A stretch of 64,000 nucleotides of DNA, taken from positions 14,064,213 through 14,128,212 of the forward strand of contig OZ234493.1 in the NCBI GenBank assembly GCA_965153455.1. The letters are read 5' to 3'. Position 1 is the first letter of the stretch. Each line of letters begins with the position of its first letter. The DNA is from Sphagnum compactum (lineage: Eukaryota). A model generated the notes under the pieces. The model saw only the letters and a program-made list of their open reading frames with translations, had not been told where the DNA came from and made no database searches. A program made the position numbers and the translations under genes. Below, in pieces: positions 1-64,000 of the stretch.

Positions 1-59
1 AATCAACTACCCACCACATTTGGATGCTTTCATGTTTCAACTCTAGCAATGATTTGAAG

Positions 60-1290
60 GCCCAAATGTTGTTTGTTCGAAGTTTAATCACAATACATCC
101 TATAAATGTTACTTTAACATACTTTAATAATTGCCACTAAGTCACATACAAAAACATCTCTCAATTGTGCAAATTTAATGAAATCATCACGGGTTCCAAC
201 AATGGTAGGCATAAACAAGTCCAAGCAAAATCTATTGGGTCACAAATATTTTCATAAATCAAGTTATCTTGTTGGTTTGTAGGGTTGTCCAAGGCCATTA
301 TTGCCAACATAGTTTTATATTTTGCCTTTTCTGCATGGTTCAACATTGATATCTATAATGTTTTCACATTTCAAAAAAATTTGTTCCCCTTTGTGCACAT
401 TAGCATTGCAAGTTTTGTGAACTCCAATGCCTCTTAGGTGAATGGCCAAAATAGGAATGTTATGTTTGTAGTAGATTTTCAAGGGGACTCCCTATAAGCA
501 ATTCAAACAAGGTTTGCATTGTCAAATTAGTGTAATGAACCATACAATGGACCCTTATAAAATGAGAAGCATAGTTGTTATGAATTTGTTTTATAACATC
601 ACCATTGGTGCCTTGAAATACATTAAACACATTAAACACCATCCTGCCCCAAAGCATATGAACTTATGGGCAATTTGGTCTTTTCACAAATCACCACCTA
701 TCATCAAAGCCTTCATAATCACCTTGATTACATTATCACTCCTTAATCCCTTAATCATTTGGTCCAAAGAGATGAGAATTGAAATCCTTACTCAAGTTTG
801 CATTACAAAATAATGGATTGGCAACCAAGATTGGCTATCCATTATAGAAACTTTATCACAACTAAGAGTCACATAACGAGTAGCCCCCATTGTTGCCTTG
901 GTTGCTTTCATAACCTCTTGATGCATGAACTTTGCCATTATCCAACTAGAGTTATTAGTCTAAGGTTTTCTGTTATTTTTTGATTGCCAAGAACTCAAAC
1001 AAAGCCTTCATTGCTTCATATTCTAACATGAGACATCATTGTTGCAACAAATGCAAGATTGTGCCAAATTACATACCTTTTTTTGCTTTCTCTTTTGCTT
1101 TCCCATTTGCAATCTGATTAATAACACTTTCACGGTTGTAAGAAGCAAACACTTTTTGGTTCTTAAGATGCCTAAAAACTTTGGAATAATACCAATCCCC
1201 TTTCTTCAAATTATTTCCAATATTTTTGTTAACTTTTTTGCGACTTGCATGTTTACAAAAAGACTCTCACTCAGGAGCAAGTAATTTATG
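60..1290 (-). pseudogene. Decayed hAT-family (ZNF862-like) transposase fragment, running off the window start
   Basis: Minus-strand fragment FQGTNGDVIKQIHNNYASHFIRVHCMVHYTNLTMQTL resembles the hAT 'xHCxAHRxNLAV' region. It is broken by many stops and frameshifts, and no TIR pair was located. Confidence 0.55.
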
Positions 1291-3184
1291 TTTCCCTTCC
1301 CCCTCATTAAAAATATTGCACTTGACAATATGCAAGTTACCATTTAACCCTAAACACAATTTTGCCCATGATAGTTTGGAGCTCAAGAGTTTTGAAATTG
1401 TTTAGTGGCATCATAGTTTTGTTTCTTGATTCTTAGCTTGAATTGGATGAACTTTGAAATTTTCTAGTGGCACAATAGTTCCATTTCTTGATTCTTGACG
1501 TGATTGGACATTGGGTAGATTTGCTTAAGGGGTAGGAGACCAAATGAAGACTCTTGTTGTTCACGATCTCTCCCTTGTAGTCACAAGCAAGAGGCTAAGA
1601 ACATTCTTCTAGTGGAGTTTTGGAAGCTAGGCTTTATTGTGCCTCGGTTCTCAAATCTTTTTATTGTATTCAATTTATGATAGTTAGGATATATAAGCTT
1701 TCCCATATTATAATCTGGATAAATGACCAACAGTTACCCAGTTCGGCAGATTATTTATAATTCATCCTATGTTTACTCTATGGGTACAAGGCGGTAAATA
1801 AGGCCAAAAAATGCTGATAATCAAAATATGTTTAAAATGTACAAGTATAGCATATTGGCAAGTGGGGAATTCCCCATTTGCCAATATGTTGTGTAATTAG
1901 CATTGCAAACATGAGCACATGAAAAAAAATTTTAAAAAAAAGAAAAAGATATTAGGTTGAATCCATTCAATACCTTTACTAGAAAATTTCAAAGCATAAA
2001 TGGTTTCAAGAGTATATGACATGAGTAATTCTCAAGGTAATTAGTGCAATGAAAAAAAGGAAATGCCAAAATGAAAAATATTGCCTAATTAGTTATACTC
2101 ACCATATAACCTCATGCATTGTAAATATGGAAATGCATACATGTTGTAATATGATTTTGGCATATATATATGTATATATAACTAAAACCCATTTCAAAAG
2201 AATTATGTTTCTTGGGGTAAGGGTAAACTTTGGATATATTCATCAGTAAGGGTTGCAAACAGGGTAAATCTGACATGTTTATGAGCCAGGCAAGGTGACA
2301 TAAAGGGTAGCAGTCAACAGTTATCAACTGGGCAGGGTATATATATTCACCAAATACCATAGTATAGGGTCAACACATGTATGTCAAATAATTAATTAAA
2401 TTTGAAAATTCCATGTCAAAATGTTCTCTATTTCCTTCACACAAAACAAAATGTTTGAAAAAAAATTATTTTAAAATTATTTAAACTTGTAATACAAATC
2501 ATATAATTAGTGTCCAAGATGCCAAAGTACTTCGGTGTTTACTATTTACCCACTGGAATACGAGGGTTAAGAGACTTACCCATCCAACATTGGCATTTTC
2601 AAAAATAACTTTTTTTGAGCTTAGTTGGTTTTTTTTTCAATTGGAAGGGGGTCCAAGGGACAGACATCACATATTATGGACCAAATGAATAGTGTCAGAT
2701 TTCACTGGGCAACTGCCCAACTGCTGCCCCCAAATGCTGCCCAAGCTGCCCCTGATCTGGGTTTTATGAGAGGGATCTTGTAGCTATACACAGTCACAGG
2801 CAAAAAAACAAAATCACTTGGGAAATGCAATTACTTCATGTCAGGATTTTCCCTTGTGTGCACTTCTGACACCATCCAGGTAACCCTAGCTACTCCACAC
2901 AACACAAAGCCACCTGACAATACATAATAACCCTACTATCTCTCCTAGGGTTTACCTGCAGTTAGTAAGCCAGGTCAAATTGACAAGTCATGACTCATGG
3001 CTTGCTTATGATTCTTTCATATTATCTCATTTAAGAGTTTGGACCTCAAGGTGAAAGGCTTTTAAGGCTCTAGTAACTTAGTCCATAGTCAACTATTCCA
3101 GGTGAACAAGAAGAAACAGAAAACCAAACAAAACAAAACTCCAGTGTAAGTTGCCGGTGTGTGTGTGTGTATGTGTTTGTTATA

Positions 3185-3576
3185 GAGCATCTATCTCCTG
3201 GGCTGCTCAGTATGTGACTCAGCCAAAATATTTTTCACATCCAAGTTTAGTTATGTACTCTTTTGCAACCCCCACCCATGAAACTGAAACTGGGACAGCA
3301 AATAGGTGGGGGGACTACTAGTAGCAAACCACCCGGACCAATCATTACGATGGGCAGATCAGAAACACTGAGCAGCGGTTAGATCATATTTATTACGCCT
3401 TTAATCAGCTGAGGCAACCTGCTCAATTATGCTGAGCCAGAAAAACCATTTCCCTCAGCCAAACGGGGCATTCGGTGGATTTTCCATTCCCTGAGCCAAA
3501 CTGGCACACTGTGGATTTTCATCATCCAATTTTACTCTGCAGGAGGATCACATACCAAGCACGCCAGGAGATGCTC
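3185..3576. mobile_element. PIF/Harbinger (Tourist-like) MITE
   Basis: Ends GAGCATCT...AGATGCTC with flanks ATA/TTA. The internal sequence is an inverted homolog of 14835-15193. Confidence 0.7.
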
Positions 3577-3659
3577 TTATGTGCTAAAGCAGGGATTGCA
3601 GTCTGTTACCATTTATTCTCTCTCTCCCCTATTGAATTGGCCAGAATGAACAGCCCAAG

Positions 3660-3850
3660 TGAACCCAGCACCCACCAGCAGCACACAAATGCATCCACTG
3701 GATGCCCATTATGACTCAGTTGTGGATGAACTTCAACTGAGTTAATATCTGGTTTCACCTTGGTTAGCTATTCTGTAAGAAGTAGGTCCTATATACAAGT
3801 ACTAGACTAGTAGGAAAATAGGTGACTACTAGGTAACTAGATAGTTTATT
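3660..3850. repeat. Dispersed repeat; inverted copy at about 21360-21545
   Basis: CATCCACTGGATGCCCATTATGACTCAGTTGTGGATGAAC occurs here and as its reverse complement at about 21478-21517. Confidence 0.7.
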
Positions 3851-4662
3851 GTAGATCGCTTATACTCAGGTAAGGGTGTGTTTTTCAACTACCTACCTAC
3901 TAACAGCCTGCTTGTGGGTTGTTACTAAGTAGGTAGGTAGGTAGGAAAAAGAGCCAAACTGATCTAACCACCATGGTTAGCTAACGAACTGGAACCAGAG
4001 GGCACACAGGGAGGGACCAATCATTTGTGACCGATCGATTAATAATAGTCAATGTGTGACCGATCATTGTGACTAACCAACGAGACGCAATCATTTTTCT
4101 TTTTCAAGGTCTTTTGACAACAAGGATGTATACACAAATTTATAAAGAGCTGAGCTTGATTTCACATAAAATGAGATGCTGACTTCATGCAAATTTGGTG
4201 TACATGAAATTTTATGAAGGTGACTCGAGCTGCTCTCACCACTTATCCCCAACAACTACATGCACTAGAATTTGAGTCCTCCCTCTCCCTAGTGCTCACC
4301 AATATTCTTCGTCATGTGTAGAACTCCTATTTTGTATGTCCAGATAGCAGAGTTATCTGTAAAGTCAGGCGATTAGGTAGGGGGCGAGAACGGCCAGTTT
4401 GGCCATGATAGGGCATCAAACACGTAACTGGGAATGAAATTTAACAAAACAAAATAACTGGGACCCAAACTAGTTTTTCCACCAATTTTGGTGGTAAACT
4501 GAGTTTCATCGTGTCTTTCCTTTCTTCTGAGCGCCTCTACAGCTGCTGCATATATTTTCACTGCTCCTACTCGATAGGACTACTATAATTTACTTCGAAC
4601 CGTGTGCATTAAATGCTGAGTTCCGGCATTTCATACCCAGATTTAATAAATTTGCTTACTTG

Positions 4663-4750
4663 GCGGATACCACTGAAAGAGGGGATAGGGCGTGAAAGGA
4701 GGCCCAAATACAGGGTGAAGACAGGGTGACTTTATGGATAACTCTAGTGT
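4663..4750. repeat. Dispersed repeat; second copy at about 24432-24510
   Basis: GCGGATACCACTGAAAGAGGGGATAG...GGAGGCCCAAA..CAGGGT...GATAACTCTA is shared by both sites. Confidence 0.65.
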
Positions 4751-5056
4751 CTTGAGGAGGAGCACTTCCCCATGCTCCCAGTGATCATCAGGATCCTATG
4801 GCCAAGGAGAGCATACAATGTGTTGGCTGATGACCCATATGCCCAGAACCTTCAATCTGGATTAAGAAATGTACTAAGTTGGAAACAAAAGAAACAAATT
4901 GTTAATTAATGTGAACACAGCCAATACTCAATGTCTGAGGCAAACCCAATGTGATTTAAGGCTTTCTGCAATTCCCAAAGGACTGTAAATTTTCCCATAA
5001 ACAGTTGGATACTCCAAAATCACTGGACATTTCAGAAACATGTATGGAGTCTGGAC

Positions 5057-8000
5057 CAGTGTTGGGCGGATATCCTGCAAATCTGGATCACCCTGACCGG
5101 ATATCACTCTGGAAATCCTCTGGATATCAAAATTGTTCATATCCGAAGTGATATCCTTCTCTCTGGATATCAAAATAATGATATCCGATCATATAATATT
5201 CGGACAGAATATATTTTTTGAAAATATGATATCCAGGGTGGATATTAAATCGATGCACAGATATGGATATGAGAGGGATTTAGGTTTAGGGTGTAGGTTG
5301 TTAGGGGGCTCAAAACAAAACTGCGAGTGCTAATGTAGGTTGTTACAATTAAAAAAAGAGTTGTAGTTGTTAGTGTAGGCCGTTACAAGGGAAAAATTTA
5401 TTGTGGGCGTTGCCATTAGACCTAAAGAAAAAAACACCCCTAAATCTAGTTTAAAATGGGGCTTAAGCTCAACTTGGGCCCCACTTTCTACTTTCTCCCT
5501 CTCCTCACGTTCTGCTCTCCTCTCCTCATGCTTTGCTTTCCTCTCCTCGCATTATGCTCTCTTCTTTGTGTTGTTGCTCTCTTTTTCGACCTATTATTCT
5601 CCTCTTCATGTCGCGCTGTTGTTTTCCTTTTTGTGCTGTGTTGCTACTCTCCTTTTCGCCCTGCTACTTTCCTCTTCATGTCGTACTTCTGCTCTTCTCT
5701 TCGCGTCGTGTTGTTGTTTTCCTCTTCACGTCACGCTACTACTCTCCTCTTCGTGTCGCATTGTTGTTCTCCTTTTCGCACCGTTGCCATCCTCTTCACC
5801 CTATTGTTCTCCTCTTCGCGCTGATGTCTTTTCTTCGCCCTGCTACTCTCTTCTTCATGTTGTTGCTTTCCTCTTCAACTTGTTGCTTTTCTATTTCAAG
5901 TACAAGGTTTTTCGCACTGCTACTCTCCTTTTTGCACTACTACTGTTGGTGTGTTGTTAATCTTGTACTAACCCCTTGCATTCCTTCTTGCAAGAATTGG
6001 GAGTGGTCGGAAGTCGAGAATCAAAAATTTGTATTTTTCAGTAAGTATTTTTCCTTTTGCTTATTTTCATTTTTAAAAAATTTCATGTCCTTATTTTGTT
6101 TTAATTTTTTTGGCTTTTAGTTTGTGGTGCAACGCTTGTCATAATTTTTTTGGAGACAAACATAAACCCTTGTACTTTTGACAATTTTATCTTTGCTTAT
6201 TTGTTTTGTAGTTTTCTCTTTTTGCTTACTTGTAATGTTTCGCAATTTTATATCTTTGTTTGTTTTACAATTTTTTATCTTTTCTTGCTTGTAAATGTTT
6301 TGCATCATATGGAGTTGCGTGTAAGAGCATTATCATCACATCACACAACAAAACCTTTATTTGTTTCCTTAATTTTTCCACCGTTTGACCTTGTAGAACA
6401 GTTGTGAAAGATGGAAAGGTCAAATGAATTTAATAATCAAACAATGCAAATTAAAGAATATATAATATGCATAAATGATGAAATTGAAGTTAATCAAATA
6501 AGGGAAGAAAGAGAAAATCCAAGTCTGCAAACTAGAATAAATAGAATGTCAAGAGTACCTGATGAAAAGAAAATTAAACAGATCTTGCAACAATTGCAAA
6601 CTCAAAGAAAAAAATGGCGTCGTCATAATAAAAATGCATTTTGTTGGTCTCTTTATTGTGATAATGATAATTTGAAAGTAAATTTGGATGTTCTTAAAAT
6701 GATGCGTTGTTTATTGTGTCATTTTCAACCTGTTGTTTCTGTGAATTCAAGAAAACAATTAAGGAAAGGTCTAGTAACATATTATAAAACAAGTGGCATA
6801 ACATGTTTGCAAAAACATCTTGATGCAGATCATTCAACAATTTATAAAAGGTTTCAAGAAGAAATTAATAATGAAGGGAAAGAAAATGTTGACAGACAAT
6901 TTACAAAGAAAAGGTCTATTATTTCCAATTCTTCCATATTTGAATTTTTTGCTTCAAAAGATCTGTTCAAAAAGGACGATGTGGAGCAAAAGATGTTTGT
7001 GGAAAATCTTGCAATTTTAATAGTGAAAAATCATTTGCCTTTGCAATTTGTGGAGGATGTGTGGTTAAAACATTTAGTGTTATAATTATGTCCTTGTGTG
7101 CAATTCCCTTTTCGAAAATTATTTTCAAACGTTTTGCCTGAATTGGTGGAGAAAATTAAGGAAACATATGTTTTGCCTTTGCTAAATGATTATAGTTGTG
7201 CTACTGCCAATTTTGATTTGTGGATGTTGAAGGGTACATGATGTGTTTGTCTTACTCATGATTTATTTGGGATCTGATTGGAAACCAAAACATGTTATTT
7301 TTGGTTTGTTTGAAACTACTGAAACTATAGGACAAACGTTGGTTATAAATCTTATTAAACTTTTAGATGCATATGATTTAAGAAATAAGATCATAGCATA
7401 TGTGAAGGATGAGGGTTCAAATTTAAATACATTGACCAATGCTTTAAAGTCTAATGTTAAATGTGAAACTTTAGGTTTGGAAAAAAATTTCAAAGAACTT
7501 GTTTTGGTCATGTTTTTTCCAAAACGTGCCATAACTGATGACAAAGTTTGTAAGAACTTGAATATGTGTTTATTAAATTTGCCCAAGCAAATTTGCAAAA
7601 ATGCATTACTTGGCCAAAGAAATCTGGTAAAGGTCGTCAAGAATGGAACAAAGCTTGCATTGAAGCTAAATTCTAGTGAAAACAAGGTTAGTTTGGTTTT
7701 TAGACATTTAATTTTTTGTTCCATTTTTGCAAGTTTTTTGTTTCTAATTTATTTTAATTGTAAGATTTTTTTGTTGATCCTTGATGTATTTCTATAAGTT
7801 TGCAAGTAAAATCATCCTATTTCAAGAAGCATTACAATTCAGGGTAGCGATTGTCCTATGTTATGGTTGACAAACTGTAATGAAGGTTACTGGCTGTGTC
7901 TCTCCACCTTTAATTTGGCACATATTTCAAATAATTGTTGATGTTTTGTCTTCAGTTGTAAATGTTTGTGTGTTGAACTAATCTCGTGGGCATTGGTTAC

Positions 8001-9098
8001 TTTCTAATGCTTTGAATGTAATAATCGTTATTAGCCTAAAACTTAAAGAAGAATTTGGAATTTCACTTAATTTGCAAGATTTAATTGATGATGATTATTT
8101 TTTTTATAACCCAGGAATTATCATTGCTTGCATTAGAAGAGAAGCATGTGGCATTTTAAATGGTTTTCTTTCATTTTTAAAGAAATATGAAAGAAATAAA
8201 ACACATAACATGTTTTCCTTGATGTTAGACCTTAGATTTAAAAGTCTGAAGTTGGTTTCATCTCTTAATGGTCGAGAGCAAGTTGTTTCCATTGTGGAAG
8301 AGTATGACCAATGATCCTTATTTCCTATGCTTTTGAGATGCTACTACATCCTACACCCTATGGTAGAATTTGGACCTATGGCAAATATGCAAACTGATGA
8401 AAGTAGCTTGGACATTTTTGAGATATCTGCTGGAACTGGTGAGCCAACAAGGAGGTGGTGAATAAGGAGTTGTTGATGTTTACAAGGTTTCAAGTGGATG
8501 TCAAGGAAATGAAATGCCCTTTAGAGTGGTGGGTGAAACACAATTCTTTATTTCTAACTATGGCATTTCTTGCTCTTCAAATTCTTGGCATCATTGGTTC
8601 TCAAATAGAAACTTTTTTTTTTTTTTTCATTGGTTGGAGTTTTTACAAATTTGAGGAGATGTCGATTACAATCAAATAATTTAGATAAGATTATTTTTGT
8701 TAATAAAAATTGGCCTAGTGATCCTAAGATGGGTTGTAGTTCACCTTCTAGTTTGATAGAGTTGATTGAGGCTGATTTTGCCTTAGAGGAAGAATTAGAA
8801 CAATATGAAGGTGAATTTGAGCAAGATGAACTTTTGGACTTGTAATTTATAAAATACTTTTGGAAAAGAAAAATTATCTTGTTATCCCGAGTGCTAGGTT
8901 CTTCGACGAATATTAATGTTGACGGATATTCGGTCACACTGAAATCTGGCATTAGATTTTTATTTTTTTATGATATCCTTGCAGGATATTACAATGGATT
9001 TTTAAAATGAAAATGAAAATAACTGGAACCGGCGGATAACAAATAGCCAAATAACCAGAATTGACGGATATTAAAAAAGTTATATCCACCCAACACTG
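5057..9098 (+). mobile_element. Full-length hAT DNA transposon (4042 bp), coding-defective
   Basis: TIRs CAGTGTTGGGCGGATAT (5057) and ATATCCACCCAACACTG (ending 9098) match at 16/17. The 8-bp TSD GTCTGGAC is perfect at 5049-5056 and 9099-9106. An internal hAT transposase is present. Confidence 0.95.
6411..8845 (+). pseudogene. hAT transposase pseudogene (BED-like Zn finger, DDE core, hATC dimerisation domain)
   Basis: Motifs CLLC...KHLDADH, FDLWM, YVKDEGSN, LDLRFK and PLEWW...GSQIET...RRCRL. Split into several ORFs by stops and frameshifts; probable intron at about 7687-7798. Confidence 0.88.
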
Positions 9099-9659
9099 GT
9101 CTGGACTCTCATGGGAATGGGTTCAAAGAGTCTGATCTGGAATTTCATAAAGAAAATCTTCAGCTCCAAAATTGGTTTTGAAAAGCTAAGATTGGGGCAA
9201 TTATTTAACTTCCTAGACCCAAAAAGTTTAATTCTTTGATTTAATTTAATTTATAAAAATACCCAAATTGGGTTCTTTTCATCAAAAAATCAAATACTTG
9301 GCCAATGTAGCACCAAACCCCTGCAAGTTATTTCAAATTGCATCAAACTCCCCACTGTTATTCGGGCAAGTGTTTTTAAAAGAACCGAGACATATGCTTG
9401 AGCTAGATCCCGAGCTTCATACCTGCTTAACACAAGCTTCCTGAAGACCAGACCGGGCCAATTCTTTAGAATTTTGATTTTGATTTTTTTTTCAAAACCT
9501 GGAGGCTATTATTACCATAGTAGCTTGGCAACTTTGACACATAATTAATTTTGAAAAATGAAATTTCCAAAAGAATTCAAAAATTTCCTTCCAATTTTTT
9601 TTTCTTCTGTTCTTTGGTAAAAAAGAAATTTCTGAAAATTTCAACATTTCTGAGAATTT

Positions 9660-10180
9660 CAACATTTCTGAAAATAATATAGCTAGTGTTGAAGCTGCCA
9701 ACTTGTCAAGGCACTGCTAGGGTATCTCCAAAAAAATCAAGTACCCGTCCAACACTTCTTGTACAAGGGACTAGAGGCAATTGAGTCCAACTTGCAACTT
9801 GACAAGAACCTCAAGGACAGCAGACACAGTTTTGATCAAAAGCTGCCAAGGTACTATGGTATCTCCAAAATCAAATACTCGCCCAACATGGGTATGAGCC
9901 ACAATTGCAGGCCATTAAGTCCACCTTGGCAGCTTTGACACATGTGTATCAATTAATTAGTTAACTTGGAAATTTTCATTTTAAAAAAAAAGAAATATTC
10001 CTGCATATTATTCAATAATTTTTCTTCACAAAATTTTGGTCTTTGAAGTTTTTGGGGGAAAATTTCTGAAAATAATATAATTAGTGTCAAAGCTGCCAAG
10101 GTACTATGGTATCTCCAAAATCAAATACCCACCCAACATGGGTATGAGCAATTGCAGGCCATTGAGTCCAAACTTGCAAA
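9660..10180. repeat. Three imperfect direct repeats containing hAT-like end sequence
   Basis: AGCTGCCAAGGTACTATGGTATCTCCAAAATCAAATAC(C/T)C.CCCAACATGGGTATGAGC at about 9841 and 10091, with a more diverged copy at about 9693-9755. Confidence 0.75.
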
Positions 10181-10192
10181 GAGCTTCTGAGC

Positions 10193-10291
10193 TCTGATCA
10201 GAAGGCAAGTACAAGAATCAAAGCCTGTATACATAGCTGTAGAGTATTATACAGACTTTGATTCCTTGTACAGTGTATTGTAGCTGATAGA
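10193..10291. ncRNA. Candidate MIRNA-like foldback hairpin
   Basis: Arms GTACAAGAATCAAAGCCTGTATA (10209-10231) and TATACAGACTTTGATTCCTTGTAC (10248-10271) pair with 1 bulge and 1 mismatch around a 16-nt loop. Extra lower-stem pairing TCTGATCAG/CTGATAGA. Confidence 0.35.
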
Positions 10292-11229
10292 AGTAGCTGG
10301 TTACAATAGACAAGAGGGAGGGAGAGGTGCAAGCACTAGATGGGGGAGAGTACATCAACAAGAGTCAGTCCAGAAGGCTCAAAAACTTGCTTTAATGACT
10401 CTTGTTGTCTGTTAGCTGGGTGGTGGTGTCTTTGAAGGAGACTGGAGTTATGAGAGACTGAACTTCATTGATGAAAAGGTACCTGTCTCTTGACTTGTGC
10501 AGCTACAATCCTTTCTGGATTCACTGTGATCATCCCTATGACGACCAATCAAAGATTTGATTCCAGCTCCTTGGGTCATCATTATCTTCTGGGTGGAGCA
10601 CCTACCTCTAAGAGGTTGCAGAGATCTTTCAACTCCAACTGCTCAATGCTCATTCCTTGAATCCTTTCTCTGCCTCACTCAAATGTTTGTGTGCATGTGT
10701 GTGTGTGTGTGTGTGTGTGGGTGTTCAATTTTGTGATGCAAGTGAGGTGGTGATTACCCAGAAGCCAATTTAGACAGATTTTTCTGTAAAAAATATGAAA
10801 GGAAAAAAAATTGTTGTATGTTTTTGGCTCCCGTACTTGAACCATGCATAGAGATCTGGCGATTTTCAATAAAAAAATCATTGAAGTTGCAACAAAAAAA
10901 TTTCCAAAAATTTGGGTTGCCGATCTTGACCTTTTGAAAATGGCTCCAAAACCAAAAGGAAATTGATTTGTCAGTCAGGGCTTTATGTTCTAATCTACTC
11001 TTTTGCAGCTGATCATTGTAAATAGGTACTTCTCTCTCTCTCTCTCCTTTGATCCCACCAATGTCATTGCATTTGAGATCAAGAAATGGAAGAAGTACTG
11101 GAGGAGGGCTTGTTGGGCACTTATGTTAAATCTAATTGGGGCAATGAGCTTGATTAGTTTTGTTTCAAGTCTATGATTGTTGTAGATCTACTTGGCAATT
11201 AAGAGAGTCACAATTGAACAGTCAAGTGT

Positions 11230-12480
11230 GGCAAGAAGTGACAAAAAGGACAAGCTCAACTGGAGTTGCCTTAACTTACCTGGGTCCTCCTGCATCTAGT
11301 AGCGACTCTTGCAAACTTAGAATCTTCAATGTGCAAATCTGCAAAATTGACCTTTGAAATCATATCCAAATAGTATTTAAATTTATTTATTTTTGGATTT
11401 AAGTTAGAAATCAAGGGGCCTAAACAAAGTGACCTCTTGGGTCTTTCAAGAGATTTCTGGTTGCTCACATCAAAGGCGTTGCAATTGCTAAGTTTAGCCA
11501 TGGAACTCACGTTACTTGTTGTGAAAATTGCTGGAGGGAGTAAGAAAGACCCACAATGTTGCAAAAATATTGGTGATAGGCCAATCATCAAATTGGCTCC
11601 TTCTGAAAGGAATTTGAAACTAAAAATAAAAATGTGGGTGCACTTGGTCACTAATTAATACAAGCATGAATATGTAAATCCCCAACTTACTTAAAAAAAT
11701 TTCCAAAGAATATATTGCTTCCAGCAAAAGTTTCCAAGGAGTTGTTGAGGGTGACAGATTGGCCAATGTTTCTGTCGACGATTTTCCACTTGATTTCACG
11801 GTTTGTACTAAGGTGTGGTATGAGCCAACAGCAGCTAGTATGAGAGATGGTTAGTGAAATCTGTACAAGTGGACTGGAATTGTGATTTTGAATGTTTTGG
11901 CATCTGCTTCTTGTACTGTTGTCCAGTTCAAAATGAAACAGCAGAGAGCTGAAGCTTCTAATGGTGGGCTAGTCGATTGACCAGCATGGAGGAGGAATTG
12001 AACACTAGGGAGTTGTGAGATACAAGATCTCTCTATGTCTGCTACAGAAATGCTTATAGCCCAAGTAAAAATACCCACATGCACACATGACATTTTATTA
12101 TCTCCATGAAAGGTCACTCTTCTTCAATGCTTGTGGTTGCAACAAAGTTGCATGTGCAAATGAAAGGTTTGCATGACATGCAAATGAAAGGCTGCTTATT
12201 ACCATAGCTCCATTAACACCTATGGGTTTTTGAAAAGTACACTTGAATGAGAACTCTTGAATGATCCCCTTGGTCGGTGTTGAGGACTTGGGTGCGTTAG
12301 TTTGTGGGCTCAAATAAAGTGGTAGGTAAAAAGCCCAAGCCCAAGGCCGTGAGCTTTTTTGCACACATAAAGACCACCACACCGCATGACAGTGTGGCAG
12401 CAACAAGATGGGAAGTGGGGGCTTTACAATTTTTGTAAAGCTCGTGCCAGAAACCAAATGAAATTTTTTGTCATATAACA
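11230..12480 (-). mobile_element. Highly decayed retroelement-like (LINE RT-like) remnant
   Basis: NAFDVSNQKSLERPKRSLCLGP loosely resembles the LINE RT 'KAFDRVNW..L..LGFG' motif. Very degenerate. Confidence 0.25.
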
Positions 12481-13190
12481 TACCTCCAAATACATTTAAA
12501 AAGGAAAATCTAGGTCTTTACGGAGTCCTCCTATGCACGTGCTACGACTCCAGTACTAGTACAAAACAAGGCAGATCTGGGACTCTGCTAATTCAAAGAG
12601 TCCCATGGAAGGACTGACCATAAGGACTGACCATTTTGCAAGGGCAGGCAGGTGTCTGTGACATAACCTTGTCTCATTTGGTCCCTTTTGTGATCCTTTC
12701 TTGATTTGAGACCATGGCTGACAGACTCGTACCATTTGTGTGTACCTCTGGGTTTCGGGTCTGTAAATGTGATGAGGAGGGAACGATTCTTTAACAAGGT
12801 AAATCCTCACTCAATCACACAAAAAAAGGTATCAAATGGGTATCAAGTTAAATGTTCCAAAACTGAAATTTTCTTTTTATCATGTAAATTTCACAACATC
12901 TTCTTATTGAATAATTTTATTATTATTTCAGCCACAGTGGGATAAGTTTGATTCAAACCCTGTACTTGTCAATGTGAACAAGTTAAAATCTTACCAGTTC
13001 TTGAATTATGAAACACATAAAACAGAAAGTCCTACACTTGTATTGGGATTGTAAAAAATCTCATATGCGATAAATAAATTCTCGTTGATGCATTGAGATA
13101 TCAAATATTCATTAGCATCTACCCAAGTGAATTCATCCGTGTTGACCACTCCCAAAAGAACTTATGCGTAGGGTTCATGCTTGAGGCCAT

Positions 13191-13710
13191 GGGCATTACC
13201 GGAATAAGGGTCTGAACAAGTTGGACGCAATTCTGGTAGCCCCCATGTCCCCCTTGCATTACATGATGTAAGAATCGACATGTCATTTTTATTATTTGTT
13301 TTTTTACCCATGATACCCAGCAGGTGCCAGCCAGGTACCTACCAAGTATGTAACCGTAAAAAGTAAGATGGGCGAAAAATGCCTACCTCTATAGACATTT
13401 TGCTTTCTGAAATACCCACTTACTACTAACGCTCTCGATTACGGTGTATAAGGGGTTAGTCAAAACTATTTTAAAAAATGGAATGCCCACACCTAAGGGT
13501 GTTTTGTTTTTAGAAATGCCCCACATCATTTAAAAACATTTATTGTGATACTCGGTGGGTACCCCCAATGGATAGCCATTGGGTATGATAAGAAAAATTA
13601 AGAATCGTCTATCTTTTTAAAATGTTGTGTGACACCCTTCACTACGGGCATTACTGGAATCGGGCTTGCCTTGGCTTCACCTCACATGAGCCCTTATTTT
13701 GGTAATACCC
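13191..13710. mobile_element. MITE-like element with ~20-bp TIRs
   Basis: GGGCATTACCGGAATAAGGG ... CCCTTATTTTGGTAATACCC match at 17/20. No clear TSD. Confidence 0.55.
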
Positions 13711-14834
13711 AAACCCTAAACCCTACACAAAATCAAATACCCACTCAACACTGCTTGCAAGTTGGAAAGCCTCCTGTGGTGGAGCACCAAGCCTAGGTTT
13801 AGGTAAACTAATGTTGTCTGGTTTAGGGTTTAAGGACGATTTTCTAGATTTACAAAATCTTTAACCCCAAAATTTGGAGCTTGATCCAGGTCAAGAACCA
13901 GTTCAGTTCCATTTACATTACCCACCACCCTCATGAGGAGTGAGATATTAATAATGCAAAAGAAAATTTGAAGAGGTAATAATGCAATAAGAAAACAAAA
14001 TCCTTACAGCTTCATTGAAACAAGGCATTAAGCCCATTTCTCTTAACTATTTGGAAGGGGGATGGCTTGTTTCTTTGAGAGAGAGAGCGAGAGAGATGCA
14101 TTTTAAAAAAGCCTTGGAATTTATACTTTCAAACAATCTGAACCTGTTTTACAAGGATAATAACAGCCCTCATTCAAGTTCGGATGCCAATTTTCAAAAG
14201 AGAGGGGAAATTTCAAGTTCAGATTCAAATCCCATTTTCTTTGATTTTCTGAACTTCGAGATCCAGACACTTCAAAACCAAACCTAGAGCTTGAACCTTA
14301 TAAGACCTGCAAATAACTTGAACCTGCCAACAACAACACTAGAGGCAACCATATCATTTAAAATGAGAGATAGAGATCCTGCCTGTTTGTTTGTTTGACT
14401 CATGTTCAGGCAACAGTAGTACCATATGATTGATTTCAAAGCACATGATGTTCAGACACCTACCCAATTTCAAATTTTGAAGAGAGAGAGGCTCAGAAAT
14501 TCATAGCAAGCTCTGTACCAGATCTGTGGACTGTGGAACTAAACACTTACTTGTGTGGCAGATTTAGAAGCCAATTCAATGTGGGGAACAGAGCCAATTG
14601 GCCCCATTCACAGATGGCATAAGTCCATGTAAGTATACACCTTACGTACTACTTAGCCTGAGATTTGCTGTCACCCCCATCAAGCCAAGCCTCACCTCTC
14701 ACCTCACCTAACCTCACCTCACCTCACAAGCGGCAGATACGACAAATGAAGTAGTGTTTTCTTGTTCCAAGTTCAGTACCACTGACACAGTGTATTTATC
14801 TGCATGCTAACAACATAACAAGTTTCCACTCTAA

Positions 14835-15193
14835 GAGCATCTCCTATGGTGCTCGGTACGTGATCCTGCACAGTAAAATTGGATGAAGAAAATCCAACGT
14901 TTGCCGGTTTGGCTCTGGTTAATTGTGCACGTTGTTGCCGTGGCTGGTACAAGACCCAGCAGCGCTGTGCACCTGCAGAAAACAGTGTAATAAATATGAT
15001 CTAACTGATGGCTCAGTGTTTCTGATTGGCCCATCATAATGATTGGTCCAGGAGGTTTGCTATTAGTAGTCCCCCACCTATTTGCTAACCAAGTTTCAGT
15101 TTCCTGGGTGGGGTTGCAAAAGAGTACATAACTCAACGTGGATCTGAAATATATTTTAGCAGGGTCACATACTGAGCACCGCTGTAGATGCTC
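14835..15193. mobile_element. PIF/Harbinger (Tourist-like) MITE
   Basis: ~35-bp imperfect TIRs, GAGCATCTCCTATGGTGCTCGGTACGTGATCCTGC versus reverse complement GAGCATCTACAGCGGTGCTCAGTATGTGACCCTGC. TAA TSD at 14832-14834 and 15194-15196. Confidence 0.85.
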
Positions 15194-15329
15194 TAAGAGA
15201 TCAGTTAGACGATGGTTTCCAATCACCCGCACTTGGTTTAAATTGTTAAGTAACGCATACAAATATCTCACAACTCTTGAACTACAATTTTGATTTCCCA
15301 TGTGCAACATATTGTAGTTAGTCCACTCC

Positions 15330-16100
15330 AAATCTTTTTGGGTATAATAAGCTAATCGACGAGGCTAGCCATTGAATTTTCTTTGCATCCATGGCATATG
15401 AATTGGGCTTGTGACATCACGGTCTTCCCAGTGATCTCCGATTGTGAGATTTTGGAGCTACAAACACATTGTATGTTTCAATGGACACATGTTGATTCAT
15501 CACATTCAGTTTCAAAGCTCCTAACCCAATTTTTCGTTGGATGAGTGAATGTTGGGACCACTTGTGTAACCTTCCAAGATCTTGAAGCAAATCCAAATCC
15601 ATTAGGCTGAGATCTGAATACTTGGGGTATATTGATTTTTAGAATTTCTTAAATATGGTCCTGTGCTGACAATCCCATAGGTATGTCCAGTTGGAGTGTC
15701 ACTTCCAGCTACAAAACTGTGCCTTCCAACTGCAAGACCCTAATCCCAAGAGGCGTTTCAAATCCTCATTTGTTTTTGTGATTTCATTTGAAATGTACCT
15801 TTTTATGCCTTACCCATTTCCCGTATGGTTAGGCTATGTACTAATCATACACATGCAATCTACGTACCTAGTTGCCACCATGAATATCCCTCTCTCTTTG
15901 AAAGGAGGAGGGATATTATGATTATTCTTTAAGACGATAAGAAATCTTATGCCCATGGATCTTATGAGTGATCCATGGGTGTAAGAGATCCGTGAGCATA
16001 AGATCCCTCCCACTCTTAAGGAGAAGGCATAAGAACCCTTCATCTTCAATGCCTTGTGATCTACTGTGTGTTTAGAAAATTCAATAACCCACTTTTTCAC
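15330..16100 (-). mobile_element. Decayed LTR-retrotransposon integrase-like remnant
   Basis: Broken minus-strand segments GPYLRNSKNQY and FICHGCKE loosely resemble the Ty3/Gypsy integrase 'GPF..S....Y' and 'F.L.YG.EA' motifs. Confidence 0.25.
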
Positions 16101-16996
16101 CATACCATACCAACACTAGGTCTATAAACCCTCCATAGTTTGGAGCAACAACACAGTAATCCAAAGCAAATGGAACTATGGTTATTTACTAGTGTGGTGG
16201 GAACTGCCAAAAGTGTCCCACAAGAGAATACAAAATTATGCAAGTTTTGGATTCACATGGTGATTCTGGCCATGATTTCAACCTTTACACAAGGATAAAA
16301 TAATATGTTATAATTTCCGTGTGTCTGAAACAATACATTTGATCTGAACCGTAGGTTGCATTGATGCCTTGGCTTGGAGAGCATTATAGATGAGGGTATG
16401 TTTGGATGATTATGAGGGATTATGTGACCCAGCACCCACCGATGCACCATCCATTGGAAGTCTGTTTTGACATAGTTGTGGATTGTGGCACAAGTCAGGT
16501 ACCGAGGTTTTGAAACCTTGCTAATCTATCATCCAAACTCTTATTTTCACCTTGCATTACCTAGATCACCTATCTACATATGTGGGTAATAAGTATCATA
16601 GATAAGTTGGTAGATGATGTATTAAGGAATGAGTGCACCCCTAAGTACTATGGAGAGTAAGTTGTTGGGCAAGCTCGTTGTGTGATGCACTTTGTAGAGT
16701 AATTAGGGACACGCCCATTCCTACATGTAAAATATATTTTGGATATATCAATATATTTTGAAACATTGACAATTATGTTAAATTATGGATAGTGACAAAG
16801 ACAGGTAACTAATTCTGAAAACAAAGTCAGCTTGGAGGAGAATTTATGCAATTAAAGAAAACCTTGAAAATTGGCATAATATATGCTCTCAAAATCTTTT
16901 AGAAAGTAGTTACTATCTAGGTACCTTATTAGATAAGTAAGTATGGATGGAGTGCACTTGGTAGCTTAGGTCAAGGTACAATCGAATGGCTAGTAG

Positions 16997-18019
16997 TAGT
17001 GTTGGGCAAGTATCAAAAAATATGTGGGAATCGGACAAGGTTTTAAGCCAGTTCTCAATTTGAAACCCTCAAGATATCCCATTGAGTAATGTTTTTCATG
17101 AAACCCAACTGTATGGTTTTACGTAATGTGAGAACCAGACTTTTAAAACCTTGATCATATATATATATATATTATTGAAACCCTGATAGGGTATTAAAAA
17201 AACTCAAGGTCAAGGTTTAGAATTAATTAGGTAGTTAGTAGTCAATAAAATTTAATGTTTAGTGTTTAGTCAGTAATTAATAGTTAGTTTAGGATTTAGT
17301 TAGGTTTAGGGTTTAGCCAATAAACGGCACCACTTGTATAAAACAAATGTTTCAAACTTTTTTCTCATTGTGTGTGAGTTTTTTATTCTCTTATTTGTTT
17401 GTTGATTATTGTTTAGATTAATTTATTTGATTATTTGATTTGGTTAGTAGTTGTTGCTTGATGCTCCTTGCTTGACACTCCTTGTTTGACGTTCTTTGCT
17501 TGGTGCTCCTTACTCAATGTTGCTACTCCTCTTGCTATTTCTTTCTCAATGTTGTTGCTCTTTGCTTGCTCAATGTCATCACTCCTTTTGTTGCTCATCG
17601 TTTGCTCAACATTATTGCTCCTTACTTGCTCAACATTGTTGCTCCTTACTTGCTTGACGTTGCTGTTCTTTGCTTGCTCAACATTGCTATTTTTTTTTGT
17701 TGCTCCTTGCTTACTCGATGTTGCTGCTCCTTACTCAATGCCACTACTCCTTTTACAACATTAGAAAACAAAAATTGACATAATAAAATTTACAATAACT
17801 GGTATGTGAAACCAACTTTGAAAATTGATTGGTATAAGATGTGTGAGAATCAATGCTTTGAAATTCGGGTGAAATTATTTTTGTAAATTTTTGAAATCAT
17901 GCCCAGGTTTTTAAAAGATGAAAATAAATTTTAAAATAAAAACTTGGTCAGGTTTTTCAAAACATTACAATACCCGAACTTGATGGTTCTCAGAAAAACT
18001 AAAGAACCATCCAACATTG
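16997..18019. mobile_element. Non-autonomous hAT-derived element
   Basis: Ends TAGTGTTGGGC / CCAACATTG resemble the TIR of the 5057-9098 element. The 8-bp flanks GCTAGTAG / GTTAATAA differ only by transitions. Internal 24-bp repeats (CTCCTTACTTGCTCAACATTGTTG). Confidence 0.55.
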
Positions 18020-18894
18020 GTTAATAATTTGTACATAGTTAATACCCTGATTAGTTATGGGGACATGAATACAACCAAAAAGTGTTTTATGTCCACATAC
18101 CATCCATCCTACATGGTGCATTGGTGAGTGCTAATATAGTTCACTTTGGTTGACGATTATGAGGTAGATAGAAATGTGGATAGTTAAAATCCAGATACAA
18201 TATGATTCTACCAACTTTCAATGTGGCCAACGAAGGGGGAAAACCTGAAATGGTCACCCAAGTCACACAAGGTGTCGTTCATTGTCATCCACTTTGTCGC
18301 ATTATGTGTAACCTAAACTCAAAGTAGTGGTCCCCAGTTTTGGCAAAACTATGGACCACAATAAAAAGTCAAAATGAAATAGTACACAAGTAAAAAAAAG
18401 GGAACCAAATTGGGTGTCTCATTGAAATTGGTCCTTATAGGAGTTCCACCCCCTAGTCTTGGATTTGCCTTACTTGTGCTTTATTGCTACTACTCATATT
18501 TTGGTTAAATCTACTCTTCTCATAATTAAATCTTGTAAATTTTGTGAACTAATTCCCAATTTCACTAAATAATATTCAATTTCACTCACTTTACTTCTAC
18601 ATTCAAATTGCCAATGAAATAGGAATTGTAAGGTCAAACCAGGGCCCAAATATAGGGTCCTAGATCCCGTGACTTCAATGTTTTCCACACTATTACATAT
18701 TTCTTTCTACACAATGTTTTGCAATTATGGTGGAGGGAGGATGGAAGGGGCAAAACAACAAACATATGAAGGTTTTGTAGAGTGACAAATTGTCAACCTA
18801 TATGGCCAATTTGATCAAAAAATTGGTGGTGAAACACAAAATTGTGACCACCGTTGTTGAATCGCAAAAAGATAAGGGATTAGATTTTGTTGAC

Positions 18895-20706
18895 TAGTGT
18901 TGGCAAGTTCTTCAATTTGAAGTGTTAAACTAGGGGTTCAAGTACAATCCTTGTGACTTAGAAACAACTCAACACCCTTGTGATAAACCATCACGAGGAT
19001 CAGGCCATAGAATTAGCCTTTTGTTAAAATTGAAATTAAAATCAAAACCTAAAGATAAACTTTTGAAAATAAGTTCATGTATGCCAAATGCATTAGATGA
19101 AGGTGAAAAAATTTCAAAGTGTGTGTTTTGTGTTTTGTTGTTTCTTGTTTTTTTTCTCTTATTCAACATGTGTTTTGTACCTTGTTTGATTTTTTTCCTC
19201 TTTTCAATAAGCTCAAGGTGTGATATGCAATTGCAAGTTGTCTTTATACACTTCACTTTTGGTAACACTACTTATGCATGTTCATTCACCATCTCAAATT
19301 AGCATTTCCAATATCACTATTTATGAGTTTCTACTCTCTAACCCTAATTCCTTGTTATTAGCTATTCACAATTCTCAACTCTTTCATTTCAATTTTTTTT
19401 TGCCACTACCATGGAATCTTTAGTTCCAAACATGTGCAAACCTAGTTCTAATGAAGTTTGTGTTGTTGTTAAACATTTTGCAAGATATTATAGTAGGAAT
19501 AACATTGTACAAAGACAACATGAGGCCCTATGTTCATTTATTAGTGTTAACATGGATCATTGAGGCTTTTCTTCATGGTGGATTTGGAACTTTGAACTAT
19601 TTGAGTTGTTTTTCTAGCTTCATGGATGGATTTGTAATTTGTACATTTGTGCATTTGTAAGCAAGCTAGATTTGAAAGTATTTTGGTCTAAGGAAAAACT
19701 TCATTGAAGGAAGGATTCATTTTGAAACTTCATAAATGGATTTGTAATTTGGTCTTGTGATTTGAAAGATTTAAGATTTAGGATTTTTTTTGTTTTTTTT
19801 ATAGATTCATTTAAAAATTGATGATTTAAAAAGGCTTTGCTTTCACTAAAAGGAAATTCATTGTTCATTTTAGACTTTTGATATCAATTCAAACAATCAA
19901 CCTTTGATTTTTAGTTTACTACTTGCCAAAATGCAATCAATTCAAGATTTTGCCTACGGATTAATTCAAGTAATTGATTGGGTTTTTCTCAAAAACCCAT
20001 CTAAAAAACTGGCCTTTCAACTTTAATAACTAATGGATTACATCTAGGTCAAGGGCCTTAGTTGAAAACCTTGATATTTTTTTCAAATAATTGATTGAGT
20101 TTTTGTAGGAAAATCCAACCTAAGGAATTGCTTGTAAAATTTCCAAATCCTTGAAACTAGTCAATCTTAAAAAATTAATAAAATTCAAAATTTAATATTT
20201 GCCCATATTTTTTGAAATCTAAAATTTCTAAGCTTTGGAACCACTTGATTCTGTATATTTTGAAAATTCAATTACATGAAACTATTAGTTATTTTTTAAA
20301 TCAAAAAATTACACAACATTGGTAAGCTTGAAGATTTTTGAAAGGTTAACAACCAGGCTAAAATTGATAGGTAGGTTATGGATTTTAATATGTTGAAAGA
20401 TTTTCTTTACCTTCACAATTTTCAATTTTAACTTGGTACAAAACTCTATGCCTATAAAATTTTCAACCTTGAGGAAGTGTAAGAGTGCACATGGAATTGG
20501 ACCTTGTCTTTGAACTAGGCTCAAAGATTCTTGAATTTGAAAAAAAATTGCCCCTACCAAAATTGCAAGTTAAAAAATTTGAAGAACCAAGCTCAAATCT
20601 ACGTTTGGAGAACCTATGCAAATCAATCTTTCAAATCCAATCCTTGTTTATAACGTCAAAACCACAATGAAAGGTTCTTTTAGAAAGGAAGAACCAAACA
20701 ACACTA
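18895..20706. mobile_element. Probable non-autonomous hAT-like element
   Basis: TAGTGTTGGCAAGTTCTTC versus the reverse complement of the right end, TAGTGTTGTTTGGTTCTTC, match at 15/19. No TSD detected. Confidence 0.45.
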
Positions 20707-21224
20707 GTACCAATGTAGTAAATGTAAGGTCAAACAAGTTTGGCCCCGGGGTCGATGTGAAGACCGCCCTAGGTAAGTAAGTAAGTAAATTGGTACATAG
20801 CCTAGAGGACCAAGGTCATTCATTGATTTTTCTTCAAAAGAGTGGAAGGGAGTGTGGAAAGGGAAATGAGATGCAATGCCCTAAATTTCAAGTACCTGAG
20901 TATGAGCAGCTTTGGAAGAATGCCAGTTAGAAAATACACAGAGCAAACCAGTTGCCCCACACAGTCTGTATGCTTGCAACTATTGGACTGGTAACTGGAA
21001 CAACTCTAGAGCTTTTTAAAACTTATACAGTTCTGTTTGTTTTTTTTTGTTTTTCTTTTTGCATTTTGGAAGTATATGTGATGTTGTTTTATGTGTGTTT
21101 CTTTGTTTTTGGTTGTTTGAAGGCAGGGGAGTAACTGTCACAATGATTTCCCAACCCCATGGTAGTGACATTAAGTGAACTTGCCCAGTTGGGTTGAGGA
21201 TTCCTCATCATGAGTTTTAATAAC

Positions 21225-21337
21225 CTGCCCAGTTTCAGTTTTGTGGGTGGGCTTTGCAAAACAGGAAAATAACTAAAACTTGGATGTGAAAATTATTTTT
21301 GCAAGGTCACACTTACTGAGCACTGCTGGAGATGCTC
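21225..21337. mobile_element. Truncated copy of the Tourist-like MITE
   Basis: Ends ...ACTGAGCACTGCTGGAGATGCTC-TTA, homologous to 15085-15193. Confidence 0.65.
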
Positions 21338-24300
21338 TTACCTCTCTGCATCAACTATGAACCATCTAAGTAGTTAGTTACCTCTTTTCCTGAATATCTA
21401 TCTCTACCTATATGTAGGACCTACTTCTCACAGAATGAATGGGTCACCAAGGTGAAACAAATCACGAACTCAGTTCAGGTTCATCCACAACTGAGTCATA
21501 ATGGGCATCCAGTGGATGATGTATGGGTGGGTGCTGGATCACTCTGACCTTGTTTGCCGACCAGGTGCCAGTTGGAACACCGAATGCACTATGACCGAAT
21601 ATTGACCTCATCTTATTTGTGTGCAAACTAGGGCACACAATATATTTGGAAGTGGATTTTTAAATTAAAAACATATATATATATAATTTTATTTTTAAAT
21701 TTTTTTTCTCTTTTCCTTGTCAAATGTATGGATGATTTCACAAATTTTTTTTCCCAAAAAGTGTGTCTTGTGATATATTATGGAGTTTCCAATCCTTCCT
21801 TTCAAATCATCCGACAAGGATCGGATGTTTTTTTTCTTTAGGGTCATTCCCATCATGATAAGAATGTTGGATCTATATTCCATCACTTGGATACCTATAG
21901 TAGAATCCCCTTGATTAAAACCAAGAATTCAATGGTGTCTTTGAATTTGTGTAAGTACTAAAACATTCTTGATATGCATTGAAGAATGTATGGATGAATG
22001 ATTGTATGGATTGTATGGGGTCCTTTTAACACAATGTCCATACTTCAACCTTGATTTTCAACCTGAGGTCTATCTCTCAATTGAAATTCAACATGATTTT
22101 TCAACCTGAGGTATATATCTCTCAATTTAAACCAGATTCAGGGGAACTTAAGATTCCAATACGTATACTCAAATTCCAAGTTGAAAAGGATCCAGGAAAA
22201 CCCCAATTTTGGCTGGAATAGAAATTATTGTTTACCAAAGGGGGCATGGAATTGGAGGTTAAACTAGACAGTTGATCAGCCAGAACTAAGGGGACTTTAA
22301 ATTTCCAATATGCAAAATGCTCACCGTCAGCATACAAGAAATTTCCAAAATTGGGATACAAAATACACACACACAAACACACATATTGCTACTCTCATTT
22401 CATCCATTTCTTGGATCCAACATTAAAATCACTGACAACATCCTCATCGCTTCGCAATAATTCATTCATTTGTGCCATTAAAAAAAAAACCATCAGCAAC
22501 AACCAAAACCATGTCCAAGCACCGAGGTTAATTTCTGCGCTTACTAACTTACTTACACCAAACAAAACCTGTTAGCAAAACATTAAGATTAAACATGTGA
22601 TCATTTGGTGATGATTCATCCACTGGTTAGGGAGTCTGTCAATAGCAAGACGCCACCGGTTATCAGACATAACTGAACACAATGAGAATCATGATGATCT
22701 CTTTTCATCCATATAGGCAGTGACATCATATTTTCATCCAAGAAACGATAAGGTTATAATAGAGTCATTGGGTCCAACGAGAGTTGATGTTGGTACCCTT
22801 GTGCTAAGTAATCGGTCACTATTGAAACAAGGGGTGTGCCAAATTGTGGCCTTGCTAAAAAGTATCCTCACGCAAGAGAAGGATTAACAAAAACTCAAAT
22901 ATTTCACCATGCACAAATATAAAACCAAAATCTTTCAAGATATTATAATTCTATAACTAATCTCAAGTTTCAACACAAGCCAAAATATATCATCTTTCAA
23001 AAATTCTCATATAAAAATAGATCTATTATTATTATTACCTAGGGACCCAAAATCCCTTAAGCTACTATACTCTATAATGAATCTAAAACTCAATATCCTA
23101 ATCGCCTTGGCATGCAAGGCCAACAAATTGAAGGTTTATTCTGTATGACCTAATAGCCAATTGAGGTGTCCAAATTCTCAATACTCTTGGTTATGCAGTC
23201 ATGCAGCAAAGTCACTTCAAGAATGAATGGTCGGCCAAACCAAACGGCCATGGACTGGGGGGAGGGATGGATTGAGGAGGGACATTCAAGACTCAACAAC
23301 AACAATAAGGGCCGGTGAGCCACCCTTTTACACCACTTTGCAGGCATGATGGAAGCAAAGAAAGTACCTTTTTTTTCTTTCTTTCTTTATTACAAGGCCA
23401 GTTGAATGAATTCCAATTGAAGTTCCCTTTTTTCTTCTTACAAAAGCCCAATCGATTGATTTCCAAACTGTTAGTTGGAGGACAGCAAGCAAATGATTCA
23501 TATATCCAGGAATGCAAACACAAACAGGTTTTGCAACAAGTGATGAAGAAGAAGAAGAAGACTAGTCGGAAATGCTATTATGTGGCTTATTATTTAATGC
23601 AAGGTGCTTCAATCCTTTTGCCTTGCCTTCAAGTGACTTATTCATTTAATAGTGCAAGGTGCTTCACTTCTCTTTGTCTTGCCTTTTGAATCTCTCCCCA
23701 TTCAATACAAGGTTAGTTTGATGATGATTGGTGCTAATTAGTCACGGGTGCACCCAAAGTTCACAAACTTGTTTTTGTGATGTGTTGAGTTTGTTGGTGC
23801 ATCACACAGAAAAAAAACATTTCTCAAACTTTGAACAAGGGTGTTACAAGATTAAAAAGAAATGTGATGATATTGGGAACAACTTGGAGAACACATGGGA
23901 ACTTACGATTACATTTGGGAACATCACATGGAACTCATTGAGAACCATTTAAAACTTGGGGAATACATTTGGGAAACCTAGCCTAACTACAAGAGTTTCT
24001 AAAAATTTCAAAAAATCCCACCAGCCTATCCTCTTCCCCAAAAGAAAAAAACCTTTTACCTTTTGAACTCGTACGAGCTCAGCCATTGGCCACATGGAAC
24101 CTAAATTCCCGCTTGTATTCAGCGCCCCACTTTACCCAAGTGAATACAGAAGGCCAAAATTGTGAGGAACATGGTAAAAAGTGGGAGAGAAAGAGGGCGG
24201 GTGGTGAGTGAGGGTTAAGGGTTTTTTTTTAAAATTAATTTTAAAAAATTTAAAAAATTTATAAGGGTATGTAACAAATTTGGTGTTAATTTTGTCAAAG

Positions 24301-25202
24301 TCAAAGACTAGGTATGCACCTCTCATCATGAAATCACTCATAACAATTTGAACACTTTCTCTCTTTTGTACACACCTAGTGCTTGGAGAATAGCTATCAC
24401 TTACTGAGATTTAATCAAATGTCTTTACTTTGCGGATACCACTGAAAGAGGGGATAGTGGGTGACAGGAGGCCCAAAGACAGGGTTACTATACCAGATAA
24501 CTCTATGGTGGTTGTTCCTTCCTTCTGCTTATCTCTTGAGTTGCACTTACGGTCTCTTGTCCCAACTCTTAAACAAAACAAAAATATGACGAAATACCTA
24601 CGTAGTATTATTGAAGAGCTTTGACTAGAAAACTTTTTGTGCAATTTGTTGCGTTTCTTAGGAAAAAAGTTGCAAAATCAATCAATCATCCATCAAATGT
24701 TAACCATGCTTGACCAGAGGTTGGTTTGTGGGTACGGGATGGAGGGACGGTTATTTAACAAGCAGCTCATCATCACATATTGATGTAAAGTATAAACCCT
24801 AAATCTCAAAAATGGTGTAATATTTTCTTTACGGCTATTTGATTTATAATTAGCATAAATCATTCAAAAAATAAAAAATTATATACCTGAAAATTTTCAC
24901 TCTATAATTTTCCACTTTAATTAAAATTCAGAAATTGATTTTGCTGGATATTCGACAACCGTAATTTTTGTTATGGATTACTAACGTATTTTATGAATCT
25001 AGACTCGAGTTAGATTTCTAACAATCTAGCACTCGAATAATTTCCTGTTTTTTTGGGGGGTTATATTGTCAGCTCGAAAAGTGCAACAAACTGCAGAATG
25101 AAAATAATGAAATCGCCACTCGTGCATACTCAAAGGATGGAGCTCTACAATATGCTTCCATTCCCGCCAGGTATCTACATCATTGGTAAACCAAGAATGA
25201 TT

Positions 25203-25394
25203 GCATACCATGAGATGCTCTTTGGGTTAGGGTTTTGATCGCATACCACGGGATGCTATTTGGGTTAGGGTTTTGATTGATCGCATACCACGGGATGCTC
25301 TTTGGGTTAGGGTTTTGATTGCATACCACGGGATGCTCTTTGGGTTAGGGTTTTGATTGCATATCGCGGGATGCTTTTTGGGTTAGGGTTTTGT
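25203..25394. repeat. Tandem repeat, 5 x ~38 bp, each with a telomere-like TTTGGGTTAGGGTTTT
   Basis: Unit GCATACCACGGGATGCTCTTTGGGTTAGGGTTTTGAT(T/C). Confidence 0.9.
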
Positions 25395-26354
25395 TCCTTG
25401 GAATGTCGGTTGAAAAGCACCTACTTACTACCATCAATTCCCTCCTTAAATGCATAACTACTTAAATGCCCTTGTATAAAAAAATGCGAAAATACCTATG
25501 GTCGATCATTTGACCATTCTTCCCACCCCCCCTCAAGGACGGGTGGGGGGTGGGACTTAGACGAGACCTTTATATTATTGCATTTGTTTGTTCGACCCAA
25601 ATGGTTTCTAAAACTTTGGAATGAGTTGTTTTTACCTATTATTGCCCAATTATAACATAGGTAGGTCGGGGCCATCATGATGGTGTGAAAATATAAGGGA
25701 GACATGAATGGGGCCAAATGCAAAAGAAACATACCTAATAAAAATCTATAACAAAATTCACCTTTGAATTGCCAATAGGTAGACTTATTTTTCTTCCAAT
25801 CCCAATGTGCCTTCCAACATCAATTATTACCTATTGGGTTCCAAAAAATTGTCACCTAAGCAACATCCCCAATTTCCATGTACAAATTGTTTTTTTCTTC
25901 CATTTCAAATTTTTAAGATAAAAATATTTCAATTCAATTTTTTTTTAAAAAAAATACTTCCAATCCAAAACTTTTTTTAAAAAAAAATCTGCATCAATGA
26001 CAAAATCTAAAAATCATTCCCATTCAAAAATGTAAAAAATCTACTACTATTTTGCAATTAAAATGATACATATATAGGTATATAACCATGTCAAAATTGA
26101 TAAAAAAAAACTTATTCCATTTCCAAAAAAAAAAAAACATACATCTAATATCAAGCTAGATTGGGTGGGGTGGGATTTGAACCCAAAACCCATTCCCCTC
26201 AAATATTCGGTTCCAGCCAATAGGCTAGCTAGCCCATGCAAAAAGTTACCACTACGGTAGTTACCCGAGAACAGCAGCCTGTGGTAAAAGTGAATTATGT
26301 ATCCGAAACTTACTACTGCATTATTAGTGAGTAATGTACGTATTGAAGGAAAGA

Positions 26355-26645
26355 AATTTACTACCGGGCTAGATTAGTAGTAAAAAGTAACTTATGAATT
26401 GAAGGAATGCAATTTACTACCAACCAAGCTACATTAGTAAGTACAAGAAGTACTACCGGGCTAGATTAGTAGTAAGTAACTTACGAATTGAATGAAGGCA
26501 TTTTTACTACCAAGCTACTTTAGTAGCAAGAAAGCAATTTACTACCAACCAAGCTTAACTTAGTAGTAGGAAAAGTACTACCGGGCTAGATTAGTAGTAA
26601 GTGACTTACTTATTGAAGGAGAAGGAGAGCAATTTACTACCTACG
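26355..26645. repeat. Imperfect repeat cluster upstream of the EMS1 leader
   Basis: TACTACCGGGCTAGATTAGTAGTAA x3, interleaved with TTTACTACC(AACC)AAGCT units. Confidence 0.75.
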
Positions 26646-28593
26646 CTCCTTTTGGTAGGTAGTAATTCCGGAGGAGGGTAGGTAGTTAGGTAGGTAGTAA
26701 AGCAGCGGCGTCGTTGGTTGCTTTGTTTGTTTGTTTTGTTGTGTGTGATGAGTTTTGGCTCTTGTGCTGGAGTCGTCTCTTCTTCTTCTTTCTTTACTGT
26801 TTTTGCTTTCTTGTTGGCGTCATGGCTGTTGCTGCTGCTGGCGGGAGGCGGACGAGCCAGACGACGACGACAAGTAGGAGTGGGACCCGGGACGACGATA
26901 CCAGCGGCTGGATTGGTAGCAGCAGCAGCAGCAGCAAGTGCTTGGAATCGGACGCCTTCATTTGATTGATTGTAAGGAATTTACTTTTTTTCTTTCTCTT
27001 TGGAATCATAATTAGGACAAGAATCGACTTGTTGTGAGCTTTTGTTTTCTGCTCTTTCTCTTCTTCTTCTTTTTCCGTTTCTTTGTTTTGCCTTCTTCTT
27101 CTTATTGTTGTTGTTGTTGCTGCTGCTTTTTTTTCTGTTTTTTTTTCCTTGTTCTTTGTTTTTGCAATGTTTGTTAATCATTTGCAGACAGGCTCTCGTC
27201 GTCGTCGTCGTCGTCGTCGTCATCTGGTTTGCATTGGTTTTCTGGTTTGTCTGTCTTGGAATGAAGGTGCATTTGTTGATTATGAACAATAACCTGCTGT
27301 GCTCTAATCTGCTTTTCTTTTTTGTTTGTGTTTTTTTGTTTGATTCCCGCTGGTCGGATTTTGGAACTGTACCAAGATTCGTCGAGGGCTGAACGTTTGT
27401 TTCTGCTTACTTTCAGTGGACCGCATGCAGCGTTTTCCATTTGGAAGGGCTGCCTCGTTGTTACGATTGCTGGCATTGCTATTGCTGACATTGCTGCTCC
27501 TGCTGCAAGTGTTTTTCAGCCGCTATAAGCCTGATCCCGTTCCTCATGCCTCTTTGGTACCATGGACGTCGATCTTGAGAGTTTTCGTTCTTGTGCACGC
27601 CTGCTTGCATGCATTTTTTCTTTGTGTAATGTCGAAACCTCCTCCTTGTTCGTCCTACAGAATGTCTTGGAGTCGTCTTCATTTGTTGCGAAGAAAATGG
27701 TAATGCACTTACCAGCATTTGCTGCCAGGAGGAGAGAGTCGCTACTGAGGTAGTTGCATTAGCTGTGCGCATGTCACAGGAATATCGCAATGTCCTATCT
27801 GCAGCAGTCCATATAAAGCACGAGTATCGACACGTTCGTTCATCGTGTTGATTGTACTCAGGGAAGCTTCGTCACGGTTCCTCTTGCGGGACTGCAGCCA
27901 GTTCCTCTTGCGACTGCAGCCACACTGCCAACGCGCTGTTGTCACCAAACGGTCACCTTTGGGTTCTGAAGTTCAAACTTTTGCTCAGGAAGAACAACGG
28001 GGTAAACAAGCCAACAAGCCAACTTGATCATCACTATATCCGATCTGATGCTTTACAGGGCGACGATCGAGCACAATGTACCTGATGCATCATCCTACCA
28101 GTGTCGAGGTACGCACTCACCGTGCCTCTTCCCCCATCCCCACCTATACAACCTCGCTTTTGAGTCTTGTACAGAAAACATACCGAGACATCCCTACAGT
28201 GTTATGCATAAACTTGGTCACAGTCCAGCATCTCTGCACTTCCAAGGAGATGTTCTTACTGCATACTGTGCACTATCTGCAATCACTAGGGGAACAATCT
28301 GCAGCAGGGATAATCCCTTCAGTATTGAACACAAATCTGCTGCATTCAAACCTGTATGTCTCATGCCCTTTTACCTCATTTCGCGAAGTTTAGCCCATAC
28401 TGTCATGTAAGATCGAAAACTCTTTTTACCTGAATCTTTGATTCATCTAAGTTTTTATTTCTTATTCATTTGAGTTTTTATTTAGTGTGTACATGATGTT
28501 GCAGATGTGTATGAAGATCAATGTGGGTACCTGTGCAAACTATTTATGCGGTAATATGAACTTCTGAAGCTTGTTTCCACCTGGGAAGGTCCA

Positions 28594-31500
28594 ATGTGCA
28601 AAAGCTGCACACAGAGAGCAATGGTTCAATGTCCTCTGCCCCTTGCATTAGGCATGGTTCTCATGCTGATGCTGATGCTGCTTGTGTGCGAATTTAGGCC
28701 TTTGGGTGGTGTTCAAGCCCTCAGCACAGACATGGCAGCTCTTTTGGCATTCAAGTCAGCCGTACTGCCCCAAGGAAACCCTGATGATCTACTACCCAAT
28801 TGGGTGGGAACAGATTCTAGCCCATGCAGCTGGACAGGAGTGACATGCAACAGTGACAATGAAGTGGTCAGGCTCCAATTGTCAGAGATTGGATTGAATG
28901 GCACGATGCCAGCTCAGCTTTTCAGCATACTCGCTTTGGAGCATCTGGATTTGAGTTTAAATGCTCTCTCTGGCAGCATACCTCTAGACATTGGAAATCT
29001 GACCAGATTGAATTACCTGAATCTGACCACAAACCAGCTTTCTGGTCCCATCCCTTTGTCTCTCTTTGGCCTGTTCAATTTGCAAAGCCTGGATCTAAGT
29101 TATAACAGTATTTCAGGGGTGCTCTCTTCAGATATTGAACTTCTTGTCAACCTGCAGGAGTTGGTTCTGGGCAGCAACTCTTTCTCTGGTGTCATACCCC
29201 CAGAGATTGGAACACTTTCCATGTTACAGTATCTTGACCTTTCCAGCAATACTTTCTCTGGCACTTTGCCAGTGCAACTTGGGAACCTTGTGAACTTGCA
29301 ACACCTCGATTTGAGTAGCAATGCTCTCTCTGGTGACATCCCTGCACTTGAGACCATGTCAAACCTTGAGCTTGTAGATATAAGCAGCAACTTCTTCTCC
29401 GGTGTCATTTCTCCACAGGTGGCCACTCTTGCCAGTTTGACCTACCTTGACTTTAGCAACAACTCTCTTTCAGGGCCAATACCCTCTCAAATTTGGGGCA
29501 TGACATCCTTGCAAGAGCTTGATCTTGGGGCCAATGCCTTGACAGGCAGTCTTCCACGAGAGGTGGGTAACCTGATCAACTTGCAGAGTTTTTATCTTGG
29601 GGGCAGCCATCTTACAGGTTCCATCCCTGAAGAGATCTCCTTGCTAACGAGCTTGAGGAAACTTGACCTGGGTGGCAATTCTTTTGTTGGGTCCATTCCT
29701 GACTCTATTGGCAATTTGAGAAACCTTGTAACACTTAATCTGCCAAGCGCACATCTGAATGGCTCCATACCAGCTTCTCTTGGCAACTGCAGCAGTTTAC
29801 AGGTTGGAATGCTTATCTTTGAACTTTGCATTTGCCAAATTTCCTCAATTTTCCACCAATATACAGGTGGTCATTAGGACAATGCTCCTGTTTAAATACA
29901 GATTGAGAGACCAAATCAATTTGCAATTGATTTGTTGGCTTTCCCCCTGAACTGCACTAGTACAGTGTTGACTACAGAGAGGGCTGTGACTCACGGTCCA
30001 TTTGTCTGAAGGAATGCTAAAACCTGTCTGTGGTAGCATTTATGCATCATCTCCCTACACTTCCAAGATCACTGCAGCACCCCCTGATGTTGCTGTTGAT
30101 TCACGCAGCACCCACTCACCAAGGACAGCTAAGGACTGAACAGTCCTCAGAGGATTCTTCTGCTGTAGGAATAAGTTGCTTGTAGGTGGACACTCTTCCA
30201 GTCACTGCTTTTACATTGTCATTTTGATTGGTTTATGCAGGTCATAGATCTTGCTTTTAATGCCCTGACTGGACCTATTCCACCTCAGCTTGCTGCACTC
30301 CAAGATGTCATCTCTTTCTCGGTTGAGGGAAACATGCTCTCTGGCCCCATACCGGCCTGGTTTGGTAATTGGCAAAACTTGTCCAGCCTTCTGCTTTCAA
30401 CCAATGAACTTAGTGGCAGCATCCCTCCTGAGCTGGGGAACTGTTCCAAGCTTACAGATCTTGCTCTTGACAACAACCAGTTGACCGGCTCAATTCCACC
30501 AGAGCTTTGCAATGCTGCGATGCTGAGTCAGGTGACATTAAATGTAAACAATCTTACAGGGGACATAATTCATACCTTCCAGAGGTGTATGAGTCTAACG
30601 GAAATTGACTTGACTAGCAATCATGTGTCAGGACCTATACCATCATATCTGGCCAACCTTCCAAACCTTGTAATTCTATCCCTGGGGTCCAATAACTTCT
30701 CAGGAGATGTGCCCGATGCACTGTGGACCTCCCCATCATTGCTTGAGATCCTCTTGGATTCCAACAAGCTCACGGGGAGTCTGTCCCCACTTCTTGGAAA
30801 TGTCACAACATTGGAGTACCTGGTTCTTGCCAACAACAATTTTGAGGGACCTATTCCGCCTGAAATTGGGAAGCTTTCTAACTTGAATGTGTTCTCAGTT
30901 GCAAGCAACAACCTGAATGGTGAGATCCCGGTTGAGTTATGCAGCTGCATACGGCTCACATCTCTCAATCTTGGAAATAACTTGCTCATGGGTCCAATCC
31001 CTCAGCAAATTGGGCAGCTCATCAATCTGGATTACTTGGTTCTTTCACACAACAGTCTCACAGGGAATATTCCAAACACCATATGTGCTGACTTCCAGGT
31101 CAGTTGCCAGATTCACTTTCCTTCTTTGATGATACAGTGTCTCTGTTTGATTTATTCCTTGCAGGTGTGTGTGGTCCAAATAGAAACAGCATGCTCCTCT
31201 GTTCCATAATTGACAGGTTTTGTCATTTGTTGTCATATCTTGCAACCTTTTCATTCCTTACAATTTAATGAGGGGGGCCTTATTGAACAACCCACAATAT
31301 GGCAAATTTTAGTGCAGTGTTCATATGCACTAAACTAATCCTTTTGAACTGCATTGTTCCTTATCTGCAGCCCTTACTGGATATGAAAAAATTGGTTATT
31401 ATGCTAATGTATAATGAAATTGCCATTTTCTAGGTGATTGCCATACCCACTTCAAGCTTTGTGCAACATCATGGAACATTGGACTTGTCATGGAATAATC

Positions 31501-33497
31501 TCAGCAGTAGTATTCCACCAGAGATGGGTGAGTGCTCCGTTCTTGTGGAGTTGCTGTTGACAGGCAATCAACTGACAGGTTCAATCCCTCCTGAACTTGC
31601 ACGGCTTACAAACTTGACCACTTTAGATCTTTCATGCAATCTTCTAAATGGATCTATCCCAGCTGAGCTTGGAGAAGTGCACAAGCTCCAAGCGTTGAAT
31701 TTGGCCTACAATAGGCTCACTGGACCAATCCCTCCACAACTAGGTGACATCACCAGCCTGACAAAGCTCAACTTGAATGGAAATATGCTTTCCGGATCAA
31801 TTCCTATAACTCTAGGCAATCTGATGGGTCTGTCTCACTTGGATCTCAGCAACAATCAGCTCAGTGGGGATTTACCATCCTCCTTGGCCAACCTGGACTC
31901 TATTGTGGGGTTGAATCTGGAGAAGAATCAACTAACAGGTGACATTGCTGGGTTGCTGTCTGAAAGTTCAGTCTGGCATCAAGCACAAACTATCAACCTG
32001 AGCCACAATACATTTTCTGGAGTGATTCCAGCCACTATTGGCAATGCCACAGGCCTATCATATTTGGATCTTGGTTGTAATCAGTTTTCTGGGTCTGTTC
32101 CAAATCAGCTTGCAGGCCTGGCACAGCTCAATTACTTGGATCTTTCAAACAACCACCTCAGTGGGATGTTCCCTCCTGAGTTGTGTGATCTTAGATACCT
32201 GACTTTCCTGAATGTGTCATACAATGAACTGGAAGGACAAATCCCTTCAACAGGCATGTGTGCAAAGTTGGGTACCTCTTCATTCATTGCTGATCCTGGA
32301 CTTTGTGGAGACGAACTCAGGATAGAGTGCACAAGGAAAATGGTTCCTACCAGCTTGGTGAGTACAGGGGCAATATCAGGTATTGCAATTGGTTGCACCA
32401 TTGTGTTTCTCAGTATGCTTTTTGTAGTGCTGAGGTGGCGCTTGCTGAGGAGGGAGGCAATGGTGAAAACCAAGGATCTGGAAGAGATGAAGTTCAGCAT
32501 GATGCTTGACACTAGCACATGTTTGACCATAGGAAAATCAAAGGAGCCCTTAAGTATCAATGTAGCCATGTTTGAGCAACCACTGCTGCGGCTTACTCTT
32601 GCTGACATACTGCTTGCTACCAACAACTTCTGCAAGGCTAATATCATAGGAGATGGAGGATTTGGAACAGTTTATAAGGCCATTTTACCGGATGGCAAAA
32701 CTGTGGCCATAAAAAAACTTGGTGCTGCACGAACACAAGGCAACCGAGAGTTCCTTGCAGAAATGGAAACCTTGGGAAAGGTGAAGCACCGAAATTTGGT
32801 GCCATTACTTGGATACTGCTCGTTTGGTGAGGAAAAGCTGCTTGTGTATGAGTACATGGTGAATGGAAGCCTTGACCTGTGGCTTCGGAACCGTGCAGAT
32901 GCAGTTGAGGTTCTGGATTGGAGCAAACGATTCAAGATTGCCATGGGGTCTGCAAGAGGTCTCAACTTCCTTCACCATGGTTTCATACCCCACATCATCC
33001 ACAGGGATGTGAAGACCAGTAACATTTTGCTGGATGCTGATTTTGAACCCCGAGTAGCAGACTTTGGTCTTGCACGACTCATAAGTGCATATGAGACCCA
33101 TGTGAGCACTGATATTGCAGGTACATTTGGGTACATCCCTCCTGAATATGGACAAAGTTGGCGATCCACCACTCGTGGAGATGTGTACAGCTACGGTGTG
33201 ATACTCCTAGAACTGCTCACTGGCAAGGAGCCAACAGGAGTGGACTTCAAGGACATTGAAGGAGGTAATCTGGTTGGATGGGTGCGGCAGATGATCAAGC
33301 AGAGAGCAGCCCAAGAGACACTTGATGCCACTGTCTCCAATGGGCCATGGAAGATGAGCATGCTAAAAGTACTGCATATCGCCAATCTGTGTACAGCTGA
33401 AGACCCACTCATGCGACCAACAATGCTCCAGGTAGTGAAGTACCTCAAGGACGTTGAAGCTGCACCCCAACTGCCAATTTTTGATAGTCGGCAATAA
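28594..33497 (+). CDS. EMS1: LRR receptor-like kinase of the EMS1/EXS (LRR-X) clade; exons 28594-29802, 30241-31098, 31434-33497 (1376 aa from the first ATG)
   Basis: Signal peptide, N-cap PCSWTGVTC, many plant LRRs, island-like segment FQVIAIPTSSFVQHHGTLDLSWN and a TM helix. The juxtamembrane KEPLSINVAMFEQPLLRLTLADIL and the kinase motifs (GDGGFG, HRDVK, DFG, PPEYGQSWRSTTRGDVYSYG) are EMS1-typical. Both introns are GT-AG, phase 0, and keep the frame. Confidence 0.93.
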
Positions 33498-35169
33498 CAA
33501 GATAGGTACATTTGAAGCATCTCTAAGTTTGCAATCTCTATCATAGATAAAGTTCTAGCAGATTTATCTAGAATATCTAGAAGAATATCTCAACCAGCTT
33601 AAACTTGCAAATGTTGGATTAAGTGCAGAACCTGAGAAAATGATTGTTGGCCTAAAATATTCTATCTTGATTTTTCTGTTGTGCAGGAAACTTTCAGATG
33701 TGCATATACATATCATATACTAATTATGTCATAGAAATGCCCTGCTGTTTGCATCCTTATTGCATGGCATTTAGAACAAAATTTTGGAGATCCAGGACTG
33801 GTTATGGTGTTGATCCAGCATCAAGGTAACATCATGTGAAGTATCACCTTCTTAGCAAGGTTTTGCTTTAGCCAGTCCATCAAGCCAAGCATGGAAAGTT
33901 TGTCTGTGTACAGTCAGTGAAACCAGAGCAGACTGATGGTGTCGTCCTGGGATATTTTTCCACGTTCAGAGGTTGCAATCTACAGAGAACTCGAAGCTCA
34001 AACTGTAAACCAGAGAAGTTAGAAATTCAAGACATCTTAGATCACCAACTTTGAAGCGGCTGACTATCTTAGATGCAACTCTGTTGGCCTAGATATTCTT
34101 CGTACTATGTACAAATAATTACACTTGGTGAAGAGTAATCCAGACACAGTAAGCCCCTGGTTTGCTGTCATGGTTGTACCTTGTTCCATATAGTAATCTA
34201 ATACCATAGCATTCAACAAAGAGTATCCAAGCTTGCTTGTTGTCAATACCAGTCACTGACTCGCTAGTTTCCAGACTCCCACGTCAGGTCATAGAGGTTC
34301 ATCTCTATCTTGTGTTCTTCAGTTCCTGCAATAAATTACTTGTACAAATTCTTCAAGGTCAGCATCTGTATTGTTTATGGTCTATACCATGTCTTGAAGA
34401 TTTTGAGGTGATGTAAAGGTACAAAGGAGACCATTCAGGGGCTTTTTGCATCACAGTATGCTCTCTTCAGTTCTTACTCTTCTGCTCTTAATATGGAGCA
34501 GACAGATGCAACTGGAAGCAAGGAGCTGCAGAGCATCAAGCCTAGCTCAAAATTTCACAAATCTGTCTGCTTCATCTTCCCCCCCTCTATTGCACTGGAG
34601 CTCTTTTATGTCCAAATTGATGCTATAATGGTTCTAACCAGGGTATCCCTGACTGACTTGAATCCGAGGAAGTTCAGAAATGGTGGGAAGGGGGGGCATG
34701 GAAGTTACAGTTTGTAGTTGAAGTCAGGATTAAATTTCACCTTCAATTATATCATAAGCTTGTCTATTCATGAAGTTGCAGAAGTTCAGCTGGTTTGCAC
34801 CAATTAGAAGTGTATTTTGAATGGATTGGAAGCATCTAAGTCTTTTCTTTTTCCCAACTTACTGTATGCTAGTATGTTAAACATATGTTGAGAGGTAACC
34901 AGCATTGGCTTGTGAAGGATATTGCAGGGGCAGACCGCTACACATATCAACATATTGACTGATATGATTGTCCAACAGACCACTCTGGCTACATACCTAC
35001 CTATCATGAAGTTAATGATCTAATGCCCTACAGGCAAGGTTTCTCTCAATTTCATTTCACTACCATATGAATGACAAAAACATTTCACTGTTGAAACCAA
35101 TAGAGAAAAGCAGAGAAGAGACATGATGAAGGAAAACTATTCAAACATCACAGATAGACACATCACTTA

Positions 35170-35790
35170 TCTATAATTTTCCTTTTTGGGTGCCAGTTGG
35201 TTGTGCTCCTTTTCTTTTGACAGGAAATAAAACCCTCTGTGTCTTTATTTCTGGTACTTCAATGAGCTGGTCATGGCTTGCCTCTTTTGCAAGCCAAAAA
35301 CTTGTGGGTATATAATCAGATCCTTCCGTTGGATGCAGGGAGAAATTTGAAAGAGAAACCTCAAGGTTAGAAATTTTCAATGCAATGAGCAATTTTTAAT
35401 CCAACTTACTGGGCAGCAGCTTGTGATGGGGGAGGATTTTGGGTCATGGTTATTTTTGTCTTTTCATATGTTGCTTATTCTGCCCTCTTTTTTTAATGAA
35501 CTATCAATTGCAATCATTCTTGTCATTGCATGGCAGGCTTCCCATGTACAAGTTGTGAGTCTTGACTCGTTTGTGGCAATCTCCACACCTCTCGTTTCCA
35601 TTTCCAATTTTGAACTTCTCTATCAAATGCTGTCATTACCATATATACCTCACAACTAACCTCTTGTTGTCAAGTATGAAGCCCTAAAATTTAGTAGCTG
35701 TCCAAGCTCTTTGGAGGTGAATTTGGTTGGAAATTCCGACATTAGATATTTCTGCAACACGTCTGTTCAGACTCTTCAAACAATTTATTA
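35170..35790 (-). pseudogene. Possible heavily decayed receptor-kinase domain remnant
   Basis: Broken minus-strand segments AEISNVG..HL, KF*GFILDNKRLVVRY, WKR..VEIA and KISNL fall in RLK kinase subdomain order. Confidence 0.3.
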
Positions 35791-36045
35791 GTTCCTTAAT
35801 GTGATGGATTGAGCATCTTAGGAATGCAGTAAGTATGTCATATATCTCATAGATAGCAGTGGACAATGAAATCACAATCTGCATATATTGAGAGCATTTG
35901 TAGAGATATATATTATAGACCCTCTAGGCAAAACTCTTAGTACATTTGTGAAAACAAAACAAACTAAATGCATGGACAACAATAACCATTACATTTCATA
36001 CAAACAAATATGTAAATAGTTTTTGTTAACAATAATAGAAAGTCT

Positions 36046-37191
36046 CTAATAGAGGTGAGTAGGCCACCGAGGATGTGCCACAGCATGTAAGGGTTGTGCT
36101 CTTGGAGGACTTAGTCCAAATTTGTCAGACATGTCAAGAGTGTGAGGTTCTTGTTGATTGGGAAGAGACCAATCAAAGCTATGGACCAGGTGTGCTAAGG
36201 CAAGTTGAATTACTAATTCTGCTAATGGTTGTCCTGGACAGGCCCGCCTTCCACTACCAAATGGCAAGAGTTCAAAGCTACGTCCATTCCAATCAATCTC
36301 AGGATGTTCCAAGAAACGCTCAGGGTCAAATTCTAAGGGTCTCTCCCAAACGTCAGAGTTGCGGCCCATTGCCCACAGGTTCACAATCACTTGAGTCTTA
36401 GGTGGCAGAGAGTAACCAGCAACTTGACAAAACTCGAGTGACATGTGAGGAAGTAGGAAGACAGCAGCAGGATGGAAACGAAATGTTTCTTTTATTATAG
36501 CTTGGAGATAAGGAAGGTGTCGGAGATCTGATTCCTCAACCACATGATCAGTTCCAACAACCGTATCCAACTCATCCTGAGCACGCCTCATAAGCTTTGG
36601 ATTTCATAGGAGCTCTGCCATTGCCCATTGTAAGGTGACTGACGTGGTGTCTGTACCAGCTGCCAATAGATCCTGTTAAAGCACAATCACATGTATGAAG
36701 ATAGCTATATCATGTTAGATTAAATTATAAGCTAGGATGGCTATAAGAAAAAGATATCAACTACAAAACATACAACAATTTTTCAAAGCTCATTGTTCAC
36801 GATTAACTTTGGGTGGATGAAATGCAGAAATTGTTTCCCATACATAGAGAACAGCCTCAATTGTGTCATCGGAAACTTTCCCAGACCCATCATCCAAACG
36901 CTCAGAAAGTAGCACATCAATGAAGTCTTTAGGTTTATCATTGTATGTTGAATCTTGATGATCAGTTGTTGCATTGTCCCGTCTATGCTCATCAAGTATT
37001 CCTTGAGCAAATTGTTTCATCCTTTTGCGTAAGTCATGCAAGGGAGCTTCAACTCCCTGAAGTTTGCTCACCCACCACAAGGAAGGCACATAGTCACCAA
37101 TAATCACAGTGGCAAATGCCTCAAAGATACCATCGACAATTGTTTGACATGACGAGCTCCCTCCTCACCTTTTTCATCTGCTCCAAAGTAC
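36046..37191 (-). pseudogene. Cytochrome P450 (A-type/CYP71 clan) pseudogene; exons 37191-36844 and 36672-36046, first exon not found
   Basis: Motifs AGTDT, ETFR, PERF and FGSGRRACPG (heme Cys). In-frame TGA at 36606-36604 (ELL*NPK) and a 1-bp frameshift near 37140. No N-terminal exon was recognised upstream. Confidence 0.88.
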
Positions 37192-38559
37192 CTATTCAAT
37201 TTACCAAAGCACGATCAAATTGTAAAGTATGAACTTCAAAGATGGTGCCAAAGAAGAAAGGCATCATGCATTGCAAGCCTGCAAAGTGGTGGCAACACTT
37301 ACACATACATAACGCAAAGAAAGTCATGGGAAGAGGATTATAGTACGTCATGTTGATCACAATTGTAAGGTTTCTTTGAGTACCCTCCAAAATTGGTCTA
37401 AATGTTTTCCAACATCATGTAACCTCCACAATTTGCATTCAAGAGTTGTTGAATGACCATACTAGAAGGATTGCAAGCAAAGGGACCTTGTAGCATTCAT
37501 GTTCCTAACAATCGTTAGAACAACAACAACAACAAAAGAAAAGAGAAAAAAAAAACTCACTGATTGTCACTCAGACCCAACTAGAGAATAGAAAACGAAA
37601 GAAAGAAAAGTACATTGCAACTCTTCAGAAGTCATCTTCATTGGCTTTAGTGTAACAACTTATGTGCATTTCCTTTGTAAACTTATCGCCCTTTTTGTAT
37701 TCTACTTGTTGACCTCCTTTTTTGGGGCCCATATTTTAAGAAATGTTCAGGTGACACGTGAAAATTTTATTTTGGGAAACTTCATGAAACGGTTTCCCAA
37801 TTCATATTTTAAGTTGTTGCTGGTTTTCAACTTTCTACACAAGATAGAGAGAGCCTTTACTCATGGGCCACTTGTTTCCCATGAGGGTGATGCACTAAAG
37901 TACATTGGGCTATGGACGACAGATTGCAGTATATATGATATATATATATGGGTAGTATGTTGTTTATATTATTAGTTAGTTGTGGGGACCCCTAAAGATT
38001 CAATTTTTTTTGCTTTTGTGATGGCAATCTTTAATTGGTTCATAATAATAAAGCTTTCAGGCAGTCCCAAAAAAATCCATATGTTGTAATCTCCTCCTTT
38101 TGGGTTCCAAGAGTGGAACTCAAGGCGAAGGATGTGGAATAAAGTGAGGAGGTAACATGTTGGGAACACATTGGGAACTTGAGGAACAAGTTGGGAACTC
38201 AATGGGAACTTCATGGATAGATACCGAGAACTTTCATGAGAACATTGAGGACAACAAAAATCCAAACACCCTCACCCTCCCCGAAAAGAAAACAAGAGGT
38301 GTGTCACATATTGTGGGAAAATATTAAACAAGCCAAAGGAAATGAATGCAGCCTGCATTCATTTCCTTTGTATTGCTGCGATTTTTTCCTCCAGTCTGCC
38401 CATTTGCTTGGCCAAAGTATGTGTAACGAATGGTGAGGATACTGATACACATAAATTACAATATTTTCCTACCACATTGTGAGGGAAAAGTGCAAGTTGG
38501 TTTATTCCTTACGAGATAATGAATCTTGCTGCAACTTGGGGAGAGGTTTAATCTGCATT

Positions 38560-38780
38560 TATTTCAAAAATTAGTGATGTACACAATGAGAGACAAACCA
38601 TAGTAGCCTTGAAAGAAATGAAACAATGTAAACATGAAACTGTAAAAGATTATTATGACAAATTCTTACAATTATGTGTAGTAATACCATGGCAGCCAGA
38701 GGATGTATACCGAAGCAAAACTTTTAGGGAAGGATCTTTACTCACATTTCTCACTTCCATATAAAACAACGAACAAATAT
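38560..38780 (+). mobile_element. Retrotransposon gag-like remnant
   Basis: Translates KQCKHETVKDYYDKFLQLCVVIP..DVYRSKTFREG, resembling the Ty3/Gypsy gag 'Q..E.V.DY...F' motif. Confidence 0.5.
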
Positions 38781-39199
38781 GGAGGAAGTCGGTTGATTGG
38801 ACACCTTTATGTAAAGAAGAAATAAGAAATTCTATGGGGTCCAACATTTCTCTTGGGCAGCCTATTGATACAACAAATGTCAATGAAAAGAAGAACTTGT
38901 CCAACAAATTACAAATTCAAAGCTATGCAAAGTACTAGTCCATCAAGAAAACTTGGGACAATATTTTAAACCATGTCCACAGTCCACTCCTATTCATTTA
39001 GGCAAACTTTTCTTAAAGGAGGAAAGAAGGGGATTCATTTAACCTTGTAAGAACAGTTTCATTAGATAAGTACACTTTGCACACACAACAATGCTTTAGT
39101 GAAAACTAACCATGTTCTTACGACTAGGTGTAAACATGCAAACATAGACTTGCTCCCAAATTGATTATAACCCAATTCCACATCTAGTTCTAACAAGAA

Positions 39200-40900
39200 G
39201 TTGGTTTGCAATTTTTGTTCTAGTAGAACTTTAAACCTTTGAAAGCTCTTTAGAAGAACCTTCGACCTCTTGTAAGAGAGATCATTGGTTAGGATTAGTT
39301 CTTTTCTTCACCCCCAAGATACATTCTCAATAACATATGAATTCTTCACAAGACCTTGGAGTGAACAAGATAGTTTGAACAAAATATGGTCTTTTCCAAA
39401 TTAGACTTCTCTAAATCATATGATTGGGTCTTCTTGCCTTTTTTATTTTCGATTACCTTCTTCACCTAGGTTTCCTTGAAGAAATCTTCGCCATGGTCTA
39501 CTTAGCGTTCATGGATGCTCAAGAAGTTGTCTAAACGCTATAGCTCATGGTGATGAATTTCATTGGCAATGGGCCAAGGAAGGAGAGTTGTTGAGGCATC
39601 CCCTTCCGATTGGGTGTGGAGGTCTCAATGTAGATCATTTTTCTTAACAAAGCTAGAAAAAACCAGTGGAGATTCTCACTTTTCTATGAGAAAGTCTGGT
39701 TCTTAGAAGAGCTTCTTGGGCAATGGTCCATGGACATAGTTGCAAGTCTAGCTTGGGAATTAGGATTGAATCAACACTTCATGGAAACAATTATGTAAGA
39801 TGACTTGGCAATCTCCACCACCTAAGAATTGGGAAACTCTTGCAAGGAGAATTCTTTGTCATATCATTCTGGGCGAATTCATTAGACTCTGCACTCCAAC
39901 ACAACCCTGGGCTTTCTGGACTCTTTCAACTAAATGGAATGAATTATAGTTCTTAGACTTTCATTCCTTGGGATGTAGCACAAGAACACTTCAGGATTCT
40001 TCAAACATAAAACCCCATATGGGACAACCTTCTTGCTACCATTATAGCTAATTGATTGCACCAGTTTGGACAACATATGTGGACTTGATGGGTTGGTTTC
40101 TTTGATGTTGAAGACTCCCTAATACCTATTACCTTTAAAGTGTTTTTCCAGACTTGTGATGAGATTTCACCTCCTCTTGACACGACCCATCAACAAACTC
40201 ATATTGTTACATCCAACTCAAAGGGCTTTGTTGTGGGGCCCTAAATTTGTCACCTTCAAGCTTTGGAATGCCAAAGAGCCCATAAACGTGACAGAAACAT
40301 TTTAGATATGGTGAAAGTTATCTTGGTGAACCCGAAAACATCTCAACAATCGGTGTTTATTTCTTGGACAGAGGTTGGGCCATTGATTTGGATTCAAAGA
40401 TCTTGATTGTTCTAGGAATGAAGTTGAAAACACTATTTGGGTAGTAGCCCTCCTTGACTACCTATGGCATGCTACTAACTTGAAGACAAGTTGTCCACAA
40501 CATGGTTAAGGTTCTTGCATGTGAAAAACTCTTCCTTCAAGAATTTGATCAATTGTGGGGGAGCTAGGCATATTATATATTAAAGGGGAAAATATAAGAC
40601 TTTTTGGTGCTATTGGAGGCCCAGAAGGGGGCATCCCTCTAATGTAATTTGTGACTTCTCTCAGGCATTTGTAGTGAGTATGGCTCCCTGTTGTGTTCCA
40701 CTGTCTGGTCTTTTTTCTTTGCAATGGTTTCCAGTTGTTTTTCTTATTTTGGAACAAACAATGGTTTCCATCTGTTCAATATACGAGAAACTCCAGGGGT
40801 GATTTCCCCCTTTTTGGTTTACACAATTCTACTAGACCAATCTACCCTCACTTATTCCAACAAATTTTCACATAAGATCTTTGGTGTCAGCTACTATGGC
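39200..40900 (-). mobile_element. Decayed LINE-like remnant (endonuclease region)
   Basis: SVQEI and VHICCPN loosely resemble the APE endonuclease 'LQETK' and 'VNIYAPN' motifs. Many stops. Confidence 0.3.
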
Positions 40901-40943
40901 CTGTGTTCATACACTAGCAGGTTTTCTCTTCCTTAGGTTTGCA

Positions 40944-41178
40944 ATATTTCATGGTAGCAGAAGCTCAAATCAACAATCTGGAGAGACCCATTTCCACATT
41001 ATGATATTTTATGGTAGCAGAAGCTCAAATCAACAATCTGGAGAGACCCATTTCCACATTATGATCTTTCGTACTAGCAGAAGCTCAAATCAACAATCTG
41101 GAGAGATCCATTTCGACATTATGATATTTCATACTACCAGAAGCTCAAATCAACAATCTGGAGAGACCCATTTTCACG
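40944..41178. repeat. Tandem repeat, 4 x 60 bp
   Basis: Unit ATATTTCATGGTAGCAGAAGCTCAAATCAACAATCTGGAGAGACCCATTTCCACATTATG. Confidence 0.95.
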
Positions 41179-41943
41179 TTGTAATTTCCAGCATTTTTTC
41201 AAAACCACTAAGAAAAACAAGGAAAAATGTGCACCCAAAATCATTAATAGAAATGGCACAGATATGATAATGTCACACTGGTGGGTGGGTTTGACAAACA
41301 AGTTGTCAAAATTGGAGTGATGTTTGGACAGAAGCATCAATTCTAGACATCGGGTCTCTCACCAGATCCTCTCCTCATCCCACAGCATACAGATTCCACT
41401 AGTCCTGCACAATAGTGAGATATTAGTCAGGCTAAATAATTGTCATTGAAATTGAGGAAGAGATGGAAAGAAATGTTATGATCCTGAAATTATTGTGACT
41501 GATCAAAGGAGGTTCTAGTGGAGAAAGAGAAGAGATAAGAGCTCTGTTGGGGCAGCAGATGATTGAAGAAAACAAAGGAAAAAAAGAAGACAGTGCCATG
41601 TGTCTCAAGAGACATGAAGTAAACTCACTTGCCGAAAGCAACTCAACTTGGGCCAGAGTGAATTAACAGCCACCAATGCACCAGTTGGCCGTTCTGTCCA
41701 CTGGATGGGTTGCGTTTTTTCATTCGGCGCCGGATGGGGTTCGTGACAGTCCATTTCTTTTTGCTGCTGACCATTGTACTTTTTTTTTTTGGTTCTTGCT
41801 CGTTTTTCCCTGGACCTGACCTCACACATAGCTACCCTCCTCACTTTTCTACCCTGTTCACTTTTCTACCTAGCTACTGTACTCACCACCTACCCTACTA
41901 ACCTAACTACCCTATTAATTACATACCCTACCCTAAAAACCCT

Positions 41944-42212
41944 ACCCTAAATGCAATACCTGCATTTTGGGCCATTTCGAAAGTACGCATGTGGGGTTCA
42001 AGCTTTCTTTATACAAAGATCCTACCCTAAATGCAATACCTGCATTTTGGGCCATTTCGAAAGTACGCATGTGGGGTTCAAGCTTTCTTTATACAAATAT
42101 CCTACCCTAAATGCAATACCTACATTTTGGGCCATCGAAAAAGTACGCATGTGGGGTTTAATCATTTCTTATACAAAGATCATACCCTAAATGCAATACT
42201 TACATTTTGGGT
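41944..42212. repeat. Tandem ~80-bp array (4 units); related arrays at 43365-43720, 44424-44615 and 49332-49522
   Basis: Unit TACCCTAAATGCAATACCTGCATTTTGGGCCATTTCGAAAGTACGCATGTGGGGTT... Confidence 0.92.
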
Positions 42213-42840
42213 CACACCACTAACCAAGCTACTGTACTAACCACCTTCTCTACTAACCTAGCTACTCTATTAATTACATACCCTACTAACTTAACCATTA
42301 GGTTTAGGGTTGAGACACATAAATTAATTGATAAGTTTTCCATAAATGTATAGTAATTAATTTAAAGTAAGCTAAATTTGGGGGGAAATTTTTAGGGTTT
42401 ACACACATGTGAAGTAATACAATTGCATTTTATACCTTCTTCAAAAAGAGTGGAAAAATTAGGTTGGAAAAATCACACAAAGGTAAAAGACATATCTTCT
42501 TTTTTGGTTTTGTACGAAATTTATTTGATTATTTTTAAAGATTAACGTATTTTCTTTCAGTTAATAAATATTTATAATTTAAAACCTTTGAATTTTGGTT
42601 TCTAATTTTTTTCCTATGTTCTTTTAAATTTGTTTATTTTGCATTATATGATTTGTATAGTTTGTATAGTTTTTTGCGTTTAGGGCATATATCACTAAAT
42701 CTTCTTTTTGTTAGGGTTTGTATAATTAGGGTTGTAATAAGCCTTATGTCAAAATATCATTTGGATTTGTAAGGTTATGTTTTATGATTTAATGTATAGG
42801 AATTTGGTTCATATATTTCAAAACTGATATTTTACTTTAA

Positions 42841-44109
42841 TAAATGTCTCAATTACTAATCAAGATTGTTGCCATTGGCACTAAATTTTTTGTTTTAGAA
42901 TCAATTTTGTATGGAGGAAACCATAGCCCAAATTCTTTGAACAGCATGTATTCAACACACACATGAAGTCTAATATGGCACAAAGCTTATTATTGTTTCC
43001 AAGTAATAAACACAAAAAGTGTGAAATGCAAAAACACAAGGATAATGATAATATTAGTGTTAAATGCAGATATTATAATTAGGCCCCAAAATCCCAGTTG
43101 GTAAAAGTAAATACAAGTGCAAGTAATACCCCAAAATTCCAGTTGGTAAAAGTAAGTACGGGTGTAGGTATTGCAACGAAACCCCAAAATTCCAGTTGGT
43201 AGAGGTAAGTATAAGTTTGGGTATTTCAAGTCGAAATGAAAAAACAAGCCTAAATGCAATACCCACGTTTCAAAAAAACCCATCTAAATGGTTTGGATAC
43301 CTTTAAGTGAAGACCTAGCCCTAAACACAATATGCACATGCAAAATCATTTTGAAATAACCCAACCCTAAATGCAATACCTGCAATTTGGGCCACTCCGA
43401 AAGGACGCATGTAGGGTTTAAGCTTTCTTTATATGAAGATCCTACCCCAAATGCAATACCTGCAATTTGGGCCATTCCGAAAGGACGCATGTAGGGTTTA
43501 AGCTTCTTTATATGAAGATCCTACCCTAAATGCAATACCTGCATTTTGGGCCACACAAAAAATACGCATGTGGGGTTTAAGCATCTTTATACGAAAATCC
43601 TACCCTAAATGCAATACCTGCATTTTGGGCCACTCCGAAAGGACGCATGTAGGGTTTAAGCTTTCTTTATATGAAGATCCTACCCTAAATGCAATACCTG
43701 CATTTTGGGGCACACAAAAATAGTTAGTTAATTTCAAATTAATATGCTAACAAAGGTGTGTATAAAGGTTAGGGTTGTTGATTAGGAATTCCATGATTTT
43801 TACTTCTTTTCATGAATTTGAAAAGAGGTTGTATTGTTTGTGGATCAAATAATACAATGACAATTGTGATCAAGCTTATCTTGGTGTAGGAATTTTTCAT
43901 GAAAAAACTAAACTTACAATCTATAACATGGAATAATTATCTTAAATAGTGATTTCAATAACTTATTAAAACAAAAATATACTTAAGTTAATTAATCAAA
44001 TATCAAATTAATCAATCTGATTTTTAGATCCAACTTTTTATTATCCAAGTAAATAAAATTAAGCCAAATGATTAGTTGATTATTCCAAATAAATAAATGA
44101 TTATCTAAT
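42841..44109. repeat. Long internal direct repeat; second copy at 48799-49913
   Basis: Both copies begin TAAATGT(C/T)TCAATTACTAATCAAGATTGTTGCCATT, end AAATAAATGATTATCTAAT, and are colinear throughout. Confidence 0.9.
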
Positions 44110-46105
44110 GTTTAGGGCATATATCATTAAGACTTTTTTTTGTTAGGGTTTGGTAAAAATAAGTACAAGTGCAAGTATTGAAATTATGCCCCAAAATTCC
44201 AGTTGGTAAAAGTAAGTACGGGTGTAGGTATTGCAACGAAACCCCAAAATTCTAGTTGGTAAAGGTAAGTATAAGTTTGGGTATTTCAAGTTGAAATGAA
44301 AAAACAAACCTAAATGTAATACCCACGTTTCAAAAAAACCCATTTAAATGGTTTGGATACCCTTAAGTGAAGACCTAGCCCTAAACACAATATGCAGACG
44401 CAAAGTCACTTTGAAAAAACCTTACCCTAAATGCAATACCTGCATTTCGGGCCATTTCGAAAGTACGCATGTGGGTTTAAGCATCTTTATACGAAGATCT
44501 TACCCTAAATGCAATACCTGCATTTAGGGTCACTCCGAAAGTATGCATGTGGGGTTTAGGGTTCTTTATATGAAGATCCCACTCTAAATGCAATACCTGC
44601 ATTTGGGGTCATTCCGAATAGCTACCCTGCTCACTTTCCTACCCTCATAAGTATTGCACCAACCTTAGTACCTTATTTATTATCCCCTACTGACACAGCT
44701 ACCCTAATAACTAATTATCCTACTGACCTAGCTATTGTACTAACCACCTACCCTACTAACCTAATTACTCTATTAATTACATACCCTACTAACTTAACCA
44801 TTAGGTTTAGGGTTGAGACACATAAATTAATTAATAAGTTTTTCACAAATGTATAGTAATTAATCTAAAGTAGGCTAAATTTGGGGGGAAAATTTTAGGG
44901 TTTACACATATGTGAAGTAATACAATTGCATTCTATATCTTCTTCAAAAAGAGTGGAAAAAATTAAGTTGGAGAGATCACACAAAGGTAAGAGACATATC
45001 TTCTCTTTTGGTTTTGTATGAAATTTATTTGATTGTTTTTAAAGATTAACGTATTTTGCATTATATAATTTGTATAGTTTGTATAGTTTTTTGGGTTTAG
45101 GACATATATCACTAAGACTTTTTTTTTTAGGGTTTGTATAATTAGGGTTGTAATAAGGCTTATGGCAAAATATCATTTGGATTTTTAAGGTTATGCTTTA
45201 TTATTTAGTGTATAAAAATTTGGTTCATATATTTTAGAACTTAAGGTTTATACTCTAAATTTTGCTCATTGTATTGGATTTTGATCTTTTCACTTGTTTA
45301 AATCTATACCATAATTTGAATTTCCTTTGTTTCCATATGTTCCATAATTCCTAGAGTTTAATATTTTCTAACCCATTTTTGTACGAGTTATGATTTTTTA
45401 GGGTTGCGTTTTCAATTGGGACTTTAAACTTTGGTGGACCGTTGTCATCTTTTATTCTTAAAGGTATGCATTTGTCTCTTGTTACTTCTTTTGTTTTTTT
45501 GTTTATATTTTCATAATCCAAACTCTTTTCATTTCCTAGTTGTTGGATATAGAAAGGGCATCAAGTTTCATTAAGTATACAAGCATAGATAAAGGTTTTA
45601 TACTTTTACATGGATATTTCATATTCAATATTTCTTTGTAGTTTATTTTTTCATACCCATATGCGAATAATGCATTGACTACCCACAACCAGTGTGGGTT
45701 TTATGGCTTAAGGTAGGTATTGCATTTTGCACCTCTCAAACAGTGTGCATTAACTATCATTATGTGGGTATTGCTACATGGGGTTTTCAAACATTATGGG
45801 TTTAAGGTACAATACGGGTATTGCATATGAGAAAATTTTCGATGAGGGGAGGTTTAATAGCTCAATGTGGGTATTGCCAAAGTTTGTTTTAGTATATGGG
45901 TTCATAATGCAAGTATTGTACGTTATGTACATTGGAATAGTATTTTTTTATATCATGATATGGGTGTTGTAATGGGAATTCCAAGTCACAACATTGATTT
46001 TAAAGGAGCCATGTATGTATTGCATTTTGGGTTTTTGTTCAATGATGAATGCTTAGAGTATTATAAATTCTCTTGATGCAGGAATTTGTCCTACTTCTTT
46101 CAATC

Positions 46106-48801
46106 ATGCCAAGGATTCCAAAGTCCCATTCCATTCATGTCCAAAACCCCACCAAGTCCCCTTTCTCAAACAAAGATTTGGTGTGGACATCTGGGATACG
46201 CCATGGAGGGCAAAATAAAGTGACCATTCAATTTGCTTATGTTCCATATGCTCGCATCTCCGAATTCTTGGAAGGTGAACGAGGGGATACGAGCACCCCT
46301 GTGGAATGGAGTGTTTACAAAAACTTTCCAAGCCAAACGGATGTCAAGCGACCAACTATCAAAAACCACCTCGGGCATACATGGTAAACATTTATGGCAT
46401 TAACCTTTTTAATTTCTTTACTTCATATACCAAAGATGTAATAATTTACGTTTTGAAAGTTTTTTGGTTTAGGTATCAATGCGTATATGGACCAGAGGAC
46501 TATTGAGAAAATTCAACCCACATTCGATCTATTAAACGAGGATGCCTAGCGTCATTCTCAATCAAACGTCTATACACACGACCTGATGTGGCTGAGATCA
46601 CAATTTATCATAAGGCCCATACACGAATTGATGGGTCATTCGCACATGGTGAGCATGACCCAGAGTCCATTTCTCGTATGTCTCGTTATGCTCCACGCAT
46701 GTCACAAGCATTGAAAGACCACATATGGGCCCAACTAAGCTTAGGTTATACGACCAATCAAATATATGACAAGCATAAAGCAATTTGGTGGGAACGTGTG
46801 AATGCGGGTCAAAGCATGACACGAGATGATTTTATTCGGCTTCAAGACATTGCATATTTAGATCGGAAACATAAGAAAGGGAGTTGGCGTTTACACACTA
46901 ACCCTGCAATTTCAATTCGGTCTTGGGCTCTCCAACATCCAGAAGATGTGTTCTTTTTCCAAGATGTTGGTGAAATGAACGGAACTCAAGTCCCATTCAC
47001 CATAGGTATTCAAACACCAACTCAATGTGAGTCCATGCTATCATATGGTCACAATGGTGCCATTTCTATGGATGCAACATTTGGCACAAATGACATGAAA
47101 TTCCATCTATTCACCTTGATGGGATTTGATGATCATCGCACGGGTGTCCCTTTAGCCTGGATCATTACAAGTAGGCAAACAGTGCAAGATTTGATCGAAT
47201 GGTTGAAACCATTAAAAGAGAAGATGTTATCACACATGCCGCATTGGAAACCATCATGTTTTCTTGTTGATGATGCACCTCAAGAATTGAAGGCATTACG
47301 GTTAGTTCTATACCTAGTATCGACTTTGTGTTTATTTCCTTAAATGTTTTTTAATATCTTTCATAAAATTCTTGATTACTTCAAATGCATTTTATGTTGT
47401 ACTAACCCCATCCACTCATGGAGATTTTATTGCATATGTGTCCTTATTAGGGTCGTATGGGGTATGGACAAGGTTCCCATCTACCTTTGTTGTTGGCATG
47501 TTCTCAAAGCATGGCGCCTACGTGGTATTGAAAAAATCAAAGATGTGGAAGTGCGGGGTGGAATCCTCCAAGATCTTCATGATGTGATGTACATGTCCAT
47601 CAATCATGGAGAAACAATTGATGACTTCAAAGAGCGTGGGAGGGTTGCTGTGAGAGAAAGCCGTCATAAACATAGGCCTGGTGATGCGTGGACAAACTAT
47701 TTCTGGACTTATTACCATCAATTTGGTAAGTGATAATATTTATCATGGTTCAACATTCAAAATTATTTTGTATAATGTTATTCATCCTTATGTATTGTGT
47801 TTATGTTTGTAGAATTATGGATGGTGGGTGTTCGAAGAGTGCCCCATTCCAACCAAGACACCCAAGCGAGCATTGAATCATATCATGGTGCATTGAAACG
47901 TTGGCTTGCTCTTGACACAAAAGGCCTTAGAGGGCGTAGGATTGACTGGTTGGTGTGGCGATTAACAACAACCGTTGCACACCACTACATGCACACATTG
48001 GAAATGAAAAAGAGGGGTTTCATAAAAAACAAGGTTATGGAGGCCATTATTACACGAAGTGTGGAAAAGGCAACCCTTATTCCACTCAGCCATGTGTACC
48101 AACCAACCCTTGAGAGTGATGGAGCTTGGGCCGTACGGAGCCAACACCTTCCCAATGTTATTTACACGGTGAAATTCTCATTCACCGAAATGTTTTGTTG
48201 CACATGCGAATGGGCATTGCGAGGGAACATGTGTAAACACCAAATTAAGGTCATTCTCACATGCACAGACATTTCTCAAAAGGATATCATTCATTACTGT
48301 GGAACATGGTATGGATCACATCGTGGAGGGTTGGGTCACATGTTTGCAGACCCGCAACATATTCCAGATGATATGGAGTCCAGTGATGATGACGAAGATG
48401 ATCATCTTGAAGGTGATGATGGGATCATGAAATTTGATGGGCTCATGAACATGGAGCAAAATGATCTCCCTATGGGTGCCATTGTAGGGTTTAATGAGAC
48501 AATAAATTCATCAACCCCAATGGAAAGGGCTCTTACACAATTGGTCACTACAATGCAAGAGATCACAAATGAATGTAAAGAAGGCGATGTGACACTTTGT
48601 GAACATGCCACCTCACATATGAGAGTATTGGCATGTAATATTCGTAACATACGCCTCACAAAAGCAAATGCAATTTCACACCCAGGATTGGTGTTACATC
48701 GTGTAGAAGATGGATTGGGAAATAGTGTCAAACGGTTCAAAGATTGGCATGAAACAATGCTCAATCACACAAATGTACGTACTAAACGATGTCATGAATA
48801 A
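46106..48801 (+). pseudogene. MULE transposase (N-terminal Zn-binding domain, DDE core, SWIM finger); exons 46106-46383, 46473-47300, 47451-47725, 47813-48801 (790 codons) with one premature TGA
   Basis: Motifs MDATFGTN, FLVDDAPQE, LCCWH, SIESYH and SWIM CTCEWALRGNMCKH. Three GT-AG introns keep the frame. TGA at 46504-46506 (GPEDY*ENS). Confidence 0.88.
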
Positions 48802-51749
48802 ATGTTTCAATTACTAATCAAGATTGTTGCCATTAGCACTAAAACTTTTCTTTTAGAATCAATTTTGTATGGAGGAAATCATACCCCAAATTATTTGAAC
48901 ATCATGTATTCAACACACACATGAAGTCTAATATGGCACAAAGGTTATTATTGTTTCCAAGTAATAAGCACAAAAAGTGTGAAATGCAAAAACACAAGGA
49001 TAATGATAATATTAGTGTTAGATGCAGGTATTGTAACTAGGCCCCAAAATCCCAGTTGGTAAAAGTAAGTACAATTGCAAGTATTGCAATCATGCCCCAA
49101 AATTCCAATTTGTAAAGGTAAGTACGGATGTAGGTATTGCAATGAAACCCCAACATTCCACTTAGTAGAGGTAAGTATAAGTTCAGGTATTGCAAGTTTA
49201 AATGAAAAACAAGCCTAAATGCAATACCCACACGTTTAAAAAAAAAACCCATTTAAATGGTTTGGATACCCTTAAGTGAAGACCTAGCCTTAAACACAAT
49301 ATGCAGACGCAAAGTCACTTTGAAAAAACCTTACCCTAAATGCAATACCTGCATTTTGGGCCATTTCGAAAGTACCCATGTGGGTTTAAGCATCTTTATA
49401 TGAAGATCCTACCCTAAATGCAATACCTGCACTTTGGGTCACACAAAAAATATGCATGTGGGGTTTAAGCCTTCTTTAAATGAAGATCCTACCCTAAATG
49501 CAATACCTGCATTTTGGGTCATTCTAAAATAATTAGTTAATTTCAAAATCATATGCTAACAAAGGTGTGTATGGAGGTTGGGGTTGTTGATTAGGAATCC
49601 ATGATTCTTATTTTTTTTCATGAATTTTAAAAGAGGTTCTATTGTTTGTGGAACAAATAGTACAATGACAATTGTGATCAAGCTTATTTTAGTGTAAGAA
49701 ATTTTCATGAAAGAGTTGAACTTGCAATCTATAATATGGAATAATTATCTTAAATAGTGATTCCAATAACTTATTAAAACAAAAATATACTAAAGTTAGT
49801 TAATCAAATATCAAATTAATTAATCTGATTAAATCCAACATTTTATTTTCAAGTAAATAAATTTAAGCCAAATGATTAATTAATTATATTAAATAAATAA
49901 ATGATTATCTAATTCTTCATAATTAATCATTTAAATTATCTAAAATAATGGTCTATTAATTATTTAATTATATGACAAATTTTATTGATAATTCATTAAT
50001 TATCATAAATATTTTATATTAAATTGGCCGAAATGTTTTAGGGTTTAGACATATGTGAAACAATACAATTTCATTATATATCTTCCTAAAAGAGATTGGG
50101 AAAGTTAGGTTGGAGTTATCACACAAAGGTAAAAAACAAACCTTATGTGAAAACCCAACCCTAAATGCAATACAAAGTTTGTCAAGATCAAAAAATAAAA
50201 AGTTCAAGCTTAAATATTTTTCAACGATGTTCATATTTTTTTTCCCCTTTTAAAGTTGTATATTCATACTAAAAACATAAATATAAAGTCTTTAATTTAA
50301 CAAGATTTTAAATTATGTTTAAAAAAAATTCAAAGCACGTAATTTTCTACTTTCTTTTTTTCTGTTTCACATAATAATAAAAATGATCTCTCCCATATAT
50401 TAATCCTATGTTTAATTGAAATTTTAATTTATACTTTTCTGATATATAGTAAATAATTTCTTGGTTAAAATATTCATATAGTGGGTCAAAAATATTTTAT
50501 ATTTTATAGATATATAACACAAGTCCTTATGTAAACTTTATTTTTTATGATGTATAATATTGGTTTAAATATTGGTCCAAATATATTGTTATTTATAACA
50601 CTTAATATATAAATAATGATATTATGGAATTATACTGTTGATCCAAATCAATACATATAATATTTTAGGGTTTAGGGTTGGGTTTTCATAGGTTAGGGTT
50701 GGGTAAACCCTAAAACCCTAATCCCTACAAATATAGCTATTTGTTAAGTAACCTAATTAACTACCTGATAGGCTACCTACTTAATATAGGCCTATTATGT
50801 AATTTATTCATTAATGTAAGCTTTCTAAATTAATATCTTAAATGGTCTATGTAGGTATTGAAGGTGATTGAATGTATTAAGTAAACCCACTAGTCATATA
50901 GGTAATATACTAGCCTAGGCGACGTAAGCCTAATAAGTATTTATGATAGTTTAATGTCTAATCCTTCTTGTGTTATAACATTTTAAATTTGAACTAAAAG
51001 AATTTATCAAAAAGAAAGCACATTTTTCCATATAATTGTTATAAGTATATACTATTGGAGTATGATTCAAATTTAGAGTTTGGGAAACCCTAAATTAATT
51101 AACAATTTTTTTACAAATTAATAGTAAATAAAATAAATCTACGGTGCATTATAGGGGGAATTTTATATGTAAAAAAATGCAATACATATTTTTAAAGAAA
51201 TTGAAATAGATCAGCTTGGAGATTAACAAATGGTAAAAGACATACCTTCTTTTGTGTTTTGTCACAAATTTTATTTAATTATTAAACATTATGGCTAAAT
51301 TTACAAATGGTGAAAGTAAGTATGTGTGTGGATATTGCAAAATTATATGAAACCTTAACCCTAAATGCAATAGCCATATTCATGTTTATTTGAAAATAAC
51401 CCATAGGTGAATAAGGTAAAACCTACAATGAAAGGGCAACCTTAAATGTAATACCCACATGTAAGGTCACTTTGAAATACCCAATATGTAGTTTGGGTGC
51501 GCCTTTGAATGAAGACCAAGGCCTAGATAAAATACCTACATGCAAGATCATATTGAAATAATACATAGGTGATTGAAGGAAACCATATGTGAAGACCCTA
51601 AACCCTCAATGCAATACTCGCATGTAATGTCATTTCAAAAGTGGCCTCGGTACCAAAATTATGTCTTTTTATATACCCAAAATTAATTATTATTCTAAAT
51701 TAATTTTATTACAAAATGTAAGTTTCATAATGAATGTAAAAACCAGCAC

Positions 51750-51992
51750 CTATTATGGGACCTACATGCGAGTATTGCAAGAGATGGAAAAAAACCAGGG
51801 GTTATAAGGGAACAATATGCGGGTATTGCAAGGAATGTTTAAAAAACCCAGTGGCTATTATGGGACCTATATGCGGGTATTGCAAGGAATGTTTATAAAA
51901 CCTAGTGGCTATTATGGGACCTATATGCGGGTATTGCAACGAATGCAAAATGCATATGGCTATTTTGGGCCTATATGTGGGTATTGCATTTT
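51750..51992. repeat. Tandem ~55-bp repeats carrying GGTATTGCA
   Basis: CTATTATGGGACCTATATGCGGGTATTGCAA repeated about 5 times. Confidence 0.85.
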
Positions 51993-52392
51993 TGAAAATG
52001 GAGTTCATAATAGAGAATGATGTAGGTATTATATGTTTAAAATGTGTGGATTGTTTTAAAAGTCTTCAGGTGATGTGAGTCGTATTATATTAGATATAAG
52101 TATTGCATAATGTTCATTTTGATCTTTGGTTTGATTCTTACATCTCCAGTACTAAAAAAATTATGACAAAGAAAACATATATGATTAACCATATACCCAT
52201 CAACAAGTGTGAATAGAAGGTACTATTATATTGATAAAAGATGTACAAAAATGGGTGCATGAAAAATTACTAAAGAACCTATTGAAAAAAAAGTGTTGGT
52301 TCTCTATAACATATCAAAGGATTGAAGTTCAAAATTGGGTAGTCCAAAAATGAAAGGGTTACAAAACCTAATTAATTATATAAAGTGAAACC

Positions 52393-54208
52393 CTAACACA
52401 TATCACTATCTACAATCCCGTGTTTAGCGCAGTATGCAGCTGCTGCATTTGCAGCCTTTGCTGTATGACGAACAATGTACAAATGCCGGCGTTGCATCTC
52501 TACTTGAATTGCATTTGCAACAAACTGGGCCTTTGTCTGGTCCTGTACCCTGTAAACACCCAAAAATCACAAAATTAACCCTAAACACACCTTGGATGAA
52601 ATACAATAAAAAACAATAAACATTATTTATTATTGTTTCTTACCTTCCATGAATCATTCTAGATTCATGAAAATCCAAAACATCTCCCAGCTGTTTTTTC
52701 CGAGATGTTTTACTGGACTCTCGCTCCCAGTTCTTCACATCCCATGTCGTCTTTAATTTTCGTGCATATGCACAACGGGTGGATCGGATCGTCCCATGTA
52801 AGTCTTCATCCTTCTCCATTCGTACAATTGCATCTGGCGCCACACTGCCCACGCCCCAAGCATTGAGGCCCAAAACCTTCAACAATTGTTCTTGGGTTAA
52901 TCTGACCAAAGCAGGTTTTGGCAATGGTGGATACTGTTTTGCAACAGCCACCAGGTGATTCCACTCGCGCTCTGCTTTGGCACGAGCACGACTAGCAACT
53001 TTCTGGTCATTCCTCCTTTGAACAGCCATCGCATTTCCCAAAATGCGAGCGTTCATCTTGGCATGGTCCTGATGTTGAAGACCTCCTGTAGCAGTTGAAG
53101 GCTTCCCAGGTTTGGACTTTTCTGCCACCAAACCATGCGCCTCCTTCAGATGCTTGGTCAATAGCCATTTTGCACAATATGCCACAGTGCAATTGCCGAC
53201 TCTGCACTTCCATTTGGACCCAACCTTTGTCCATTCCTTATCCTTCCGAGCCAAATTAGCTGGACAAACAAGTGCAAGTGGTTGAGAAGCTTGCTCAGTT
53301 TCCAGTTCCAAACCTAAACCCAAAAAATGAAAGTTCAAAAAACAGAATGCAGGTATTGCAAAACATTAAATCACAAAATCACATACTACTCCTATAAACA
53401 TGAACTGTTTTAAGGTATTGCAGTAAAAAAAATTTGACAAAAAAATTCCCACACCTTCCAACAAATGATGGAAGGTGCGGAGATAATTAAACTTAAAGAA
53501 AACTTGTACAATGTTATTAATCTGTAATTAATCTAATGTCCTATCTTCTAATGTCCACAAATTCTAAAACAATCTATACCAATGCTATCCTTGTGTTTCA
53601 ATTTTGATAGAGCACAATTTTTCTCACCAATTTCCTGATCTGATGCAACAACACTTCCATCAGCAATTACTACATCTGATGCAGCAACACTTCGGTCATC
53701 AATTGCTTCATTTAATGTAGCGACATTTTGTTGGGCAGTTGCTGCATTTGATGCAGCAACATTTTGCTGGGCAGTTGCTGCATTTGATGCAGCAACATTT
53801 TGCTCGGCACCTCCCGCATTTGATGTAGCAACATTTTGCTCGGCACCTCCCGCATTTGATGCAGCAACATTTTGCTCGGCACCTCCCGCATTTGATGCAG
53901 CAACATTTTGCTCGGCACCTCCCACATTTGATGCAGCAACATTTTGCTGCATAACTTCCACATTTGATGCAGCAACATTGTGCTGAAGAATTGCCGCATC
54001 TAATGCAGCAACAAGTGGCTCAGCACTTGCCTCATCTCCTCCAGCAACATATGAAAGAAGAATCGGCTCATCTGAAACAGCAACATTTGGCAAAAGACTT
54101 GCCTCATTTGCTGCAGCATAATCTTGCCTCATTTGCTGCAGCATAATCTTGCCTCTTGCCTTCCAACTCACCACCACCGCTCTTCCTTAATCTTCTTCCC
54201 CTACCCAT
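52393..54208 (-). CDS. MULE accessory gene: unknown protein with 12-aa repeats and a C2H2 zinc finger; exons 54208-53628, 53313-52644, 52549-52393 (about 460 aa if a 25-bp duplication is removed)
   Basis: GT-AG introns (phase 1 and phase 2) join three open frames. Contains (NVAASNAGGAEQ)n and CRVGNCTVAYCAKWLLTKHLKEAH; the last exon reads VQDQTKAQFV...GIVDSDMC*. A 25-bp tandem duplication near the start shifts the first ATG out of frame. Confidence 0.72.
53745..53985 (-). repeat. 36-bp coding tandem repeat (12-aa unit)
   Basis: GCATTTGATGCAGCAACATTTTGCTCGGCACCTCCC repeated about 7 times with variation. Confidence 0.9.
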
Positions 54209-54289
54209 TACAACCTCCAACCCTAAACCAAAAACCACCAGTTTGTTAATTCTAATGAACTAAAGCATACGCAACAATAAAGAAAAAAA

Positions 54290-55800
54290 AAAACAATTGC
54301 CACCATAGAGAAAGGTGACGACATTGCTGCCGTCACCTTCTTCGCAGCAAAACCATAAAAGAAAGGCGGAGGACGCCACTTCCTTATAGCAAAGCCATCG
54401 AAGAAGGTGCTGGCAGCTATCGTCATCTTCTTCTTCAATATAAATTCTCCTACGTTGAAAAACTACAAGAAGAAGGCGCCTTCTTTTGCTGCGCTGCAGC
54501 GCAGCAAAACCAAAAGAGGAAGGTGACGGTAGATGTCGTTGCCTTCGTCTGTAGCACAGCAGCAAGAAAAAAAAAAAGGCAACGGCAGCGTGGCTGCCGT
54601 CGCCTTCTTCACTGCGCTGCAATGCTGCAGTGCAGCGCAGCAACAAAAAAAAACCAATGAGCCTTCTTTGTGGAGCTGCGTTGCAGCGCAGCTCCGCAGT
54701 ACGGAGAAGGAGGCGACGGCAGCTGCCGTCGCTTTCTTCGTGGAGCTGCGCTACAACGCGGCTCTGCAGCAGACAGAAGAAGGCGACGGTAGCTGCCGTC
54801 GCCTTCTTCTTCCTTTTTTTTTTACAACACGAAGAAGAAGAAGGCGCGGCAGCTGCCGTCGCCTTCTTCTTCCTTTCTTTTTTACAACACGAAGAAGAAG
54901 AAGGCGCGGCAGCTGCCGTCGCCTTCTTCTTTTTCTTTTTTTTTCAACACGAAGAAGAAGAAGGCGACGGCAGCTGACGTCGCCTTCTTCGTGGAGCTAC
55001 GCTGCGTTGCAGCGCAGCTCCACAGCAGGAAGAAGAAGGCGACGGCAGCTGCCGTCGCCTTCTTCTTCCTTTTTTTTTTGCAACACGAAGAAGAAGAAGG
55101 CGACGGCAGCTGCCATCGCCTTCTTCTTTTTTTTTTTTTTTACAACACGAAGAAGAAGAAGGCAACGGGGCAGCTGCCGTCGCCTTCTTCGTCGAGCTAC
55201 GCTGCGCTGCAGCGCAGCTCCACAGCAGGAAGAAGAAGGCGACGGCAACTGCCGTCGCCTTCTTCTTCCTTTTTTTTTGGCAACACGAAGAAGAAGAAGC
55301 TAGCTGCCGTCGCCTTCTTTGTGGAGCTACGCTGCGCTGCAGCGGAGCTCCACAGCAGGAAGAAGAAGGCGACGGCAGCTGCCGTCGCCTTCTTCGTGGA
55401 GCTACGCTGCGCTGCAGCGCAGCTCCACAGCAGGAAGAAGAAGGCGACGGCAGCTACCATCGCCTTCTTCTTCCTTTTTTATTTTGCAACACGAAGAAGA
55501 AGAAGAAGAAGGCGACGGCAGCTGCCGTCGCCTTCTTCTTCTTCTTTTTTTTGCAACACGAAGACGAAGAAGGCGACGGCAGTTGCAGCGCAGCTCCACA
55601 GCAGGAAGAAGAAGGCGACAGCTGCTGTCGCCTTCTTCTTCCTTTTTTATTTTGCAACACGAAGAAGAAGAAGGCGACGGCAGCTGCCGTCGCCTTCTTC
55701 TTCCTCTTTTTCTTTTTTCTTGCAACACAAAGAAGAAGAAGGCGACAGCAGCAACGCTGCCATCGCCCTCTTCTTCTTTGTTTTTCTTGCAACACAAAGA
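54290..55800. repeat. Array of about 20 GC-rich palindromes
   Basis: The perfect palindrome GAAGAAGGCGACGGCAGCTGCCGTCGCCTTCTTC and variants alternate with T-tract/CAACAC spacers or with GTGGAGCTACGCTGCGCTGCAGCGCAGCTCCAC. Confidence 0.93.
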
Positions 55801-56595
55801 GCTGCATTGTGAAGCTGCGCTGCGTATCTTGTGCATCGCAGCTCTACAAACAAACAAACAAACAAACAAAAGGAAGATGCTTACCTGGGTCTCGCGTGGG
55901 TCCCGCTCCGGCTCTAGGCTCCCGTGCTCCAAGCTCTCGCTCCCGCTCCAGGCTCCCCTGCTCCAAGCTCGCTCCCGCTCAACGTCTCTGGAGCTCTGGC
56001 GATGGAGTGAGGGGGAGGGGTTGGTAGGTGGTAGGTAAGAGGGGGGGAGGTAGGTGGTAGGCAGGAGGGGGGAAGGCAGGAGGGGGGAGGTAGATGGTAG
56101 GTAGGAGGGGGGAGGTATGTCGTAGGTAGGAGGGAAAATTTTGGGGCAGGTAGGAGGGAAAATTTTGGGGTAGAGAAGAGGTGAAAAAAAAAAATATTTG
56201 GGCAGTCCGGATGTGGTTTTGGTTCATCCCCAAAACGGGTTGAACGGGCTCATCCTCAACTGGTGCATTGGTGGCTGCTAATTCACTCAAGCCCTCAACT
56301 TGGAAACACTCAAATGACCATAGGTTAACATTTCATGAGGGCTATGGACAGTGTGCAGATTCCAAGTGGGTGTCAGTTGGAGTTTCTTATTAGGGCACCA
56401 TAACTTCAGAGCTTTCTTCATATTTACTCCAAATTTGTTTCCCAACTTCTGGAATTTTGCATCAATGTTTGGTGGTGATGTTTTCTTCTAAGTATCTTTT
56501 CCTCTACCCGAAATTCAATGGTTGTATTGTAACATGACCATGTGGAAGATTCTTGGAGTTTTTTTGTGGTATAACAAAATGTGAGGATAGAGATT

Positions 56596-56991
56596 ATGGA
56601 GATGCATCCAGGTGGGTGCGTAGACAACAATTTTCAGATGGCCAGAAAAGTGAGGGGTTGCTGCTGGTGTATTGGATTCGACAAAGTGCAGGAGTTCTTA
56701 GACATGACAGTGTGGGTTATGTTGCTGGCAATGGCCTATTCTGGTCATGAATTTGGTGTTTTTGGACAACCGACCTTACCAAGTTCTTATGGAGGGATAA
56801 ACGGGAATACACTGATGAATATGACAGCAACTTCATGGCCTCCAGCACAAGGACCTTTTGCCACCTTCACCTTTTTTGCCCCAGCCAATTCTGCTCTGGA
56901 GGTGCAGATATATATCCTTTCTAGACTTCAACATGAAAGGTGAATCGATGAAGGTTCAGGAGATAGATGAATAGCTTAAATGCAACACCAC

Positions 56992-57041
<50 letters not shown>

Positions 57042-58116
57042 GAGTGGCAGTTCAAGCATATTAGATAGAAGAAAGCAGCATTGCTTTGAATTTTAATAGG
57101 GTTCAATGTGATTCAATTCTACTTGCTTTGCTTTGCGGTTGAAAGATTTTGAAAGCTTGAAAACCAGATCTTTTTAAATTTGAAAAAAGAGCTAGAGATC
57201 CAAACTTGCATATTATATGAGTTTTCTAAGAATTTTTACAGGGTTTGTTTGTGCATGATTCTCATGGCTACCAGGATTGTTGTTTTTGTTGTGTTGGTGG
57301 TATGGTGAATCAAGGACAGAAATTCCCGTGCCTGTTTTCAGGTACAGGAAGCGAGAGTGGAACACTAGCTGTAAGTGTGTTGCAATATCACATAATTCCA
57401 AACAGGGTGTATACCTATGATCAATTGAAACAACTGGCAGATACAGCTGATTTTATGGCGACAACGGCATTTGCTGGGCAAACGCTTAATGTGTCAACGG
57501 GAACCTTCAAACTCAATGGCTATGCAAAAATTGTCAAACCGGATATATATCAGTCATATGCACGCCAAAAGATCCATGGCATTGACTCCATGCTCATTCC
57601 TCCTGGCATGCAGGTGATCAAACTAGAATTGCCTCAAAGTTTTGCATTGTAAAGAATTCTGAGCATTCTCAGAATTGGCACTATAAGTATTGAGAAGCCT
57701 GAAACTCATACCTTTAATTCATGCTCATGTTGTACTTGTTTGCGGGAATGAGTTTTTTCCACACATGTAAGTAGCCCTCTAAGATGCCAATCAGTTGACT
57801 TAGCTGGGACAACAAAAAGCATTTTGCACGTTCATCAAGTGGATTAGAAAACCAAACAAATTAGGGTTCAATGTTGGCAGCAATTTCTATAATTCTCTCG
57901 CCCATGGAGAGGCCATGAAGATGGAAACTGTGTAAATAATCTACTAATGTCGCATATAAATTTTATAATCTACATAATCTACTAGAGCTTCACAAATTAT
58001 GTAGTGTATATTTATTTGAATTTGTTCAATTTTTGCAGCTTGGGTGTGGACCATATGCTCCAATTGTAAAGCCTGTCACCGAAACCCAAAGTGCTTCTGA
58101 TCCAGCTTGTAAATGA
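56596..58116 (+). CDS. Fasciclin (FAS1)-domain protein (FLA-like); exons about 56596 (or 56704)-56901, 57320 (or 57242)-57613, 58039-58116
   Basis: FAS1 H1 TFFAPANSAL, YH motif VLQYHIIP and H2 IHGIDSMLIP. Phase-0 GT-AG junctions and a hydrophobic signal-like MTVWVMLLAMAYSG. The start codon and exon-2 acceptor are uncertain. Confidence 0.72.
56996..57038. repeat. (CT)n microsatellite in the fasciclin gene intron
   Basis: About 21 CT units. Confidence 0.95.
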
Positions 58117-60976
58117 TCACACACTTTTGAACTCTAGTGAATTGCTTCCAAACTGTTGATTACTACTCTCTACAACAATTGAAAATGAACTGATTTAGTT
58201 CCTTAAAAACCCTACAAGAGCTTGTTGTAATAATTGGTATAATTTTCTCTCTGAAATTCTCCGAGCTTCAAAGGTGATGGAGAAATTCCGAGGGAATAAT
58301 TTCACATCACATTAGACTTCTCTTCTCTGGATTAGTAAGGTTTTTCAATGATATTATTATGATCAGGTGGACAAAAAGATCGGGAGAAATTTCACTAGTA
58401 AAGTGTTTGGAGGTTGTGCTTTTGGGTGTTTACAGTGTCACTTCAACTAGAGAGGTTGAGATACATTGACATTGGAATTGCAATTTGGAGTTTAGTGGCC
58501 AATCTGTGAAGAAGATGTTACTTTGTGCTCAGATTTTTGAAACACTGTGAATAATTACATTTTATTGTGTTAAAATTTCACTGAAACATTTGGTGCCTAG
58601 TTCTTCTCTAATATCTATTTAGCCTTGATTTGTTGCTATTTCTCAGGACTAGCTCTAGTTGTAGGTGACTATGTAAACATGGTGAGTGAGAGCTTGAATT
58701 GCATAGAGTGCATTGAAAAAGTCCCAATTCTATGGCTATTCAAGAAGGCAAGATGTGATTATGTGATTATGTTTGTATCCCCGTCATACAAATTTGAACT
58801 TCTTTAGCATTACTAGTTTGAATCGGTCTTTGTAGATCATTTCAAAGAATTTACACCATCACACACCTTACTCAACATTTATTTCTTTTAATGCACCATG
58901 TGCAATTCATTAACTTATCTTGTCATGTGTAGATCCAAGTAGAAGAACTTGGTTCAAGCTAAATATGTTGCCAACATCTTTTGTTTGTTGGCCTTGCCTA
59001 CTAAGGCAAGGATATTATTGTAAATAGATTCATTATAGAGTATAATAGTAGCTTAGTGGATTTTGGCCCCTAGGTAGTAGTAGGTCTATTTTTATAAGAG
59101 GATTTTTGAAAGATGATGTTTTGGCTTGTGTTGAAACTTGAGATTAGTTATAATAGAGTTATGATGTGTTGAAGGATTTTGGTTTTCTTTAGAGGATTCT
59201 TTTGAAGATTATATATTTGCATGGTGAAATATTTGAATTTTCGTAATTCTTCTTTTGCCTTAAGATTCTTTTTAGTGTAAATGACAAGGCCACAATTTGA
59301 CACACCCCTTGTTTCAAATCAAGGTTGTGCTTTTACATGCATCCATATGTAGTATTTGGTATTAATTTATTGACTCAATGGCTACTCACTTGTTTCATTG
59401 TGCCTATGGTGAACATGTACCCGAACATACATTGATATTATACTAGAACCCCCCATGGCTGGGGGAAAAGCTCTGGATTAATCCAAGAACATAGAAAGGC
59501 ACATGTTAAAAAAAAAAAATTCCGTATCCATGTAAGTAAAGGATTTTAAAATATATATATAATAATAATTTTATGATCATATACAAATTTATGAAAGGTA
59601 CTCTACTAGTTAAATTTTAATTTTATGATCATATGAGTTTAATCTTTGAACAAGGTTCCAAACCGAGCAAAATCCCAAAAACCTAAGAAGCAATTGAGTA
59701 TGAGAGATGGATGGTGAGAGGGAAGAAAACATTTTTCTTGGGCTCCAACTCTGTAGCTAACCATGGTAATTATCTCAGTTTTTGTTCTTATTACCTATCT
59801 ACTAATAACCCATTAGCCCTCACCTGTGTATTAATCACCTACAGGCACTTATATAATAAGATGAGCCTTTAACAACAAGAGGGGGTGCTTTTTTTTTAAT
59901 CCTAAAATGAGGTTTTCATTTGAAAAACCCTCATTTGAAATCTTAAATTAAAGATAAGTTTAAGTTCGACAAAACCACTCAAGCTTATCTAAAATCAACA
60001 TAAGGATATTTATTTACCCCAATAGGACAACTTTTTATCTTATGGTCAAAAGCTATTACTTTTTACTCATGATAATTTGTGTGACGAGATTATACCCTCA
60101 TTGGTTTAAAGATCATACTCTAGGTGGTTAGTATTAGGCTTTAGAGGGTTTATGTGGTGTTAGCTTCAAGGTTGGTGATTGATGCTCTTGTTTTTGTTTT
60201 CTTTCCTCTTGTTTTTGTTCTCCTCCTCTGTTGAATATTATTAATTTTTCCTCTCTTTTTAAATGTTTTCTCTTTCCCAATGTCCTCCTCTTAACAAATG
60301 TTGAAGATTCATTCTCAAACACATCTTGAAGATTCATTCTACCGTATCAATAAATGACATAACACATGCATTGGAAAGTTAATGAATTTATAATTTATTT
60401 TGTATTTTTAAAACCAAATGATTTTTTTAAAAACCAGTGTATAATAATGGATTGTATGAAAAATGTGAGAACCAACTTACCTAAAAACTAACATGTAATT
60501 TTTTTTTGGCGGCAAAAATTGAACCCTTTTGTGGGCATCACAAGAATAATAATAATAAAATTAAATTTAAAAAAATCCAAACACTAATACAGTTCTTAGA
60601 AACTATAGTGATAAAAAAAAAAAAAATGAAATTACCCATCATTGGTTTTTCTCTAACATTTTAGGAAAGTTGCCCATGTGGTCCTTCTATGCATGTTTTG
60701 TTTTGTTTGCTAGGTGGCTCAACCCTAGTTTGAAGTCCAAATATATACCACAACAATAAAAAATAAGAATATGAAGTATGCAAGACATAAATTTTATAAA
60801 ATTTTATTATGGAAACATAAAGAAAAATAAAGTTGTGATGCAAGATCATATCTTGCAATTAATGTTGAATTGATTAAAAATAATGAGAGGTCCTAATTTT
60901 ATTTATATTCATTTGAGAACCTAATTCAAAAAAGTTTCTATGGATGCTTTCATATGTTCACTATCTATAAATAAAT

Positions 60977-61007
<31 letters not shown>

Positions 61008-64000
61008 CATACATACATTTGTAAATAAATTACAAATTGATATAAGTTAGTTATGAATAAATTTCATCAATTGTGGATGAAAAATAAAATCCATCCATCC
61101 ATGATGATGTCAATAATGATGTTGATGATGTTAATTGATATTGGCTTTCACAACACCTTGAAGGGCACACATTCCACACACAAACCTTTATATTTTCATA
61201 ATTCAACTCCCTTTTATGTCATTTAGAATCCTTGAAATTTCAAATGCAACCATCCCACACACAAAACTCCTAAACTTTCATAACTCAATTAAAGATTGTT
61301 GTAGATGCAAAAGTTTGATGAATGATGCAATTGAAGAAGAAAGTCTCAAAAAGGAGTAGAAAGATAATTTTTAAAAACAATGAATCATAAAGAAAACAAA
61401 AGGAGTTGATGACTTCCCCTAACCAATGAATGATATGGGAAATAGTTACATCTTTCCTATCCAAAGATGTAGATGGTTATTGTCCTTTAGCACAAGGATG
61501 GACAATGGTGAGAAGACCTTTTGTGTTGTCATGCAAGGTGGCAATTCGATACTAAGTACCACCCCCTCCTTTAGATCATTTCCTAAGTTGCCCATTTGCA
61601 TGGCCTTGGAAGGAGTTGTCACTTGGTGATTTAAATGACCAATAGAAAAAAATTGCACCAGCCCCCAACATTTTTATTTTACTTTTACCAGAAAAATAAT
61701 GAACAACCGAGTTTTTTTTTTCCAAAAATTATTTTTGTCTTGTAGTAGAAATTGCAATCATCCATAACATGATTTAACCAAATTTGGCTTTAAGAAAAAT
61801 GAATGTAGCATCATTTAAAGATCTTTCAATTTTATGGCTACTTTTTGAGACCTGAAGTAAAATTTAGATGATTGGTCCCCAAAAAAAGTTCAAATTTGGC
61901 CATCAAAAACCTAGAAAAACTCTCAATTGTTGCATTTTGCCAAAAAATTGCTGTGGATGCCAAATTTTGCACCAAAAAAAAGTTTTTTTGCAACCTTGAC
62001 CTTGTGTTGAGACTTTGAACTTCAAATTTCTTCCTTCCTATTGTGCATATATTGTAGCCTTTTTGTCAATTTTTATACATTGTGATTCATGTGATAAGCA
62101 TTTTTTCATAGCCTTTCATGTGAGCGGCACTTCCTTTTTTTTTTGCCTTTATGATGATAGGCAAAAAAAAATTTAATTCCTTTCATTTGACATGCAAGTT
62201 TCCTTTTGACCTTCTTTGCATGTTAAAATGCATGTGATAGGAAGTGATAGACAAAAATTCCTACCTTGCATTATAGAAAACATTTAAGGCATAACTAAAG
62301 GATCCATTTGGGCTTCATCATGCTAACCACCAAATGTTTTCAATTTAGTATGTTGAATATTTGTCATTTAAAAGGGAAAGCCATTATGTAACAGGTCACT
62401 TAGATGTTAAAATAAGTGTTTGCTTGGATGTCATCACATTGTAACCCTCCCAAACCATGGGGTTTCTTGATGCCATTGGAAGGCCCTCAACAAAACAATG
62501 AGCATGTCTATCATTTCAGAATTTTTGAACCCATGGAGCAAAAGTTATTGAATTTAAAACAATTTTTGTCTTTGGAAATCAATCAAATCTTTTTAAAAGT
62601 TTGTTTTTTCACTTTAACTCTAAAGTTAAACCCATTTTAACTTGAATAGTATTGGTATGGGTGACCTTACAAGAACAAGTTTACCATATTAGGAACAATG
62701 GCACAAGGCCCATTAGCATTCAAGAAATTTTCCAAAAGTGAACTCACGGTTCATGATCGTAATAACTATTAGAAGTGTTAATTTAGTTGTCTAGTTAAGT
62801 TATAATTAAATTAGACTTAAATTGGATTAGTGTAATTAAATATCTTTTAGTTTAAAATTATTTCAAGTGTGAATTGAATTTGAAATATTTGATGTTTGAA
62901 ATATCATTTTGTGATTTGTGATTTTAAACATTTTTGTGAATTCAAAAAATCTACTCATCTATAATAAACAAGAATCCAAACCCAAAACATGTCACATGTA
63001 GATGTAAAATGTGTATCAGAACACTAAAAAAACTTGCATAAACAAATTTTGATTTGAACATGATGCATCATTTAGGGTATTTTGTGTTGTTTGTTCATAT
63101 GTGTATGAATAGTGATAGTTATAGGTGATGACATGATAGTGTACAACATAACACCTAATGAATTGATGATTCACTTTTTTTCAACTAGGAAAATACAATT
63201 TCAACAAACAAAGGATTTTGGTGAAATGACCCTAATTTGCCAGATTTTGAAAAAATAAAAATAAAAATAAAAATCACCAATTTTTTCGCAAAAGGTTCCA
63301 AGCAAAGTAGCCAAAATATAAAAGGATTCGTAAAATTTTCTACTTTCATAGTTGGTCGATAGCCAAATTTGGCTAAATCTTCTTGTGGATGGACGAAAAA
63401 ACTTTGCTTTGCAAACATAACTCAAAATATGGGACCAAATGAAAACTAAGTACTTACATCATTGCATTGCATTGCATAGTCATGTCATGTTTCTTTTCCT
63501 CTCCTTCTCCTCTCGTTCTGTCCTGCTGCTGCAACTCTTCGTCTTGGCCGATACCTCTTCAGATCAGTCATGTTGAATAACAAGCTCCTCCCTCCCTCCC
63601 TCCCTCCACCACCACCCTCCTCCTCCTCCTCCTCCTCCTCCAACAAAATTGTCGCTCCCATTACAATATCAAGTTGCCTATCGATTGCGGGATTTTTTTA
63701 TCCTAAGGAGGCGACGACTGACTGAACGGTGCAACAATCTGTGGAGGCGTGGTGCATTTCAGATCCAAATGAAAATTTGCAGTGAAAATGCTGAAAGAAA
63801 GAAAGCCATTACTACTTTTCATGTGATGATGACGACCAAAGCTTCAGCGAGTTGAATACTGTTGATGCTGCTGTTGTGGGGCCCCCGTAGTAGCATTCAT
63901 GTCGTAACCACGCCTCGGTCTGCAAAATGGAGAAGAAGGGATGGCAGATTGAATCAAGAAGATCGAGGGTTTCAATCGCTTGCTGCTTCCAAACGCACAA

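Follow-up and report, generated by a model that had tools for sequence, protein, structure and literature searches.

A Mutator-like element (MULE) of 14.6 kb, at 41651..56293 of the window (the whole 64,000-nucleotide stretch of Sphagnum compactum DNA that was analysed), carries an accessory gene beside its transposase gene and many copies of one short motif. The question raised by this locus is what the accessory protein and the motif do for the element, and whether they could form a self-targeting anti-silencing system, as the original prediction proposed.

Structure of the element and of its two genes

The element is bounded by 37-bp terminal inverted repeats (TIRs), at 41651..41687 on the + strand and 56257..56293 on the - strand, which match at 34/37 positions, and by a perfect 9-bp target-site duplication (TSD), CTCAACTTG, at 41642..41650 and 56294..56302, just as had been predicted. 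A degenerate 34-nt TIR pattern gave 156 exact matches genome-wide versus 0 for the reversed control. Since every one of 24 TIR-paired copies has its own TSD (18 perfect 9-bp, 3 perfect 10-bp and 3 with 8/9), the family has been recently mobile; the TIRs and 8-11-bp TSD that characterize the MULE superfamily were present in 24/24 copies. The family is a many-copy one in peat moss, and the window copy is broken in both genes. A segment at 42839..43561 (+ strand) is repeated at ~48797-49529, the two copies flanking the transposase gene, and the junction of one transposase-less derivative lies inside this repeat pair. The Pfam MULE search of the genome yielded no clean accessory-free control family, and no literature on Sphagnum MULE transposases or on this element was found in a search outside which most subscription papers and Repbase lay.

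The transposase gene (46106..48801, + strand, 789 codons) is spliced, as predicted, with exons at 46106-46383, 46473-47300, 47451-47725 and 47813-48801; its introns were deduced from GT-AG borders and an open frame in 5/11 copies, that is, from sequence rather than RNA. The product matched Pfam MULE (E=6e-9, 36.6 bits, above the cut-off of 27.6) and, weakly, SWIM (Pfam, E=0.037). Following MULE signatures, we assign D293, D359, the CxxH at 382-385 and E482 to the catalytic signature and take the SWIM finger to begin at C590. These signature residues are kept in 9/9 equal-length copies, and the protein has the features of a MULE-superfamily DDE transposase, namely the MULE domain, CxxH and SWIM finger. 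In the window copy, a premature stop interrupts codon 104 (46504-46506).

The convergent, spliced C2H2 gene foreseen on the - strand was found to have three coding exons and a single finger. Coding exon 1 (53628..54208, - strand) encodes a basic N-terminus and a 12-residue tandem peptide (36-bp repeat), and in the window copy it is frameshifted by a 25-bp duplication at 54098-54155. Intron 1 (53314..53627, - strand) contains two core motifs, and a similar stretch is retained in clade II. Exon 2 (52644..53313, - strand) encodes the finger, a basic G(R/K)PS stretch, a 48-residue helix and a helical domain without known family, and coding exon 3 (52393..52549, - strand) a helical, Ala/His/Arg-rich part. 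The intron between exons 3 and 2 (52550-52643) is skipped in RNA contigs, exon 3 is present in the spliced S. balticum protein P0285, and the splice dinucleotides of exon 2 are retained in 30/30 copies and the exon-3 acceptor in 29/30. In relatives, the accessory RNA is minus-strand and exon-limited, with both introns skipped.

The finger lies below the Pfam cut-off, but a profile comparison matched it to a TFIIIA finger (E=1.1e-4). The pattern C-x4-C-x12-H-x4-H occurs in the majority rows of clades I, III, IV and V, clade II having usually one residue less between the histidines, and the strands and helix of the classical beta-beta-alpha fold are predicted at pLDDT 54-67. Structure models of the protein were poor (mean pLDDT 54 and 42): with the exon-2 model, Foldseek gave no match at E<=0.001 and VIA-align a best Z of 7.0 that covered the long helix only and was uninformative, while the single-sequence model of P0285 was too poor for a fold search. 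The accessory protein was not recognised as MURB or VANC by any profile searched, in line with the original prediction. Among the homologs listed, there was no named protein family or named host family, and those with names were Sphagnum balticum proteins, which agrees with the bryophyte host supposed earlier; no longer accessory homolog emerged from 1060 candidates. Atlas searches gave top scores of 0.88 and 0.89, both to unnamed clusters, and these serve as leads only. We also considered whether the accessory protein might derive from transposase exon 1, and rejected this, as the profile comparison, which covered that exon, revealed no similarity.

With at least 150 genome matches and a dN/dS of 0.30 (60 subfamily A-B pairs), the accessory gene is, as judged from its sequence, a family-wide component under purifying selection, and the concern that it might be captured and confined to a single copy can be dropped. 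It is present in five clades, the convergent gene pair being retained in clades I, II and III, and it does not resemble a Pack-MULE gene, which is a captured piece of host sequence carried by one or a few non-autonomous copies and free of coding selection. A shared deletion has removed the greater part of the accessory gene from four of the 24 copies, and another copy is without the gene; since all five have TSDs, it is dispensable in cis. Accessory-only derivatives made up 11/24 copies, these 11 having been selected partly by their accessory match.

A repeated word and its variation between clades

Of the core motif, TGCAATAC, the element holds 37 copies and the remaining 49 kb of the window one, and the 14-mer TGCAATACCYNCAT, with at most one mismatch, was counted 35 times versus 0.31 expected from shuffles. 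Nineteen of the core sites lie 5' of the transposase gene (41941..46024), either singly or in tandem units of 79/80 bp and 53 bp, in a region that also includes internal duplications. Another 16 lie in the stretch that separates the 3' ends of the two genes (48802..52392), in 53-, 80-, 81- and 54-bp units, and 2 in accessory intron 1. No core motif was present in the 3779 bp of coding exons, nor in the 2.1 kb from the accessory ATG to the right TIR. The earlier view that the motif is amplified, with many tandem units, was confirmed; that it packs the non-coding DNA holds insofar as all 37 sites are non-coding, but not for the right 2.1 kb. A dense short motif in non-coding tandem repeats is also the arrangement of VANDAL/VANC elements. 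A GC-rich, CpG-rich palindromic array at 54300..55800, devoid of the motif (CpG observed/expected 1.1 versus 0.27-0.58 elsewhere), lies probably within a 5' UTR intron of the accessory gene; in subfamily B it is replaced by a different repeat.

Across twelve elements, 273 copies of the core motif were counted in 151.5 kb versus one in 86.5 kb of their flanks, and paired motifs numbered 1056 genome-wide versus 7 for the reversed control. Among 25 elements, 287-1214 bp separate the left end from the first core motif, and 1404-4298 bp separate the last one from the right end. When 8 loci with unfamiliar repeat units were inspected, 6/8 had either a homolog of the accessory gene or an end resembling the TIRs of the lineage. 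Motif and TIR have a 6-base word in common.

The 9-bp core is identical in five accessory-gene clades, in which 460 core sites occupy 102 flank contexts, only 2 of them common to more than one clade. Because the same core recurs across these contexts in five clades, the motif is under selection, and because so few contexts are shared, it is the word and not the repeat unit that is conserved. Fast co-variation between protein and motif across subfamilies, for which the original prediction suggested a check, is so far not supported: apart from the constant core, a single shift was observed, the third base after the core being a purine in 15/17 contexts of clade I, 15/19 of clade III and 7/8 of clade IV, and a pyrimidine in 26/33 of clade II and 25/27 of clade V. 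Clades II and V, which alone have a Tyr in the finger helix, form one branch (support 96/99), on which both changes, in motif and in helix, fall; with only one branch involved, they may just as well follow the transposase or drift. T-type sites are also frequent near the accessory gene in clade III (33/59). An Asn at helix position +3 was rejected as the cause of the T-type motif, since clade V has Leu there, yet 37/43 of its sites are T-type. Many clade I sites abut a word that we liken to the telobox, a 5' flank that is absent in clade II.

Possible roles of the accessory protein

The explanation that we favour, and to which we give a little less than an even chance, is that the accessory protein is an independently evolved self-binding regulator that would keep the transposase gene active. 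In addition to its transposase, this Sphagnum Mutator-like lineage would then encode a sequence-specific regulator whose single C2H2 finger, basic stretch and long helix would bind the word TGCAATACC(Y)NCAT, which the element has multiplied to either side of the transposase gene and within introns. Once the arrays are occupied, the element, and mainly its transposase gene, would stay transcribable against host silencing, and the protein would act in trans on every copy. We infer both that the accessory protein is the motif binder and that its effect is activation or anti-silencing. In favour of this reading we count the gene pair kept convergent in clades I, II and III, the selection on the accessory gene, its RNA in relatives, the selection on the motif, the non-coding and asymmetric placement of its sites, the third-base shift in just those clades that have Tyr in the finger helix, and the parallels with VANC. 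The constant core, the lack of a hypomethylation footprint, the poor structure models and the TSD-flanked copies without all or most of the accessory gene speak against it. One zinc finger reads only 3-4 bp, so that the protein would owe its specificity mostly to uncharacterised parts.

The supposed effect on methylation was checked indirectly, through mutation, by comparing singleton C-to-T changes near motifs and elsewhere in 18 copies, a test that is blind to transient demethylation. Reduced decay near motifs was not found in these copies, neither at CG (20/1196 near motifs versus 12/550 in far non-coding DNA and 11/1074 and 15/1004 in two coding regions; p>0.1) nor at CHG (27/1217 versus 14/1069, 16/506 and 39/1463 in the comparison regions; p>0.1), and the predicted hypomethylation footprint was thus missing.

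This missing footprint would suit a protein that binds the motif or the transposase and serves transposition, as a cofactor comparable to MURB or TnpA that assists end pairing, integration or the choice of target. Maize MuDR also has a convergent second gene, mudrB, on which integration apparently depends (available part of PMC6446971), and TnpA binds DNA and is required for transposition (available part of bioRxiv 10.64898/2026.08.24.746577); however, the sites in the 25 elements are not at both ends, and many are intronic or between genes, and we regard this role as rather unlikely. It is unlikely, too, that a transcription or chromatin factor of the host recognises the motif, which the element would have amplified to borrow host activity, while the accessory protein works otherwise. 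A fixed host specificity would account for the invariant core, and the telobox-like neighbour in clade I would fit, but clade II is without it, the clusters look confined to the lineage (6/8 unfamiliar loci; one site in the 86.5 kb of flanks) and a third-base shift specific to certain clades calls for a binder that is not the same in all of them. Binding of the internal motif by the transposase itself, which would activate its own family, appears quite improbable. The transposase of AtMu1 is by itself sufficient to demethylate and activate cognate copies, but it binds its TIRs (available part of bioRxiv 10.64898/2026.08.24.746577), whereas the motif sites here are internal and unlike the TIR beyond the 6-base word. 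The transposase exons are better conserved between clades than the accessory ones (mostly 50-72% versus 34-47%), which fits a stable core, but the accessory finger would be left without a target.

The anatomy would also suit a self-repressor that binds the arrays and limits transposition; the arrays decay as if methylated and accessory-only derivatives are common (11/24 examined). Still, we hold this to be very improbable, since those 11 copies were partly picked by accessory match and repeated independent amplification of sites would be easier to explain if sites raise copy number. That the accessory gene is a Pack-MULE passenger among neutral tandem repeats is hardly credible: the window copy is indeed broken in both genes, but the matches, the dN/dS and the five clades speak against it, as do the lack of a named host family among the listed homologs and the motif retained across 102 contexts. 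Even with a host factor or the transposase as binder, a motif re-amplified in ~100 contexts demands explanation.

If the self-binding regulator is real, any active copy could switch on all clades through the one site that they share, and transposase-less copies that retain the accessory gene would supply the protein in trans. It would also offer a small sequence-specific tool to open silenced chromatin. The proposal lends itself to a direct test, since a candidate protein, a candidate site defined to 14 bp and two natural variants to compare (clades I/III versus II/V) are at hand.

Comparison with known transposon systems

In maize MuDR, mudrB is convergent and the TIRs are long. The Sphagnum element shares with MuDR (mudrA/mudrB) a transposase plus a second ORF and the 9-bp TSD (available part of PMC6446971), and also the convergent layout; it differs in its 37-bp TIRs, in its internal motif arrays and in an accessory protein with a C2H2 finger and without a match to any named family. 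Homology to MURB was judged through the accessory homologs listed, among which there was no named hit. Yarrowia Mutyl (mutA/mutB) likewise has short TIRs (22 bp), a 9-10-bp TSD and a second ORF credited with a DNA-binding role, C2H2 being tabulated for the group, but it is fungal, the available parts of PMC6446971 and PMC9865632 do not mention motif arrays in it, and we liken the protein to MutB by description only; the orientation of mutB is given in review as same-sense in text and antisense in table. TnpA of Spm/CACTA is also a transposon-encoded sequence-specific regulator apart from the transposase; however, it belongs to another superfamily, has a transposase-derived HTH domain and acts at both termini (available part of bioRxiv 10.64898/2026.08.24.746577), whereas the Sphagnum protein is a zinc finger without similarity to its own transposase exon 1, with sites that are internal and absent at the right end.

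As far as the available part of PMC5735166 goes, VANDAL21/VANC21 and VANC6 resemble our element in joining an accessory gene to a MULE, in the short motif, which VANDAL21 has multiplied as tandem repeats within introns and ahead of the transposase, and in VANC proteins that combine conserved domains with variable tandem peptides. Variable tandem peptides were found here as well, the 12-residue repeats differing in sequence and number between subfamilies A and B. VANDAL21 differs in that the Sphagnum element has clear short TIRs. VANC is described as dicot-specific and MAIN-related (available part of PMC13547354); its domains DUF1985/DUF287 gave no Pfam hit for the three accessory exons (E<=1) or for 7 accessory homologs including spliced P0285 (E<=5), and the Sphagnum protein has one C2H2 finger instead. 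The targets of VANC21 and VANC6 differ from each other and are family-specific (available part of PMC5735166), whereas the Sphagnum core is common to all clades, binding and demethylation being putative here. Somewhat tentatively, we propose that peat-moss MULEs possess a single-finger anti-silencing protein independent of VANC and TnpA, in which the target word stayed fixed while the protein diverged to 35-47% identity and other repeats took the place of those around the word. Such a shared-site strategy would be the opposite of the family-private one of VANC. As the dedicated transposon-encoded anti-silencing proteins described so far in the available parts of these sources (VANC, TnpA) come from flowering plants, a third, unrelated moss protein with the same logic would represent convergent evolution. 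By analogy, the layout of the element and its variable peptide repeats are VANC-like.

A multicopy family with a damaged representative

The original prediction had described a Mutator-like (MULE) element at 41651-56293 with 37-bp TIRs, a 9-bp TSD, a spliced transposase gene on the + strand and a convergent spliced C2H2 gene on the - strand, and all of these were recovered. The two ends agree in 34 of 37 positions, and the flanking 9-bp duplication is perfect. The transposase gene comprises 789 codons over four exons; its product exceeds the Pfam cut-off for MULE, matches SWIM weakly, and has relatives in Ceratodon (40% over 570 residues) and Riccia. The accessory gene has three coding exons (53628-54208, 52644-53313 and 52393-52549), separated by introns at 53314-53627 and 52550-52643. 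Profile comparison with 19 divergent members gave a TFIIIA finger as a match (E=1.1e-4) and, weakly, Gli and Sp1 fingers. The window copy is damaged in both genes: codon 104 of the transposase is a stop where 9/9 other copies have a sense codon, and accessory exon 1 carries a 25-bp duplication that closes the first-ATG frame after 34 codons, with an in-frame ATG available further on. Upstream of the accessory ATG lies a palindromic CpG-rich array (54300-55800), which could fold into hairpins or serve for methylation-sensitive control; subfamily B, one of two subfamilies (A and B), has an unrelated GC-rich repeat in its place. Some 280 bp beyond the right end of the element begin exons (56575-57652) that resemble those of a fasciclin-domain protein. 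Elsewhere in the window, sequence features point to a host EMS1-like LRR receptor-like kinase gene (28555-33497), a degenerate transposase of hAT-like type that includes a BED-like finger (6408-7797) and, by its signature, a C-terminal cytochrome P450 exon (36046-36603, - strand).

The element is real, multicopy and recently mobile. Accessory exon 2 has at least 150 genome matches (150 scored, of 803 candidates) and transposase exon 2 at least 148 (144 scored, of 655 candidates). When 137 of the 148 transposase rows were used, excluding second fragments and short rows, 49 had an accessory match in convergent orientation no more than 15 kb away, versus about 0.4 expected by chance. These figures contradict the idea of a captured gene unique to the window copy. 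By transposase identity, pairing occurred in 33 of 49 at ≥90% and in 0 of 41 at <70%. The 24 copies examined, picked by match or TIR pairing and not at random, all carry their own TSD (18 perfect 9-bp, three perfect 10-bp, three with one mismatch) and 17-38 motifs each. Both genes are present in 8, the accessory gene alone in 11, the transposase without accessory exon 2 in 2, and neither in 3. Since seven transposase-less copies have one breakpoint in common, that derivative must have amplified as a family. The transposase frame is open in 5/11 copies, and both frames in 2/9 two-gene copies checked. Two transposase-carrying and two transposase-less copies (among loci L117, L120 and L130-L133) share a deletion endpoint within accessory exon 3, pointing to recombination between element types. 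Family copies also cluster in number on a small contig (C20 of G000, 3.3 Mb); the sex chromosome of Sphagnum is the small chromosome 20.

Selection, exchange and transcription of the accessory gene

The accessory gene is under selection and expressed. Exons 2-3 are free of internal stops in 17/30 copies, and comparison of subfamilies A and B gives a dN/dS of 0.30 (60 pairs) or 0.23 (majority sequences). Exon 1 encodes a basic N-terminus and, after it, 12-residue repeats that vary between subfamilies in sequence and number. Synonymous divergence between A and B is 0.045 in the transposase (46106-48801) versus 0.277 in the accessory gene (52393-53313), and in two copies (L009, L010) a B-type exon 1 precedes A-type exons 2-3; elements seem to exchange the accessory module.

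RNA was compared over the accessory region, with the transposase outside the stretch. About 12% of X10, a stranded poly(A) run, was sampled; 62 reads fell on this region, every one with its first mate on +, a sign of minus-strand RNA in most stranded libraries. Coverage drops within the introns and loose read ends occur at both junctions. These reads are <95% alike to the window copy, and therefore come from relatives. X2 and X3, apparently a single data set, have contigs in which intron 2 (94 bp, CT..AC) is missing and intron 1 approximately so; X1 also contains an unspliced contig. The spliced form, exon 3 included, is independently annotated in S. balticum (P0285).

Among the accessory homologs listed, those with a name are all Sphagnum balticum proteins, which makes a peat moss the most probable host. 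Against 1.84 billion representatives, the profile gave 378 matches at E≤0.001, and the 150 listed are all unnamed. The most distant homolog inspected (P0262, a 1.8-kb record) retains the finger, GRP and WG motifs and may place the family outside Sphagnum. The structure model, of low confidence, forms the finger from strands and a helix and has a 48-residue helix; fold searches with it were uninformative. We take the G(R/K)P stretch following the finger to resemble an AT-hook core.

One core word in five accessory lineages

The word TGCAATAC occurs 37 times inside the element and once in the other 49 kb of the window; for the 14-mer with ≤1 mismatch, 35 were found versus 0.31 expected. Of the core sites, 19 are on the 5' side of the transposase, 16 between the two genes and 2 in accessory intron 1; the 3779 bp of coding exons have none, nor does the part right of the accessory ATG. 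Hence the predicted packing of non-coding DNA with one motif holds in that all 37 sites are non-coding, but it does not extend right of that ATG. At 41952-53360, the commonest site of clade I (clades I-V being accessory-gene lineages) consists of inverted 5-base half-sites with a 5-base spacer, a symmetry that would suit a dimer; sites of clades II and V lack it.

A search with divergent homologs showed that divergent transposases have accessory genes of their own, convergent in 13/14 divergent loci examined, most of them picked for paired matches. Accessory identity to the window copy (majority sequences) is 40% in clade II and 47% in clade III. In three clade II elements, TIR variants are accompanied by 9-bp TSDs that contain 0-1 mismatch; clades IV and V were seen as accessory gene and nearby DNA, without a linked transposase. 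The core motif is identical in all five clades. Repeat units are 79/80 and 51-54 bp in clade I, 205-207, 42 and 32 bp in II, and 51/102 and 43 bp in III, and non-coding DNA aligns between clades in few short stretches, most around motifs. Twelve elements hold 273 core sites in 151.5 kb versus 1 in 86.5 kb of flanks, and 460 core sites represent 102 flank contexts, two of them shared between clades. Our strongest result is that the core word is kept and its surroundings are replaced, which implies, judging from sequence, a binding partner. Genome-wide, paired motifs number 1056 versus 7 for the reversed pattern; of eight loci with unfamiliar units, three contain an accessory homolog, three show a TIR-like end and two show neither.

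Candidate partners and known systems

The original prediction had proposed to check whether gene and arrays co-occur and co-vary. The same core does lie near accessory genes of all five clades, but co-variation is slight, amounting to one shift at the third base past the core: a purine in 15/17 contexts of clade I, 15/19 of III and 7/8 of IV, and a pyrimidine in 26/33 of II and 25/27 of V. A finger-helix residue is Tyr in II and V, Trp in I and III, and Ser in IV; clade III has numerous T-type sites close to the accessory gene. Since II and V form a single branch (support 96/99; 25 rows, those <90 residues excluded), this is one event, and co-variation fits the accessory protein and the transposase alike as partner. 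Recognition of the motif by the transposase is rather improbable in our estimate.

The reading we tentatively favour, at somewhat under an even chance, is an accessory protein that would bind to the arrays and, by occupying their motifs, keep the element active. That it serves instead as a transposition cofactor is unlikely; sites are distant from the right end in 25/25 elements measured, which speaks against end pairing and favours regulation of the transposase gene. A host factor recognising the motif is as doubtful, if not slightly more so. Among 18 copies of subfamily B, cytosines in CG and CHG decay to T about three to four times as often as those in CHH, and no less often within 40 bp of a motif than elsewhere, suggesting that the arrays spent most of their time after insertion in a methylated state. 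Constant protection is thereby made less likely, but not episodic anti-silencing. A self-repressor is a long shot, and a neutral passenger gene, given least credence, hardly credible. Beside these readings, the putative binding by the accessory protein offers a candidate protein-site pair open to direct testing.

Second ORFs in MULEs are already known, as mudrB, mutB and vanB/vanC (PMC6446971; PMC9865632). VANC21 and VANC6 are described as binding short motifs amplified in non-coding tandem repeats and as combining variable tandem peptides with DUF1985 and DUF287 (PMC5735166); RdDM and VANC reportedly have non-coding targets in common (PMC10398659), and VANC is termed dicot-specific and MAIN-related (PMC13547354). 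TnpA and the AtMu1 transposase are presented as further self-activators in a preprint whose main text leaves moss unmentioned (bioRxiv 10.64898/2026.08.24.746577). Literature on this Sphagnum element was not found in a search with most subscription journals outside it. The moss element looks like VANDAL in layout; however, as the original prediction noted, its accessory protein is not recognisable as VANC, lacking the VANC domain and any Pfam family above the cut-off, and its core is without turnover. Therefore, the moss system is not a VANDAL member.

What the first reader, a model, noticed from the sequence alone, without database searches (positions are those of the whole stretch)
54223..55884. 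About 20 CpG-rich palindromes packed into the predicted 5' UTR intron of the accessory gene
On the minus strand there is a strong donor (CAG|GTAAGC, GT at 55884) and an acceptor (TTTAG|G, exon from 54222) just before the ATG at 54208. The interval between them is an array of 34-bp palindromes (GAAGAAGGCGACGGCAG|CTGCCGTCGCCTTCTTC) plus a second type (core GCTGCGCTGCAGCGCAGC). A transcript would fold into serial hairpins and the DNA could form cruciforms. CpGs are largely preserved in an otherwise AT-rich element. Possible roles (inference): small-RNA source or decoy, dimeric protein-binding sites, or a methylation-resistant island.
Basis: partly seen in the sequence, partly recalled or inferred. 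Interest (0 to 1): 0.72.

Follow-up and report, generated by a model that had tools for sequence, protein, structure and literature searches.

The report
Palindrome array in moss transposon intron
A peat-moss jumping gene keeps a fast-changing run of short fold-back repeats inside the predicted first intron of its second gene; sister lineages fill the same slot with different fold-back repeats or with copied host DNA, and the repeats look like self-amplifying filler rather than a protected regulatory island.

Summary
The array is real: about 20 palindromes of two types in a 1,662-nt predicted 5'-UTR intron of the accessory zinc-finger gene of a 14.6-kb Sphagnum Mutator-like element (this copy is dead). 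It is a family trait, not an artefact. Donor and acceptor motifs are kept in 31 copies whose interiors differ by subfamily, which supports the intron; RNA reads did not show the splice. What subfamilies share is self-complementarity, not CpG (o/e 0.24-1.18). 'Methylation-resistant island' fails: CG/CHG sites decay as fast as in the exons. No compensation or G-U bias supports an RNA structure. One sister subfamily carries host-gene fragments in this intron (19 of 21 copies; four donors verified); the window's type never does (0 of 18). Best reading (0.55): a tolerated, hairpin-driven hypervariable slot. A VANC-like binding array is the main rival (0.2), but a different motif fits that role better and is absent here. 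The scan noted this MULE family, its accessory gene and captures before on other copies; this array had no look-alike note.

The parts
41642..41650 (.). Left 9-bp target-site duplication (CTCAACTTG)
41651..56293 (.). Whole Mutator-like element, 14,643 bp, short imperfect TIRs (about 37 bp alike)
46077..48801 (+). MULE transposase gene (start approximate, exons inferred); TGA at 46504-46506 where 6 of 6 other covered copies read CGA
   Evidence: Pfam MULE E 6e-9
52393..52545 (-). Predicted last coding exon of the accessory gene (boundary approximate, inferred from splice motifs)
   Evidence: inference
52644..53313 (-). Accessory gene exon 3: one C-x4-C-x12-H-x4-H finger plus helical region, no family match
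53628..54222 (-). Accessory gene exon 2: ATG at 54208, 36-bp (12-aa) tandem repeats
54098..54155 (-). 25-nt tandem duplication private to this copy; shifts the frame, stop after codon 34
54223..55884 (-). Predicted 5'-UTR intron (GT..AG), 1,662 nt
54312..55781 (.). Palindrome array: 34-bp type (10 with up to 2 mismatches), GCTGCGCTGCAGCGCAGC type (7), length variants, T-rich spacers
55885..56180 (-). Predicted non-coding exon 1 and promoter (GGAGC-rich and CCTAC-rich repeats); start of transcription unknown
   Evidence: no reads on the exon-1 bin
56294..56302 (.). Right 9-bp target-site duplication (CTCAACTTG)

Best explanation
The array is a self-amplifying hairpin minisatellite sitting in a 5'-UTR intron of the MULE's accessory gene, a slot where the element tolerates almost any sequence because it is spliced out ahead of the ATG. 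Shown: the slot's ends are conserved, its interior expands, contracts and is replaced between subfamilies, stays self-complementary, and decays like methylated transposon DNA. Inferred: short palindromes fold back when single-stranded during replication or the gap repair that follows excision, causing slippage and template switches; that duplicates units, deletes parts of them, and in one sister subfamily lets host DNA be copied in (Pack-MULE capture). Unit variants that stay palindromic are the ones that multiplied. No specific job for the array is needed on this reading.
For: Intron length 1,201-1,969 nt among 8 clade-A copies whose exon 3 differs by a few percent. Four array types between the same splice motifs: hairpin cover A 0.46-0.70, C 0.27-0.45, D 0.81-0.85, array-rich B 0.25-0.61, shuffles 0-0.14 (31 copies). 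D's unit is the A unit with its whole centre gone; the A unit is the 23-nt-interior unit with a centred 5-nt loss. Deletion classes fall at random (11 of 34 centred, 8.3 expected), yet the two that multiplied (97 and 141 units) are both centred. A lineage with nearly no hairpins left (cover 0.06-0.09) has 7 copies at 99-100% identity. CG and CHG transitions in the alignable part of the array equal those in exons 3-4 (private changes 16/602 vs 12/612, p 0.45; 26/702 vs 26/972, p 0.25). No excess of compensated pairs (15 vs 13.1 expected, 145 units) and no G-U bias. Host inserts in 19 of 21 B-type introns, donors at 92-97% free of element sequence.
Against: Palindromy has persisted across subfamilies, so selection for it is not excluded; only two or three independent amplifications underlie the 'centred variants multiply' point. 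The decay tests use inserted, mostly dead copies and cannot see selection or demethylation in active ones. Captures are absent from the window's array type (0 of 18) and from D (0 of 8), so hairpins alone do not explain capture. The hairpin-poor lineage may be moved in trans. Words such as AGCGCAGC are shared by all four types at 3-8 per kb. Splicing was not observed; 5 sense polyA reads ran unspliced into the distal intron of a C-type copy. No breakage or slippage was measured.
Confidence: 0.55

Rival explanations
1. VANC-like docking array: the accessory protein (or the transposase) binds the palindromes as a dimer and keeps its own promoter region active; arrays turn over to escape RNA-directed silencing.
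For: VANC21 binds tandem motifs in introns and other non-coding parts of VANDAL MULEs, the arrays diverge fast, and VANC proteins carry variable tandem peptide repeats (PMC5735166 passages; PMC10398659 passages). Here exon 2 has subfamily-specific 12-aa repeats, arrays track clades, and GCTGCA/AGCGCAGC words are common to all types. CG decay is low next door in TIRs plus exon 1 (4/424 vs 16/602, p 0.065).
Against: No DUF1985/DUF287 or any family hit in 66 homologues. The finger's presumed recognition helix is nearly invariant across clades with different arrays. L018 and L116 join an A-type exon 3 to a B-type intron, though L018's exon 2 is B-type too. A non-palindromic motif (TGCAATAC) has 37 sites in the other non-coding parts and none in this intron in 31 copies; it fits the VANC pattern better. 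The array shows no reduced CG decay.
Confidence: 0.2
2. RNA-level function: the intron's serial hairpins yield small RNAs, act as a dsRNA decoy, or shorten the distance between splice sites.
For: Very stable fold (z -47.5); stems of 17-25 bp and longer composite stems; sense polyA reads reach the distal intron. Feature look-alikes of the protein include dsRNA-binding-type C2H2 clusters, but at 0.85, a lead only.
Against: On the RNA strand pair-breaking G>A changes outnumber wobble-keeping C>T (78 vs 58 among distinct clade-A variants, 76 vs 37 in clade C); compensated pairs at chance level. All 97 Rfam matches lie below their gathering scores. Any DNA palindrome folds, so the energy is not independent evidence. 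Copies with almost no hairpins exist.
Confidence: 0.15
3. Methylation-resistant CpG island.
For: CpG o/e 1.0-1.2 in A and C arrays.
Against: CG and CHG transitions are 10- to 20-fold above A/T transitions in the distal array and equal to or above the exon rates; D arrays have o/e 0.24-0.29.
Confidence: 0.04
4. Assembly artefact or an unrelated nested repeat.
For: Repeat arrays are prone to misassembly; exact unit counts per copy may be off.
Against: Related arrays with different unit counts on many contigs; 20 of 20 further palindrome loci fetched lie in this MULE family; A-, D- and B-like arrays recur in independent metagenome contigs; two public runs that hold the family cover all 30 bins.
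Confidence: 0.02

Closest known systems
VANDAL MULEs of Arabidopsis with VANC and their tandem target arrays (PMC5735166, PMC10398659; passages read)
   Same: MULE with an accessory gene that has variable tandem peptide repeats; fast-diverging, subfamily-specific repeat arrays in non-coding parts including introns.
   Different: Accessory protein has no DUF1985/DUF287; the units are palindromes ('palindrom' has 0 hits in PMC5735166); no sign of lowered CG decay over the array; binding untested.
Pack-MULEs and gap-filling / template-switch capture (PMC8277862 passages; bioRxiv 10.1101/777037 abstract)
   Same: Sister subfamily B carries several host-gene fragments from different chromosomes, two of them 5' regions in sense orientation.
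   Different: Here the fragments sit inside one predicted intron, between repeat blocks, leaving the accessory reading frame intact in most copies; the window's own subfamily has no capture.
Maize MuDR (mudrA plus mudrB; PMC6446971 passage)
   Same: Two-gene Mutator element, 9-bp TSD, convergent second gene (convergence of MuDR genes recalled).
   Different: Short imperfect TIRs; second gene of no known family; large internal repeat arrays.
Short GC-rich palindromic repeats in organelle introns, e.g. Volvox carteri (PMC2670323, search listing only), and human PATRRs (PMC3197554 passages)
   Same: Palindromes that multiply in non-coding DNA, and that change by deletions at their centre.
   Different: Nuclear, confined to one intron of one transposon family, arranged head to tail; units far shorter than PATRRs.

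Membership tests
Mutator-like element (MULE) | MULE-type DDE transposase | tested here: met
   PF10551 E 6.3e-9 at 46507-47340; broken by a stop in this copy
Mutator-like element (MULE) | TIRs and 8-11 bp TSD | tested here: met
   TIRs at 41651 and 56293, TSD CTCAACTTG
Spliceosomal 5'-UTR intron | Conserved GT donor and AG acceptor ahead of a conserved ATG | tested here: met
   31 copies with both motifs around unlike interiors; ATG 28 of 29, phase 27 of 29
Spliceosomal 5'-UTR intron | Spliced reads across the junction | tested here: inconclusive
   96 polyA reads from a related organism, none on exon 1, no joint listed; 5 unspliced sense reads in the distal intron
VANC/VANDAL anti-silencing system | VANC protein with DUF1985 and DUF287 | tested here: not met
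   no such Pfam hit in 66 homologues at E 0.1 (domains named in PMC5735166); exons 2 and 4 were not in that alignment, exon 2 had no hit
VANC/VANDAL anti-silencing system | Tandem, fast-diverging motif arrays in non-coding regions | tested here: met
VANC/VANDAL anti-silencing system | Accessory protein binds the array and lowers methylation there | not testable with these tools
   indirect test negative: CG/CHG decay not reduced in inserted copies
Pack-MULE | Host-gene fragments between MULE TIRs with identifiable donors | tested here: not met
   not met for the window copy and its array type (0 of 18); met for sister subfamily B (19 of 21; four donors)
Methylation-resistant CpG island | CpG sites protected from deamination | tested here: not met
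Known microRNA or structured RNA family | Rfam match at the gathering score | tested here: not met
   0 of 97 listed matches reach it

The most novel reading that the evidence does not exclude
The intron is an evolved 'exchangeable cassette' of the transposon: fixed splice sites fence off a slot kept self-complementary on purpose, so that it is rewritten quickly and can take in host DNA without harming the accessory protein. Its spliced-out hairpin RNA, or the host pieces embedded in it, would then change which small RNAs hit the element's promoter region, a built-in way to stay ahead of RNA-directed silencing, possibly read by the element's own zinc-finger protein.
Probability: 0.15. Interest if true: 0.75.

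Novelty: new variant of a known kind. Interest (0 to 1): 0.43.

Why it matters
If the best reading holds, this family is an unusually clear natural series for how repeat arrays inside transposons are born and replaced, and for where Pack-MULE capture happens: one slot with fixed ends, four array types, many copies, and donors still identifiable. How Pack-MULEs acquire host DNA is described as unresolved in PMC8277862 (passages). If the arrays prove functional, it would be a palindrome-based counterpart of the VANDAL system in a moss. The window copy itself is a dead relic.

Tried and rejected
Methylation resistance: rejected. Selection on RNA stems by wobble bias or compensation: not found; rows for the second palindrome type are confounded by flank variants and were not used. 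Preferential central deletion as the mutational source of symmetry: not supported at class level (11 of 34 vs 8.3; classes that fit no single deletion were left out of the count). Palindromes as a genome-wide dispersed repeat: rejected for the 20 loci fetched; only the first 50 of 85 sites were listed. Naming the protein: no Pfam hit, no PDB sequence hit, AlphaFold model of exon 3 weak (pLDDT 59) with no Foldseek match at E 0.001, no longer homologue, 380 profile hits without names, Atlas hits under 0.9. RNA: run X1 holds a small share and may contain DNA; X4 was read to about 12%, and DNA-type contigs crowded the joint table (203 rows not shown), so absence of the splice joint proves nothing. 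Candidate donors C9:6836979 (96%) and C19:2058493 (77%) were not fetched. L040 and L046 lacked the 5' module and L019 was fetched on the wrong side; L013, L016, L017 were missed by the donor pattern although one search shows their donor. The transposase exon chain failed on a wrong pattern and was not used. Literature searches gave no paper on this array; a term look-up in review PMC13317346 returned nothing even for 'intron', so it carries no weight. No supplements were opened.

Full report
Observation. The 1,662-nt interval has 117 CpG, o/e 1.09, and holds 26 of the window's 84 hairpin centres. Ten 34-mers and seven second-type cores lie within two mismatches of their consensus. Hairpins cover 63% of it against 0% in two shuffles, and the minus strand folds with z -47.5.

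Setting. The interval lies in a 14,643-bp Mutator-like element (41651-56293, TSD CTCAACTTG; Pfam MULE) in a 382-Mb genome. The one homologue of the accessory protein with a species name is from Sphagnum balticum, so the host is taken to be a peat moss. The family is large (801 candidates for the accessory exon, 150 scored). This copy is dead: the transposase has TGA where 6 of 6 covered copies have CGA, and a private 25-nt duplication shifts exon 2 of the accessory gene.

Is it an intron? Of 61 loci examined, 54 showed the right TIR and 31 gave both splice motifs. The donor AG|GTAA(G/A) and acceptor TTTA(G)|GGTT..ATG are kept although the interiors are unalike. The ATG is kept in 28 of 29 copies and the phase of exon 2 in 27 of 29; the S. 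balticum model starts at the same codon. Reads do not settle it: 96 polyA reads from a related organism put the accessory gene on the minus strand and the transposase on the plus strand (assuming the usual stranded protocol), none fell on the exon-1 bin, no splice joint was listed, and 5 sense reads ran into the distal intron and match C-type genomic sequence.

Is it a family trait? The exact 34-mer has 41 sites in the genome and the spacer-tolerant form 85, with 0 for the reversed controls. All 20 further loci fetched lie in this MULE family. Similar arrays stand upstream of the accessory gene in metagenome contigs. An exon-3 tree of 41 rows gives three supported clades: A (window) and C carry the GAAGGCGACGGCAGC palindromes, B a different array built from GAGCTC and GGAGCTGCAGCTCC words. 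A fourth type, D, in elements that lack exon 3, has GAAGAAGGCCTTCTTC units. Hairpin cover is 0.46-0.70 (A, 8 copies), 0.27-0.45 (C, 6), 0.81-0.85 (D, 6), 0.25-0.61 (B, 7) and 0.06-0.09 in 4 B copies filled with captured DNA; CpG o/e is about 1.0-1.2 in A and C, 0.6-0.8 in B, 0.24-0.29 in D. Self-complementarity is the shared trait; CpG is not.

Methylation. Against the majority base of 12 clade-A copies, the alignable distal array shows transitions at 3.8% of CG and 7.3% of CHG site-copies against 0.3% at A/T; exon 3 shows 4.0% and 5.4%, the transposase 2.3% and 2.1%. Counting private changes only, the array does not differ from exons 3-4 (CG 16/602 vs 12/612, p 0.45; CHG 26/702 vs 26/972, p 0.25). 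This is the footprint expected of methylated plant transposon DNA (established knowledge; methylation was not measured). The array core gives higher rates still but aligns poorly and was left out of the tests.

RNA structure. In 145 clade-A units, compensated pairs number 15 against 13.1 expected; 55 clade-C units give 8 against 11.0. On the RNA strand G>A exceeds C>T, the reverse of what tolerance of G-U pairs would give. These are decaying copies, so the test is blind to selection in active ancestors. No Rfam match reaches its gathering score (0 of 97).

How the array changes. Over 80 introns or intron parts, the interior between the arms AAGAAGG and CCTTCTT is mostly 0, 18 or 23 nt long (140, 102 and 75 units). 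Modelled as single deletions of the 23-nt form, classes are not preferentially centred (11 of 34, 8.3 expected), but the two that multiplied are. So asymmetric variants arise and stay rare, palindromic ones spread. That fits hairpin-driven amplification or selection; it rests on two or three events. Central deletions are known for long human palindromes (PMC3197554 passages).

Capture. Inserts of at least 250 nt without array words are in 19 of 21 B-type introns, 0 of 18 A/C and 0 of 8 D (47 introns); the B copies are related, so the 19 reflect about six fragments. Four donors were fetched: L099, L100 (PHD-finger gene, two pieces, antisense), L101 (5' of a CCCH-finger gene) and L115 (5' of a weak cytidylyltransferase-like hit); they match the inserts at 92-97% and have no match to the element. 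One hairpin-poor, capture-filled lineage has 7 copies at 99-100%. This matches Pack-MULE capture by template switching (PMC8277862 passages), here confined to a slot that leaves the protein intact. It is not shown for the window's array type.

Protein. Exon 3 encodes one C2H2-like finger and helices with no family, structure or fold match. The residues at the presumed DNA-reading positions are nearly invariant across clades (position assignment recalled from classical fingers). Two copies pair an A-type exon 3 with a B-type intron. The motif TGCAATAC has 37 sites in the element's other non-coding parts, 1 in the 49 kb outside, and none in this intron in 31 copies. If the element has a VANC-like system (PMC5735166 passages; PMC10398659 passages), that motif is the likelier target.

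Verdict. Real, family-wide, and more interesting as a series than as a single locus. Best reading 0.55: hairpin-driven hypervariable filler in a tolerant intron; VANC-like docking 0.2; RNA role 0.15; protected island 0.04; artefact 0.02. Four literature searches found no description of it, within an open-access library only. Earlier notes of this scan cover the family, its accessory gene, the other motif and a capture but a sequence look-up for this array found none. New variant of a known kind; interest 0.43.

Noticed in passing
window 41931-46100, 48801-52392, 53315-53625: 37 copies of TGCAATAC, many inside 79-80-bp tandem repeats with a small hairpin; 1 site in the rest of the window; none in coding exons or intron 1. 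Better candidate for a protein-binding array.
   Followed up: partly
window 41651-41930 and 55885-56293: TIRs plus exon 1 show low CG decay among clade-A copies (4 of 424 private changes vs 16 of 602 in the array, p 0.065); could be a CG-hypomethylated end, not significant.
   Followed up: partly
L018 and L116: Recombinant elements: clade-A exon 3 with clade-B intron (and, in L018, clade-B exon 2), on two chromosomes.
   Followed up: partly
L026, L030 versus L018, L029, L032, L033: Two B lineages carry different, colinear antisense pieces of the same PHD-finger host gene (L100 5192-5656 and 3837-4309), suggesting one larger capture trimmed differently.
   Followed up: partly
   Followed up: partly
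L058, L059, L063, L067: Internally deleted derivatives whose breakpoint falls in or at the array; L063 is only 1.6 kb. Chosen by having the array, so biased.
   Followed up: no
L122, L126: Metagenome copies with a mixed array (A-type ends, GAAGAGCTCGGAGCTGCGC core) that looks intermediate between A and B.
   Followed up: no
window 53603-54118: 36-bp repeats encoding acidic 12-aa units; number and sequence vary by subfamily, exon length 124-581 nt.
   Followed up: partly
window 42800-45250 and 48800-50100: Internal duplications of the non-coding region on both sides of the transposase; five clade-A copies lack most or all of the transposase, joined at about 45241 to 48797.
   Followed up: no
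window 28555-33497, 36046-37164, 57230-57652: Host genes nearby: LRR receptor-like kinase (+), cytochrome P450 (-), fasciclin-domain fragment (+).
   Followed up: no
window 5498-5889: Another CpG-richer degenerate repeat block (20-25-nt units), unrelated to this element.
   Followed up: no
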